From: Anthoceros angustus
Taxonomy: Eukaryota; Plantae; Anthocerotophyta
Length of the DNA stretch: 64,000 nucleotides
NCBI GenBank assembly: GCA_010909165.1
Contig: MU008154.1
Span: 310,001-374,000 of the forward strand
Reading direction: 5' to 3'
A program made the position numbers and the translations under genes. The notes beneath the pieces were generated by a model that made no database searches, had not been told where the DNA came from, and saw only the letters and a list, made by a program, of their open reading frames with translations. Shown here piece by piece: positions 1 through 64,000 of the stretch; within the stretch, counting starts at the first letter, position 1; each line of letters starts with the position of its first letter.

Positions 1-1
1 C

Positions 2-1366
2 GGAAAAGCTCTTGTTCAGACTCGGGAATCCTATTATGGGAACCATGTGCATGTCAATCAAGGTAACCTGGAGCCTGTAGTCACAAAGCAACACCTGCTG
101 GAAAAGGATGATCATGGGCATTATGACAGTACTTGGGAACACGTGCACCGTCATCACGGGTCTGAAAAAGGGCGTCCTGACCTTGGCAGTGTTGGTCACG
201 ATGGCCATCACTTGCAAGCTGGGCCAGGCTTATTGCACAATCACTGTACTGCGTGCCATTCGGACCAGGAGCCCAGAGAGCGTTTTTTGTACAAGGAGCA
301 AGAAGGACAACCCCTGTCAAAAATGCTGGTCACAAAGCCAGTTCCGGAAGTCCATGAACAGTTGCATCAAAGGACTGGTGATGCAGACACTGTGAAGATT
401 TTTTCTGAGAATCAGCACTCCGATCATGGACATTGTCCTTCTTTGGACCTGATTGCAAATGGTGATCACCATGCACGGTGCAAGCATACTATGGATCACA
501 ACCATCAACACGGCTGTTCTGTTCCGCAGACACGTCGTCATCCTGGGCACCAACAAGGTGGTGATCCTGGGAGACATAGCCATATTTCTACTGCAGGTCA
601 ATGCTGTAATGCTGAGCTACACGAGAGCCGTGGGCACATTCAGGGTGATCACCACCACCATCACCACCAGGGAAGTGATATTGGCAGACATAGCCAACTT
701 TTGACTACAGACCAATGCATCATTGTCCAGTCAATTTATGATCATGGGCGCCACCATGACAATCATGGCCACCACCATGATGATCATGGCCACCAACATG
801 ATGAGCATGGCCACCATCATGATGATCACGGACACCACCATGTTGGTTGTGACCACCACAAAGACGAACATGACCATTTCAAAGGGGAAGATGACCACCA
901 CCACGATCACCACCAGCACTCTGATTTGAATATGGAAGGCATTTTTTTACATGTCTTGGCCGACACATTAGGAAGTGTTGGTGTCGTTATATCAACTGTG
1001 TTGTTGAAGTACAAGGGTTGGGTGCTAGCCGATGCAGCGTGCTCAATTTTTATCTCGGTAATGATTGTATCCACAGTAGTCCCTCTCCTTAGAAGCTCCT
1101 CAGACATTCTAGTTTTAAGGGTACCTAGGTCTGCGGAACATCGCATTAGGACTGCAATGGAGAAGCTAAGGCACATTCCTGGCTTGCACGACTGTCAGCG
1201 GGTGCATGTTTGGAGTCTGACAGATAAGGAGGTTGTAGGCAGTCTCCATGCACATGCTGGATTTGGAGCAGACAAGTATGAGCTGCGAGGTCAGGTATCC
1301 CAGGTACTGCATGCTAGTGGGATTGGAGATATTACATTTCAAATTGAAGAGGTGGATGGACTGTAA
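2..1366 (+). CDS. MTP12: Metal tolerance protein 12-like (CDF/ZnT5-7 type Zn transporter), 3' part; gene starts upstream of the window
   Basis: Frame is open from base 2. A long His-rich loop is followed by NMEGIFLHVLADTLGSVGVVIS (HxxxD TM-V site), KYKGW and a ZT_dimer-like C-terminus ending FQIEE, as in plant MTP12. Confidence 0.92.
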   Translation, partial: GKALVQTRESYYGNHVHVNQGNLEPVVTKQHLLEKDDHGHYDSTWEHVHRHHGSEKGRPDLGSVGHDGHHLQAGPGLLHNHCTACHSDQEPRERFLYKEQEGQPLSKMLVTKPVPEVHEQLHQRTGDADTVKIFSENQHSDHGHCPSLDLIANGDHHARCKHTMDHNHQHGCSVPQTRRHPGHQQGGDPGRHSHISTAGQCCNAELHESRGHIQGDHHHHHHQGSDIGRHSQLLTTDQCIIVQSIYDHGRHHDNHGHHHDDHGHQHDEHGHHHDDHGHHHVGCDHHKDEHDHFKGEDDHHHDHHQHSDLNMEGIFLHVLADTLGSVGVVISTVLLKYKGWVLADAACSIFISVMIVSTVVPLLRSSSDILVLRVPRSAEHRIRTAMEKLRHIPGLHDCQRVHVWSLTDKEVVGSLHAHAGFGADKYELRGQVSQVLHASGIGDITFQIEEVDGL

Positions 1367-2385
1367 GGAGTATATATGGATTTGGGTTTCCTTACAGCAT
1401 GTTGAGCGATTCTCTAAACTTGTCATGTGCTGGTAAGTTTTGGCTTCCACTGTCAGACTTCCTGTGTCTTTTGGTATGAGTTCATCTTTCTGGAATCCTT
1501 TGCAATTACCCCCGACACCTTCCAGCTTACACACTGCCATGCATAAGACCACGTGTTGCGTTTGAAATCAGTTGCACGACATGGCTCATCTTGTATTCCT
1601 CATATACACATGGCTCCCTGAGTTGAGCAAGCTCAGATGAGATGTGCTGATACTAGAATGGATTGTTGTATGGTTGTGTAGTGGTGCAAGCAACCCGAAG
1701 TGGTGTTCAAGTGATCAACGGTGGTGCGACAGGTTTACAATGGCAAGCATGTTAACCTCATTGCTGTTCAAATCCGAACACAAATTAGAAGTAACCAAAG
1801 CTCGCTGTTTCTCAGCATTGTGGCTCCTCTGTTCAAAAAACGAGGTCATGATGTTTTCTTTAACCTCTGTTTGTATCCCAGGTTACCTCACCATCCTTCC
1901 CAGGTACTGCATGCTAGTGGTAGTTTCTTCACTCGGTGGCAACGTATTGACACCTTTGGGTCACTACTTGCTTTGCCACGTGCTCCCGAAGTAAACGTCT
2001 TCCCAGCAAAGTAGTAGAATGCGGTAGGCGAGAATAGGTTGTGCGATCATGTTTCACCTTGGAGAAATGAAAGATCTTATTGCCAAAAAAGAGAAGAAAT
2101 AGAAGATGTCTACTGATCTTGCCAAAGTAGCTGAATTATTGAATGGACGGGTCTCCCAAATGTTTTTAGTGTCAGGTAACCCCCAATCCCCGTTCCTGTG
2201 CCAATTGTGATTGTGAGCCTGTAGGGAATCGGGCCAGGTACTCTAATTTCCTAGTTTGCCCAAGAAAAGCTAATGTTTCCCGGACCCGAAGTACGATCTC
2301 GGATCTCCGAGTATGAACCTGGCCTCCAGAAGGGTGTTGAGAGTCTGTGTATGGCGAAAACGGTGTACGCCCAGCACAAAGGAGC

Positions 2386-3011
2386 ATGGTAGTAAGAGGA
2401 GCTTCAGGTGGTGCTTTTAGTATCAGGAGTGTCGTGTCTAACAGCAAGGATCTGTTCACTTCACGACTGTTCGGCAACAAGGCGGCTGCTGTGGTGGGGG
2501 CACCTCGGGCTCCATCCAGGTCTGGCCAGAAGGAGTCGGTGAGACAAAGGCGGATTGCTGCGCAGGTGCAGGCGGTTGTTTGTCGGGCTCTGCAGGAGAG
2601 GCCCAAGGGTAACAACCTCGTGCAGCGATGCGGTCTCCAAGTGGAAAACGTTAGCAGCCACATCCTGTTCTTCCGTCACGTCCTTGCCCTAAACCTCAAA
2701 CCTCACGTTTGAAATGTACATGAATTGTATTGCAGGTGGAGATGAGTCCAGACCTTAGGAGAGCGTACGTGCTCTGGAAGTCGAAACCTGGCATGCAGGT
2801 GGCTGCGGAGACTCAGCTGAAATCTATGGGGAAGGGCTTGCGAGCCCTTGTTTTCCGTGAGCTGTGTCTGCCGTTTTCCCCTTCCATCCTGTTTGTGGAA
2901 GATGTTCCCAACCGACGGGCGCAGGAGGTTGAGGCTGTTCTGGACATGCTGAAGGAAAGTGAGGGCTCTCAAGTCCACGACGATGACGACGACTCTGAGC
3001 CTGCGGGCTGA
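2386..3011 (+). CDS. rbfA: Ribosome-binding factor A (RbfA) domain protein, probably organellar (mitochondrial-type); 2 exons (2386-2649, 2736-3011)
   Basis: Spliced product contains RQRRIAAQVQ, VENVEMSPDLRRAYVLW and LPFSPSILFVED, matching RbfA motifs (R..Rv...i; VevSpDL..akv; lr..Pel.F..D). Intron gttagc...ttgcag is phase 0. N-terminus is Arg/Ser/Ala-rich and acid-poor, like a transit peptide. Confidence 0.75.
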
Positions 3012-3429
3012 CAGACGACGATGGCATGGGTCCTATGATGATCACGATCCTTGAAGAGTGCAAGCTTGTTTTGGAGGCTGGGCCTTGATTTTGGATGGAG
3101 CAAAGCTGGGTCTTGATGTTTGGAAGCTTTTTGGTCCATCTCGGTCTACGAAGGTGTTTTTTCAAGAGTTGCAGGTTGCAGAACAACCCCAGCGAGTTGG
3201 ATGGCTGGGATGGGCAGGACAACGACGTGTTCCAAGACTTGATGGGGTCTCCGGGACCAAACTCCAACAAGGTTCTAACGCAAAGTTTCAAAGGGACACA
3301 AATGAATAAAAAGAAACGCTGAAAGGCAGGGAGGGATAGGGATATTGCACAGTTCGGCCTTCGTAAAGGAAGGACAGAGTAAAGGTGAAAGCTGTGATGG
3401 TGGACTCAATCTACATTTGAACATGGACT

Positions 3430-4400
3430 GACGGTTGTACATGGTCCTTGCCCTTTCGACAATCAACGTATCCACGGATACCTTCTCGAACACACAAGCC
3501 TAATGATGCTGTGGCAACACGCTTATCAGATGGTTAGATTTTCAAGCAACTATCTCATGTTTCATCTGCTTGATACGAGCTAGCACGCTGCTCGCAACAT
3601 CTTTGTCGAGCACCAAACCTGCTTTCTCTGCCCAAGTTCACATGACATATTCCACACGAACTCAGGCCAGGGGTAAGGAAGATGACGAGGTACTGTCCGC
3701 ACATGATGGAACAACAGAACTTATCTTGTCAAAAATATTTCCTCGTCCAGAAAGTTAACTCACAACACAGCGCATGTTGTTGCTGCAACGTGAATCCCTC
3801 CTTTGTGTGCGAATGCACTAGGCAGTTCCTGCTGCAACTTCGGCTAGAGTGCCAGCTATCTCCGCTAGTTGTGGGAGTTCATTAGAAAATAGATGTTGCC
3901 CTATCAGCTGTAATGATGCTTTCCTGTTCTCCTGCTGCGTTCTTGCATATAGAGCCAGAGCTTCTTGGGCATTTCCATGGGCCAACATCTCCTTTCTGCA
4001 ATCTGCTCGCTGTTCATCCATCATGTCCACCAGGCCCTTGCCGATGTTCACATCATCCTCAAGTCCACTTTCTTGCATTTGGCGATGAACCTGCGCGCCC
4101 TCATTTAAATGCTCCGAGTTCGACACATGCTTTGAGGAGGCAAGCATATGTCACAGCATCTGCTACTGAGACACCCTGCATGCAGGGCCAGAGCTTCTGG
4201 ACCAAACCACCCATGGTCAACATTTCCAGCACTCATGCAAGTCCATGTCACAGCCGATGTACCGGACAACTATTGAATGATTTTTGAGCATCTTCTAAAC
4301 TCCCACATTTCACAAACATGTCCACGAGACAGGTACCAACAATCATGACCATGTCAAGACCTCTGGCTTGAGTCTGATCGTGAGCTCTGGACGCTTCATG
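3430..4400 (-). pseudogene. Degenerate PLS-class PPR gene fragment
   Basis: Across frameshifts and stops: GTCLVDMFVKCGSLEDAQK, VTWT..DHG..EALAL, ADAVTYACLLKAC..G....GAQVHRQMQESGLEDDVNIGKGLVDM. These are typical P/L/S motif pieces. Confidence 0.85.
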
Positions 4401-4489
4401 TTCGCAGTACAGGAGGTAGGTGCCCCAAGAACCCAACCTACTGGGGCACCTACTTCCTGGACGGCCAACATGACGCGTTGAAAGAGTCG

Positions 4490-4670
4490 AGGACGCGGGA
4501 GCTCCGCTTTCATAGACTATACTTGGGCGAGGACACATGCCAAGGGAGGACAGAACTTGCCAACGCTGCCACTGCAGGAGGTGGACGACGAGCACCATTT
4601 CCTGGGCATTTCTCCTGCCCAGCCATACGGCAGTGTCGACTACAGCATTGCGGACTTGCTCAAGAACCAC
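4490..4670 (+). mobile_element. Non-LTR retrotransposon (LINE) 3' relic: C-terminal zinc knuckle (L2/Crack/RTEX-like)
   Basis: Frameshifted translation gives ILGRGHMPREDRTCQRCH..QEVDDEHHFL..SCPA, the R..PRE.R.C..C...VEDE.HFL..CP motif found after LINE RT domains. Short 29-32-bp tandem units follow (4692-4805). Confidence 0.65.
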
Positions 4671-6805
4671 TTGAACACGGCCCCAAACCTCCTGCTGCTT
4701 TCAATCACCCCATCATAGGGCTGCTGCTTTCAATCACTCCATCATATGGCTTGCTCTCAGTGTCCAACAAGCATCATAGGGCTTGCTCTCAGTGTCCGAC
4801 AAGTCCCCCGTCAAATGCCTGCTCCCCTTGCTCCCTCAGGCCTCAACAGCAGCTACAAATAGTAGCCGGCTGCGCATCCACCCAAAGAGGTTGGCTACCC
4901 GGAGGCCAGCCCGGAAGTCAGGTGGGCGGCAGCACTTCTTGCCACCCACCAGAGCCCCTGGTCTAGGAAAAACAGCCACAAGAGGCCTCCGAGTTCATTG
5001 CAAGGCTGCCCTCGACACTTGGTCGGCAGAATAGTCTCCAAGTCAGTCCATGGGAGCTGTCTCTACAACACCTGTTTACTCCTCCATTTCTCTTGATCGG
5101 ATCCAGAACGCTGGTGTCTCCGCGTGTGTGAGTCTGAGTAAAGTGCAAAGCGCCAGGACATGCAGAGGCCGCTCCCATGTACTCCAAGTGTGGCAGCTTG
5201 GGAGCACGGATGCCAGATGACCTTGTCTTGCACCCTACAGCTGTGCGCCGTCATTTGGAAAAAACATTCAGCTCTAGAAGTAGTAATTGCAGCTACCGCT
5301 CTAACTAAAGCACTGAAGCTAAGGATTGTGTACCAATATGGAATCCCCATATGGGAAATAAGAACCCAGATCTCATCCTAGCTTTGGGCCGTGTCATCAC
5401 ATTCTTCGGTACGGATCAGAGACAAAATCTTTGGAAATATGTACATGCATGCGCCTATGGTGTACCAAATGCGCACCGTGCCGTGTTCTTGTTTTATGGA
5501 TGACATGTGCTCTCTTACGATATATATATCCCTAAGTTTTGTGCGTGCGTTTGCGGCGATTTTATTTTCGAATCTAACTTCAAAAAGCTTGTTCACACCA
5601 TGCCTATGTTGGTTTAGGGTTTTCACATAGGGAGCTATGTGTAAGTACTCGGTGCTCTTGGGCGTTTGCTCCATGGCTGCATTAAGTTCGGGTTCAGAAC
5701 TCCTAGACCACTTGCAACTCTAACAGCGGAGGGTTTCAGAGTTGCTAGGTCGTTTGGAGCTTTGGGTCGGAAGGTCGAGGAAGAAATGCTATATTGTTCA
5801 AAATACACAAAGCCTCGAAACTCCTCGGGGATGGAAGGTCGAGTTGCTAGACCTGTTCACTTGTCCGGCGGAAGAAGAGGAAATGCTACATTGTATGAAA
5901 AGCACAGAGCCTCAAAACTCCTCGAGGATGGAGCTGGACCACCCAAAGAGGGAGAGAGGGGAAACGTGGTTCGAGGAAGCCGTTAGAACGAGGACATGAC
6001 AGACCCGTGTGTTGCAGCAGAAGTCTATCCTTTCTCGGCATCTTCCAATAGATTTCACGTCTTACACCCACCAAGGAAAGTCCACCGCTGGGCAAAATGC
6101 TAGTCGCAGCATTTGGGTTTTGTCCTAGAGGACAATCCTAGTTGCAGCGTTTGGGTTTTGTCCTTGCATTGTGTTGTAGTTATTTTTGCGTTGTCATTAT
6201 GTCAGCGTGTTGACGTGTTTGCTGTTGCAAATGGTGGTGGCTATATATACTAAAGTGACATGTCTTGTCCTCCTTCGAGGGATAAGGCATACAAGGATTA
6301 TCTTGCAAAATGGAGGGTTACTAGTCGGAATGGGTGGCAGTAATGTTGTTATGGCAAAATCTGCAACGGTACCCTAGTGTGTGATGGTCCGTGATCTTGG
6401 TTATCTGTGTTTTTGTGGCCTACACAAGGCTCGATTGTTTGTTCATCAATATGAACATGCCTGACCCAATGAATACGTCATGTGATTCCCGACATTTCAA
6501 GTACCTAGGTGCCCACTATGGATGGTAGACCTCCCACAGAAGCTTGTCCAACCTAGAGCATGACCAAACAAGGTCAACGACGATTCAGCATTCCATGTGC
6601 ATTCCGTGCAAACCCTAACATAGTAAACCCTGATCCTAAGTACAAAAATATTCTTAGACAGTGTCGATTCGGTACACCTGGAAGTGCATTCCAGGAATCG
6701 ATTGACATTCACGCCACTCCCCTCAAGTGGTGACATCTGGACATGAGTTCATGTGAACTCCACAGTGAAGTGTCTTTCGGACAGATAAGTGCTTGGATGA
6801 GGTGT

Positions 6806-6960
6806 CTGTTATAAACATCATGCCCTCGTCTCCGCAATGTGCAAGGCCACTAGTTTTTACTTTGTTGTAAACATCATACCCTTGTTTCTGCAGTGTGCGG
6901 CGCCACTAAATGTTAATGTGTTGTAAACATCATGCCCTCGTCTCCGCAGTGTGCAAGGCC
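6806..6960. repeat. 56-bp minisatellite, ~2.8 copies
   Basis: taaacatcat(g/a)ccct... recurs at 6812, 6868 and 6924 (period 56). Confidence 0.9.
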
Positions 6961-6970
6961 TGATCTCGGC

Positions 6971-8400
6971 TCAAGGTAAGTTAACCTGTGGACCCAAAGC
7001 AGGACTTCTGATTTTGGAATTCATCCAAAACGCTCGCAGCTTCACCAGCCAATTTCCGTGAATTGTACCAACCTCCGATCTCATCCACGGTTGGCTCCCT
7101 CCCAAACATTCCTCGAACCTATCCGAAAACCACGCTGCCCCCCATGGCCAAAGCATGCGTAGGTATTGCTACCCGTATCCTTCACCCTCTTCATGGCAGC
7201 TACTTTTTGCTGGCTAGAGGCTACAACACCATCTATCTTCTCCTTCTCCTCTCTCAAAAACACCGCCCAGTACTCCAGTTTTATACTCTTCGGAACATAG
7301 CCAGGGTTTTTCTTCTTGCCCTCCAGAAACTTTCGGGCCTCCTTCCTCACATTGTTCCGCCAATGCTTCAGATTAGTGCCAAAAAACTGCATCACAATAG
7401 CTTCAAATGACCAAGGACTTGAAATAGTTTGCCTCATGCATTGTTCAACATGAACCACAGTGGCTTCAGTTTGATTCCAAAAAACACTAATGAGAGGATT
7501 GCAGAGCCACCGGATGGTGTAATGCACCCTATCCTTCAAAGGCAAAAAGCTGGGGGAGTCCAGGTAGATGAATCTTGCACATCAGCACCAGCATAGTGTA
7601 AGGAATGGTTAGTCCTGAATTGCCTAAAACCCAAACATGAACTATCCAGGCCTGAATGGCCTGGAAAATACAAAGCTTAGAGGGCTGAAAAATACAGGCT
7701 TGAATGGCCTGAAAACAAGGGTATCTGAAAATCCAGGCTTGAAAGGCACGATATCAGCCGAACGATAATCGAGGTAAGTCTCCTTGAAAGCAGAAAGCTC
7801 ACTACAGCAAAACTCACCTCCTGGATGGAGGTGTTTGGGGAGCACTGCGTGTTCCACATCGGTCTTCCTTTTCCGCTTAGGACCTCTTGGGCCTTTCTTA
7901 TCGATGACACGGCATTCTTCTGGTATACACGGTTCATAGTCCTCATTCACTGCAGCAGTAGGAAGATGTTCACAGTCATCAACACCATCTTGAATGGCAC
8001 CATCTGCAGCCCGCGCCGCATTCGGTACCACAAAAACAAAGGGGTTAGCACTAGGCGCATCCGGCTGCTGCTTCTCCCCAACATTTGCCTCAATATAATC
8101 ATATTCCTGTTCACAACGCTCCAAACGGGCAGTTGCAGGCTCATGATCTGCAAGGGCTTGAGGCAAGGGTGTCCGATTGGCCAGAGTGGGGATTGAGCTC
8201 ACATGATCATCATTGACCTGCAGGTTGGGCACATTCTTCACGTGCTGGACAAATGTAGTCCACACAGATGTCCTCTTCTGACTATCAGGCACACTCATGA
8301 AGTCATCAGGTTGCATCCCATTACCGTTAGAAACCTGCGTTGTAGCTGCCTGATCTCCCCCTTCAACCGCCAGAGCATCATGGTTAGCCGCCAAAGTCAC
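6971..8400 (-). mobile_element. Degenerate CACTA (En/Spm) TnpA-like (Transposase_24-like) coding relic
   Basis: ORF 7081-7545 has WRNNVRK...YW..F...S....RVK...FGHGG and, after a frameshift, FEECLGGSQP. This loosely resembles the W..F...S..N..R....H..G...E..GR.P pattern of Ptta/En/Spm TnpA. An upstream low-complexity ORF (7642-8400) and short subrepeats at 7645-7745 lie alongside. TIRs were not identified. Confidence 0.35.
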
Positions 8401-9237
8401 CTCGCCTTATCTCGACAGTTCTGCAGCATTTGTTGCGTACAGTCCATTTGACACCTTGTTGCTCACATCCGCCGCGCAAAACCCTAGGCCAGAACCTCCC
8501 AAACATCGTCCGTAACGACCGATTACTCACAAGGACGGGGCGGACGATGCAAGCCGAGGCGGGCGAGGTAAGAGCTTGCGGGATGGTCTGGGGATGGCGG
8601 GCGGCAATCGCAGGGCAGCAATCTCAGTGCCCTGAGGCCGACGCCAGTGCCGCTAGCGTTAGGGCATTAGAGGCCATCGAGTGTGAGGACTCTGACGAGG
8701 ATCCGGAGGCCCGCTTCTACAAGGAGCAATGCAGAACTTATTTGGATGGATTATCAGATGACGAGGATGTGAAGAGGATGTGCCTCACGGCTCCCGCAAC
8801 AATAGCCGTGAGTTCCTCGGGATCAGAAGGTGTGGATAGGCGACCAATCTTTGAGGAGAAGGTCCTGTGTGCGGATAAGGAATCCGGCGAGGGTCGGCCG
8901 ATGTCATCCGATAGCGAAATCGACGAGGAAGGGCGTCGGCGTGTGAAGGTGAAGGTCAACGCCATGGCCCGTGCTCCAGTTGTGCACCCTTCTCCTCCTC
9001 AGGCCTTGTAGAGGCGTCTGCCTTCTGTGCCTGTGTCTGGGACTTCCTCACCCGCGTCCACTTATCTCTAAGGGCTTGAGCGCCTGGCCCCAAAATCGAC
9101 GTGGCCACCTCCATATTCTTGTTCTTCACAGACAGCGTTGGGTGTGAAGCAATTCTTCCTAGCACGGCAGCATCGACTGCTGCATCTCCCGCGCACAAAG
9201 CCGCCGTTGCCAAGCGCCTGGTCTCCATATCCTTCTC

Positions 9238-10357
9238 GGCATGGAGCTCCACCTTCTGAGATTTTGGCATCTACATAACCTCCCATTGCTGGCTGTGAAA
9301 AACAAGAGCATGCAGAGGACGACACGCAAATAGCCGCAAACTGTTGTTGCTACCCAATGCCTGAAAAAAACGGACTTACCCTTACGATACAATTATCTCT
9401 CACCACGCTGTCTGAGGTGTGTTTCCTGCAGATTGGACTTCCGGTGGATTGCTAAGTGAGATGACAAGCGCGGTTACTACGAGACGAAGGGTTTTCTATA
9501 CACTTGAATAGCGTCTCTCCCTTGACCGCGGTGTGCAACATCGCCGGGAAATGACTCATAGTCAGGATAAGATATCTTAGTGTTCAAACAAGTACGAACA
9601 CCTCTTGTCACCAAAGTGCGGAGCCGTTCATGAAGTCCCGAAGTTGTAAGGCCGCCTAGGGATGATATGAGCAGACGACAAAGGGCAAGGTGCAAGTCCA
9701 CCAACGCCGAGTGTCTACTTGCGTGAAGGTCTTGTAAAGGCATCATAGTCCTCATGTGAGAAGGGTCTCGATGCGGTAAGGTGTTGAGGATCTTCTGTGG
9801 CATGGAGCTCCACCTTCCGAGATTTTGGCATCTACATAACCTCCATTCTGGCTGTGAAAAACAAGAGCATGCAGAGGACGACATAAATAGCCATGTTGTT
9901 GCTACCCAATGCAAAAACGGACTTACCCGATACAATTATCTCTCACCACTTCGAGGTGTGTTTCCTGCTGATTGGACTTCCAGTGGATTGCTAAGTGAGA
10001 TGACAAGCGCGGTTACTACGAGACGAAGGGTTTTCTATACACTTGAATAGCGTCTCTCCCTTGACCGCGGTGTGCAACATCGCCGGGAAATGACTCATAG
10101 TCAGGATAAGATATCTTAGTGTTCAAACAAGTACAGTAACACCTCTTCCGTCACCAAAGTGCGGAGCCGTTCATGAAGTCCCCGCTGAAGTTGTAAGGCC
10201 GCCCTAGGGATGATATGAACAGGACGACAAAGGGCAAGGAATTGCAAGTCCACCAACGCCGGCCGAGTGTCTACCTGTTGCGTGAAGGTCTTGTAAAAGG
10301 CATCATAGTCCTCATGTGAGAAGGGTCTCTGATGCAGTAAGGTGTTGAGGATCTTCT
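9238..10357. repeat. Tandem duplication of a ~560-bp unit (2 copies)
   Basis: ggcatggagctccacctt... occurs at 9238 and 9799. The segment 9510-9797 recurs at 10050-10357 with several small indels. Confidence 0.92.
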
Positions 10358-11174
10358 GCTGGCAGCTGGAGTGGTGGAATTCTTCGCCTGCAATGATTGC
10401 AAAGAATGCCCACCAGCCGTTGGAACGATGTAACCAATTGGGTTTGGGGTCCAATCCACTAGTTGTTAGTGCGCTGTGGGGTTACTCTAGACCCTAAACC
10501 TACTAGCCAGATCTGCCAGTTCTTAGTGCTTTGCGGGGTTACTCTAGACCCCGGACCTATGGGCCAAATCCCCGGTTGTTGGTGCCCCCACGAGGTTACT
10601 CCAAATTAAAATCTGAGTATATATTTTAAAAAATATATATATAATCTTCAAATTCACTAAACATATGTACCACTCGACGAGAACGTATGTTGAAAGATTT
10701 TCTAAAGCCCGCATTAGACACACTATGTTTCTGAAGTGCATATTCGGTACACCATAATATATGTATCCGAAAGTGCGCATTAGGTACACCATAATATATC
10801 GTTCCGAAGTGCGCATACATAGTATATCACGTCGGAACGGGCAAAGTGTTGCAACAGGAGAAAACGTCGGAAATCGAACGACCGGAACTGCAATTCTCGT
10901 GGCCACGGCGCCCTTTGAGGGATACAAACGGTTGATGGCGGTGTGGGCCATGACGGCGCACTAAGAAGACGTCTCACTGGTCCAAGTCACGTTTTTTCAA
11001 TGGCTTGGTTGAGACTGGCCCATCGTAGTCGTTGGAAAACTTGAATCACGGGACTGTGGAATACTTTAACGCAATATATACGTCACAGCTCTGGGCATCT
11101 CATGCATACCGACGCAAGCCTCGAATCCTCGGTGCCGCTGTCCTGCCTGATTGAGCACTCCGGAGGTGCCGAGG

Positions 11175-12814
11175 ATGGTGAAATTACCAGAGGCCAGATG
11201 GCTGTTGCTAGCAGTCTGCATCATCTTCCTGGTCTCTGGATGGGGGCTGAGGATTCTGCCTGCCAGAAGCATCCGGGGCTCCTCCTGTGTAAGTTTGGTC
11301 GAATTGGACCACGCGAAGGAGCTGGAGAGAAAAAAAGGGGGTGATCATGAGCAGGTTTGTGATGGCAAGAGGATTTTTATGCACAAGCTGCCTGCTGCGT
11401 TCAACGAGCTACTGCTAGCGAATTGCACCGCCACCGAGCTGCTTCAGTCAGAGCTGTGCAGGAATCTGATGAACTATGGATTCGGGCCTGAATTCGAGTT
11501 CAAAGCGGCGGGGGATCCTCTGAGGGACCTGATTATTCCACAGGGAGCCTGGTTTCAGACGGATCAATTCAGTCTGGAACTTATCTTTCACTCCAGGCTG
11601 AAGCAATACCGGTGCTTGATAGAGGATCCGGAGCTGGCAGACCTGTTTTTTGTGCCTTACTATCCCGGGATGGATGTCATGAGGTACATCTTCACTCCCA
11701 AAGTGCAGATGCGGGATCGTGTTATGCAGCGGCTGGTTGGGTGGTTGGAGGCCAACCCTTACTGGAGGCGGCGGCAGGTGTGGTGGAACTGTCATTTGCC
11801 TGGTCCTTTGGCCCTGTACATAGTTGTTTTGTTTGAATTTGGGGGCAGCAATTCAGTGTGGTGTTTCTCTAGGGCCGGGACCACTTTCTGCTGCTCGGCA
11901 GAATCGCGTGGGACTTCGAGAGGCCAGAGGAAGCTGAAGATCGATGGGGCGGCAGCATGCTGAGTATTCCCGAGTTGAGGAATCCTACCAAGCTGCTGCT
12001 GGAGAGAGATGTGTGGAGGGAAGATCAGGTACCGATGGCATGCTTGTTTTTCTTGCTACCTGGATTTCTGTGAGCTGCTTCCTGTACCAACGGCGTGTAT
12101 ATGTTTTAGGTGGCGATTCCTTATCCAACAGCCTTCCATCCGAGGTCGATGAAAGATGTCAGGCAGTGGCAAGCTGTGGTTGAAAACTCGTCCCGGCCAT
12201 ACAGAGTGTCTTTTGTGGGCGGCTCCAGAGGGTCTGACTCACAGCCAATTCATATCCGGACCGCGGTGCTGGGGCAATGCGAGGAATCTGCGAACTGTAC
12301 ACTGTTCCTCTGCCGTAGGGACGTGGATTGTAGCCCACAATCGCACCAGGAATTGATAGCACGAATCTACCTCAAGTCTGTGTTCTGCTTGCAACCGCCG
12401 GGAGACTCACCCACCAGGAAGGCCATCTTTGACTCCATGATTGCAGGATGCATACCCGTGTTCGTTAACCCACAATCCGCGTACAAGCAGTACATTTGGC
12501 ACCTGCCTGATGGGGATGAATATTCGGTCCTTTACACTGAGGGGGACATCCTGGGACCGCCGGGGTTCAATATATTAGAGGCCATAGCAGCCATCCCTGA
12601 GGAGAAGGTCAAGAGAATGCAAAAGAACATCTTGCGTCTGATGCCTCAGCTGGTGTATGCAAATGGACTGGTAGGAGTAGGAGCAGCTGGAGTACAAGGT
12701 CCGACCATAGCAGAGAGTAAAGAGGGGCCAAGTGGCACATCTGTAGACTTCAAAGATGCCTTTGATATCATTCTTGAAAGATTACTGCAAAGGGTACGGG
12801 CACAAGATTCCTAG
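11175..12814 (+). CDS. GT47 (exostosin) xyloglucan galactosyltransferase-like, MUR3/XLT2 group; 3 exons (11175-11777, 11873-12028, 12110-12814)
   Basis: N-terminal TM anchor, then TDQFSLELIFHSRL, LFFVPYYPG, GRDHFLLLGRIAWDF, AIPYPTAFHP, FCLQPPGDSPTRKAIFDSMIAGCIPVF and AYKQYIWHLP. Both introns are GT-AG and phase-consistent. Confidence 0.93.
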
Positions 12815-13234
12815 CTGGGTGCTGCGGATGGAATGGTACTTAGCAAAGGGAAGACAATGCAGCCAGCATAAGAGGCTGCAGAAGCAGAGGAAGGTAGAGG
12901 TCCAGCTACCCATCATACCAAAAAATCCGTAACAAGAAGAGCTCAGGTGTGGACTCTGCGCTGAAGCTAAATTTCTGTACAGTAGCAAAATTGCAGAGAA
13001 GTCTGCAATCTTTCCAGACTTCTCTCAAAACTGAAGTGGATGGACCCAGCGAGGACGATGCCCACCCTGCTTGCAAGACAATTATTCTCCTTGCTTCACA
13101 CGGGGTGGCAACAAGGTGGAGGTGCCTGCAAGCAGGCACACCAGCAGAGTCACGTATTAGAAGATGGCAGAACTTTGGAAAGCCGAATGAACAATCTCAA
13201 CAGGCGAAGACTGCTAGCAACAAACCTGTGGCTT

Positions 13235-14015
13235 TCACAATGTAGGGGCAAAATCGCGGAGTAAAGCGGCCATCTCGATAGCAGTGATGGCCGCTTCAGC
13301 TCCTTTGTTTCCTGCCTTTCCCCCAGCTCTGTCAATGGCCTGCTCCATATTGTCGCAGGTGAGGACGCCGAAAATGCATGGAACCCCCGTGCTCAGGCCT
13401 GCGTTCATGATCCCAGAGGCCGCAGAGTTTGCAACTGCATCGTAGTGCGAGGTGGCTCCCCTGATCACAGCTCCGATGCACAGGACAGCCTGGTACTTCC
13501 CAGACCGGGCCACAGCCTGAGCCACAACGGGGATCTCGAAGCTCCCTGGCACCCACACCACCACCACATCCTCCTCGCTAACCCCGTACCTGGCGAACGT
13601 CTCCAGCGCCCCTGCTAGCAGCGGCTTGGTGATGATCTCGTTGAAACGCGCTGCAACGATGGCAAACCGGAGCCCAGCTCCGCGCAAGACGGACCCGGTA
13701 ACCTCCGTCACCGCCGTGGCTTGCAAGCTCCAGCCGGCCCTTTCTCCGTTCCGCCCAGAGCTCACACGCTGCCAGGACGCGCATTGCATCAAGCCCGCAA
13801 TAAGCATCGAGATGCAACATGGGTGAAACCGGTTTGTCCCCCCACACTACCTTCGGTTTGGAGCTGCCCAAAGGCACGTTGGCAGCGCGCACTGAAGCAA
13901 TCCGACCCACATTGCCAGGGCTGCGCAGCGTCTGTGGCTGGGGCTGGCCTTGTCTCTCCTTCAGCACCTGGCGTGAGGGCAGGAAGGCGGAAGCGAGTCT
14001 GGACACGGCCGCCAT
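13235..14015 (-). CDS. ribH: 6,7-dimethyl-8-ribityllumazine synthase, plastid-targeted; 2 exons (14015-13851, 13768-13235)
   Basis: [36 protein letters not shown] and [13 protein letters not shown] are present. Transit-peptide exon [12 protein letters not shown]... joins in frame through an 82-nt GT-AG intron. Confidence 0.96.
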
Positions 14016-14635
14016 CGCCGCTCTGCTGCAGCTGCGGGATTATGTCTTTCTCTGCTGCTGCCTAGAGTATCTATTAAACCTCAAAACTAGGGGTTTTCCG
14101 GATCCGCAATCGTGCCGATATGGCGCCCCAGGACCCGAGCTGCCAGGCGGAGCGTTGGGTCGTGGGCGGCATGGTCAAGTTGGGTTGTGGGCACCGGGCT
14201 GTGCAAGAGTAGGCAGGGATTATGGGGAAGAAGAAATGTAATTGGGACAGCGTCGAGGAAGGAGAGCTTGTGTGGAAGAGGAGGAGGAAGGGTGAGCTGG
14301 AATGGCCCAGTAATGGTTTCCAGCCGTGTGCAGAATCTGGGCTGCCCACAGCAAGATAAAGTGGTTGGGGCAGTTTGCTGAGAAGGGTGCATAGCAAAGC
14401 ATAATTCAAAGCTCACGAGGAGGATCCAAGCCGGATCTTCCTGCTCTTCTGGATCTCTTTCAGGTGGAATCAGCTTCCGTTCTGGTTTGCCGGGGCTGCG
14501 TTGATAAGGTAAGGAAGGCTTTGATAGGATGGAAGTGAGACAGATTCTGACATGCTTGTTGTTGTTTCTTTTCAGCCAGAGACGTTGCGAGAATTTTGAG
14601 TAGTAGCCGGCCTGGTACCGCTATGGTTCCCAGCC

Positions 14636-17552
14636 ATGTGGGCAGCGTACCGCTTGTCAAGAATCTGGGTTGCTCACAGCAAGATTAAGTTGCCGGTGCA
14701 CTTTTCTGGGAAAGAGTGTGTCAGTAGGCATAATTCAAGCACGAGGAGATACTATTCTGCACATCCCGATTCTCCTGAATCCCTCACAGGTGGAATGAAC
14801 TTCCGGCTGGGTTCGGATGGGCTGCATTGTGTCATTAAGGAAGGCCTAGAGTCGTTTCACGGGATTGACGGGAAAGGCAGGTTCTCACATTGTTGTTCGA
14901 TGTCTTTTCTTTTCAGCGAGTGACGTTCCCAGAAATTTGAATAGCAAGGATGGCAAGCATTTACAGCCCGGTCGCCCAAAGAAGAAAGAGCAGCGGGGAT
15001 CTCTGAAAATTGCGAGTGTACTTGGGATCTTGAGCAAGGCGGGTGGGGATCCTAATGCACCACAGCTTCGTGGGCGCTCTATCGCTAGATTGAGTCCCTA
15101 TCAAATCTGTCTTGTGCTGAAGAAGGAAACTGATTTAAACCTGGCATGGGGATTTTTCAAGTGGGCTGCGAAACAAAAGGGTTACAAGCACAATGCTCGT
15201 ACATATACACTGATGATCAAACTTCTGGGCGTCGCTCAGAGGTATGATGAGATGTGGGGTTTATTGAATGAGATGTGGAGGCAAGCTCGTGATATAGGCG
15301 ATGTAACATTCACAACTGTGCTGATGAGCTATGCCAGAGTAAACAGGCTAGCTGCTGTCCTGGAGGCCTTTGATCGCATCATGAACATGGGGGTTCAGCC
15401 AAGTGTTGTTGTCTTCAATTGTCTGATAGGCCTGCTTGTCAAACGAAATCAGCACAGCACTGCTCAGCTGATCTATCAGCGGATGCTTAAAGCAGGGTGT
15501 GTGCCAGATGAATCCACATATGCTAGCCTCATTGTTAGTTCGTGTCGGGTGGGTGAAGTCTCTACAGCGATCAGGTTATTTGAGAACATGAAAGAAGCAG
15601 ATCTGACCTTAGGAGTTGCCGCGGTGGGTGCACTAATTAGCGGATATGTGGATTCTGGGAGATTTACCGATGCCTTGCATCTGTTTCGAGAAGAAAAGAG
15701 ATACCAAACTGTTGTAAACTACACTACTTTAATTGCTGGGTTTGAGAAAGCAGGGTGTGTGCAGGAGGCTCACAGCTTGCTTCTAGAAATGAAAGCGGGA
15801 GATATCTGTTTGGATGAACCTGCATACACAACTCTTGTCAAATTCCTTGTAAGGCAGAGGGAAGTCGCCGGGGCCATGAAGCTTTTTGAAGAGGCAAAAG
15901 TGAAAGGCTGCCTTCTCACTGAGGGTTTCTATTATGCCTTGGTCGATGGGCTGATTAAGGTCAATGCATGGACAGAAGCTGGCAAGCTTCTCATGGACAT
16001 GATACGAACTGGCGTCAAATTGGATCCAGCCATTTGCGATGCTGTCCTCTGTGGTCTTTGCAAGACAGGCAAGGGTTACGAAGCATGTCAGCTTCTCAAT
16101 GAGATGCGACAATACAGAACTCTGTTACATGAAATAGCGTACAACGCCCTTATTGTTCATTTTGCTGAAGCGGATCAGATTGAAGCAGCTTCCCAGCTGG
16201 TGGCGGAGATGGAAGTCATGAATTTTGATGACAAGTCAATACCGTACGATGTCATGCTAGTTGCTCATGTCAGAACTGGACAATTAGATATGGCCCTTCG
16301 TTCTAGTCGCAAGATGGCAGGAAAAGGGAGTTCTGAGGTGGTGTGCTGTTACAACACCATGCTGAAAGCGCTTACGGAAGCAGACAGGTTACCTGATGCC
16401 TTGAGGGTGTTTGGCGACATGAAGGTTCGAGGAAACTGTCTGAGCAGGTTGTCGTACAATATTCTAATCCATGGTTTCTGCAAGTTGGGTTTGATGCATG
16501 AAGCGGTTAGGCTCTTTGAGGAAATGAAGATGCAGGGCTTCGCCCCAAACATTGTCTCGTACAATACCTTGATAGCTGGTTTCGTCAAGCTTAATGAAGC
16601 CCTGCATGTTTACTACATGTTTGAAGACATGAAAGCCAAGGGAATCTCTCCGGATGTTGTAACCTACAACACAATTCTCCCACTTCTGCTCAAATCAGCA
16701 GATTCTCACAAGGCTTGCCAACTGTTATCCATGATGGAGAAGCAGGGCATATCCCCAGACGTCGTGACCTATACTTGCATGATTGACAGGCTCGGAAAGG
16801 CTGGAAAGTTGAAAGAAGCTTCAAGACTCTTCTTTATAATGATAAGTGAGGGCCTTGTACCTAATGTGATGACCTGTGGTTCCCTCATGCATGGACTCTG
16901 CATGTCAGGCAACGTGTTAGCAGCTGAAGGAATCTTTGGAGACATGAAAAGAAATGGGCTTACCTGTAACCATGTCATCTACAATATCTTGCTTGCTGGA
17001 CATTGCAAGACTGGTCACCTAGACAAAGCATGGTCTGTAGTTCACAGAATGCGGCAAGATGGATATCCTGAAGACCCTCACACCTATAGCACGTTGATAA
17101 GTGGACTTGCCAAAGCGAGCAGACCGCAACTGGCAAGTGCAGTGTTCGAGGACTTGAAGGAAATCGGATACAAACCAAACATTGTGATGTACAATGCCCT
17201 GATCGATGCACAAAGAAAGGCAGGTCAAATGTATGAAGCCTGCAGATCCTTCAGAGATCTAGAGGAAATTGGACTTATCCCAAGTATTTGCGGTTACAAC
17301 ACCCTTATTGCTGGGTTCTGTGAAGCAGATCAGGTGAAAGAGGCTTGCAAGATTCTTTTGCAAATGCAGAACAATAATTGTGCTCCTGATGTGATCTCCT
17401 ACACATCAATTATTCATGCTTACGGAAAATCAGGCCAGCAAGGTGACGCTTTGAGGTATTTAGCAGAGATGAAAAAGCAGGGATGTGCTCCAGATTCTGC
17501 AGCAATGAGTGTTTTACACCGTTGTGTCTGGCAAACCAAAGAGCCTGGTTGA
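14636..17552 (+). CDS. P-class pentatricopeptide repeat protein (~929 aa), probably mitochondrial; 2 exons (14636-14789, 14917-17552)
   Basis: About 20 tandem 35-aa PPR motifs (e.g. PNIVSYNTLIAGF, PDVVTYTCMIDRLGKAG) follow FFKWAAKQKGYKH. Exon 1 is an Arg-rich presequence with RRYYS and joins via a phase-1 intron. Confidence 0.93.
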
Positions 17553-17972
17553 AGTGAGCGGATGTGGGAATAACATCATCAGGATATTCGTCCTTGCCAG
17601 GGTTCTTAGTCACCATCGAAGAGCTCACCTTTGTGGCAGCCAGGTCTTCATAACCTCCGGTGCTACTTTGGAGAGTGGCACACCAGGTTAGTGATGAGAG
17701 TAGTTGTCTTCTTCTCTTGTTTGCTCTATAGAATTTTTGCATGTCTCTGAAAATTGGTCCTTTTCGCTCTTGTAGTGCGGCGTTGAACTTCATTTGGAAC
17801 ATGTGTTCAAGTCTGATTTGAAGTCAACTTCGGATTTCAATGCTAGCTCTCGAACGGACTGCTTCTTGTAAATGAAAGCACCTTCTGAAGGAAGTAATAC
17901 ACAATGGAACATGTGGGACAGGGACAGAGCAGGTCTTGATCAAAATAACCTGTATTGATGTACACTGTCGGA

Positions 17973-18058
17973 GCAATCGCTGCGGAATCTCGAGAACAAC
18001 ATTGCAGCAGCGCAGACCAATCGCTGTGGACTCTTGAGAACAACATTGCAGCAACGCT
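17973..18058. repeat. ~41-bp tandem duplication
   Basis: caatcgctg(c/t)gga.tct.gagaacaacattgcagca occurs twice. Confidence 0.85.
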
Positions 18059-18400
18059 GCATATAACAATGACCTACTGGTGAAATGCCCAGTCGTGCAA
18101 TGCACGACCCCAAATAGGGACAACGAAAGGCGGCCGAGCGCCAGCATAGATGAAACGCAAGGTCATCAGGATCTAGGGTGAAATCGTAGACAGCCACAGG
18201 TTTTCGAACAACCGGGATTTCATCGGCTCTGTTTTCATAGTGATGATGGTCACCGGGAGTCGGGCAGACAAATGTAGTATGATTCTTCTCCTTGGAAAGA
18301 ATGTATAAAATGCTAAGATGTTGCCCCATGTATTGAGTAGAGCTAGATACTTAGTTTTACTCCCGATCAGGAGCTGGTCATTGATACCATACCGTATGCC

Positions 18401-18829
18401 CAAATGGCTTAGGCCAAATGGACACATTTATAAGAACGCTGTGATTAAGCATCCTGAGCTTAGATCGGTACTTAAATGGGGTGCCTAAAGGGAGTGGATG
18501 TTCTTGGTGCAAGTAGCTTAGGTACACCATGGCCAAATGGACACACATTTATAAGAACACCGTGATTAAGCATCCTGAGCTCGGTACTTAGATGGGGTGC
18601 CTAAAGGGAGTGGATGCTCTTGGTGTACTTAGATGGGGTGCCTAAAGGGAGTGGATGCTCTTGGTGTACTTAGATGGGGTGCCTAAAGGGAATGGATGCT
18701 CTTGGTGCAAGTAGCTTAGGCATACCATGGTACAAGTTGTTCAGTACCAAGTCCCATGTCGAAAATTCGTCCTTTGTATGAAGAAGGGTCGTCCTTCGTA
18801 CGAATTAAATAAAATTCTTTTACTTCTTC
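18401..18829 (+). mobile_element. Dispersed SINE-like/non-autonomous repeat copy with internal duplications and a TTC-rich tail
   Basis: Shares gtgattaagcatcctgagcttagatcggtacttagatggggtgcctaaaggg...gtaccaagtcccatg...ttaaataaaattc with three copies at 52.2-53.0 kb. An internal ~41-bp subunit is repeated three times. Confidence 0.7.
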
Positions 18830-19036
18830 ATACAAAAAATTGGGAAAACATATCAAGGAACGTGGAGATTTTATAAATATACTGAGATGGAAAGTCCCTA
18901 TCTACATCGTGGAGATTTATTTTTATAAATTTTATATTTTCGAAAAGCAAAAAAATCATAATCAATGAGCCATGAGATAATGGATAAAAATGGTGTGAGA
19001 AAAACACTCAATTTCGGCAATAGTGTGCATTTAGGA

Positions 19037-22000
19037 TTAAGCTCTCATGGAAAGGGAGGACGAGACATCAGTATATGGCATCTTTCGACCCTCTGGTTGC
19101 TTGGTGAAGTGTCGAGTCTGTAGGTAGGTTTCTAGCCTTGTCACAACAGCCCTAGCATCCGGGTCAATTTTCTTCTTTAGAGACACAAGGTACTCCCGAC
19201 CAATTATGTTCAAGATCTTGATAAATTGGACTTTGTATTCTTCAACCATCCGATAGCCTGCAATCTGCAAATCACACCACATACCGTTCTGTCACAATCA
19301 AGAAAACTGGCTTTGCAGCTATGCAGGGCATGCAAATCAGGAGCTGACCTTCAACATGGCTTCCAGTGCCGATGCTGTGAGACGATTGGCTGGTAGTGCG
19401 TTCAGTAAACTGCCACACCAAGTCCATGCAGACGCCAGTCCGTGGGGGTTTGGTTTACCACTTGCTACCTGTGTCTGTAACTACAGCGCGTCAGAAAATC
19501 TACGATCACATGAAGCACCCAGCTCAGATTCTAAACAAGGGGTTCAGAACCTCAACTTCATGACATACCTGGGTTAGAGCAGCATAGAAGGTCATATATG
19601 CACTCATTCGTGCAACATATTCATCAGTACTCTCCAACTTGTTATCCTCCTCCTTGTACCCCAGGGTCTTGTAATAATGCTCGTCACTGGAATAATTTTC
19701 CTGCAGAATCGCACACATTAGGGCCACAACAAGCAATACTCAACGGCTGCTTTTGTTGACTGTTTCAGGTACCTTTCTGTAAATGTAGTACTTTGGCACA
19801 GTGAATATGCACACTTGATTTAGCCTACCAATTACCACATCCATCAAGGAAGGGACCTGCAGATAACAGACAGCTAAGCAGTGTCATCAAGGAAGCTAGA
19901 GTTCACCTGGAGAGAAGGAGCCATTCAAATCACCAGTTGAGCAAGTGTGAAAGCAAACGCCGGACACAGATAAGCAGTGGACAGCAAGGAGGCTAGAGTG
20001 CACAAGGATAGGAGGAGCTACACACCTCGGCAGCCACATTCACCACCACTTGAGCAAGCGGGAAAGCAAATGTTGGAAGCTTCAGAACCTGAGACTCACA
20101 CTGTGACAAAAGCTGTCGATGAAACAGGGCAGCAGCCATCATAATTAGTGATTGGGCTGATGCACACCAAGTTGCAAACATACTCTTTGAAGATGGTAGG
20201 ACAGAGCATCTCACCTTGTTAGCCAATGTCATAAACAGTAACGATTGAGGTATATTTGGAGATTGCATCAACTGCGCCAACTCCAAGGATTTTTTCCTGA
20301 TGTATCACAGTGCACAGATGAATGCGTGATCTACAAGAACCAGCTATTCCAAGTACTCCTGCCAAATGATCATTTTCCTTCTTACCTCACTTGCTCCTGC
20401 GTAGCTGAGACTTGCTGCAAGATTTTAATAACACTACGCTCCAATAACTTGACATCCTGATTCCATAAGGCGGGTTATGTGTGGCAATGAGGGGTCAGAA
20501 CTCCGTCTAAGCACAGAGATCTTTTTGCACCAAGAATGCATCGCTTGATATGTAAACTGAGAATGTAGAAGGCAGGCCCACCTTCTTAAGGGCAGGATTT
20601 GACAGCAGTAGCTTGCACTCCTCTTCCACCTTTTGAAGAACTGCCATTCTCGCCTGCTCCAAAGCAGCCGCCTTCGAACTTACGCTCGCCCTACCCACAT
20701 TGCCCACAGTTTCATTTGCTGCAGGCTTTGCCAACTGGCTGGCCTGTTGAGTCTGCTTCACCTCAAGCGCCTTCTGCTTTGCCTCCAACTCTTTCTGCTT
20801 AGCGTCCAGCTGCTTCTGCTTCTCAGCAGCAGCTGCTGCTGCTTCAGCTTGTTGCTTCTCACGAAGCTCTGCTGCTGCTGCTGCTGCTGCTTCAGCTTGT
20901 TGCTTCTCTCGACGCTCAGCTGCTGCCCTCTCTGCAGCTTTCCTGGCACGTTCCTCATTTGCAGCAAACTCTTGTCTACGAGCTTCTTCCGCAGCAGCAT
21001 CATTTCGTATCTTGCGCTCTTCAACCTGAGAGCGTTGTTCATGTTCCCGTTGCACTTCACATAAATGCTGGTCGCGTGCTTCAGCTCTGCAAACCAGACA
21101 TGAAATTAGATCGTCCGGCATGGACTAGCAGCACAAGACTCATACGATTCATCGGACATGAGGCAGGGTACAAACATTGAGCGGTTATCATCTTCGTCTT
21201 TAAGGGCCAAAATTTTTAACTTCTCTCGTGCTTCACTGTCAACTTGCAAATGAGCTGCTTTCTTTCTGTCGTGTTCTTGTGACCTGGCTAGCGTCAAACT
21301 CTGCTGACTTTGTCGCGCCTCTTCCTAAAGACACAAAAAAGGACTCCGGCACTGAAGACTCTACGGAAAACGCTGCTGTGCACACCCAAATCGACGAAGC
21401 AGCCATTACCTGCACCCTGAGGCGACGCTGCGTTTCCAAATCGAGCAGCGCTGCTTCTTCTGGTTTAGTCTTTTGCAGCAGATGGTTCTCAGCAACAGGT
21501 GACCTGAACTTGACAGGAGAGCCTGCCTTGACTGGTGAAGCAGGCTCCGCACATCTGGCAAGGAGAGCATGAAAATTGAAAACAGCTGTTAGAAACCGTA
21601 ACATCCAGCTGAGATGTGCATGCAAGAGAAACCTTATTTTCACTCTCACCGTGCACTTTCGTCCACCTGCTCTGAATCTGGGATCCGAAGCCTGCTGACA
21701 ACCTCTTCCTCCCCTTCACTAATATAACAGTCATCGTCAGACACTCCAATGCGAAAACCTGGTGGCTGCCACTTATAAGTTTCCTTTAGACTCCGCCACG
21801 AGACACATTTATTCAAACATTCCTCACTCATGGGAGCATCCCGAGGCAAGGATGCCTCCTTCAATCCTGTACCGATGACCTCCAATTCATGCCGCAGATC
21901 AGATACCCCCCAGTCAGGCTGAGGATCCAATTCAAGCTGGAAACCTCCTTCACGAGGTCCGACTGTGACTGGAATCCTGGGCACCAACTCCAACCTGCCC

Positions 22001-22146
22001 TCACAAGAAAGGGCCGAGCTCTGAGGACTGTCCAACCTAGGGACAGGTTTCCGCGGGGCACCAACTGAGGCCACGTTATCTGTTCTCCTCGGCCGATGCA
22101 GCACCCGGCTGGGCCGGATGGGCCGGGTGAGATCACTCAGCGCCAT
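19037..22146 (-). CDS. GLE1: mRNA export factor GLE1, multi-exon; extra 5' exons up to ~22835 possible
   Basis: N-terminus LELDPQPDW..GFRIGVSDDD; coiled coil HLCEVQREHEQRSQVEERKIR; C-domain YYKTLGYKEED..ESTDEYVARMSAYMTFYAALTQ, PNPHGLASAWTW and PEGRKM. Confidence 0.9.
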
Positions 22147-24665
22147 ACCACCCGTAGAACAGAGGGAAAGAGAGGTCCCACAACCCAGGACTCTGCACTA
22201 CACTCTATTATCCGACTATGAAAGAACAACATACATATATAGTCTGCGGCGGGCGTCCGTTGAGAGTAGCGGGATAGCCCAGCAGAATGCCACGGGGCAA
22301 GGACCTTTCTGCTCGTCATCAGCCTGAGATACAAAACCAGGAGCAGCCATTACACGACCGAGGATCGTGTGACCGAAGTCTCTGCTTCCTCATGTTTGAG
22401 TTGTCCTGGCACTCCTACTAGTATGTCCCGCTGCGGCTGCTGTCGGACACCTGCTGCCACCCCTGAGTTCATGTCCGTTGAGAGTGTCTCATAGCTTCAG
22501 CACCAATGTTCCTGTAGGGATGCCAGAGCTGACTGTTGCGTCTGTTGATTGTACACTTGTGGTTTCCCTGACTGGCTGTAGTCTCGGCATCCGCCTACGC
22601 GTTGGCACCTCCCAGCATTCTGTGTGCTCAAGCTTCAAATCGATGTGCACCTGCACAGCTGTAGTATAACCTGTGAAGATGAAATCGACTTGATTAAACG
22701 ATGTGCGCCCCGGGAGTTCGGGTTTCCTGTACAAACTCCACAAGAGGACCCCCGTCCGTTTAGAGTTCGAATAGGTGCCCAGCAACCAGCCCTAACCGTG
22801 AACAACGAGTTCTTTTTCACGTGAAGTCTGAGCATTATGAAAAGGAAGATTGCAGTACGAGCTCAGCACCAGATAGCACCACATCATGGGCAGATAAGTG
22901 CCAAGCGCACAAAGAGTTTTCCAACATTTACGTGGTGGGGTGGAATTATTTATGGTTATGGATACCTTTATCTATTTTCGGATTATTTATAATTTTATAA
23001 TTCTTCAGATCTATATATAGTAAATAAAATTTATATTAAAATTACATCTTTGCATAATGAATAATTATATATATATATCTAATAGTTTACTGATTTTAAT
23101 AATATGATATTGTTTATCGATGTCAAGAAGAAGTCTTGGGATGAGGAAGGGAGGGTAGATGTTTATTTCATGATTTGAAGTGTATCTCATTGAATAACAC
23201 ATTAGAGGGAAGAGTAATAGGGGTCGAAGGTACCAATCCCTGAGATGTGATTGGAGGATGCTTAACCTAACCATGGAGTTTCAATGAGCTTGGGTTACCA
23301 TATAGTCCTCCAACAATGAGATTTTCTTGTATGAAAATTAAAATTTATTAACTCTTTAACGTATTAGGAAAGAAACTTACTTCAAAGAGCTGCCTACCTA
23401 TAAAGACTTAGAACTAGGTGCCTAGTCTAAGATTATATGATTCTGCTCTACTAGAGAAACGGATGGATGGGTGTGCCCGTGTTAGTGTTTGATGTCACAC
23501 AACAAAGGTCGGAGAAACCGACAAAGGGGTTGTTGCACGGGCACCCAAATTTAACAAGTGCTTTGCGATGGCTTTTGTTGGTTTTAGGGAGAGTAATGTA
23601 TGTATGTGGTGCGTGGGGTGTTAACGGATCTCTTTAGCATGACACCATGTTTCTTTACGAAGTCGGGGGTTTCTTTGAAGCGCTGGGAGCTGGGTTTTGG
23701 ATTTCGGGCAGGAAGAACGGACTTGTCTACGGTGACGTGAAGAAAGATTTGCGATTGTGTGTAGCAGCGCAATTCGTGTTCGGAGGCTGAGAGCCTCGGG
23801 CTGCGTTCCCGCACCGATCTTGCCCGGCCTGGCCTGGCCTTGCTTTGCCTCATCAAGGGCCTGGCTTGCCTTGCCTTGCCTTGTCTCGTCGGCTGTGCTG
23901 TGCTTGCGGTGTTGTTGTGGTGGTGTGGTGTGCAGTCCAATTTGGCTGACACGACACGCAATTCGAACTTGTGGAAGCAGTGCACGCACAGCGTAGCCTA
24001 CAGCACTGCTCTGTGGACAGCGCCACCCGCAAGCACCTGGATTCGCTCCCTTCGAAATCTTTGGGAGTGTGCTTCGTCTCGGCTCGGCTTCCCGTCTGTG
24101 ATGTGCGGGAGAGAGGCTCGACTTGTCAGTGCTGGCTCTAATTGCCCCGCCTTCTTCCTCGCTGCTGCCTAGGTCTGGCATTGCCCCGGTTGGAGGCGGG
24201 CTTGGGACCGGGTTTCTTGAGTGGATGTGACTTCTTCTCATGAATGTTGCCTTGGCGAGCTGGTTCTTGGCTAGCATCCCGGTTTCTTGACTGGCTGCGC
24301 CCCGACATGGATTGTGATTATCGCACGGCCTTGGCGCTGGAAGATTAGGCTTTTGGACGTCTCTGTTCCGCATTTTGTCTCGGGAGCCAGCTCTGACGCA
24401 CATTAGATGCGCAAGGCAGTCCGGCGAGCTGGCATTCGGTGGAGGACCTGCTGGCAAGCTGTCTCATTTCCAGGATGGAGGAGGGAGCGGGGGAAGGGAG
24501 CCCGGTCTGGTTTTGTGGAAACTGCGACAGGAAAACGCGCGGGTCAGGCGGTGTGCCGGGATCTTGAGAGGACTGTTACAATTCTGAGGTGAGGTGCTGG
24601 CTCTGGAAATGTTGTGAGGAAAGGATGGAGACCGCCTTTCTTGATTAGGTTTCAGAGGAGTGTTT

Positions 24666-24703
24666 CTTGCTTCTTCTTCTTCTTCTTCTTCTTCTTCGTC
24701 TTC
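24666..24703 (+). repeat. (CTT)n microsatellite upstream of the trihelix gene
   Basis: About 10 perfect ctt units. Confidence 0.95.
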
Positions 24704-24855
24704 ATGGCTTTCTCTGATGAACTGCAGCTGTTGTTGCTCAAAATAAACACAGGCTTGGGCCAAGGGCTTGACTGGATAGGGGGGGACTCCAGGGAAGGCA
24801 GCAGCTGTGAGTGGTAGGCGAGGGAGACTGCAGCTTTTTTCTGCAGCCGGCTCGG

Positions 24856-25710
24856 ATGATGACGGATCTTTCAGCGTCTACTCCCACTCCAGGCCTGTTC
24901 GGCAGCACTACCACACAAACGAATTCTGAGAAACGGAAGAGGTCTCGGAACTGGGATCATCGGGAGATGGTATTGCTGGTACAGGCGAAGAAGGAAGAGT
25001 GGGAGAGTCACGAGAACGGACGGAACTCTGAGAGATTCAAATCGTCCTCCGACAAGTGGCAGAGGGTGGTGCAACACCTGGTGGCAAACGGGATTGCGGA
25101 CAGGGACATCGACCAATGCAGAGGGAAGTGGGACAATCTGCTCTCCGACTACAAGCTCATCAAAGATTGGCAGAAAGCTGAGGGCACGCAGTACTTGTCT
25201 ATGTCACGGGAAACCAAGAAGAAGAACAAGCTACCATACTGTTTCGACACGGAACTGATGGAGCTTCTAGACTCGTTCCAAGGGAAGAAGCCCACGATTC
25301 TGGACAACTCGGCTCCCCTCACACCCTTCTCACAGGACGACCTGGTGCGCGAGGACAGGGACCCTGCGTCCAGGGAGAAGGATACTGATTCTGGTGGAAA
25401 GAAGAAGAGAAAGCTGTCCAATGGCCGGATAGTGCACTCTGCCCAGCCTGTAGTTTCTTCTAATGCAGTAGTGGTCCACTCCAGCACTGTGGTGCAAGCT
25501 ATCCGGGAGACCAAAGACAGCTATGTATCACTTTTAGGGGAAATGGAGATGAAGAGAGACGAAAGGTACCACCAGAACATGGCTCTGGAGAGGGAAAGAC
25601 TGGACATGGAAAGGGCTCGGATGGAGCTCGAGCGTGAAGATAGGAAAGAGCTGATAGGAGTGCTGGGCATGCTGGCAAAAGCCTTTGAGAAGATAGCAGA
25701 GAAAATGTGA
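24856..25710 (+). CDS. Trihelix transcription factor (Myb/SANT-like, ASR3/SH4 clade-like)
   Basis: W..EM..LVQAK...KW..V......R...QCRGKWDNLLSDYKLIKDW, then LPYCFD.EL; C-terminal coiled coil ending LIGVLGMLAKAFEKIAEKM. No intron within the CDS. Confidence 0.88.
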   Translation: MMTDLSASTPTPGLFGSTTTQTNSEKRKRSRNWDHREMVLLVQAKKEEWESHENGRNSERFKSSSDKWQRVVQHLVANGIADRDIDQCRGKWDNLLSDYKLIKDWQKAEGTQYLSMSRETKKKNKLPYCFDTELMELLDSFQGKKPTILDNSAPLTPFSQDDLVREDRDPASREKDTDSGGKKKRKLSNGRIVHSAQPVVSSNAVVVHSSTVVQAIRETKDSYVSLLGEMEMKRDERYHQNMALERERLDMERARMELEREDRKELIGVLGMLAKAFEKIAEKM

Positions 25711-27568
25711 AAGTGTGGGTCAGCACGGCCTGAGCCGACAAGCCCATGGATATCCCGAGTTCTCACAGGGTTGGGGGTACGACGTCCCACTGCCTCCCGA
25801 CAGAGGCGGTAGGTAGCTAACAGCAGTCAGTCTCTCATTTTTGAATCCTAGCCTCTACATCCAAACAATCCTAGACTTTGTATCATACCTGAAGAGAGCA
25901 GCAGTTGAGAGTAGGTCGTAAAATCGGTGTGTAGGCACAAACTTGTACTCTTTGCAACAGTCATTTTACTCACATGGTTCCGTCAAAAGTCTGTACAGTA
26001 TTTCGACTCTCCTCTGTACTACGTCTGTGCATGGCCCCTACATCCTGCATGTGCGGACGCAAATCCCACCAAGCACCTTGCAACATGCTCAGCCAGGATT
26101 TTTCCACAGGCAACTCACAAAACATGCTTTCGAAAATCTGCAAGCAGAAAGGAGGAGGGGGAATTCTTCCTTCGCAGTCTATGGTGTCAAGAAGACGAGT
26201 GAATCCTCGACTGTCTGGGCGCCGAAGACGAGGAAGAAGAAGAAGACGAGGCCAGCATGTTGGCCAGAAATGCTACACACACGAGCACAAAGGCCACAAA
26301 ACCCAGCAGAGAAGCCGCCAAAGCCACCGACATCGCTGCCATGGACAAATCCAGACAAAGCTGGACGAGGTCCCGAACAGTAAACATGACAGCGGAGGAT
26401 CACCCACAACCCCCAGTCCCGAACCACAGCTGCATCAGATCCCAGCACCACAATTCGATGAGCTCGCAGGCCCTGCGGAAAGAAGCAGAGGCATGACAGC
26501 GCCCTCGAGGTGAAGCAGGCAGAAGGAGATCCAAGAGACTTGCCTCTGCGTTGCTTGAGCTGGGCACTACGGTAAGCATGTGGTGCTGCTGCAGCAAGCC
26601 GAACAAGTGCTGGACCTGAAACAGGATTCCCGAGTCCCGACCGTCGGGACTCGATGCTAAGAAGGGGAGCAGCAAGCAACAGCAGGACACCTGTGCACCT
26701 AAAACCTAACACCCCCTGTAACTGCTGCTACGCGCTAACCATCACGGTTGCTGCATCAGCTGACGACTCCACCGCCAGGACCAGGATTCGCCGATTGACT
26801 CCTGACTGCAAGGTTGGAACCTGTGGTGCTGCCCTCTGATCCCACGGCCTTGTAAGGAGTAGACACATGCACAACCGACCCATTAAACCTCTCGTCTGAA
26901 CTGCGTTCCATTTCCGCACTCTCCTGCTGCCTATGTATATAAGCGCAGCAGAGCCAGCAGGCCTTGTGCGTGCGTGCTGGCGTGCGTATCTACTACAAGC
27001 ACATGCGTGTGTGTTGTGTGGGACGGGAGCACACGGAAATATGTTCAAGGACGTGGAACAGACGCAGCCACCGTTGTCTCCATGCTTCTTGGCTTCCCTA
27101 TATGAAGGGCAGGGCTGGGTGCGGTGATGCACAGCTTGCAGGGTGCTTGTGGGTAACTCCCACCTGAAGTTGTGCTGTATGCAGAGGGGAATCGCATCTG
27201 AGATGTGGAGGTAAACCCTACAAGGCCCAAGAGCGCGCACGGGAGAGAGGCTAGGCTGGGCTGGGCTGGAGCGGAATTTGAATCTTGGGAGTGGGAGAGA
27301 GCTGTGGCGGATTCGTCTAGGTCGCAAGAAATGAGAATGGGTTGTTGGTGACGAGGAGGGGAAGCAGGAGTTCCCGATTGATTAGCCGCCGAGCCGCTTG
27401 TTGCCTTTCGTGGGTGGAACAGGGAATCGGTGGTTGCTTCTGCGATGATTTGCAGGGCGGGATGTGATGGATATTTTTTGTGAGAGGGTGATGTGATTGC
27501 GGAGTGGAGGAATCGGACAGGGCAGAGCAGAGCAGACCAGACCAGACCAGACCAGACCAGCTTCAGGG

Positions 27569-29188
27569 ATGTGGCATGAGGCTCGCAGGTCGGAGAAGCG
27601 GGTCCATGAGCTCATGGATGCCGCCAAGAGGCGGGCAGAGAGGCGAGCCGTCTTTCTGTCCAGACGGCGGGGGGACCCGCAGCAGTCGCTGCGGATTGTG
27701 GGGAGCAGATGCAGGTTGCACCACGACTCCGCCTTCTACCACTCCACGCAGGACGAGCACGGGCTGATTCCCTGGAACGGGAAGGAGGACAACCTGATCG
27801 ACAGGTTCGATGGGCGGGCTCTGCTGGACTACATCTCGGAGTACAATTTGCACCATGCGCAGCGGGAGAAGACGGAGGAGGAGGAGGAGCTGGAGGAGCT
27901 GGTGAATTTCGAGAGGTACAGGGATCTCATCAAGCAAAGGAGGCAGGGGCTGACGGACGAGGAGGGGCTGGAGGAGGTGGACACGGAGTTGGAGTCCAAG
28001 TCCAGGGCTTTGCTCACCGACAAGCATGGCTCGGCTCCGGGGAAGGGGGCTGCCCACAACACTGCGCAGTTCAGCTATGCCTACGAGAACGAGCCTGCCG
28101 AGGACCCGGATCTGCTGCTGGACAGCGGGGATGAGGACGAGGAGGACGGGGAGGAGATCACCAGCAGCGAGGACAGCGAGGATGAGGAGATGGAGAACAT
28201 CGCCAAGGTGTACGGGGTGGACAGCTTCGCCAGGCTGGTGCATCTGGAGAGGAAGACCAAGGAGGAGGAGAGGAAGCAGAAGGAGGCTGCCAAGTGTGAT
28301 CTGAGCATGAAGAAGCTGAGCAGGAAGGAGAGGAGGAAGTTTGCCCAGCAGGAGAGGGAGAAGGAGAAGGAGGCTGCCAGGCTCAAGAGCACAGGGACTG
28401 CCTTTGATCCGTACAGGGAGCAGAGGGGGAGTCCGACCTACGAGAGCTACCATCGCTCCAGGAGGGAGAGGAGGAGAGGAGGGGTGGTGGGTGTGGCCAT
28501 GGGAGGCGGAGGCGGAGGTGGAGGTGGGACTGTTGAGAGCAAGGGGGATGGGGGTGGGAAGGGAAGTAGTGGGAAGGGAGAAGGGGGAGCAGCCTCGTCT
28601 ACAGGACCAGCCCAGATAGAGTACATCACGGAGTTCGAGATTGCAGATGCAGATGCTGGGAGCTCTGGGGGAGGGCCGCCCCCGCCTGTGTACTCCCCGT
28701 ATCGGGAGCCTCTGAATCGGCACCAAGGGAACCAGATCCTGGAAGCTGTGCGGAGTGATCCTGCTGCTGTGCTTGACAACAACAACGTCATCTTGCCTGC
28801 CGCGCTGTATGCAGCCTGGGATGACAAGGCTGTGGGTGCCAATGCGTCTGCTCTTGCCAAGCTGCAGAAAACCCCTGCAGCTGTGCGGGCACCTGTTAGG
28901 AAGCCCGAGGCGGAGAAGAAGGAAACTCCGCAGGAACGGCTCAAGAGGATCATGTCCAAGCAGTTGAACAAGCAGATTAAGAAGGATACCATCACTGGGA
29001 TGGCCAAGCGGCGGGAACAGGAGAAGCAGAGGCAGGAGAAGCTTGCAGAAACAAGGAGCCTTGCGAGGCGTTGGAGCAGGAGTAGGAGCCGAAGCCGGAG
29101 CCTCTCTCCATCTTGGTCTTCCAGGCGGGAAGCTCACACTTACAGACGGCATTCGAGATCACCGCCGCCTCATAGACACCATAGATAG
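27569..29188 (+). CDS. CLASRP: CLK4-associating Ser/Arg-rich splicing protein (DRY_EERY/SWAP-like domain), intronless
   Basis: MWHEARRSEKRVHELMDAAKRRAERRA, LIPWNG..DNLIDRFDGRALLD, EELVNFERYRDLIK, IEYITEF, ETPQERLKRIMSKQLNKQIKKD and an RS tail. Confidence 0.93.
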   Translation: MWHEARRSEKRVHELMDAAKRRAERRAVFLSRRRGDPQQSLRIVGSRCRLHHDSAFYHSTQDEHGLIPWNGKEDNLIDRFDGRALLDYISEYNLHHAQREKTEEEEELEELVNFERYRDLIKQRRQGLTDEEGLEEVDTELESKSRALLTDKHGSAPGKGAAHNTAQFSYAYENEPAEDPDLLLDSGDEDEEDGEEITSSEDSEDEEMENIAKVYGVDSFARLVHLERKTKEEERKQKEAAKCDLSMKKLSRKERRKFAQQEREKEKEAARLKSTGTAFDPYREQRGSPTYESYHRSRRERRRGGVVGVAMGGGGGGGGGTVESKGDGGGKGSSGKGEGGAASSTGPAQIEYITEFEIADADAGSSGGGPPPPVYSPYREPLNRHQGNQILEAVRSDPAAVLDNNNVILPAALYAAWDDKAVGANASALAKLQKTPAAVRAPVRKPEAEKKETPQERLKRIMSKQLNKQIKKDTITGMAKRREQEKQRQEKLAETRSLARRWSRSRSRSRSLSPSWSSRREAHTYRRHSRSPPPHRHHR

Positions 29189-29773
29189 CAGGAGTGTAGC
29201 TGGCGTATGGCATCCTTTTACATGTGCGAAGGTGGATGTGGTCGTCCCCAGATGCTTCAAGGAGTGCTGCGTCTTCTTGCTGGCCTGACTCGAGGATATC
29301 TGTGGTCACTTGCAGTATGTCGTAGCCGGAACATGGATCTCAGTCGAGCATTCAGATCATGAAGAGGGAGCATTTCATTCTTCGAACTCGGAACAGGAAT
29401 TTCGTTTGTAGATCAGTGATGGGTCTGGTCATCTTGAGTGCCCGGTCTGTACAATCTTGCTGCCTTTATGGGATGTATCGACTCAACAAGATGGGGCAAG
29501 CTGAATGAGTTACACGATCCACCGGCTGCCCCTGGGACCCTGTGACTCGAGCGCAAGCAAGCGGGGCGGGGTGGACAAGTTTCCCACTGCTGGGCTCCAC
29601 TCATGGAAATGTATGCAGTGCGCCATCTGTGATCTCCACCTGCCCAATTCTAGGGAGGCCGATCTTTGCTTTAACGATGGTCCTTCATAGCCTCACCACC
29701 GAGTACTCGGAATTTTTGTCCATCCGCTATGTTGCTACATACACTGACTGACTCCTCTGTACTGTACGAGCAC

Positions 29774-30543
29774 CTACTTCGTTGGAACAAACTGATGCTG
29801 AAAGTTGTAAATGCCCACGGATGTAGCAGCTTTCTCGTCATACTCAACAAAATCCCCGTCTGACAGATCAATATCGGCAAACTTGGTTCCTGTCAACTGC
29901 GCCAGGGAGGGACAACATCATCAGCACACACACAGTCCAACAGAGCACCCACACACCAACTTCCCGACAACACTCACACCCTCCGCAGCCCAGCCATCCT
30001 TAGGGTAAAACTCCACAGTCTCGATGCCTCTACAATCGAAGCAAGCAATAGGCACAAATCGGCCTGCTTCACTGTCCTCCGCCGTGAAAGTCTTCCCCCG
30101 TCCTTCCACCAGAGATATCGTGCCCGCTCTGTCACAGACCTTGCACTGCCGACAGCCCCAGCACAGAAACAGCATCAGCCTGTGTGAACGGGAGACACAT
30201 ACATGCACGCACAGGTGCTGGCTCTGCACCTTCTGGACAAGATGGGCTGTCCCACGGCTCTTTGGGATGTCATACTGCTCAGAGGCCGTCACACTGGACT
30301 CCTTGTCGCTCTCGCTCCCACAATTTCCACATTTCACCTGCACCGCCTCTGCACGCAACTGTGAGCCACCGGAGCTGCAGATGCAGAACGCTCACAAAAT
30401 TGAAGGAGCTCACGTGTGCGTGCATCATGTCAGAAGCAAACCTTGATGTAGAAGGTGAATTCCGAACCATCAGAACCTCCCTTGGCACTCAGGTTGGTGA
30501 GATTCTCCAGGTCCGCCTTGATTTGAAGCAGCAGAAGCACCAT
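29774..30543 (-). CDS. CZIB: CXXC zinc-binding protein (UPF0587/DUF866, C1orf123-like), multi-exon
   Basis: Spliced product: MVLLLLQIKADLENLT...FYIK|VKCGNCG...SRGTAHLVQK|CKVCDR...FDCRGIE..EFYP...GTKF.DIDLSDGDFVEYDEKA..SVGI. Confidence 0.93.
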
Positions 30544-31246
30544 CTCCGGTTGCAGAGTCTAAAGTCAATACGAAAGCTGACTTACTGCGGACATAAGTGC
30601 GAAAGGCAGTGTCATTTCGGAGCAAGGTTTCCAACTTCCATGACTTGTAGTGGCATGCACTGAGATGCAGGAAACGTTGATGTTTGTTGTCTCAAGCACC
30701 CAGCACGCTGGTGATTCTCTATCACTTCCCTACCCAACTGCATCTCAACAGAAGGACACTTGTTGGGTTTCGTTACCTCAACTGCTAGAAGGAAGAGTCA
30801 AATAGAGAACGGTAGACAGAAAGTCCGGAGTCTTCGGCCTAGCTCCCAGAAGCCTGGATTCCCTGGAGTGAGCTCACATAGCCATAGCCCAGATCATGCC
30901 AATTCAAGAATGAGCCGAGGTCCTGGGTCGTGATGTGTACATGTTCCGAATATATGGGTACAGAGTACAGGTAGAATACATGCTGTTCTTTATAGGAGTG
31001 GAAAACAAGTCTGCCAAATCTGGATTTCGCATCTACGTTCCAGTGGGGCCATCACGATCGGAATTCATTGGCAGACCAGATTGACCAACCACGGATGTGC
31101 AAGATGCGTTAAAATACTCTCTGAACCGAGATCCCGTCGTCGGCTTTCCGGTAACCACTGTGGAAAGTAGGGAACTACTTTAACCTCTTCCACTCGTTGT
31201 GAAGAGCAGGTTTGCTCTGCCCTGGCGGAGACAGGAAGGGGATCCG

Positions 31247-33685
31247 ATGGCTGCCATGCCACGATGCCGCCTCCGCCTTCGGATCGTGCTGCTGCTGGCG
31301 TTCGTGCTGCTCCCCTCTGCTTACTCTTATCAGGTCTGTTTTTGTGCCCGCTTTGTCTCCGTTTCCAGCTGCAGGGTGCAGGATCTGGAGTTTGGGAGCT
31401 CGTTGTGATAATAGTGGGGCTTGGATTGGCCTGGGTGTCTTTGATGTTGATTTGTGGGGAACATAGGAGCATTGCAGAAGCGCAAGAGTTCGGCAATCAC
31501 CAGATGGTTGCTGTGCACATCTGCTTCCTGTACTTGGGGATTGCCGAGGATGTCAATTGGGGTTGCTAGTGCGTTCGTGACACTTCGAATAGGGTTTGGA
31601 GTTATGCATTGCGTGTATTTTGGTCGTCCTTGAGTTGCATCTGAGGTGATGACACACAGTGGTCACCATTGTGGGGGTTTGAATTTTCCCTTTGTATTGG
31701 TCTGTTCTCTTCTCTCAGCCGTGGGTTTCGTTCAAGCAGTATTCGTGGAAGCAGCTTTGCTCTCTTCTCACTCTGCTTTGTTTGTTAGTTGGCTTATAGC
31801 TAACTGATATGCTGCTTTTATCCATAGGTTTTTGTATCTTTCCTTTCCGTGAAATTCAGTAGTTTGGACTGAGACTGGTATGAATTGGTGGGGTGTCCCA
31901 TGGTAAGGTGAATGACGGAGGTGCAGAGGTATCAGGAAACACATCTGCCAGCAAGTCCAGTGTTTGGCGACGCTCCAAAGTAGAGCCTCACGTCACACGT
32001 TTGGCTCTCAATTTTTTATTTTGTGTGAATTTTTCTTTGCTGTTGGCATTAGCGAGTACGCTCTCAACGCTGTGGTGCTATCTTGGGTGCTTCCCTGACA
32101 TCGCAGGCCAGAAGAGGTGTTCATCATTATTTGCTCCTGGTGCAGTCTGCTGACTGTTGGAACGTGTTTTGTTTCTCAGCAGCACATGCCGGAGGTGTTG
32201 AAGAAGGAAGGAACCATTGTTAATGGTGAATTTGGATCTGGAGGGGGCCTTTTTGATGCTTTCATAACCAGTCTTTCAATGATTCTTGTCAGTGAGGTAA
32301 AGGCTTCAATCCAGAGCAGATTTTTGCTGCAAAGCGACATTGGTTGACCTGCTTTTGCAAATCATTTTACTGGGTTGGAGTTCAGTTGGTAACCCCATCC
32401 TTACAGGATGCAAGGTTATGTTGCTCTCTAACTTAGCTGGAGTACCTTGAGCAGAGCATAATGCCTTGGTATGTGACAGATTGGGGATGAGACTTTCATC
32501 ATAGCTGCATTGATGGCCATGCGGCACCCCCGGGGAATTGTACTCTCAGGAGCACTGAGTGCTCTTTTTGTTATGACAGTAAGTCTTGACATACGGTTCT
32601 GGTACTTCTAAGTGTCTCAATTGGATCAAGCAAAGCCATGTATTTTCTTTGAGCCCGAACCCTCTTCTCTTTTTCTTTAATTTTCTGTAACATGGTGAAC
32701 CGTTTCCTCACAGATCCTTTCTACGGCACTCGGAAGGATTGTCCCCAACCTTATCTCTGCAAAGGCAACGAACCAGGCTGCCACAAGTACTCCCATGGAC
32801 CAATTCTCACCCTATAGTGTTGTGGTTTCTTAGCAGGTAGTTGATCCCTCGGTACTGTCTACACTGTGTTGCTGCTGAGGTTTGACCGCTCATTTGTCCA
32901 TTGCAGTCTTGTATACCTTCTTTGGATTGCGATTACTCTACATCGCATGGCGGGCAGATCCAAACGACACACCTCAAAAAGAATTGGAAGAGGTGAGACA
33001 TGGTACAAAGCTGAAGGAGTGTTACCTGGTTATCTTATTCATGAGCTGAAAGATGCTCAATTATTCTGGCTTGCTCTATTGTTTATGGTTCGTAAGGCCT
33101 TGTTCTTGTTTGGAGCAGGTTGAAGAGAAGCTTGAAGGTGGTACACAGAAGAAGTCTTTGACTCGCCGTTTCTTCTCTCGGTTCTGCACTCCAATCTTTC
33201 TGGAGGTAAGCTGTTGAACCCCTGAACAGGGTTTGTGGAAGGCGTATTAAGCTCAAATTCACCGGTCCTAGTCAAGCTTGGAATGCGGCCACGTTATGCT
33301 TTTGTTTCTCATTCGTTGTTGGCATCGGGGTGATTACAGGCGTTCATCCTTACTTTCTTAGCGGAGTGGGGAGACAGAAGTCAGATTGCCACTATTGCGG
33401 TATCTCTCATTGTCAAGTTTTTTTTTGAGGGCCTGTAACTTGTTTGGAAAGGCGCTCCTCGTTCAGCAAAATGATGATGTGTCTGTGGAATTGCAGCTGG
33501 CTGCTCACAAGAATGCAATTGGGGTCACTGTGGGCGCAACTCTAGGTCACACAGTGTGTACATCCCTGGCTGTTGTTGGAGGCCGGCTGGTGGCCCTCAA
33601 AATCTCTCAACGGACAGTGGCAACCATCGGCGGGCTGCTGTTCCTCATTTTTGCTATCAGCTCTTACATCTACCCTCCTGTGTAG
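31247..33685 (+). CDS. GDT1: GDT1/TMEM165 (UPF0016) Ca/Mn transporter, secretory type; multi-exon with a ~850-nt first intron
   Basis: Signal peptide and two E-x-G-D-x-[TS] motifs (VSE|IGDETF and AEWGDRSQ), plus GHTVCTSLAVVGG. Confidence 0.94.
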
Positions 33686-33821
33686 GTTCGTTTCTCTCAG
33701 TTGCCCACCGTCCCCATTATACTTTATCGACGGATGTATATTGTGGTGCGGAGATGGGCATGTGGGAGACGCTTTAAGTAGGCCCCCTTTAGTCGAGACC
33801 AGGCATGTTAGGGACTCTGAT

Positions 33822-34070
33822 GATTCAATTGTCCATGAATATGGATTTGTTTACTATAGATTCGAAGGTCATGAAACACCGGACACGTTAATGTGTCCGA
33901 ACGCAAAGGTTTTTTTCCGAAGACACCGGATTCAATTGTCCATGAATATGGATTTGTTTACTAAAAATTCGAAGGTTATGAAACACCGGACACGTTAATG
34001 CGTCCGAACACAAAGGTCTTTTTCCGAAGACACCGGATTCAATGGTCCACGAAAATGGACTTAATTACTC
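33822..34070. repeat. 107-bp tandem repeat, ~2.3 copies, each unit with a small hairpin
   Basis: gattcaat recurs at 33822, 33929 and 34036. Each full unit carries cggacac-gttaat-g(t/c)gtccg. Confidence 0.92.
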
Positions 34071-34445
34071 AAGATGCTTCAAAGATCAGATTGATCTCTC
34101 AGCTATATAGTTCCTACCATGTTAATGTAGGCATGTTGAATGTGTGCTCCTGATCGAAAACACGAACACCCTGTACTAAGGGTGCAACCAGTTTCAGAGA
34201 ATTTCCCACCTGAACACAACGAGCAAGCGCAGTATAGGGATTCAGTCATCCAATACGTAGATGTCAACTCAGAGGAACTCATTTTATGCTAGAAGTGAGC
34301 ACGCTGCAGTACTGTTGTCGTAAGCTAACCTCACTGCCAAGAGGAAATAAAGCCAGGCTGTAAGCTCCTAACTGGAGAGGCTGCCGCAATGTATACGCAG
34401 TCACTTTGTCTGGCGACTGCCATTCTTCCTCAGATAGGTTGCAGG

Positions 34446-35770
34446 TCAACTGTCATCACCCGAGCTGGCAGAATCATCCTCATCGTCACTTCCACTTTCG
34501 CTACTGCTGCCACTGTCACTACTTCCACTGCTGCTGCTGCTGCTCCCACCCGAGCTTTGCGGTTGATCTTCAGTGTTTGCCTGAGAGGCTACGGCCACAG
34601 CTCCATCTCCCCCAGCCTTGTCCTCCTCTCCATCCTCCTCCTCACTCACTTCCACGTCTTCAATCTCATAGTCGCTCTCATGATCTGCTATTTCCTCCAC
34701 CACCTCCTCAATATCTACGATATCATCTATTGTGTCTTCCGCCACCTTCTTTGTTTTTGCACCATCATCCTCGTCATCATCAATATCTACTAGAGTGGGG
34801 GAGGACAGTATCTCCTGCTGCTCCTCCACAGGTGATGCTGCAGCAACAGTCACAGGCAATGATGCTGAAGGAGGTGCAGATGCTGGAGCAGCCGCCCCAC
34901 CCTTTGCCTTGCCATCCAGACTTCGCTTAGTCCCTTTCTTCTTTGGCTCTGTTGCATATCAAGTGTCAAGCTTTCTTGCAATTGGACCGACCTCTACTCA
35001 CATGCCACTCAACCGAATGGTGACATCAAAACAACCGAGTCCCTAAACTTCATTCAAGTTTCCCCAAACCAAACTCTCACCTTTCTTGGGGGCAGGCTTA
35101 TTCTTGCCAGTTTCTTTGGGAGCGACATGGACCGGAGATGCTCGCAGTTCGACAGTAGCAGATCGAGGTTCTGCAGCGGGGGCTGGAAGGATCTTCTCCA
35201 CCAATCCAGATGGCGCAGGTGCCGCTACTGCAGAGGCTGTGGCCCCTGACGAGGAAGGCCCCGGCCCTGCAGCGGTGCTCGCTGCCGCAGATTCCCCAGG
35301 CTCCCGAACGTGCCTTAAGGGCTTAATGGCTCGGTGCAGGCGCTCCAACCGGAACTCCTTCCCATCAAAGAATATCACCGCATCAATGTCCTTGCAATCC
35401 TCGCTGTTCCCCTGGAACTGGACTTTCGGTTTCCCTGCCTGATTATTGTGGAATTCCACGCTCACTTTGTTCTCTGCGCCTTTGTGCAGAGTCCCAGGCC
35501 TGCTGGTGTCTATGGAAGCTGGCAAAAAATCATCTGCAAGAAGGCAAGAAAAAATTCAATAGGTTTGCAGAAGGCAGCCAAGCTACTGCCGCAGAAACCA
35601 TAGCTTCAGCTCAACCTCTCCCTAAATTATGGAAGAGAGAATGGCTTGGGTCGCGTACATCTCAAAGAGTAGTATCGAGGTGCATCCGGGTCGGCAACGG
35701 AAGCTCCCAGCACCAGCGGGTGCCACTCATCTGCCGCAGGTGCTGTACCAGGCTCCTGCGACAGCGCCAT
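34446..35770 (-). CDS. EAF: ELL-associated factor (EAF) family transcription elongation protein; 3 exons
   Basis: YYSLR|YDFLPASID..PGTL, FQGNSED.K..DAVIFFDG..FRLERLHRAIK; acidic, Ser-rich tail. Confidence 0.9.
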
Positions 35771-35915
35771 GGCCGCCTGGCGCAGCCCCCTACGCCGGAG
35801 GACGCCCACTAGGCACTGGAGCTATAGCATGGACTTGTTCACGAGCCTGGACACCAGGCACCCGTCTTGGGCCGCGGGGTTGCCCCGATCGGATGGTTGC
35901 TTAGTGGATCGTCCG

Positions 35916-36304
35916 CATTCATTCTATGTAGGAACGCAAATGTATTTTATGTACATAGATCCTCTATATATATATGATATCAAAGAAAAGTTCTTTTAAA
36001 GAAAGAGAACAGCTTTTAAGGAAAGAGAACAGATTGGGTAAGCCTATCGGGCATCAAAGGACCGGATTAGCAGTTAGTCACCGGAAGCAGTTATCTTTTA
36101 GGTTTGTTGTCTCTCTCTCATTAGGCTCTGGCTGCAATGAGTCCTTTATAAGAAGCCCAAATATTTTCTAAAACAAAAAAGGACCTCATTCATTCTATGT
36201 AGGAATACAAATATCTTTTATATATAGATTTTCTATATCTATAATATCAAAAAAACTTTATTAAGGACATAGAATAGATTGGGTAAACCCATCGGACATC
36301 AAAA
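35916..36304. repeat. Diverged ~120-140-bp direct duplication (35916-36058 and 36187-36304)
   Basis: Both copies start cattcattctatgtaggaa and end attgggtaa.cc.atcgg.catcaaa. Confidence 0.85.
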
Positions 36305-36856
36305 GAAGATCGCATGGTGTCGCCATAAGGAGGAACGACTAAGCTCCATGTCTAAAGTCACCTACAGCATGTATGACAGGAAAATAGAAAGATCTACACA
36401 CTATTGAGGTTGTTGAGGATGCATCTCGAACTAGTGAGGGTGTTAAGGATGCATCTCCAACCCTTGGCAGGATGCATCTCCAACAATTGTCAAGTCTGCA
36501 TCTTCAGCAATCGTTGCGGTTCGTAAAATAGCCTTTGCAAGTGTCCACCGAAGGCGCTGTTTTACAGACCCTACTATACTAAGACTGATTTGGTCAGTCA
36601 AATAAATTGCTTTTATGAGAATACTAGCAATTAGTGTATTCAATCAAATTGAGCCAAATAAGCAACTGAACACGAAGCCCATAGTGGTACATGCCTCATA
36701 TGGCTGAGTTGCAGGGTAGGAGTAACTCATCTTAGAGCCTACAATTTAAGAAGTTCTAATTTGAAAGTGAGGTATCTTAGAAATTTTCCAAGTCAAAATC
36801 TCACATACCTACATAATTAGATTTATTAATTACCCTTTCATCTTGCAGTGAATAAT

Positions 36857-38059
36857 TCATACAAAGTATTTTTTCACCAAATATGCATAAAGCTCTTTAT
36901 CTAATTTATTGTAATTGAAAACTTCTTCTTTGACTTCGTAGGATAAGTTTTCTTTGTACTCAGTAAAATTGAAAAACAAAGAAGAATCTTCCGACATTTT
37001 AAATTTCTTACTAACAAGAGAATTCTGCCTACAAGTTATTTCACATTTAGCATAATCATTCATAATTGTTGTCACAGCCAATCTTGCATGTTCAGGATTT
37101 GGTATCTCTAAAAGGTATTGGTTCAATAATCTTGCAAGCTTGCGTGCAGAGTCATAGTGTTGCTCAAAAAGTCCAAAAAAGAACATATCATCTACGATTT
37201 TTTTTGCAACATCAAGAACAACTTGACCAGCAGCTGGATAATTTGTGGCACATATACGCAACGTCTTTGCATTAGCATTTATAGAATTATTTGTAAGTCC
37301 AACCACTTGAAAAGTTTGTCCATTGTGCACCAAGTCTGCAACTATGGGGTGATGAATGAATTCTTCGTAAGGCATGACAAAATAATCCAAGGTATCGTAT
37401 GTTAAAAACTCACTTCCATTAGAAGTCATGGTTCCACGTGCATGATTGATCTTATCACTTCTTACCAAAGGAATAAGATAATTCCACGGCCATACATCAA
37501 AAGCACTAGTGAAGGTATGTTGCGTTTCATTAGTTACATACCACTTCGATTGAGATGAGATTTTATCATCTTTCGACAATGCGGCTACGTATATGTTGAA
37601 GACACGTTCCAAAGGTTGATGAAATATAGACATTACTGAGGTGCTTTCCTTCCCAAGCTTTGATACCAAGCTATAGTCGTCATGGCTTATCAGTAATCGG
37701 CAATTTGGTACTTCACCCTTAGTTCGCAGATCAATATATGAATTGCTGCATTTCTCTTCTGCCGTGAATAACTTATGTAATAGGCACTGGTTTAAAGTTG
37801 TAGCACTTGTACCTGGAATATCTAGAAAAAAAAGTAATTGTTTGAGTTGATCAAATTTGTGAATATGATCAATATTAAAGCTTTTCTTCTTGATCTCGTG
37901 CGCCCATATTCCAAGTTCCTTCATACAAGTTTCATATTGGTTATCATGTGAAATATTATCTATGTCTTGGAATGGATTCCGAATCCATATAATACTTGTG
38001 GATATCACAAAACCACATGTCAAAAAAAGAAGCAAAGTCTTAATACTAATCCTCGTCAT
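36857..38059 (-). CDS. TPST: Divergent tyrosylprotein sulfotransferase (plant TPST)-like protein, intronless, 400 aa
   Basis: Collinear with plant TPST: LLFFL.IP.T, CRLLISHDDYSL.SKL.KE.TSVM, DVWPW.YL.P, HNGQTFQV.GLTNNS, VAKK.VD.M.F.GL.E, N.LD.ELY. Has an N-terminal TM anchor and no C-terminal TM. Confidence 0.85.
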   Translation of the reverse strand: MTRISIKTLLLFLTCGFVISTSIIWIRNPFQDIDNISHDNQYETCMKELGIWAHEIKKKSFNIDHIHKFDQLKQLLFFLDIPGTSATTLNQCLLHKLFTAEEKCSNSYIDLRTKGEVPNCRLLISHDDYSLVSKLGKESTSVMSIFHQPLERVFNIYVAALSKDDKISSQSKWYVTNETQHTFTSAFDVWPWNYLIPLVRSDKINHARGTMTSNGSEFLTYDTLDYFVMPYEEFIHHPIVADLVHNGQTFQVVGLTNNSINANAKTLRICATNYPAAGQVVLDVAKKIVDDMFFFGLFEQHYDSARKLARLLNQYLLEIPNPEHARLAVTTIMNDYAKCEITCRQNSLVSKKFKMSEDSSLFFNFTEYKENLSYEVKEEVFNYNKLDKELYAYLVKKYFV

Positions 38060-40225
38060 ATTAAGAAAGATAATAATCCAATATTTTTTGTTCCTACAAG
38101 AACATGTAGATTCCCCTCTGAGTAAGACCTCAAATCCTCATGATGATGATGATCTTAAGTGAATACTAAAAATAAGTCTCGTATTGTAAGGTCTTATAAA
38201 TCGTCTCAACAACTTTTCTTATCGACCTTACATAATTTATTACAGGTATGAAACCCCAAAAGTGTGATGAGAATTAATAATGAGCAAAAAATACCACTAC
38301 AGCCAAAGGCTACAAAGGTACCCAACTTATACGTTCGTAACATATTCAATTAGATACAGAAACTGGAATATATTCTTCCTTTCGTAGCAGCCGGAATAGC
38401 ACATGCCATAGGACTTAATTGGGTAAACGCGAGTTGAGACTAACAGAATTCCGAGTTAAACTAACCTATATTAAGATAACCCGGCCTAAGCCTAAGTTCA
38501 ATTGTTGGTGGGGCTTCGCATTCGGGTCCGATAACACTTGGTCACTGATGGACGTGGGGTTCGTCTTAGCAGCCTTCGGCGAGGTGCCAAAGGAAAACAA
38601 CCCTGGATGGAGCAGGGAGCTTGTGGGCATGGGCAACGCTGAAAGAATAGCTACAGCACGCGCAGGTATGAAACGACCTCCACTACGCGGCTATTCCCGC
38701 AAGTGAAGGCGGTGCAGAGAGTACAATATCCAAATAAAATGGTGGAAGCGGGCTGAGGGATAGATTTCGGACCTGTGATGGCTCTGAGGCCTTCCGCTTG
38801 TGGCGACATTGGTATGAAACTACCTCCATGCAGTTGTCGCAACTTCCAGGCTGCTGTGGGCAGTGTGAGACTTGACTGATTGGCTGTCTGGGTGGTCACT
38901 ACTTACATCATGTATGCCACATGAACGGGAAGTGGAAGCAGTGTAGTCGGAGCAGAAAGTACAATATCGTAACGATACGTGGAAGCAGACAAATGGAGAG
39001 GTTTGGCAGTGATGGAAGTGGACAGACCTGGGGGAGAACCAGACAGAGGCCTAGGGCGTCTTGAAGCTCTCCTCAAGACCTAGCTTTGGAGATCGTTGTG
39101 AACGCTTCTGAGGATATCAAAGCACGTCTTAGGGAAGTTGTGAAGCTCCCTGACCTAGCCGACGACGATTGTTTTTTGTGTTGCATTAATGCCCATGGGG
39201 GCATCGAAGGTGGTGGAAGGTGGAGGAGGCAAGGACAAGTTACATGTTAATGATATTTCGAAGCCCATCGCTGAATGCAGTTACCTTGCAGACAAGCCAA
39301 AGGTGTTACCATCAATGCTTGTCGAGGCACCGGCAGCCTTGTCACAAGCAAGAAAGCCGACGGCTCAGAGGTTGAGGGGAGCCAAGCCGTGAGTAAGAGA
39401 GCCGGAGAAGTTCGACACCTGCTTCCTGTGAGCGACCATCTGATTGTTTTCTCAACCAATCATGGAGAACAATCGTTCGGAGATCCCGTGGAGGGCATAA
39501 ACTTCATCACAGGTTTGATGGACGCCATCGTTGAGGGCTTTAAATGCCGGGCATTCTAACAACTATGATTGGCAAGGTGAAGGACATGCCGGTCTGGTAT
39601 GGATCTGAGATGACATTTTGACCAGTGTCCCGTGTCTTACAGCTCACTCACTAAAGAGCTATACTGGTCTTGACCATTATATGGTCACTTGCCTGGCTAG
39701 CGAGAGAGTTCGGTGTGGCTCTTCCCTTGTAATTCGAGATGTCTTCTAGCTAAAAACGGTGCATCATAAGCAACCACCTGCCACAAATACTGTCACTGTG
39801 AAACGAAGGCAGGCCGGGCCATCTTCATTCTCGAACCACTCGCAAATTGCATGTTGGATAAGCAAACGAGGCCGGCTTATAGGCAAGTACGGGAGAGGGA
39901 ATGTGAATCTCTAGTCTATTGAAGCAACTCCTACAGAATACTTTTCTGAAAAACATTTCTCATAGCAGATGCTTGTCGTTGAAGAGTTCAAGTCGTCGAA
40001 CTGAGGTGGGAAGAAGGGCAGTCACTGCAATGTGATGACATTCATTGCCCTTGAGCAGAACCTTCATCCGTCCCTAGGGACGGAAGTGATGAACCTAGCC
40101 GGGCCGCCTCCAAGGTGGGCGTCGCTCAGCTCAGGTCCGCTCTTCAGCGTTGGCTTTGTGGGCACTGGGCGGGAAATCGGTGATGCCACTGGGCTGTTCG
40201 CTTGTCGCAGGAAGGATTGCCCGAC

Positions 40226-40471
40226 ATGGGGATCAATCTGGGCGACACGGTACCGGTGCCCAACTTCAAGGCGGACTCAACCCAGGGCTAGCTCGATCGA
40301 CTTCCACACCTAAACCGACGGGAGCTGGGCGACCCTCTTCTCGCACCCGGACGACTTTGCACCACGCAGCTGGGGGTGACGACGCTGCCGCCATCTTCCC
40401 CAAGGGCTTCCAGACCATCCCCGTCCCCCGGCAGCGCCCACATCCGCTTCACTCCGCAGCCCGACGCGTAG
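40226..40471 (+). pseudogene. PER1: 1-Cys peroxiredoxin (PER1/Prx6) pseudogene with a large internal deletion
   Basis: MGINLGDTVP(VP)NFKADSTQG*..DFH..DGSWATLFSHPDDF..CTTQLG is fused directly to DDAAAIFPKGFQTIPVP.GSAHIRFTPQPDA*. Contains stops and frameshifts. Confidence 0.85.
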
Positions 40472-41336
40472 CCTGCCAGGGCTGCGATCCTCTATCTTTT
40501 CCTGAGAATTATCAAAATTTTTAATTCTTACAAGAAGCTCTATTCTTTGGCTAGGTGTATAGTTGACCTTGCCTCCACTGCGAAACATCAAATTGTACGG
40601 AAATCAATTACGGATATGTTTGTACCTGCTGTGTGCATACCTATGTATAGGTTTATGTATGTGTGTGGTTTTATTGTCATTGTTGATGAGTTAATTTTTA
40701 ATAAATCTTAGTTTTTATGATATTATATATTTAAAATATCAATATTTATATTTATAAAATTAATTTGATTAATTTGTAAGAAAGTAATTGTGGTCTCCAA
40801 CCCTTGTTGGCACACTGCAAACTTGCCACATGTTAATATTGTAATGGATTGCCACAATTCCTTCATTCTTAGGTTGATACCTTTTCTTGAGGTGACCAAG
40901 ACAATTAAGCGAGCAAGCATAACAAGACCAAACCCTTCGCCAAGGCGTAGCACTATTGATTACCTTTACATTCCGATAGAAGAACTTCATTACCATCATT
41001 CGTTGTAGGAGCGAGCATCTTATATTCAAATCATAGACCATTGGTTGCCACATTGAAACTGGCAACCTGGTGTGTCACCAATCCACCCTCACCAAGAAGA
41101 CACGACAAGACCATCAAATTATCGAACGAGAGCATTGAAGAATTCAAACGGGCAGTTAACCAAGAAATAGAAAGGTTGGATCTTGCAAACACCATACCTG
41201 GGTCACGGGAAGGGATTTCATAGGCAGCCGGTTAGCTAGGAGCTCTCTTATGTAGAACACTTAAGCGGCATGCTATAAAGAGATAGTATACCCAAAAACA
41301 ACCATAGCTTCATTCAGCAAGATGGTGCAATAGCGA

Positions 41337-41508
41337 GTGTAGACTATTGAGGTAAGCAACACAATAAGCTCTCTCCCCAAATCACCCCGACCCAGAGTTG
41401 TTCACTAGTCTAATGAAGGCTTGTGTAGACTATTGAGGTAAGCAGCACAATAAGCTCTCTCCCCAAATCACCCCGACCCAGAGTTGTTCACTAGTCTAAT
41501 GAAGGCTT
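41337..41508. repeat. Near-perfect 86-bp tandem duplication
   Basis: gtgtagactattgaggtaagca...ctagtctaatgaaggctt occurs twice, differing at about 1 position. Confidence 0.95.
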
Positions 41509-42135
41509 ACAGGAAGGCATGCAAGAGCAGGAAAAGATTGTACACAAAGATGGTGACTACCAAAAAGGCCTACACTCTTATGAGCAAACCAAAACAATTA
41601 TGGGAAACCATCGGGAATAAGAGAACCACCAACCCCATAAGAGACATGGATGTATGGTACTAACAAGGAGCTTTATGAATCACCAAAACCCATTCACAAT
41701 TAGTGAGTTGGGTTACTATTTTTGAGTCATCTTTAATATTTTTTAGTTTTGGGATTCATCTATTTTTTATTAATTTGTATCATAATTAATCATAATTAAT
41801 TAATTATCCTGTTCATCATTTATCTGACCCTATTCTTTTCTTCCACCACTCAAATCATGGTTGTATAGTTATGGTAGTATTAATTATTCGACCAGGATAA
41901 AGTCAATAATTTACTCCAGTTCTAATAAAATGAGTGCACGGCCATGCTACCTTCACTTCATCATTTCATTCTACTCTCCCGCTTGTCTCTGCTATTCTTC
42001 TATAGTTCAACTAAATGCACTTCAATCCACTCTAAGTCATCGTAATTACAATTAATCAATTTATTTTTAAAAAATAATCGTATTAAACTAATCATATTAA
42101 TGGACATAATCAATTTGTGACCACCGAAGATACTT

Positions 42136-42701
42136 TCAATCGGTGGTGGTTACTCTCAGTGGAAGAACACTCTCGACAGGTGCAGCGGGTTGCCCTACTG
42201 CCTTGGTCAATTCAAACATCTGCAAGCAAACACGTTTCTTGTCACACTCACCAGATAGAGAGACCCGAAACAGAAAGAGATCTACATCAAGGCACATGCC
42301 GCCAGCAAACAGAGGAATCCAGAGCAAGGAATCAACCTTGTCCAAAGCTCCAGATTTATCACAACACGCAGGCCCCTCCCCGTTGGAATTCTAACAAGCA
42401 TGTGGAGTAGCACAACCTCTTATTAACGCAAACACACTAGATTTCCAGCAGACAGTGGCCTTCTGAGCACCGCACCGCAACAGGCAATAGCAGACATATA
42501 TGGAAGTATGGCCACCTTGCTCAAGGACTTCCGGAAGCAGTTTTTGTGGTCATCCACGGATGCGTGGACGAACTCGTCGATGTGGTCGAGAACGTCTCGC
42601 GCAAACGTCGCCCCTTCTGTTTTCTTTTTCCGACATGATTCCAGAGGGGGAGACGAGGTCGAGGCGCTGGCAGACGCTGATGATTTCTTGGCTTCTGCCA
42701 T
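42136..42701 (-). CDS. Small conserved plant protein of unknown function (SCRKKK...DHIDEF..ASMDEHK.CF family); 2 exons (42701-42516, 42219-42136)
   Basis: MAEAKK...ESCRKKKTEGATFARDVLDHIDEFVHASVDDHKNCFRKSLSK|MFELTKAV...VESVLPLRVTTTD, with a phase-0 GT-AG intron. Confidence 0.85.
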
Positions 42702-42841
42702 TGGATTGCAACGGGCGTCGGGCAATTCCAGAGCCAACAGCTTCTTGAACAACAAAACCCTAAAACCGCGTCGAGTGGGAGCCCAGAGGCCCTTCACCGG
42801 ACGTGTGAAAAATTAAAAGAATGTGAGTATAATTAGTGCAA

Positions 42842-45800
42842 TCAGGACCTCAAGACCTTCTCGCGGTATTCACCCAATGCCCATATGGGAAATACGTTCC
42901 GATAAGCGGAGTAGGAGATCATGCAGTTCCCGTTGAACACGCCAATGATCTCCTGTGAGCATAGACGTGGGATCAGAATCATCTCGTCAGAGCAGGGCAA
43001 ACAAAAGCATGTTATTCAACCTAGCATCAAGAAAGGGACTGACCTCCTGCGGGAAGTCCCCATTCTCCATTTGCCTGTTAACGAGAATAGCAGCCGCTCT
43101 TCTCAGTGGCTCTTTGTCTCGTAGGGCCTAAGTCAACAACACCACAAATAGGTCAGCCAGGACGCACTCTAGGCATAGAGTTAGAGTAAAGGTCATACTA
43201 TTTCAGACAGATGGATGGCAACCTGGCCAGCAGCAAGAAGAGTGAGCATTGCCCAGGAGGTGTTCACTAAATGGGATCGACCGCCCTCCAGGTTGGTGTA
43301 CACCTAGAAACCACGTTCTCACGTGAGATGTTAATAGCCTGAACAGTAGATGCACAAATTTTGAGAAAGATGGCTCTGAAGACACACGCGGCCACCACCT
43401 TATAATTCGGTATTACCTTATCTTGGGAAGAAAGATAGCTTTCACCCCAGCCTCCATCAGGAAGCTGTTTGGACAGAATAAAGTCACAAGCTTTTCTTAT
43501 TGCAGCCGAGGTACTATATGTTTTCCCACCAGCTATCAAACCCAGAACGCCAAACCAGCCAGCGTACGTAAAGCAGACACCCCAGGATCCATACCTGCGT
43601 AAGTACAAACCATTCAAACCACAAGAGATGTACTCTAACATCTCCTGAAACTTGAAAGACTCGTACCTAAGCTTATGTAACTCAAAGGCCACATACTGAG
43701 ACATCAAAACATACCAGGACCCATCTGGTCGTTGGATGTTCTCGATGTACTTGCAAGCTCGATCCACAAACTTTGAAATGTCATCTGCACGGTGGTTTGG
43801 ATACTGTTTGCTGAAGGCAGACAAAGCTTGGATGCCGGCAGAGGTACATTCGACGTAGCTGCAACTCCATATACGGACAACCAGTCAACGTCCTCAACTC
43901 CGTGTGTCACAAGAAACTCACAAACTGATCACGCAAAACCAGGGATGGTCACGCACGAATAGTCAATGACAATGTTCCCAAATGTTTCTGCTGGATTGAT
44001 AATCTGCAAGCAGGCCACAGTGCTTCAACAACGTTGACAAACCACAAGTAGCTTGGAAGCAAAAAATCAGGACCAGTTTCGCACTTATTTTCATGCAATG
44101 CATACCTCAAGCCATGGGTAAGATCTTGTGTTCTCATAAGTAGCACTTCCACCATCAGCATTCTGAATAAAGGCCATTAGGGACATTTGTCAAAGCAAAG
44201 CTTCCCCTTGGTAAGCACAGAACCTGCCTCAACCTCGTACAACCGCCAATCTGCAGATAACGTACTTGATAGGAGAGGAGGGTATTGACAGCATCATACA
44301 GCCGTTCTGTAGAGAGATTCTCAATACCCAGATTGATAGGCAGCTTCGATAAGACCAAGGCAGCCTGCAGCAAGAAACGCATCCGTGGTTTGAATAATCA
44401 CCTCCCATACTGTTCTGCAATATTCCAGGATGTTCGAAAGTTCCTGAACAGCAGATGACACAAGCTGTATCTTCAAAGACAAGTCCATAAGAGACAGGAC
44501 AACCTTCAACCCTTCCGCTGTGCAATCCGATATCGGCCAGCCGTGGTCTTGCGTAGAGAACGGCCATGCCCCTTTGGAAATATGACGATACCAGTAGTTC
44601 AAATTGCCTGGGCAGTCAAATCTAACCTTCAAGATCAAGAAATAAGGTTTAGGTGGTGCAGTTGCTTTTGAAGATAAACACCACCTTGCGGTATAGGCAG
44701 CCAAACCATACACAAATTTCCCTACATCCATTTCCCGTGACTTCTTGTGCTCAAGTAAATCGCTGAAACAAGGATGCAATTGCCACTCATGCTAAACAAG
44801 TTATAGGATATAGAGCTCACCTGTGTTCTGTCGATGTAGTGGTAAGCCTTTGCAAGAGCTGAGGTGCACTCATCGAGCAAACTGGTGGAAGCTAGGGCTT
44901 GAACCGCAAATGCTGTATCCCACAACTGACTGCCATTGTATCCCTACGTGAACCACGCAAGCCACAGGAATTTAAACGCTGTTACAGCACCTTTCAGAGC
45001 CTCTAACTAGAGATGACAGACCAGATAGTTGACAAGTCCCACCTGCATCTTCATGCCATCTTCAGCAAGCCAGAGATAATCAGGAACTCTTGCAAGATGT
45101 AGCTTGAAGGCTTCAGAGTTTGGGTCCTCAATCCAGCAAGCTAGCATGTTCATCACCTGTTTCCTCCATCATGGACAGCTTAGCTACAGCAACTGATTCC
45201 AGCCACAACATGATGCCATACATGACATTTCACATTTCCGGATGGTCTACGCACTAGTCTCTCAAAGTCAATCCACTCACCTTGTTTACTGGCCCGATAC
45301 ATAAATATCTAGTGTTTTCATCCTCATAGTGTATGTGCTTGATTGCATGTGCCAAAGCCTTCTCCCTCAGCAATGAAAACGGCCATTTGGTCAAGGCTGG
45401 CTCTACCACATGGTAAAGTGTGGCCCAAAGCACGTCTTGTATAAAGGGATGTGGGTAGTAAAGATCCTCCTATTCCCAGAGATCCACAATGCGAAAGAAT
45501 GTTACTCGCTGAAGTGAGTACTACGATTTTTATAGCGATTTAACAGTGTGATATTCTTCCATCTGCCTCAATACCTTAGCACAGGAGTTTCGGGCCACAT
45601 TCCAGTCCACATCCTCATAAGGCTCATTGAAGAGCTCCTGTCGCAACTCTTTGACAGTGCTGGTGATCTCCCCAGTGTATCGACGTCCGTAGACATAGCT
45701 CATGGGAAGATATACCATTCGACAGTGACACCAAAATCTTCCTGAAATATTGAAGGTAACGTGACTCACGGGTACCAGAAACGCTAGGAGCTAAAGATAA

Positions 45801-46990
45801 CTAGAACGGCAGATAGAAGACCGGCCTTCACCTGGATGGACGGGCAGAAAGTAGGGCAACAGCCACATCTCTGGAGGCAGAGGATTATTTCCATCCCATT
45901 CAAACGCTCCAAGAACCTGCACCCGGAAAGACCTATTTCCTGAGATCCTCAGCCAATAAGAGTGCAAGAAGACCAGCTTTTCGCGTAGCTTAGCCAATTC
46001 ATACCGATAGCCAAAATTTCCCCCAGGAAGGAATTGCAGTGGCTCCACCGTGCTTTAGAATCCACACTCGACCCCTCTCCAAAGCCCCAGACTCTTCATC
46101 CTCAAGCTTGTCCCCCAACAATCTCAGAGAAACGTAAGTGAGGGCGGATCCGAACATAGTGCTGTGACCCTCTATATGAAGACCCCACCCTCCGTCCTTG
46201 TTCTGCATGCCACAGACATCCGTCAGCTGACACCCGCCATCTATGAAAGACCAGGACTTCAAAGATCCAGCACATCACACAAGCAGCACTGTTTCAAGAC
46301 AAGGGTAAAGCCCGATGCTTAACCACTTGCTCACCTGGTGGTTGTACAAATAGCGGCATATTTCCTTTTTGTGAGCTGCTGATAGCACCGAATTCATTCC
46401 TCCCGTCACATACAAAGTGATGATCTGACACCAGTACCCAAAATTTAAGCACACGCAAGCGAGGAGGCGGGCAGTCGAGAAATATGATCAAATTATCTGA
46501 CAGCATCCAGGAGCTCACCAGTCCAGGCATGAGGAACATAGGGCCACCGTAGTCATTGGGCCAGTGCCCATCCTCGGCTTGGATAGTAGAGTAGAAGCGG
46601 ATAGCCCGGCGCAAGGTAGTCTCGATAGCATCGTCTGTGACATCATCAGGACCACTGATCTTCACTTGGGGTGGCAGAGGGGGAACTGGGTTCTTGATTG
46701 CAAACTGCAGGCGCAGAAATCGCACGAGAGTCAGCCAAACAAGAAACATGTCCAACTCGCCACAATGCGGGGGGAAAGGCACGAGCCTGGCGTCTCATGA
46801 TCAGGTCTGAACTGTGTCGCGTCTCATGCTTGTGGGCAGTAAACTGAGACCGTAGATCTTCGATCTCGGCGATGGCACGCACGGAATCAGGACCTGCGTC
46901 CTCTTGAAACTCCCAGACCTGCCGCCCAACGTGATCGTTTGTTGAGCGCAGCCATGGGCCTGCGCCTTCCGCAGTCTTGAGCGTCCACAT
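42842..46990 (-). CDS. CAS1: Cycloartenol synthase (2,3-oxidosqualene cyclase), multi-exon (~18 exons)
   Basis: [60 protein letters not shown] and [12 protein letters not shown] (His/Ile pair diagnostic of CAS), QW repeats and [10 protein letters not shown]. Exons traced with consistent phases. Confidence 0.96.
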
Positions 46991-47388
46991 TGCCTATCCT
47001 CCGTCCCAGCGCGGGCCGGGCACAATGCTGCCGTTCTTCACGACCCACGCAGCACAGTACAGCTATGCATGTCTCTCACTCCTTCGCACTGCGCTCGGAT
47101 TCCTGCATGTGCGTCGCGGAGTTTGCAAGGCCTCCAAGATGCGCAGCTTTAGAAGTGCTAGACAGAGACGTCCAGTAATCAGCATAAGGCACGTACAAGC
47201 CTGTTCAAAGCCAAACAGGTGAGGTGAGCTCCATCAACGAAGGAAAAAACTCGATCCCAGCAGTCCATAATATTATAGATACAAACGCTAATAGTCGCTG
47301 GAATTGCAGCTCGAATTCATATGCACACTCCTGTCGGTTTGTCAAGTAAATCTTGCCAAAGACGGGCATATCTGATCTCCTCTCCTAC

Positions 47389-48215
47389 CTAGCTTTCCGC
47401 TTTGGTTAAAAAGCGGACTGCCACTGCCAAGCCTAGAATTGCAAGGGGAACTAGGAATTGTAGAATCTTGATGAGAAACTCGGAGGTTTTGTCGTGGTTG
47501 TAAGCGGCTTGCTTTGCAGGTTTGTATACAGGCTTCTCGGGGAATGATGTAGTATCCACATCCCCAACCAGATACTCCTCCATCATGGCTCTGGCGCTCG
47601 TGCTGTGGCCCACGTCTTCGAAATCCTCGGTCGCATCTTTCCCTAAGTCACACAGAAACGCAGATCAGCGTCTGCTGCCCGGCTCCGCCTTCCTGCTCAC
47701 AACAAGCTACCTAACGCGGTGTAAGCCTCACAAAAGAGCCCGAGCCGGCGAAGTACCTGTAGCTGAAAGGAGCACCTCGTCACCTCCAGGATGCTCCTCT
47801 AGGAATTTGGTGACATCATAAACCTATCAGGGCGCGAAGCCATTGTGAGACGACAGAAGCAAAAAAACACAACGAAGCAGCCTTCATGAGTGCGCCCCAT
47901 AGCACAGCATGCAATGAATGCCTAGGAAGCTACAACCTATCAGCTGAGAGGTGGAATGCGTTCAGATCACAAATCAGCCACTGCCGGATTTTTATTGGAC
48001 AGGAATCCAACAGCAAAAGTCAGAAGGCAAGCGCTACAGAATCGTGCAAGAAAACAGGATCCACAAGCAAGAAGGGCAAGGCATTCAGCTGTCCCGGGGC
48101 TCGGAATGAGGCTCAGGCGTCAGCTAACCTTGCCGTCAATGATGAGCCAGCAGTCCTTGGCATGGTTGTGCTCCGAGACCTCCTGCAAGGTGTAGACCTT
48201 CTCGGATCCGGCCAT
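47389..48215 (-). CDS. CB5: Cytochrome b5, tail-anchored; 3 exons
   Basis: DCWLIIDGK|VYDVTKFLEEHPGGDEVLLSAT|GKDATEDFEDVGHS, followed by a C-terminal TM. Confidence 0.97.
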
Positions 48216-48714
48216 GGTGAACCCCTGCCTCAGCGCCTACTCCCGGTAACACAATCCCCAGCAGCGGGCGCAGTGCTCTCAACCACACGCTCCGGCGCTC
48301 TGCTGCCGCGCTTCAGCAGTTGCTGCAGCTGTCCTCGGCGGAAAACGGACAGCACAAGATGCGGCGGGCGGTCGAGCGAGGATTCCACGGCAGAAACGAG
48401 CCCGCAGACTGGAAGCGCGGGGAAGGGGCTCAGAATTATTGTCCCGAAACGAAGGTATCTAGAAACTGGCTGTTTTGGGCTGCGGGCAAGTCACCTAACC
48501 TAACCAACGCCAAGGGTGCACTGCTCCCACCGCGACAAAGCCCGCGTTTCCGACCAACTACGCCAGATGGGCTATGCTCCCATGGCATCAAATTAAATGA
48601 AGTGAATTCTTCCATGCAAACCTCCGAAGAAGGGATAGACCTCTTAGCGGTGACCCAAAAACAGAGACAGCTACAACAGCTACTCTCTCTATCCTAATCC
48701 ATCAACCTCCGTTC

Positions 48715-51286
48715 TCACAGATCCGCTTTGCCTGGGTATCTTGGAAAAGGTATGGCTTCTCTGATGTTGTCAAGGCCGGTCACAAAAAGGACCATCCTCT
48801 CGAAACCGAGGCCAAATCCTGCATGCTTAACAGTGCCGTACCGCCGTAAATCAAGGTAATAATCGTACTGCTCCTCTGGAACGCCAGTCTCTTTCACCCT
48901 GAGAAAAATGTTGGATCAGTCAGATGAGAAAGCAAAAGGCTTTGCAGACCAATTCCCATGTGATGATACCAAGGGCATGAAGACGACAACACAAGCACAA
49001 ACCTCTGCCTTAACACATCCAGTCTATCTTCTCTCTGACTTCCGCCCACAAGCTCCCCGATCTGCATCAGTTGGGAAAAATGTCAGCACTTCAGGAACCA
49101 AATCGAACGTGACTGAACGGGTTTCTGCACTGGTTTATCCAACCTTGGGACAAAGGACATCCATGGCTGCAACTGTTTTCCCATCGTCGTTGAGGCGCAT
49201 GTAGAACGCTTTGATGCCCTTGGGGTAGTTGTAAACGATTACTGGTTTTTTATAGACCTCTTCAGCTAGATACCTGTGACAAAAAGTATACTTGAGAGTA
49301 AGCACTCTGTTTTCAAGTACACTGGAAGTTAAAAGTCCAAAATGCAGTGGCTGGCAATACCTTTCATGCTCTGAAGCAAGATCAATTCCCCATTCCACCT
49401 TGTTCTCAAATCTCCCAGGCGGGACCTGGCAACATAAGCAACCACACTCAAACTCAAACGACTTGAGGTGGTCACGTCACTGGCACAAGACACACAACAA
49501 AGATGACCTCAGATACCTTCTCGAGAACTTCAATAGCGTCAGTATAGGACAAACGCTGGAATGGAGTCGACTCAACCATTCTCAACCGCTGTAAGACGGT
49601 CGGGTCGATTTTCTCCTCAAAAAATTTCAAATCATCTAACCTCCGTTCAAGCAAATATCTGCACAAATAACGCACATAATCCTCTGCGCAGTTCATGTCA
49701 TCCTGCAACAAGGAAGGAGAAACTAAGAGACTTGCTTGAACAGGACTGAACAGGCACCACAGCAATCTGCTTCCTCACAGACATTACCTCAAGGTCTGCA
49801 AAAGCCATTTCAGGCTCAACCATCCAGAACTCAGCCAAATGCCTTGTCGTGTGGGAGTTCTCAGCACGAAAAGTCGGCCCGAAAGTATAAACCCGACCAA
49901 GGGCACAAGCATAGGTCTCGGCTTGAAGCTGCCCTGATACGGTGAGGTATGCAGGGGTACCAAAGAAATCGGCTGCATAGTCAACTCCTCCACCCTCCTT
50001 GTGCAAAATGCCACCCTTCAATCGCAGAGTATCTTCCAGCTTTACAACCGCGTCCTTAGCGCTTGTCAACTCCTGGACAGCTCTGCTGATCTCAGATTTA
50101 CTCTTCTTGTCTGCCTTCAGCTGCTTCACTGCATCACCCTTCTCGGCCACAACCTTCTTTGCAGCTTCCACATCAGCCTCTGTAGGAGGAGGGTGCAGGA
50201 GGGCCTCCTCTTCTCTCTTTTCTGCCTGACTCAGCAACGTGGTCACCTGGAACATCTCTCCAGCACCTTCACAGTCACTGGTAGTAATAATCGGCGTCTG
50301 TAGACAAATAAAGTGCCTCTCATCGAAGAAATCATGCGTGGCTTTCGTTAGGGCATGACGAATTCGAGCGACCGCAGAGATCTGGGACACAAAACGCAAA
50401 CACACACAGCCATGTCAAAACTGCATGCTGCACAAACCCAGAACTTCAACACATCACCACACTCACCGTGTTAGTGCGGGCTCGAAGGTGCTGGTAGTTC
50501 CGCAAATGCTCGAACGACAACGCTGCCTTGGCAATGGGGTACGAAGATGTGTCGACTGTCCCCACGTCCAGGATCTTCTCCACCTTGAGTTCCACCAGCT
50601 GCTTCTTGGCACTCTCTGGAGGCTTCTTCAGCTCCCCTTCCACCACCACAGACGTCCCCGTGGGTGTCAGCTGGCCCAGAGTGCGATGATGCGCTTCTGC
50701 CACCTCGGCATCCACCATCACCTGCAGCACCGGCATCTAGTCACCCCACTCCATTGCAAGCCCTGCTTGCTCACCGGACCAGACCTACGTACCAAACTGC
50801 CAGAAATGCACAGAAGGATGGAAATCAGCGCACCTGAAGGTTGAGCGGAGTGGAGCCATCGTTGAGCTCCAGAAATGCAAAGGTGTTCTTCCCCTGCACT
50901 CGCCCTGTCTTCACCCAACCGCCCACCACCACCTTTTGACCCACGTACTCGGATCCCCCAACCTGCCCTCCCAGAATCGAGGAAATTAGCACTGTATCGG
51001 AGTACAGAGCCGGACGCAGCACCTTGCCGGCACCTCCATTCTCAAGAGCAGGCTGCGCCGACGCAGCAATGGAAACCGCATCCAGCTTCCCCGCCAGAGC
51101 CTCCCCCTCCGCCATCACGCTGGCGCTGTAGGCTGCGCTAGAGATGCGAAGTGCCCCAGCTGCCGGCCCCGCCTCTCGTCCGATCGGGGGCTTGATACCA
51201 AATTCCCAGATTCTTGGAACTAGGCCCGACGATCTCCACCGGTTGCAAAGCAAACAACCCCTGCTGGTCAGCCTGCGCAACAGCAT
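48715..51286 (-). CDS. SYNC1: Asparaginyl-tRNA synthetase, SYNC1-type with WHEP insertion; two in-frame ATGs (51286, 51115)
   Basis: [81 protein letters not shown] and GFGLGFERM. Confidence 0.97.
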
Positions 51287-52226
51287 GCAATCGACACGCA
51301 CTGGATCACCAGCACGCACAGGGCATTTGCGCTACAGTCTATGTAACTCGGGATTGGCTCAATGCGAACCCGCCCTGAAGAAACCTTGTAACTTGGGACT
51401 GAAGAAACCTAACACAAGACGCTGGAAACTGAACAAGAGCGTACTGTTAGGTGTACACAGAGATTCTACCTGCAGCTTCCGCTCACCTCACTTTAGGAAG
51501 TCAGCCCCTGGCAGACATAGCCTCCAGGTGCAGCAGAGGACGGTGCCCAGCACTTCCACTTTCGAGAAAATGTGTGGGTGGGGACGGGATCGTCAGAGAA
51601 GGTCGTCCCAGGAGCAGGAGTACTTGTGGCAACAATTTTTTCTGGATCATACCATGTGGTGGGACAACAGACGAGACAAGTAGAGCTCCCGTTCGCCTGA
51701 CTTCCGGTGTAAGGTGTAAGGGGTCCGGCGAGCTGCTGTGGTTAAACAACATGTTCAAGCCAGGCTGGGTTGATGGGCAGCTCGTTGCCTTGGATATGCA
51801 GATGGGTCATGGTACCTCTCCTTCCAAGTCGAGATCTCTGGATAAGCCTGAACCTGGCAGGCGTGCAGGATGGGAAATGGGCGTCGTACGGCTAGAACCG
51901 TGAGCATGTTATGAACCGTGAGCAGGGAAATCTGCCTGAGGCTGTTGGAGCCCTGGAGTCTCTGGGCGCAGGCAGACTCTACCATTTCTGGGTCTTTGTT
52001 TCGCACTCTGCTGAAGCTGTGGTCGGCTAAGAAGGATTTAGTCGGGGGGCGATAACTCCATGATCTCACTGTCAAACTTGGGTACGAGTCGATTGCATAC
52101 TTGGGGAACCATATCTTGCGCAGGTATGGATGTGGAGGTAAGGCCACGCAATCTGCTAGAGCTCACTCCGTCTTCACACAGGCTAGGCCTACAAGGAGGA
52201 TCTCACAGCTAGGCCTCTAAACAGAC

Positions 52227-52996
52227 GAAGAAGAATTTTATTGAAGTTCACTAAGGACGGATTTCCGTCATGGGACTTGGTACTTAACAACTACTTCTAC
52301 CATGGTATGCCTAAGCTACTTGCACCCAGGGCATCCATTCCCTTTAGGCACCCCATCTAAGTATCGATCCAAGCGCAAGATGCTTAATAATGACATTTAT
52401 AAACCATAGCCTTTTGGAAACAGCCCATAGCCCTCCGTCTAATGTGTCTAAATGGCTAAAAATGTCGTGATTAAGCATCCTGAGCTTAGATCGATACTTA
52501 GATGGGGTGCTTAAAGGGAGTGGATGCCCTTGGCGCAAGTAGCTTAGGCACACCATGGTACAAGTTGTTAAGTACCAAGTCCCATGATGGAAATCCATCC
52601 TTAGTGGACTTAAATAAAATTCTTCTTCTTCTTCTACTGCTCTTTGCCCTCCGTCTATTTCATAGAAACTATAAACGCCTACCACACGTACCAAATGAGA
52701 TGGCTTTGGCCAAAGACACACATTTATAAAAACGTCCTCCCTCTATTTCACAGAAACTATAAACGCCTACCACATGTACCAAATGAGATGGCTTTGGCCA
52801 AAGACACACATTTATAAGAACATCGTGATTGAGCATCCTGCGCTTAGATCGGTACTTAGATGGGGTGCCTAAAGGGAATGGATGCCCTTGGTGCAAGTAG
52901 CTTAGGTACACTATGGTACAAGTTGTTAAGTAACAAATCCTATGACGGAAATATGTCCTTAATGGACTTAAATAAAATTCTTCTTCTTCTTCTTCT
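52227..52996. mobile_element. Cluster of three SINE-like repeat copies: one inverted (52227-52398) and two forward (52460-52634, ~52735-52996), with an extra 5' part at 52646-52734
   Basis: Same family as 18401-18829. The forward copies end ttaaataaaattc(ttc)n. Copies 1 and 2 form an inverted repeat. Confidence 0.75.
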
Positions 52997-53304
52997 ATAA
53001 TCACATAGGCTTGACCATCTATACTATTTTGTGGCACTTAGTTTCTTGGCTATAGCACTTCAAACTCTACACAAAGCCCTTACACTACGGTAGTTCTTCA
53101 ATAAAGAATGAAGAAAAAATAATGCTTCCATAAAAAGTGGTAGAAAAAGTAGTTCTTCAATAAAGCGTGGTAGAAAAAAAGTTCTTCAAACAAAGTGGTA
53201 GAAAAGGGTTTATACATTGGACGCGTGATCTGCCTTGGTAACATGAGCTAACCTTGTTGAATTCTAGCTCCTCGTAACATTACCTAACCTTGTAGAATTC
53301 TAGT

Positions 53305-54358
53305 TCAAAGTAGAGCTTCTAGAGGACCTAAATAACCTTGTTGAATTCTAGCTCGAAGTAGAGCTTCTAGAGGACCTAAATCAAGACTTAAGGAAGGCGC
53401 TACTTCCTCCGGCACATTTTTGCCAAATATGTCATTACTTGTAATGTAAAGAGGGATTGAGAATGACCCATCCAACAGCTCAATTTGAGCAACATCGGTG
53501 ATTGTTAAATCTTCCCGTCTTTTGAAGAATACGGCTATATCAAACGTTGCATTAGGAGTGTATCTTGTACTTGCTCTTTTTTTCTTTTCGATGTTGATCC
53601 CTATGGCTATGCGAGCCAAGGTATCAGCTTCAACCCATTCGCTAATTTCTCTCCGGAGCTCTTCTTTGGACTCATTTTGATAAGTCACTTCAAAGACCAC
53701 AGTATGACAACTTTCAAGAGGAGTGTCTCCTGGTCCCAAAGAGAAATCAGGTTCTTTATGCCTTCTCATGAGCTTCACCCCATGAGAGAACATGACATCC
53801 ACGTAATTCATGACTCCCAAGGCTCCCATTTTCTTCAAGAGAGCAACCATCACCCTTTCTACATAATCAATGGTAAGTTCATGTACCTCCGACAAATCAC
53901 CATATAACCAAATAAATCCATTTTCACCATCACCATCTTCAGGTAATTTACTAGGCTCCCAAGCAAACTTCCATAGTGTATCTTGACTACGTCGCCACTG
54001 TTTAAAATGGGTCTTCCATACCTTATCACTCACAAGATATGGCCCTTTCTGCCAAGACAAATCCCTATGTAAGATCTGTTTATGCTCATGGACCGCACGT
54101 CTCACACCATTATCTAGATTTTCTGCACATATCAAATCTATTTTATAAATATTTAATACATTAAAAAAATCTACACTACTGATCACGATTCGTGTTAGGT
54201 TAAAAGAATACACCATGGACACAAAACAAAGAACAAGATGAAAACAACCTATCGGCCTCGGTGTAGTCTAGCTTGGCATGAAAACATGCACAATTGCTCG
54301 TAAGTGCAAATGATCTCAACATAGCTAAACTCATTCGCGAAACCTGCCTCGGCTGCAT
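53305..54358 (-). CDS. Uma2-like / PD-(D/E)XK restriction-endonuclease-fold protein; ORF 53305-54222, with a predicted 5' exon at 54358-54249
   Basis: Intact 305-codon ORF with SEVHE, KEPDFSLGP, TVVFEVTYQNES.EEL...EW and RIAIGINI, in the order of Uma2/CR-REase motifs. Optional 70-nt intron 54179-54248 (GT..CTAAC..CAG) is phase-consistent. Confidence 0.7.
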
Positions 54359-54596
54359 CTGACTTGGTGCGGTTCAGCAGCCAATTAATCAAAGACTCTG
54401 GAATGTCGGATTAGAAGCTAAGCACTGATGTAAAAGACCTTGGAGAAACTATCAGGACTGGAATTGGTGGTCGTGTGTATGGAGAGCATGAAGTAACCAC
54501 ATGAGGGCCAGTATTTGAGAAAAATGGAAGAGCTCCAATCACAAGCTTCTCTTGCTGGGGACGTTGGTTTGTGCCGAGTTTAACTATCTACATATG

Positions 54597-54776
54597 ACTC
54601 CATTTCGCATCAGTCGTGTCTCTCCATAAATTACAGTTAAACGAAATCGGATTGTTTCTACGACTCCATTCTGCATAAGTCACGTGACTCTCCATACATT
54701 ACAGTTAACGAAATCGGATTGCTATCTGTGACTCCATTCTTCAGTCACGTGACTCTCCATAAATTACGATTAACGA
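54597..54776. promoter_or_regulatory. Three ~66-bp tandem units, two carrying a palindromic G-box (GTCACGTGAC), in the divergent intergenic region
   Basis: gactccatt at 54597, 54662 and 54730; GTCACGTGAC at 54679-54688 and 54744-54753. Regulatory function is inferred. Confidence 0.55.
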
Positions 54777-55158
54777 ATTGGGCAAGTAGCATCGAACTGG
54801 CCCTTCGCCCTTTGCCCTTTGCCTAGCATGAAGGACTTGACTATTCTATGCGGTGCAGCGGAGATGCGTTCTAGTAGCGGCTTGTCAATGTCGGATGAGG
54901 GAGACAGAAGGAACGCTCATTGATCACTGAGCTCCCAGAGACACAAACTGCCAGGTCTCTGTCCAGTTGTGACGGTAGGTGGCACACTGTGAAGTAGGTC
55001 TCACCTGCTGCTCGGCCTGCTTGACTATGACATACAAGCTTGTCTGTTCCAACTTCGAAGCACTTCGGAGCCTCAGGATAGATCTCTGAACCGTATACAT
55101 GTTTCGATCTGGGTCAGGAACAGAGCCTATCTTGCAGGTAGAGCGGGGGACAAGAGAG

Positions 55159-56328
55159 ATGGCAGACACGGAAGGTTCCCGGAAGGTGGCTCTCGTTGTA
55201 GGAGCCACAGGCATTGTCGGGAGAGCTATGGTTGAGCTGCTGGTGAATCCCGGCTGTTCTAGTTACGCCTGGAAGGTGTATGCTGTCGCAAGACGACCCC
55301 AGCCCTGCTGGTTGAAGCGAATTTCCCCAGGAGGTCCGAAGTCCGGAAGCCTAGGCTCGGAATCCAACAGCGGCTTCCAGTACGTGCAGTGCGATCTGTT
55401 GGATCGTGAGGACACTCTGGCCAAACTCTCCCCCCTGAAAGATGTCACGCATCTGTTCTGGATGACCTGGGTGAAAGCTGGTTTAACGGAAGAGGAGAAC
55501 GTGGAGGCCAACAGCAGAATGTATCAGAACGCCTTGGATGCCGTAGTCAGGGAAGACGGGCCTCTGGAGCACATTGCAGTGACAACGGGCGGGAAATACT
55601 ACCTCGGCTCCTTCAGCGATACAGGCAAGATTATCGTGCCTGACCTTCCTTTCAGGGAAGACGCACCTCGCAGACCGGGTCCGAATTTCTACCACAATCT
55701 CATGGACAAGACTCTGGAGGCAGTGAAAAGTAGTAACGGCAAGGTAACATGGTCTGAGCATCGACCCACGGGCGTCTGGGGTTTCGCTCCTCGAAACCAG
55801 ATGAACGTTGTGGGAACCGTAGCCACGTACGCGCTTATCTGCAAGGAGGAAAACTTGCCGTTTGTCTTCCCCGGGAGCCGGGTGTGCTGGGAAGGACTGT
55901 CTGATTGCTCTGACGCCGGCTTGATTGCTGAGCAGCAGCTGTGGGCGGCCACCAGCCCGGCGGGGAAGAACCAGAGCTTCAACATCACCAACGGTGACGT
56001 GGTTACCTGGAAGGGGATATGGCATGCAGTCGCTGAGAGGTTTGGATTGGATGTCCCTGAGTACAGGGAGGCAGGCCCCAGTATGGTGGAGCTGATGAAG
56101 TGCAAAGATAGCACCTGGGATGCTATTGTGGAGAAGCATGGATTGGAGAAAACCAAGGTTGATGAAGTTGGACATTGGTGGTTCATGGACATCTTCGTAA
56201 ACGTGCCTTTCGAGATTGTCCTCAGCATGAACAAGAGTCGGAAGCTGGGTTTTCTGGGCTGGAGAGATAGCTTGGATAGCCTGCGTGCCACATTGGATGA
56301 GATGAAAAGGTACAACGTCATCCCCTAG
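55159..56328 (+). CDS. VEP1: PRISE (progesterone 5-beta-reductase/iridoid synthase-like SDR, VEP1 family), intronless
   Basis: ALVVGATGIVG, VYAVARR, TGGKYY (catalytic Lys), NFYH (catalytic Tyr), WSEHRP, SDAGLIAEQQLWA, FNITNGDV and SMNKSRKLGF. Confidence 0.95.
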   Translation: MADTEGSRKVALVVGATGIVGRAMVELLVNPGCSSYAWKVYAVARRPQPCWLKRISPGGPKSGSLGSESNSGFQYVQCDLLDREDTLAKLSPLKDVTHLFWMTWVKAGLTEEENVEANSRMYQNALDAVVREDGPLEHIAVTTGGKYYLGSFSDTGKIIVPDLPFREDAPRRPGPNFYHNLMDKTLEAVKSSNGKVTWSEHRPTGVWGFAPRNQMNVVGTVATYALICKEENLPFVFPGSRVCWEGLSDCSDAGLIAEQQLWAATSPAGKNQSFNITNGDVVTWKGIWHAVAERFGLDVPEYREAGPSMVELMKCKDSTWDAIVEKHGLEKTKVDEVGHWWFMDIFVNVPFEIVLSMNKSRKLGFLGWRDSLDSLRATLDEMKRYNVIP

Positions 56329-59300
56329 TTTTCTTTCCACCCGTTGAAGCATCAGCAGTGGATCTACGAGCAAGGGATAAGAAGAGCGGGACAGGCGGAG
56401 ATGACATCCTTCACTGGCTAGTACGCTTTACATGATAGTAAGCTACAGTAGAATTCCTGTATAAGCATGGAATCCTTGCTCATGATTTGCAAACAATGTC
56501 ACCAGCCAGCCACAACAATTGAGTCTACTCAAGGTTTCTCTGGCTGACAAATCCACTAAATAAAAGACCTCGAATCTTGTAAGACACGGATCGACTGAAG
56601 GAAAAAACAGAAAAAGATAAGAGTATAGTAGCTCATTCCTGACTGCCTGGGTGGTAGCTCGCATGTCAAGTAGCAGGGCCAACCCTTGTGTCAACAGCAA
56701 CGGATACCCACTTAGGATCATACCTTTGATCCATGCTTTCCTGGAACTAATATGTACAAGTCCTGCCTTTGCACGGTGGTAATGCCTTTTGGAAGCCGGA
56801 ACCTCACCTAAGAAAGGTCATCTCACAATTTGTTTTTTTAGCGGAACTGGTATGCAATTTGAATCCAAAGCAGTAGGAAATGTGTTTCATGTTGTTTTAG
56901 AATTCAGTATTGAATTATTCAGGCCATTGAACAAGGTGATTAGGTAGAGACCATGCTGTCATTACTGTAGGATGGGGATCTGCACTTGGGGTCAGCCTGC
57001 TCCGGGGCTACACACACAGATGAGTACAAACTCCTACCCACGATGTTGCTAGGGACATGCCACCATTAGCTCATACATGCCCTTACAAATACTCCCTTCC
57101 AGTTCCTACAGGCTCCAATTGTAAGAAAGCCTATACAGGATTTGAGCAGTCCGTGCCAATATGCGAGTGCAGGGAAGACACGACCTGGCTGTGTCGCCTG
57201 ACCCTCAGCAGTAAGCCCAAAACACAACTGATGATACAAGAACAGCAATCCAGGCCTGATGCAGGCTCCAAGGACAACTTTCCAGTACAGCAAATGCGAA
57301 ATAATCCACAGCATACAACGTTCATCAGATTTGCAAGACATGAAAGGTCCGAAGCAATGGCCTGTCGTCACGAGTGCAGCTCTGAAGGAGAAGCGAAGGT
57401 GCATGCAGATGTCCTCCAACCCTGCTGAGGGGGGTGAAGCCATCAAATTTATACATGTCTTGCTCAGCTATTCTGGTCACTACACTGAGGGGGGGACGTG
57501 CCTCCATCACACGTTTCCTGATCCTGCTAAGGTTATCGCAAAAATCTCGGACATGGGCGTTCCTGGCCACTGGGTTTAACTTACGTAGCTGGTGGCATCT
57601 TGGCATGAATCCATGGCGTTCATCTCACATTACCTACAGCTCTTTCCGCCGCAAAGGGGTTGAGAGGGATTTACACATGATCCATAACAGATATGTACCA
57701 AGTTACTGGGTTTTGAGAAGTCTCTTCTTTCTTGTTCCTCACCCTGACCTCAGATTGCCTTGTTCTTCTATGTCATGCTCTTTTGTGCAATCGCTTTATA
57801 GTAGCTGCCTGCACTCAGATGGATCACCTCTTGCTTCAGTTTACAGTTGCAACATAAAAACACGTCAATCCCAGATGAGAGGGATTGGTATATGTAGGGA
57901 TCTGGCGAAACGTCATGCTTGCGTATCCTTACAATATCATCTGATGTCATGCAGTTCATGAGCACCACACATGCTTTCCAGCTATCCAAAGGTCCATATC
58001 GGAGCATTCCTATGCCAAAGCTGTCATGGTTGTACACAAATGGCTAGGAAGGGATGACTCAGGCTGCATATCATCTCGTAGCCGAGCTGCTCTCACCAAC
58101 TTTGATACGTAGGTGGAAGTGGACAGTGGAGCTGTTCTGAGAAGAAGGTTGCAAGCACGGCAGTTTCCAAGCATTGAGCCACCTTCAAGGCAAACGAGGT
58201 CGATCCTCAGAAGACAGAGGACAGGAAAACTTGAAAAGACCAGGAGCGATGCACACGTAGGTGCTCCAGCAGTGGTATGTAGTGGATGGGATGAGGTTTT
58301 GTGGACCCGACACTGTTGTCAGTTTACAGCTACAATTGCGAGGGCTCCCGGTCATCTGGCCGCGGGAAATAGTCAAGGTGCATGCTGCTGCTCTGAGACA
58401 CCCCGTCCAAGAGGACATATAGCTGGAGGCGAATCTTCCTGCGAGGGTGGTTGCCAGGAGCTCTTACGTCCAGAGTCCCAGGAGGTGGTCTTGCTGAACA
58501 TTTTCTGCTAGCCAGGTTGGGTGGGTGGGGAGCTTGATGTGGAGGTGGGCTATCCTGCATCAAGATCCACTGGAGCTTAGCGCACGATCCTGATCCTCGC
58601 AGGCCTGCAGGATAGGCCTGCAGGATACGACAGGGATGTGACTCCTGAATCCGTGAGCAAGCTATGTCGTGAGGGCTTTCTTGCTGAGGCTGTTGAGGCT
58701 CTGGGAGTTCTGGTGCAGACGGACTGTTTTATTGACATAGGTCATTTCTATACCGTCCTGAAGGGCTGTGTGATGAAGAAGGCGCTTCTCTAAACTGCTG
58801 AAGTGGCTGGGGAAATGGGTATCAGTACTGAGGGCAACCCAGCTCTGGAGAAGGGGAATCAGCTTCACGGGAAATTCAGAGAAGCTGTATCCCAAAGAAG
58901 CTCAATAATTAGGAAAGAGTTTAATTATCATACATAAAATGGACATGGAACATTACATGCGATTAACCACTTCGGTGGCAAAACAAGTTGAGTTTTTTCT
59001 TTCTGGTGTACAATTTTGATAAGAATTAGTAACATATTGATGCAGCGTATTGAGAGCTATGAACGTCCATCAAGTTATGAGCAAGAAACATCTTACTCGG
59101 CCTACTGCAAGCACAAAAGTGCTCAGCTACTTGGTGACCTTGGTGCACAAGTAGCTATTGTGTTTTTACTACTTGTCTTCATTTCTTTGAATAAAAGAAT
59201 TATTGTACGAAGGAAATAAAAGAGATAAGGAGAAATATCTTGGACATTGACCGCTGGCCTCTCATTTAGACCAAGTTTTGGTGGTACTCGGAATGCTAAA

Positions 59301-59827
59301 TATTTTGTTTTTATAATCAGAAACAAAGTTTTGTCTCAAGTAAGGCTGTAGCACAGCGAAACAAGACAAAATTTAAGTACAAAGACAAAGATACGCTAGT
59401 GAAGAAACAAACATGAATGAAATTTAAAATAGCACCCATTTTTAAAGAACCATGAATAAAAATTTTTGTTTTTTTAAAGAAATAGTACATTTTAAGTAGA
59501 AGAAGGAGAAGATTCTTAATCTATTCAAGCTAGAAGCTAAGCTACTCTAAAATTTCAAATTGAAGGCAAAAACATCATGATCAACATAGCATGATCAGTT
59601 TAGTACCTTTCACCTAACTATGCAACTACGCAGTACAATCTTGATACATTAGTAGAAGTTTGTGTACTATAGAGATATTAATTCGAAGATGAGTTTCTTT
59701 GAATTGTGAGTTTCTTTGATACTTTCCCTCAACAAAGAACAAGAACATACCCTAGGGCTATTTGTAATTTACAGCAAGGAGCTGGATCTTCTTTCAAGTA
59801 GCTGATAATCACTATTTGATATCACAA

Positions 59828-60932
59828 TTAGTTACACTCAGGTAGAAACCCTCGAGGATATCTTTTAATATCCTTACAATAATCATAGATCATATAATTG
59901 AGCCTCACCCAACTCAAAGCACGCACTTGTTGATTACTTAATGATGATAATAAAGGATGGTTTCCAAGAAATACATTCGATGGATTAAAGGAATAACACA
60001 CAGGTTCCATTTCAATAGATTCTCCAACAATGCAACCACTCATGATAACATTTGTATAGATAGCAGTAAAAGGAGCAAATGTATAATTCACTTTGTACTG
60101 GCCTCCATCAGTAGCCCATGAGGAGGCATCCCAAATGGTAGCATATATTGACATAGGTTTAAATGGATATTGTTTGCCTAATCCGTTAACATTTCGATAT
60201 TCTCGAATGGGAATTTCATCCACAAAAAAACTGCATACAAAGTATGGATGTCTTTAAAATTGCTATCTTTCAATAGCATTGAGTGTAAAAAACTTGAAAG
60301 CTTTTTGGGAATGTAGCTTACACTGTATGAGAGGGTGTCCACAAAATAGCATAACGATGAAAATCCAATGTTGGATCAAACCATAATCGAAACCTCTGTT
60401 CTCTCCCAATTTGAGTGCTTCCATCACCATAAATGTTGGTCTGAATGACATATTGCTCTCCAGGAATAGTTCCCAAAAATTCCAAGTCAAATTCGTCATG
60501 TCTATTTCCATACACTTCGTTGTTTGATGCCTGCAAGTGAGCACAAAAAAATTTAACTTGAAATCTATGTACATCTATATGAACACAATAATGTTTGAAA
60601 ATGTTAGTTCTTACATAAAATGTTGTCACTACACCAGCTGTGTAGTTTGCGGGTAGTTTGATTGAGGCACTAAAAAACCCGTGTAAGTAGGCATTTTTCG
60701 ACTTGATACCACTTCCTGAATATCGGTCCAAATTCAATTTTATTTGAGATGCATCTTTAGAGACTTCCTGATGATCCGAAGCCCATATATTTGAAAACTC
60801 CTTATCAAAGGTTGAAGGTTGGAAAAGATCAGAAACTATAACTCCAGGAAATGGAGGAGCTTCAAATAGTGCATGAATACGTAAGAGATATAAGCTCAAA
60901 CTCATAACCATGCACAAAATCTTCCAAGACAT
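59828..60932 (-). CDS. XTH: Xyloglucan endotransglucosylase/hydrolase (GH16), group III-like; 3 exons (60932-60615, 60530-60322, 60230-59828)
   Basis: Signal peptide, YTAGVVTTFY, HDEFDLEFLG (catalytic ExDxE), GREQRFRLWFDPT, TIWDASSWAT and YDYC.D..RYP. Confidence 0.95.
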
Positions 60933-61256
60933 AATTTAGAATTGGTTTTCCACTGCAGAAAATCCCCAGCTAGGTACTGGCTAGTTATGCACTTGGAGTA
61001 AAGCTATGGTCTTGGACTTGGACACTAAGACTAGTGTCACTCTTTGCCAGCACTATAACTACCTATAGTCTTTATTGGCCCTTGCTGGCATTAGCTGGCA
61101 ATAAGACCGTTGTCCACCTAATAATAACCAAATAAGTATTCATAAGGAGAAAGAAGAGAATTATAACCAACTAGGTAGTATAGGTAGCATATACATTAAG
61201 TAAATCGTGTCTTTTGCTACCATTTTAGCATGCCATGGAGGTTCTTGAGACAGTAC

Positions 61257-61889
61257 ATGAAGGAGAAGACACTTTGGAATCGAAACCAGAAACAAAGGTA
61301 TAGAAAAATTGAAATGCAAGTGAGTGTAAAATAATGAGCATCTATACTAACAATGTTATCAGCAACTAGGTATGTCATCCTTGAGCTTTGCAATCTCTTG
61401 AACCCTGAAATCAAGACATACTTCAGATTGTTCTTTCTAGCTACTTGGAGTATGCTCCCAAATACAGGTTCCTTCCTGGAAAGGCTAAGGAAATCATTGC
61501 CGAGGCCATGAGAGAAAAACTAAAAGGTGCTACCTACGATCCAGATCAAGCACCTACTTGGGCTCGGGAAATTAGTGACTCCGTGAAGCAGCGTGTAAAG
61601 AAAGGTGCCTTACTTGATCATGTATCATTTTGGGAGCGGTGTTCAATCTTGCATCTTTGGCAACCTCACTCAGTTGGTAGATTGAATTGAGGCAGTGTTG
61701 AATGCAGAAATGCAACTTGAGCGATACAAAGTGATAGTCCAAGCTTGCATAGGCGAACAACGTGGCCAAGGATTTCAGATGACATGTCGCTGCTTCTGGG
61801 ATCCTCGTACAGATGATTTTGCCGAGGAGACTTATGTAAATGATAGTCTGTTTTGCGTGACAGTGGCCTTTGCAATTTATTTGAGTTAA
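61257..61889 (+). CDS. TCTEX1D2: Tctex1-domain dynein light chain (IFT dynein-2 type); 3 exons (about 61257-61297, 61441-61604, 61708-61889), 5' exon tentative
   Basis: RFLPGKAKEII...REKL...YDP..AP...REISDSVKQRVK, RYKVIVQ..IGEQRGQG..MTCRCFWD..TD and NDSLFCV..AFAIY. Confidence 0.9.
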
Positions 61890-62810
61890 CAACAGTACCA
61901 TTAGCAATATCAATCCCTACCATCTTGAAATGACATGTCACCGAGAAAGAAAGCCACAGTCTAAGATGTTTGCTTCTCTTCATGGAAGCAGGGTGTGATG
62001 TTTGTTGGGAAGCATGGAGGAAGGAGGAGTGAAACTAAGTGTGCGGTAGAGATGGGATAACGATGAGCTGCTGAACATCCTGGTGGATTGCATGTGTGCA
62101 TACGTGGGGAGCGCAGATTGATGAGGCTCACGAGTCACCACCCGACAATCACAAGAGGGTGGGCGATCACGACGAGGTGGTGGATGTTGCAGAGACGGCG
62201 GTGTTTAGCGAGGAAAGAAGGAAAGAAAAAAAAAGTGGAGTGGGAACAGAAAGGAAGAAAGGCAAGAGAGACGTGCAGGTCGTGAGGGCGCCGGCGGCAA
62301 GAAAGGCTAGTCCTGGCCTACATGGCGCCGAGGACGACGGGTCACGACGCCATCTCACTGCCACGCTGGCGAAGGCGAGGTGGAATTGTGCTGCTTGGAG
62401 CTCCTGCCCGCGTCCCCTTCGCTTCTCTCGTCCTCGTCGTCTTCGTCGTGTTCGTCCGGCCGAGCCAGGCCGATGCATGTTGGTAGATCCCCGCCACCCG
62501 CAGTCTTCCACCACCCAAGTGAGCGAGCAAGCCCTGCGCAGCGAGAGAAGCAGGGCAAGAATCAGCCACCGCCGGATCGATCCGCCGGGAGGGGAAGCAG
62601 GGAGGGAGCAGGGAGCAGGGAATCGGAATCAGGATCTGCCGCAATTGGGCTCCATGACGGGCCGGGCCTGCCCCCGGCGGGCTGCTAATCGGGTGCGCAT
62701 GGCCGGGGTGGAGCCGATCTGACTGACGCCTTCCCGCTGCCCGCCGCCGTGGTTGGTGTCGTGGGTGGGTGCCATGGCCGCGGCGCTGTCGCTGGCGCTG
62801 TGCCCCGGGG

Positions 62811-64000
62811 TGCAGGGGGAGCGGGGGGTGCGGGTGCGCCTCCCTCACGTGACCCAGGGACGTGACGGGTGGAGGAGGCACGTGATGCCTGGTGCTGCTG
62901 GAGGGCGTGGGCTGTGCGAGTTGAGGTTCCGGAGGAGAGCCGGCGGGGAGCAGGAGCGCGGAATTGGGGGCGCTGAAGCTGAGCCTGGGAGGGTGAAGCT
63001 CGCGCAGCGCGGCATTCCGATTCCCAGGTCTTTGTCATTTGATAGCTGGTTCTTTCGTCTCGTGGGGCTGGGGCTTGTTCACGTGAGTGAGAATAATGGG
63101 TTGCTGGCGAGGAGGCTGGGCTCGGGAGAGGTCATGAACGTGCTTGTTCACCCAGGGAGATGTGGTTTCCAGAGGCATGACAGGGCTTGGAAGAAGGGCT
63201 TCGGCTCTGGCCTCGGGCGGGCTTTGGTGTGGAACCGGGGTGTGACTGCTGGTGGTGGTGATGCAGGATCCGATGGCTCTGGTGAGTGTTGTATGTTGTT
63301 TGTGTGATGGATGGATGGATGGATGGATGGATGGATGGGGTTGTTTGTTTGCTTGTTTCTGGAGGTTGGAGGTTGATTGTGTGTGGTTTGGGGATGGGGA
63401 TGCAGATTGGAGCCATGTGTGTGAGGCTTCGAAGAAGGGGAACAACAACCCGCAGTCTATTCCTCCTGAGGAGGACTCGGACCCTAAGAGAAAGCAAGGA
63501 GATGGGCAGCAGAGTGGTGATGCCACCAGGTCGTCCTTCCCAGGCCGCCCATGGTGCCGGAGACGGACTGGAGGCTTGTTCGTGCTCGTTTGGTTGCTGG
63601 AGAGCAGGCTCCACGGGGAGCGGGAGTGGAGGAGATGCAGGGGAGCGGGGTGGTGCGCCTCCCTCACGTGACCCAGGGACGTGACGGGTGGAGGAGGCAC
63701 GTGATGCCTGGTGCTGCTGGAGGGCGTGGGCTGTGCGAGTTGAGGTTCCGGAGGAGAGCCGGCGGGGAGCAGGAGCGCGGAATTGGGGGCGCTGAAGCTG
63801 AGCCTGGGAGGGTGAAGCTCGCGCAGCGCGGCATTCCGATTCCCAGGTCTTTGTCATTTGATAGCTGGTTCTTTCGTCTCGTGGGCTGGGGCTTGTTCAC
63901 GTGAGTGAGAATAATGGGTTGCTGGCGAGGAGGCTGGGGCTCGGAGAGGTCATGAACGTGCTTGTTCACCCAGGGAGATGTGGTTTCAGAGGCATGACAG
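62811..64000. repeat. GC-rich tandem duplication, 824-bp period (62811-63634, then 63635 to the window end), containing a (GGAT)n microsatellite at 63307-63338
   Basis: 62813-63183 is nearly identical to 63637-64000, differing mainly by 1-nt homopolymer indels. Confidence 0.93.

What the first reader, a model, noticed from the sequence alone, without database searches (positions are those of the whole stretch)
36857..38059. Intact intronless TPST paralog with remodelled PAPS-binding motifs and inverted membrane topology
Seen: a stop-free 400-codon, very AT-rich ORF collinear with plant TPST. The 5'-PSB loop FLHVPRTGG reads FLDIPGTSA, and the 3'-PB RDP..RV.S.Y reads HQP..RV.N.Y. It has an N-terminal TM and no C-terminal TM. 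Known: plant TPST sulfates the peptide hormones PSK, PSY and RGF/CIF; it is usually single-copy, intron-rich and C-terminally anchored, and the basic PSB residue contacts PAPS. Inference: a retroduplicate kept as a pseudo-enzyme (peptide-binding decoy or regulator) or neofunctionalised to another substrate.
Basis: partly seen in the sequence, partly recalled or inferred. Interest (0 to 1): 0.75.

Follow-up and report, generated by a model that had tools for sequence, protein, structure and literature searches.

The report
Divergent intronless TPST copy, cofactor site lost
A land plant (probably a hornwort) carries an intact, intron-free, very fast-evolved extra copy of the enzyme that sulfates peptide hormones; selection has kept its fold but it has lost the residues that hold the sulfate donor, so it is probably a non-catalytic "pseudo-enzyme" of unknown role.

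Summary
Window 36857-38059 (minus strand) is a stop-free 400-codon ORF at 34.5% GC, inside a ~2.55 kb AT-rich island in ~50% GC DNA. It is a homologue of land-plant tyrosylprotein sulfotransferase (TPST; E 1e-50, 33-44% identity). Its model matches heparan-sulfate 6-O-sulfotransferase (Z 15.5).

Both PAPS-binding motifs are altered at positions nearly invariant in about 120-140 family representatives: PRTGGRT reads PGTSATT, and RxPxxRxxSxYEF reads HQPLERVFNIYVA.

Purifying selection is supported indirectly:
- All six conserved cysteines, HDDYS and TFQV.GLTNNS are kept.
- 72% of 67 highly conserved columns are retained.
- Neutral AT-biased drift to the same divergence gives about 25 stops and 32% retention.

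Canonical TPST genes are intron-rich, so a processed-copy origin is likely, but no poly(A) tract or target-site duplication remains.

"Inverted topology" is overstated. The N-terminal hydrophobic segment sits where the canonical signal peptide does; only the C-terminal anchor is lost.

No transposon or viral hallmarks were found. A multi-exon XTH gene in the same window is equally AT-rich, so composition alone does not mean foreign origin.

The scan noted a second intronless AT-rich TPST on other DNA of this genome (s1-267935, unchecked).

Verdict: a probable pseudo-sulfotransferase retrogene, of moderate interest.

The parts
36857..38059 (-). Intact intronless 400-codon TPST-like ORF (stop codon included)
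   Evidence: ORF list. Homology to land-plant TPSTs at E 1e-50 to 5e-53. P(stop-free) ~3e-14. AF2 model pLDDT 83.9, matching HS6ST at Z 15.5.
37982..38044 (-). N-terminal hydrophobic segment (residues ~6-26), a signal peptide or signal anchor; positionally equivalent to the canonical TPST signal sequence
   Evidence: Hydropathy maximum 2.13 at residues 8-26. Most full-length canonical TPSTs checked also have an N-terminal hydrophobic stretch.
37796..37828 (-). Degenerate 5'-phosphosulfate-binding loop, residues 78-88: FLDIPGTSATT (H80D, R83G, G86A, R87T)
   Evidence: Family consensus FLH[VI]PRT[GA]GRT: His 119/123, Arg/Lys 119/123, second Gly 119/123, Arg/Lys 113/123. It aligns to FLHIQKTGGTT of HS6ST3.
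37583..37624 (-). Degenerate 3'-phosphate-binding motif, residues 146-159: FHQPLERVFNIYVA (R147H, S155N, E158V, F159A; P149, R152 and Y157 kept)
   Evidence: Family: Arg 136/138, Ser 134/138, Glu 131/138, Phe 126/138. It aligns to LRDPVSRYLSEW of HS6ST3.
37670..37684 (-). Retained HDDYS motif (residues 126-130); H126 is the presumed catalytic-base histidine (an inference)
   Evidence: His 139/143 in the family and kept in the ORF. The catalytic role is inferred from the HS 2-O/6-O sulfotransferase family, not tested.
37283..37315 (-). Retained TFQV(V)GLTNNS family signature (residues 249-259)
35900..38450 (.). AT-rich island (31-40% GC) holding only this gene, between an EAF-like gene (35043-35525, minus) and GC-rich DNA with a weak metacaspase-like fragment
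   Evidence: 200-bp GC profile. Pfam hits on the neighbours. No TE ORF, TIR or TSD.
35913..36306 (.). Imperfect ~245-271 bp direct duplication in the 3' flank of the gene, followed by 23-30 bp tandem units at 36400-36491
   Evidence: the repeat finder families D3-D6; blastn 70% identity over 149 bp.

Best explanation
The ORF is an old processed (cDNA-derived) paralogue of the land-plant Golgi tyrosylprotein sulfotransferase. It sits as a single gene in a small AT-rich patch of a probable hornwort genome.

Selection has kept it open and foldable. The N-terminal secretory signal or anchor, six conserved cysteines, the sulfotransferase core, the HDDYS histidine motif and the TFQVxGLTNNS signature are all retained.

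Four key contacts for the sulfate donor PAPS have been replaced: the basic residue and a glycine of the 5'-PSB loop, and the Arg and Ser of the 3'-PB motif. The C-terminal membrane anchor is gone.

The most likely product is a lumenal or secreted protein, or one held by an N-terminal anchor. It probably can no longer bind PAPS or transfer sulfate in the canonical way: a pseudo-sulfotransferase. It would act by binding, either to Asp-Tyr peptide precursors or to the active TPST.

Shown here: the homology, fold, motif changes, intron absence and statistical signature of constraint. Inferred: retroposition, loss of catalysis, and above all the binding or regulatory role.
For: - Intact ORF: P ~3e-14 by composition. 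Neutral AT-biased drift of a TPST cDNA to the same 33% identity gave a mean of 25 stops, with 0 of 300 replicates stop-free.
- Homology: TPST hits at E 5e-53 and 33-44% identity; named top hits are annotated land-plant TPSTs. The family profile matches HS6ST3 by sequence.
- Fold: the AF2 model (pLDDT 83.9, pTM 0.84) matches HS6ST at Z 15.5 and HS2ST at Z 14.8.
- Constraint: 48 of 67 highly conserved columns are kept (72%, against 32% mean and 48% maximum under neutral simulation). These include all six conserved Cys.
- Focused loss: 8 of the 19 lost columns lie in the two PAPS motifs (8/15 against 11/52, Fisher p = 0.023). The replaced residues are near-invariant in 123-138 family representatives, and no representative shares this combination of motif changes.
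- Processed origin: canonical genes are intron-rich. Riccia has at least 10 exon blocks over 4.6 kb; Selaginella gave 6 alignment blocks, so several exons.
- Anchor: most full-length canonical proteins checked have a signal sequence plus a C-terminal TM; the ORF has only the former. AtTPST is a type I membrane protein (PMC11534595).
- Rate: terminal branch 3.48 substitutions per site against a median of 0.59, grouped with the embryophyte-type sequences.
- Background knowledge (Kakuta/Negishi work on estrogen sulfotransferase, cited from memory): the 5'-PSB Lys/Arg and the 3'-PB Arg and Ser are the core PAPS contacts in PAPS-dependent sulfotransferases.
Against:
- No dN/dS: no relative closer than 44% identity among 1.8 billion representatives, and none in viral or metagenome contigs.
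- The host lineage itself seems absent from the protein collections. A neighbouring gene's best hit is only 58% identical, so absence of orthologues says little.
- No poly(A) tail, TSD or parent gene was seen.
- The AU test cannot exclude that the ORF branches outside the embryophyte TPST clade (p = 0.28), so the age of the duplication is open.
- The Ser/Thr-rich loop PGTSATT, together with the kept R152, Y157 and H126, could still bind a phosphate or sulfate ligand.
- The enrichment of losses in the motifs is only moderately significant.
- The AF2 model leans on an alignment of canonical TPSTs.
Confidence: 0.55

Rival explanations
1. It is still an enzyme. It would be a neofunctionalised transferase or hydrolase with a remodelled nucleotide pocket, for example using a donor without a 3'-phosphate or acting on another acceptor, and released from the Golgi membrane by loss of the C-terminal anchor.
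For: Strong constraint on the core and on the putative catalytic HDDYS histidine. The loop keeps its length and is Ser/Thr-rich (PGTSATT). P149, R152 and Y157 of the 3'-PB motif are kept. Loss of both 3'-phosphate ligands together would fit a donor lacking that phosphate (an inference).
Against: The basic 5'-PSB residue (Arg or Lys in 119/123 representatives, Lys in HS6ST3) is replaced by Gly with no basic residue nearby. From memory, no PAPS-dependent sulfotransferase is known to work without it. No other family member shows this state.
Confidence: 0.12
2. It is cargo of a mobile element or virus, or a horizontally acquired gene. On this reading the AT-rich island is foreign DNA that carried a captured, fast-evolving plant TPST cDNA. 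It would be one of many such AT-rich intronless islands in this genome.
For: Sharp compositional island holding a single intronless gene. Extreme branch length and an AT-driven amino-acid shift (FYMINK 0.34 against ~0.25). Earlier unchecked notes list many AT-rich islands with intact intronless divergent genes (LOB, PLATZ, haspin, RING-H2, thymidine kinase, a second TPST).
Against: No TE ORF, TIR, LTR, TSD or shared termini with other islands in the window. No TPST relative in 2.9 million viral contigs, tried with either query, and no PHROG hit (PHROGs covers only viruses of bacteria and archaea, so it says little about a plant or giant virus). A multi-exon host-type XTH gene in the same window has the same GC3 of 0.30, so AT-richness here is a regional or gene-class property and not a mark of foreign DNA. 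An earlier follow-up on the LOB islands also found no transposon (s1-278051).
Confidence: 0.15
3. It is a non-functional relic: a pseudogene whose frame is open by luck or because the copy is a recent duplicate of an already divergent, AT-rich parent such as the second intronless TPST elsewhere in the genome.
For: No expression evidence. The cofactor motifs are destroyed and the C-terminal ~100 residues are lost. The parent genes of this genome could not be inspected.
Against: An open frame of 400 codons at 34.5% GC has P ~3e-14, and 0 of 300 neutral simulations stayed open. Conserved columns are retained at 72% against at most 48% under neutrality. All six Cys are kept. GC1 exceeds GC2 and GC3, as in coding sequence.
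Confidence: 0.08

Closest known systems
Plant tyrosylprotein sulfotransferase (AtTPST, At1g08030; InterPro IPR010635, HS6ST/TPST family)
   Same: Clear sequence homology over residues ~40-395 (E 1e-50). Same HS6ST-like fold, N-terminal secretory signal, six conserved Cys, HDDYS and TFQVxGLTNNS signatures.
   Different: Only 33-44% identical, with a branch about six times the family median. Intronless where canonical genes have several to about ten exons or more. 5'-PSB and 3'-PB residues replaced. No C-terminal TM. TPST is reported as low-copy and conserved (PMC13074997, PMC12506393).
Heparan sulfate 6-O- and 2-O-sulfotransferases (PDB 5T03, 4NDZ, 3F5F)
   Same: Closest solved folds: Z 15.5 and 14.8 over about 230 residues. 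The motif order is collinear: 5'-PSB, 3'-PB, C-terminal helix.
   Different: 12-17% identity. Carbohydrate acceptors. Intact K-T-G-G-T-T and R..S PAPS motifs, which the ORF lacks.
SULT4A1, the orphan cytosolic sulfotransferase with a degenerate PAPS site (PDB 1ZD1)
   Same: A conserved sulfotransferase-fold protein, reported to have an impaired cofactor site and no known activity (from memory), yet kept by selection. 1ZD1 appears among the Foldseek matches.
   Different: A different subfamily, cytosolic and from animals. It is an analogy of evolutionary outcome, not relatedness.
Secretory-pathway pseudoenzymes that regulate an active paralogue (for example the Fam20A pseudokinase activating Fam20C)
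   Same: A lumenal, catalytically disabled paralogue of a Golgi modifying enzyme. It offers a mechanistic model for how a dead TPST copy could matter (from memory; inference only).
   Different: An unrelated fold. No interaction data exist for this ORF.

Membership tests
Plant TPST / HS6ST-like sulfotransferase family (IPR010635) | Significant sequence homology across the sulfotransferase domain | tested here: met
   phmmer E 5e-53 to 1e-40 against annotated TPSTs of Persea, Selaginella, Linum, Riccia and others. Pfam itself is sub-threshold even for canonical TPSTs.
Plant TPST / HS6ST-like sulfotransferase family (IPR010635) | Sulfotransferase alpha/beta fold of the HS 6-O/2-O type | tested here: met
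   AF2 model pLDDT 83.9. VIA-align Z 15.5 (5T03) and 14.8 (4NDZ) over 228-232 residues.
Plant TPST / HS6ST-like sulfotransferase family (IPR010635) | 5'-PSB loop with a basic catalytic residue (P-R/K-T-G/A-G-R/K-T) | tested here: not met
   The ORF reads PGTSATT. Arg or Lys is present in 119/123 representatives, and the second Gly in 119/123.
Plant TPST / HS6ST-like sulfotransferase family (IPR010635) | 3'-PB motif R-x-P-x-x-R-x-x-S-x-Y-E-F | tested here: not met
   The ORF reads HQPLERVFNIYVA. First Arg 136/138 and Ser 134/138 in the family; P, the second R and Y are kept.
Plant TPST / HS6ST-like sulfotransferase family (IPR010635) | Type I topology: signal peptide plus C-terminal transmembrane anchor | tested here: not met
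   An N-terminal hydrophobic segment is present. There is no C-terminal hydrophobic segment in the ORF or downstream. 8 of the 9 canonical homologues checked have one (PMC11534595).
Plant TPST / HS6ST-like sulfotransferase family (IPR010635) | PAPS-dependent sulfation of Tyr in Asp-Tyr peptides | not testable with these tools
   Needs a biochemical assay.
Retrogene (processed copy) | Lacks all introns of the parental gene family | tested here: met
   A single ORF is collinear across at least 9 intron positions of the Riccia gene and several of the Selaginella gene.
Retrogene (processed copy) | Poly(A) remnant and target-site duplications | tested here: not met
   No A or T run of 8 or more in the 3' flank. 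The best flanking direct repeat is 9 bp, which is chance level. This is expected if the copy is old.
Retrogene (processed copy) | Identifiable intron-bearing parent gene in the same genome | not testable with these tools
   Only this window is readable, and it holds no other TPST fragment. The scan notes mention only another intronless copy (s1-267935).
Pseudoenzyme kept by selection | Catalytic or cofactor residues lost while fold-determining residues are conserved | tested here: met
   72% of 67 conserved columns are kept, including six Cys. Losses are enriched in the PAPS motifs (p = 0.023). Neutral simulation gives 32% retention and about 25 stops.
Pseudoenzyme kept by selection | Expressed, with dN/dS below 1 between orthologues | not testable with these tools
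No close relative was found in any collection.
Transposon- or virus-borne cargo gene | Terminal repeats, TE proteins, viral neighbours or viral homologues | tested here: not met
   (no TIR, LTR or TE ORF). (no viral contig relative). (no PHROG hit).

The most novel reading that the evidence does not exclude
The gene is one member of a genome-wide class of intact, intronless, AT-rich, extremely fast-evolving copies of host regulators. Unchecked scan notes list LOB, PLATZ, haspin, RING-H2 and a second TPST among them. These would be generated by a common mechanism, such as a retrogene 'nursery' or an unrecognised vehicle, in a hornwort. This TPST-like protein would be an expressed, secreted pseudo-sulfotransferase that binds Asp-Tyr peptide precursors or the active TPST and so tunes sulfated-peptide signalling. 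That layer of regulation is not described in plants.
Probability: 0.15. Interest if true: 0.75.

Novelty: new variant of a known kind. Interest (0 to 1): 0.5.

Why it matters
TPST is the single gateway enzyme for the sulfated peptide hormones (PSK, PSY, RGF, CIF). It is described as low-copy and highly conserved across plants (PMC13074997, PMC12506393, PMC11534595).

A paralogue kept by selection that has specifically lost its sulfate-donor site would be the first candidate pseudo-TPST. It could reveal how peptide sulfation is regulated, or how substrates are recognised separately from catalysis.

It also belongs to a broader, unexplained pattern in this genome: AT-rich islands carrying intact, intronless, very divergent genes. 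That pattern may deserve study in its own right.

Without expression data, orthologues or an assay, the functional claim remains an inference.

Tried and rejected
- Pfam and PDB sequence search on the ORF alone: no sulfotransferase match; only two weak chance-level hits (DUF4227, E 0.05; STEAP3, E 1.6). Canonical TPSTs are sub-threshold in Pfam too, so this says nothing.
- Foldseek against PDB: weak E-values only. VIA-align on the same list gave clear Z-scores.
- Search for close relatives, for dN/dS: 1.8 billion representatives, metagenome contigs by protein and by a degenerate DNA pattern on the retained TFQV.GLTNNS motif, and viral contigs by alignment and by protein. All blank.
- P0050 (Asimina) seemed to share the FLD.P change. 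It is a singleton 342-aa model with a canonical 3'-PB motif, probably a mis-called exon and not a related clade.
- TE, TIR, TSD and poly(A) searches were negative.
- Second TPST fragment in the window: none.
- The AU test for placement inside or outside embryophytes was inconclusive (p = 0.28). The test of win + P0005 did not finish in time.
- Host identification through a neighbouring PRISE gene gave only 58% best identity, 51% to the best named hit, Sphagnum.
- Komori 2009 (PMC2736448) is not held; the topology is cited through PMC11534595.

Full report
**1. The observation**

The ORF is real. It runs from 36857 to 38059 on the minus strand, ATG to TGA, 400 codons. Its GC content is 34.5% (GC1 0.41, GC2 0.31, GC3 0.31). 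It lies in an AT-rich island of about 2.55 kb (~35900-38450). The flanks are 47-68% GC and the window averages about 50%.

At this composition a stop-free run of 400 codons has a probability near 3e-14. Five hundred shuffles of the 2.5 kb region never exceeded 158 stop-free codons.

**2. What it is related to**

Pfam gives nothing for the ORF, but canonical plant TPSTs are also below Pfam thresholds. Two searches found homologues:
- The word-indexed search found four plant proteins at 33-40% identity.
- The exhaustive HMMER search of 1.84 billion representatives found 279 relatives. None is more than 44% identical over a substantial aligned stretch; two short 90-residue matches reach 50-51%.

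Named top hits are annotated protein-tyrosine sulfotransferases or TPST-like proteins of Persea, Cinnamomum, Selaginella, Diphasiastrum, Psilotum, Linum and Riccia.

A profile of the family matches zebrafish HS6ST3 (5T03). The match includes the 5'-PSB (FLHIQKTGGTT) and 3'-PB (LRDPVSRYLSEW) segments.

An AlphaFold2 model built on a 36-sequence alignment has pLDDT 83.9 and pTM 0.84. It aligns to HS6ST at Z 15.5 (228 residues) and to HS2ST at Z 14.8. Other PAPS-dependent sulfotransferases fill the rest of the list.

**3. The motifs**

The ORF is collinear with canonical TPSTs from about residue 40 to its end. In the family, the 5'-PSB loop reads F-L-H-[VI]-P-R-T-[GA]-G-R-T. Among 123 representatives that cover it:
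- His: 119
- Arg or Lys: 119
- second Gly: 119
- following Arg or Lys: 113

The ORF reads FLDIPGTSATT.

The 3'-PB motif reads L-R-x-P-x-x-R-x-x-S-x-Y-E-F. Among 138 representatives:
- first Arg: 136
- Ser: 134
- Glu: 131
- Phe: 126

The ORF reads FHQPLERVFNIYVA. No other representative shares this combination. The one apparent look-alike, an Asimina model, has a normal 3'-PB and looks like an annotation artefact.

By contrast, HDDYS (His 139/143) and TFQVxGLTNNS are kept.

From established work on sulfotransferases (estrogen sulfotransferase Lys48, Arg130, Ser138, His108; recalled, not re-read here), the replaced positions are the main contacts of the 5'-phosphosulfate and the 3'-phosphate of PAPS. 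The retained His may correspond to the catalytic base; that equivalence is inferred.

**4. Constraint or decay**

Sixty-seven alignment columns are at least 85% conserved in 35 reference TPSTs. The ORF keeps 48 of them (72%). These include all six conserved cysteines: C45, C92, C104, C120, C270 and C339.

Of the 19 losses, 8 fall in the 15 conserved columns of the two PAPS motifs. The other 11 fall among 52 columns elsewhere (Fisher p = 0.023).

I simulated neutral AT-biased drift of a real TPST cDNA (L001) down to the observed 33% identity. The results over 300 replicates were:
- mean 25 in-frame stops, minimum 13
- no replicate stayed open
- mean retention of conserved columns 32%, maximum 48%

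So most of the divergence happened under purifying selection on the fold. The cofactor site was preferentially released.

In a maximum-likelihood tree the ORF groups with the embryophyte-type sequences. Its terminal branch is 3.48 substitutions per site, against a median of 0.59. An AU test cannot exclude a position just outside the embryophyte clade (p = 0.28), so the age of the copy is open.

The protein is shifted toward AT-encoded residues (FYMINK 0.34 against ~0.25; GARP 0.13 against ~0.21). Mutation bias therefore explains part of the divergence.

**5. Introns and origin**

The Riccia TPST gene spans 4.6 kb in at least ten exon blocks. The Selaginella gene spans 2.3 kb and gave 6 alignment blocks, so it has several exons. 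The ORF is uninterrupted across those positions, so a cDNA-mediated origin is the simplest reading.

No poly(A) remnant, target-site duplication, terminal repeat or TE protein is present. The window holds no other TPST fragment.

**6. Topology**

[quoted passage not shown] AtTPST is a type I membrane protein (PMC11534595, citing Komori 2009).

The ORF keeps the N-terminal segment (residues ~6-26, hydropathy 2.13). It ends just after the LD.ELY helix, and nothing recognisable lies downstream.

The domain would still face the lumen. It would be either soluble and secreted, or held by an uncleaved N-terminal anchor. 'Inverted topology' is therefore an overstatement.

**7. Foreign or mobile?**

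No relative was found in 2.9 million viral contigs, using either the family alignment or the ORF as query. There was no PHROG hit, though PHROGs covers only viruses of bacteria and archaea. There was no metagenome relative. The island shares no termini with other AT-rich stretches of the window.

A three-exon-or-more XTH gene at 59828-60932 (GH16 plus XET_C) has the same GC3 of 0.30. AT-richness is therefore a property of some gene neighbourhoods of this genome, not a mark of foreign DNA.

Other notes of this scan (unchecked leads) report many AT-rich islands with intact, intronless, divergent genes. They include a second TPST on another piece (s1-267935). They call the host a probable hornwort.

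A neighbouring PRISE gene has a best hit of 58%, and of 51% to Sphagnum.

**8. Mechanism proposed**

This is a lumenal or secreted TPST-fold protein that no longer binds PAPS in the canonical way: a pseudo-sulfotransferase. It would act by binding peptide precursors or the active enzyme.
- Shown: homology, fold, motif loss, constraint and intron absence.
- Inferred: retroposition, catalytic death, the binding role.

**9. Comparison and novelty**

The literature held here describes plant TPST as low-copy and conserved (PMC13074997, PMC12506393). None of the papers searched or read here describes a TPST paralogue with a degenerate cofactor site.

Analogous outcomes are SULT4A1 and secretory pseudoenzymes such as Fam20A (from memory).

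I rate it a new variant of a known kind, of moderate interest. It would become more interesting if it proves to be expressed and conserved among hornworts.

**10. Procedure notes**

Noticed in passing
window 59828-60932 (minus): A multi-exon xyloglucan endotransglucosylase/hydrolase gene (GH16 plus XET_C) lies in another AT-rich stretch and has GC3 0.30. That is the same as the intronless TPST-like ORF, and far from the 0.44-0.74 of neighbouring genes. Gene composition in this genome looks bimodal, independent of intron content.
   Followed up: partly
window 53305-54222 (minus): An intact 305-aa AT-rich ORF (GC 0.40, GC3 0.33), already flagged by the scan as nuclease-like (s1-324594). It has no Pfam or PHROG match at E <= 0.01.
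   Followed up: partly
window 41337-41508 and 33822-34035: Two-copy tandem repeats: 86 bp at 99% identity inside a non-coding AT-rich stretch (40500-42100), and 107 bp at 94%.
   Followed up: no
window 35913-36306 and 36400-36491: The 3' flank of the TPST-like gene holds an imperfect ~250 bp direct duplication (70-85% identity) and short 23-30 bp tandem units containing GGATGCATCTC.
   Followed up: no
window 27497-29188 (plus) / 27563-29152 (minus): A GC-rich 563-aa ORF (charged, Arg/Ser-rich tail) is mirrored by a 529-aa antisense ORF. This is probably a GC-rich shadow frame.
   Followed up: no
window 47-1366 (plus): An extremely His-rich ORF ending in a cation-efflux-like C-terminus (a metal-tolerance-protein-like gene, judged by eye), probably an exon run-through.
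   Followed up: no
genome-wide (scan notes): Many first-stage notes on this genome describe AT-rich islands with intact, intronless, highly divergent copies of plant genes (LOB, PLATZ, haspin kinase, RING-H2, LKR, thymidine kinase, a second TPST). A common cause has not been established.
   Followed up: no

Follow-up and report, generated by a model that had tools for sequence, protein, structure and literature searches.

Genes and features of the locus

We describe an intact, single-exon gene of 305 codons plus stop, at positions 53305-54222 on the minus strand of the window, by which we mean the whole 64-kb stretch of DNA that was analysed, together with the genes and repeats that surround it. 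The open reading frame (ORF) is the sole one in a 3.2-kb block between two host genes. Elsewhere the window carries a PPR protein of 895 aa, exons of a GT47 exostosin and of a GH16 protein of the xyloglucan-transglycosylase type, a DRY_EERY splicing regulator and a cation-efflux protein, while a class II aminoacyl-tRNA synthetase with a WHEP domain lies directly downstream of the ORF. Scans of the window with Rfam and for tRNA genes gave no matches. Head-to-head with the ORF stands a single-exon PRISE reductase (55099-56328, plus strand), which is a gene of the progesterone-5-beta-reductase/iridoid-synthase-like kind. The best match of this reductase among 5.8 billion clusters reaches 58% identity, its best named matches come from Sphagnum (51%), Marchantia (47%) and Adiantum (46%), and no copy of its exact sequence is on record; similarities of this kind suggest that the source plant is probably seed-free. 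The original prediction, made from the letters of the DNA, had taken the gene to be embedded in a plant genome, and the PPR, GT47, GH16, PRISE and class II aminoacyl-tRNA synthetase genes found in the same window bear this out.

The frame of the ORF remains open upstream as far as an in-frame stop at 54268-54270, a total of 320 codons. By comparison, when the 3.2-kb intergenic block was shuffled 2000 times the longest open run reached 227 codons, with a mean of 106, and in 200 random 64-kb sequences with the composition of the ORF the maximum was 250 codons. Because the 320-codon frame exceeds both of these maxima, the ORF is not a chance feature, and the stop-free, intact frame of 305 codons that had been predicted is confirmed.

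The most likely start codon is the ATG at 54214-54216, which gives a protein of 303 aa and is the simplest choice, rather than one fixed by homology. In the family alignment, several relatives carry a leucine, not a methionine, at the position matching ORF residue 38, and these begin anywhere from a few to 40 residues further upstream; an N-terminal extension of the window protein is therefore normal. The N-terminal 35 residues of the ORF are encoded by AT-rich DNA and are unlike any relative. A 52-codon ORF further upstream (54200-54358, minus strand) had been proposed as a 5' exon, and this proposal is not supported: the small ORF has no family match in the Pfam scan and no counterpart among the relatives, and a search upstream of the main ORF for the N-terminal extensions of the longer relatives returned nothing similar. 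When the sequence is read by eye, a GT...AG interval of some 70 nt could join 54200-54358 to the main frame; the join is predicted by no tool and is common to no relative, the two pieces were searched separately, and the 5' exon is a mechanical possibility only. The exact window protein is absent from a collection of 15 billion proteins, so that there is no sign of its prior annotation or expression.

Composition and repeats around the gene

The ORF has a GC content of 0.40 and a GC3 of 0.33, as against 0.55 and 0.66 for the adjacent PRISE gene. The bona fide host genes of the window range in GC3 from 0.30, in a GH16 exon, to 0.74, so that the ORF, though AT-rich relative to its PRISE neighbour as was originally noted, is no compositional outlier. 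These observations bear on the idea that the ORF belongs to contaminating or misassembled foreign DNA, which could be entertained on the ground that its relatives include microbes and a virus-like contig (described below). We regard this as extremely improbable, since the ORF is contiguous with plant genes that lie within 1-2 kb on each side of it in one stretch, its composition falls within the host range, and its nearest relatives come from loci that are likewise plant-like rather than microbial.

Several repeats lie close to the gene. A 48-nt tandem repeat (53285-53381, no strand), present in two copies with a partial third at 53249-53296, spans the last codons and the stop; the last coding segment has been duplicated by it, with the consequence that the ORF ends within the second copy, about nine residues beyond the ends of its relatives. 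A repeat scan gave a 30-nt tandem repeat at 53091-53205. On the other side of the gene, a 68-nt unit is repeated 2.8 times at 54596-54777 (no strand), with two CACGTG cores, at 54681 and 54746. It sits in the 876 bp that separate the ORF, on the minus strand, from the PRISE gene, on the plus strand, and we suggest that it is a possible promoter or shared regulatory element of the two. Downstream of the ORF, at 52223-52996, there is a nested inverted and direct repeat with units of about 180 nt that match at 85-93%, another copy of which is found 34 kb away, at 18404-18777; it looks like a short non-autonomous dispersed repeat outside the gene. The earlier description of the gene as flanked by repeats is accurate in so far as tandem and dispersed repeats lie nearby, but none of them form matching ends that bracket the ORF.

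Relatives of the protein

The ORF alone has no match in Pfam, even at E<=10, in NCBIfam or among the PDB sequences, nor did a word-indexed protein search return one. An exhaustive phmmer search of 1.84 billion representatives did reveal 25 relatives at E<=1e-3, of which seven also pass E<=1e-10; the strongest match has an E of 5.9e-22 and 42% identity. The named relatives are all uncharacterised proteins. Selaginella moellendorffii has three divergent lineages of the gene family, two of which have near-identical twins that are possibly haplotypes, and the ferns Adiantum capillus-veneris and A. nelumboides carry relatives, with one to two loci visible per fern; numbers of this order do not fit the expanded family that had been envisaged. 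Beyond these plants, a tandem pair is found in the oomycete Pythium brassicae, a partial match in the green alga Trebouxia and a weak match, the weakest named member of the family, in the fungus Helicocarpus griseus, which we take to belong to the Onygenales. Among the named matches (25 matches from 1.84 billion representatives) there are no angiosperm, gymnosperm, moss or liverwort proteins, and the suggestion that such genes fall outside the standard angiosperm repertoire is upheld as far as the angiosperms are concerned. The family is small, unnamed and eukaryotic and is, among plants, confined to seed-free lineages. Its proteins, of 240-340 aa, are stand-alone and single-domain.

The closest relative comes from the assembly of a sequencing run, on a contig of 7.7 kb (L001), where ORF residues 12-296 align with 37% identity over 289 residues. 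This copy (4623-5486 of the contig) contains one in-frame stop and no frameshift, and may be a pseudogene or reflect an assembly error. It and the window ORF have subfamily-specific insertions and deletions in common. A metagenome scan with a closer subset of the family (A4) yielded two eukaryote-like contigs. The neighbour-joining tree is star-like and carries no support values, for which reason no direction of transfer is drawn from it. Membership of a bacterial defence or phage family was also considered and was rejected, PADLOC and PHROGs scans of all 30 members having given nothing meaningful.

Predicted fold

An AlphaFold model of ORF residues 33-305, made with an alignment of 30 relatives (A3), has a mean pLDDT of 78.7 and a pTM of 0.75; prediction from the single sequence was useless (pLDDT 31.9). 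The confidently modelled part comprises residues 33-294 (53341-54126, minus strand). In this model an N-terminal helix and a beta-rich lead-in are followed by a nuclease core of alpha-beta-beta-beta-alpha-beta layout and by a C-terminal beta/helix extension.

Compared with the PDB by Foldseek, the model had six matches at E<=1e-3. The first nine rows of the result are all chains of 6okh, 9y1l, 1wdj, 3ot2 and 3ijm, with probabilities of 0.99-1.00 and target TM values of 0.48-0.60; for the first four of these, all of them Uma2/DUF820 structures, E runs from 1e-4 to 6e-3, with probability 1.00 and target TM 0.57-0.60. From rank 10 onwards the probability is <=0.2 and the matches are noise. Of these entries 1wdj is identified as TT1808, 9y1l as a 'putative restriction endonuclease domain-containing protein', 3ot2 as a 'putative nuclease belonging to DUF820' and 3ijm as a 'restriction endonuclease-like fold superfamily protein', and a survey of the PD-(D/E)xK enzymes gives 1wdj and 3ot2 as the structures of PF05685 (PMC3424549). 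Uma2/DUF820 (PF05685) thereby provides the best, and essentially the only significant, structural matches to the model of the window protein, at a sequence identity of 10-17% in the structural alignments. The Uma2-type restriction endonuclease fold of the original prediction, which had named AlphaFold and Foldseek as the means of checking it, is in this way borne out at the level of the model.

The link is far fainter at the level of sequence. A single relative of the 30, P0023, matches the Pfam Uma2 model (E 4.2e-4, profile positions 20-119 of 172), and its score of 20.3 bits lies below the gathering score of 27, a score that is reached by no member of the family, the window protein included. 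The family profile has no match among the PDB sequences, against which P0023 gave only chance matches to Cry proteins (E 0.6-1), and a tblastn search of plasmids with P0023, in pursuit of bacterial Uma2, returned a single chance match. The modelled structure supports the view that the window protein is akin to the bacterial Uma2/DUF820 (TT1808) proteins, though very strongly diverged from them, and has the restriction-endonuclease-like fold of the PD-(D/E)xK superfamily.

The two groups can be compared further. The window family resembles Uma2 in that its proteins stand alone and, as far as the model shows, in where its conserved acidic residues lie: on helix 1, ahead of strand 2 and on strand 3. 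It differs in its hosts, Uma2 being listed as bacterial only (PMC3424549) and the window family being eukaryotic, and in its length, which is 240-340 residues as against some 150-190 for Uma2 proteins; relative to these, the window family adds the N-terminal helix and the C-terminal beta/helix extension. The Helicocarpus griseus member has no Pfam Uma2 match, unlike the protein F2SXP0 of the onygenalean Trichophyton rubrum, which carries a Pfam-recognised Uma2 domain (PMC4102429).

Conserved residues and the putative active site

Alignment and model together define three motifs, in the order in which they had originally been read from the sequence: residues 107-115, YGD....HE (53878-53904); residues 156-159, KEPD (53746-53757); and residues 178-184, EVTYQNE (53671-53691), all encoded on the minus strand. 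The conserved columns of the alignment, in ORF numbering, are W84 (26/26), Y107 (24/28), G108 (23/28), D109 (24/28) and H114 (26/28), followed by K156 (24/28), E157 (23/28), P158 (23/28) and D159 (25/28), by E178 (28/29), Y181 (26/29), N183 (26/29) and E184 (27/29), and finally by L189 (27/28), E192 (24/28), W196 (28/28) and G208 (26/28). At residue 115 the column holds E in 20 and D in 4 of 28 sequences, with A, G or S in the four others. At each of the 18 best-conserved columns the residue of the window copy is that of the majority.

The model places H114 and E115 at the start of the first core helix, D159 directly ahead of the second core strand and E178 on the third. DSSP assigns, in the trimmed numbering of the model (ORF numbering minus 32), helices at 80-100 and 154-164 and strands at 109-112, 128-132, 143-149 and 173-181, and in this numbering E115 is residue 83, D159 residue 127 and E178 residue 146. 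The modelled core has, therefore, the layout of the PD-(D/E)xK fold, with an acidic residue on helix 1, an aspartate at the start of strand 2 and a glutamate on strand 3; these are the canonical catalytic places of the fold (PMC3424549). The canonical lysine, two residues after E178, is absent from all 29 sequences, the column at position 180 holding A in 22, S in three, G in two and T and V in one each. We suggest that the near-invariant K156 may stand in for it. The retention of catalytic acidic residues, as it was first proposed, holds for the acidic residues at the canonical sites and does not extend to the lysine, which is missing throughout the family.

From this arrangement we would expect the protein, of about 303 aa, to bind a divalent metal through the conserved acidic residues E115, D159 and E178 and, with the metal bound, to cut nucleic acid as a stand-alone enzyme. 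The bacterial Uma2 proteins appear in the literature consulted only as predicted or putative endonucleases, with no biochemical characterisation found, so that nuclease activity is doubly inferred for the window protein. It is conceivable that the fold is retained in a catalytically inactive protein, which only binds nucleic acid or another protein: the canonical lysine is wanting in 29/29 sequences, four relatives have A, G or S in place of E115, and long N- and C-terminal additions flank the core. Yet D159, E178, E184 and K156 are kept in 86-97% of the members, as one would expect of an active site, and we consider inactivity improbable.

A more serious challenge to the idea of a working enzyme, and the main rival to it, is that the gene is a decaying relic, no longer used, whose frame is open merely because too little time has passed for it to close. 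Such a gene might well be found in no protein collection, as is the window protein, and might have a closest relative with an in-frame stop, as L001 has; the rewriting of the 3' end of the ORF by the tandem duplication, the AT-rich N-terminal 35 residues without likeness to any relative and the loss of the family from most land-plant lineages are also in keeping with decay. On the other hand, a frame of 320 codons in DNA of 40% GC is far beyond chance and the majority residues at the 18 most conserved columns are complete, while the possession of common indels with L001, at an identity of only 37%, argues for long-term constraint within this branch. Decay of this kind is, in our judgement, unlikely, although less so than loss of activity in a retained protein. 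Our preferred reading, which we hold to be probable, is that the gene encodes a stand-alone, metal-dependent nuclease of a Uma2-like branch of the PD-(D/E)xK superfamily and is a resident nuclear gene of the host, of old foreign origin.

Genomic context of the relatives

There is no synteny between the window and ten related loci, which have nothing in common with it but the ORF itself, and no partner gene is conserved between loci. What had been put forward as a candidate for an undescribed system is a single gene and not a new system; it is real and mildly unusual. One Selaginella copy, made up of a single exon, stands between MIF and SMC genes, and another Selaginella copy and an Adiantum copy have spliced gene models. 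The Pythium pair stands among ribosomal, eIF and VPS35L genes. The two Pythium brassicae gene models (L005), of 321 aa each, occupy 5730-6973 and 8001-8966 on the same strand, about 1 kb apart, and the second is a weak match to the family profile.

These contexts are informative about the suggested kinship with Crinkler-type effectors and with mobile elements. Restriction-endonuclease-fold domains are common C-termini of Crinklers, and Crinkler-like proteins have been reported in land plants (PMC5289972). The window family belongs to the same broad fold superfamily as the Crinkler or CR-toxin domains and shares some host groups with them, its oomycete and fungal members and its patchy distribution being features that would suit an effector domain, or else a selfish mobile nuclease such as a homing endonuclease or the cargo of a transposon; so too would the repeats near the ORF. 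Against this, scans with Pfam-A at E<=10 matched no member of the family to a Crinkler model or to that of another effector-type domain, and detected neither the Crinkler header nor its modular architecture. The proteins are short and stand alone, and the Pythium members, together with a Selaginella gene, lie among housekeeping genes. The ORF is not flanked by inverted repeats, occurs only once in the 64 kb and has no neighbouring transposase; the dispersed repeat lies on its 3' side only, and synteny or a shared partner gene between the loci is lacking. Neither the Crinkler-type kinship nor the mobile element is supported on this evidence, and a gene of either kind seems to us very improbable indeed, more so than an inactive Uma2-fold protein.

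Virus-like contigs and the origin of the gene

One relative, P0004 (E 7.4e-14 to the ORF), is encoded on a metagenome contig (L006; ENA ERZ22827514 NODE_529, 1-14339) that is 93% coding and carries genes for TFIIB, TFIIS, a C962R-type archaeo-eukaryotic primase, a thioredoxin and DUF5755. The contig has the look of a giant virus and is, by its appearance, of the Nucleocytoviricota. No relative was found among the BFVD viral protein structures with Foldseek, nor in IMG/VR when this was scanned with the closest family subset (A4). A further family member, P0028, lies beside RtcB and DUF7487 genes on a contig of GC 0.30 (L012; Logan SRR29837426, 1-6196).

The patchy distribution makes a horizontal origin of the gene, as was originally suggested, plausible and no more than that. 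In each genome the gene has the composition of its host. Because of this host composition, and because two of the relatives have spliced models, any transfer would be old. For the nuclease reading that we prefer, the distribution suggests that the family would have entered eukaryotes by an old horizontal transfer and may have moved between lineages, possibly by way of giant viruses. The window gene would now be a resident host gene, rather than an effector, a mobile element that is still active or a component of a system of several genes, and repair, recombination and defence or conflict are candidate roles for it.

A Selaginella family typified by EFJ10148, found in this seed-free plant, a few fungi and one giant virus, has been described by Maumus et al. 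in 2014 (PMC4083422), in their account of giant-virus-like gene families in Selaginella and Physcomitrella. The window family resembles this family of unknown function in its distribution, and EFJ10148 itself is not among the Selaginella accessions found for the window family. An insertion of the type described by Maumus et al. is a cluster of giant-virus-like ORFs, whereas the window gene is solitary. An endogenous giant-virus insertion was rejected as an account of the window locus, there being no cluster of virus-like ORFs and only one ORF in the 3.2-kb block.

A bolder reading may be sketched, in which the nuclease is borne by giant viruses and has been taken up time and again by eukaryotes whose swimming gametes or zoospores meet aquatic viruses, namely lycophytes, ferns, the source plant, green algae and oomycetes, and has been kept by them as a host gene for antiviral defence or genome conflict. 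We consider this chain of events to be improbable, and offer it as speculation. If it were true, the family would be a plant-side counterpart of the bacterial nuclease defences, drawn from a fold so far recorded as bacterial only.

No function has yet been demonstrated for Uma2/DUF820, one of the large families of predicted nucleases, and the survey of the PD-(D/E)xK enzymes lists it as bacterial (PMC3424549). The present locus points to a small eukaryotic branch of the Uma2 fold that is undetected by current family models and unnamed in any source. Such a family gives a second way into the function of the Uma2 fold, this time from the eukaryotic side, and a compact case in which to test for old exchanges of genes among viruses, microbes and early-diverging plants.

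Other reading frames in the window

Two further features of the window may be recorded. At 36857-38059 on the minus strand there is an AT-rich ORF of 400 codons (GC 0.345) with a hydrophobic N-terminal segment, without a match in Pfam or among the PDB sequences; it looks like another gene that has gone unannotated. Where the GC content is 0.59-0.60, two long ORFs overlap on opposite strands, 27497-29188 (plus, 563 codons) and 27563-29152 (minus, 529 codons); the plus-strand ORF is the DRY_EERY splicing regulator, and the antisense ORF is probably a by-product of the high GC content.
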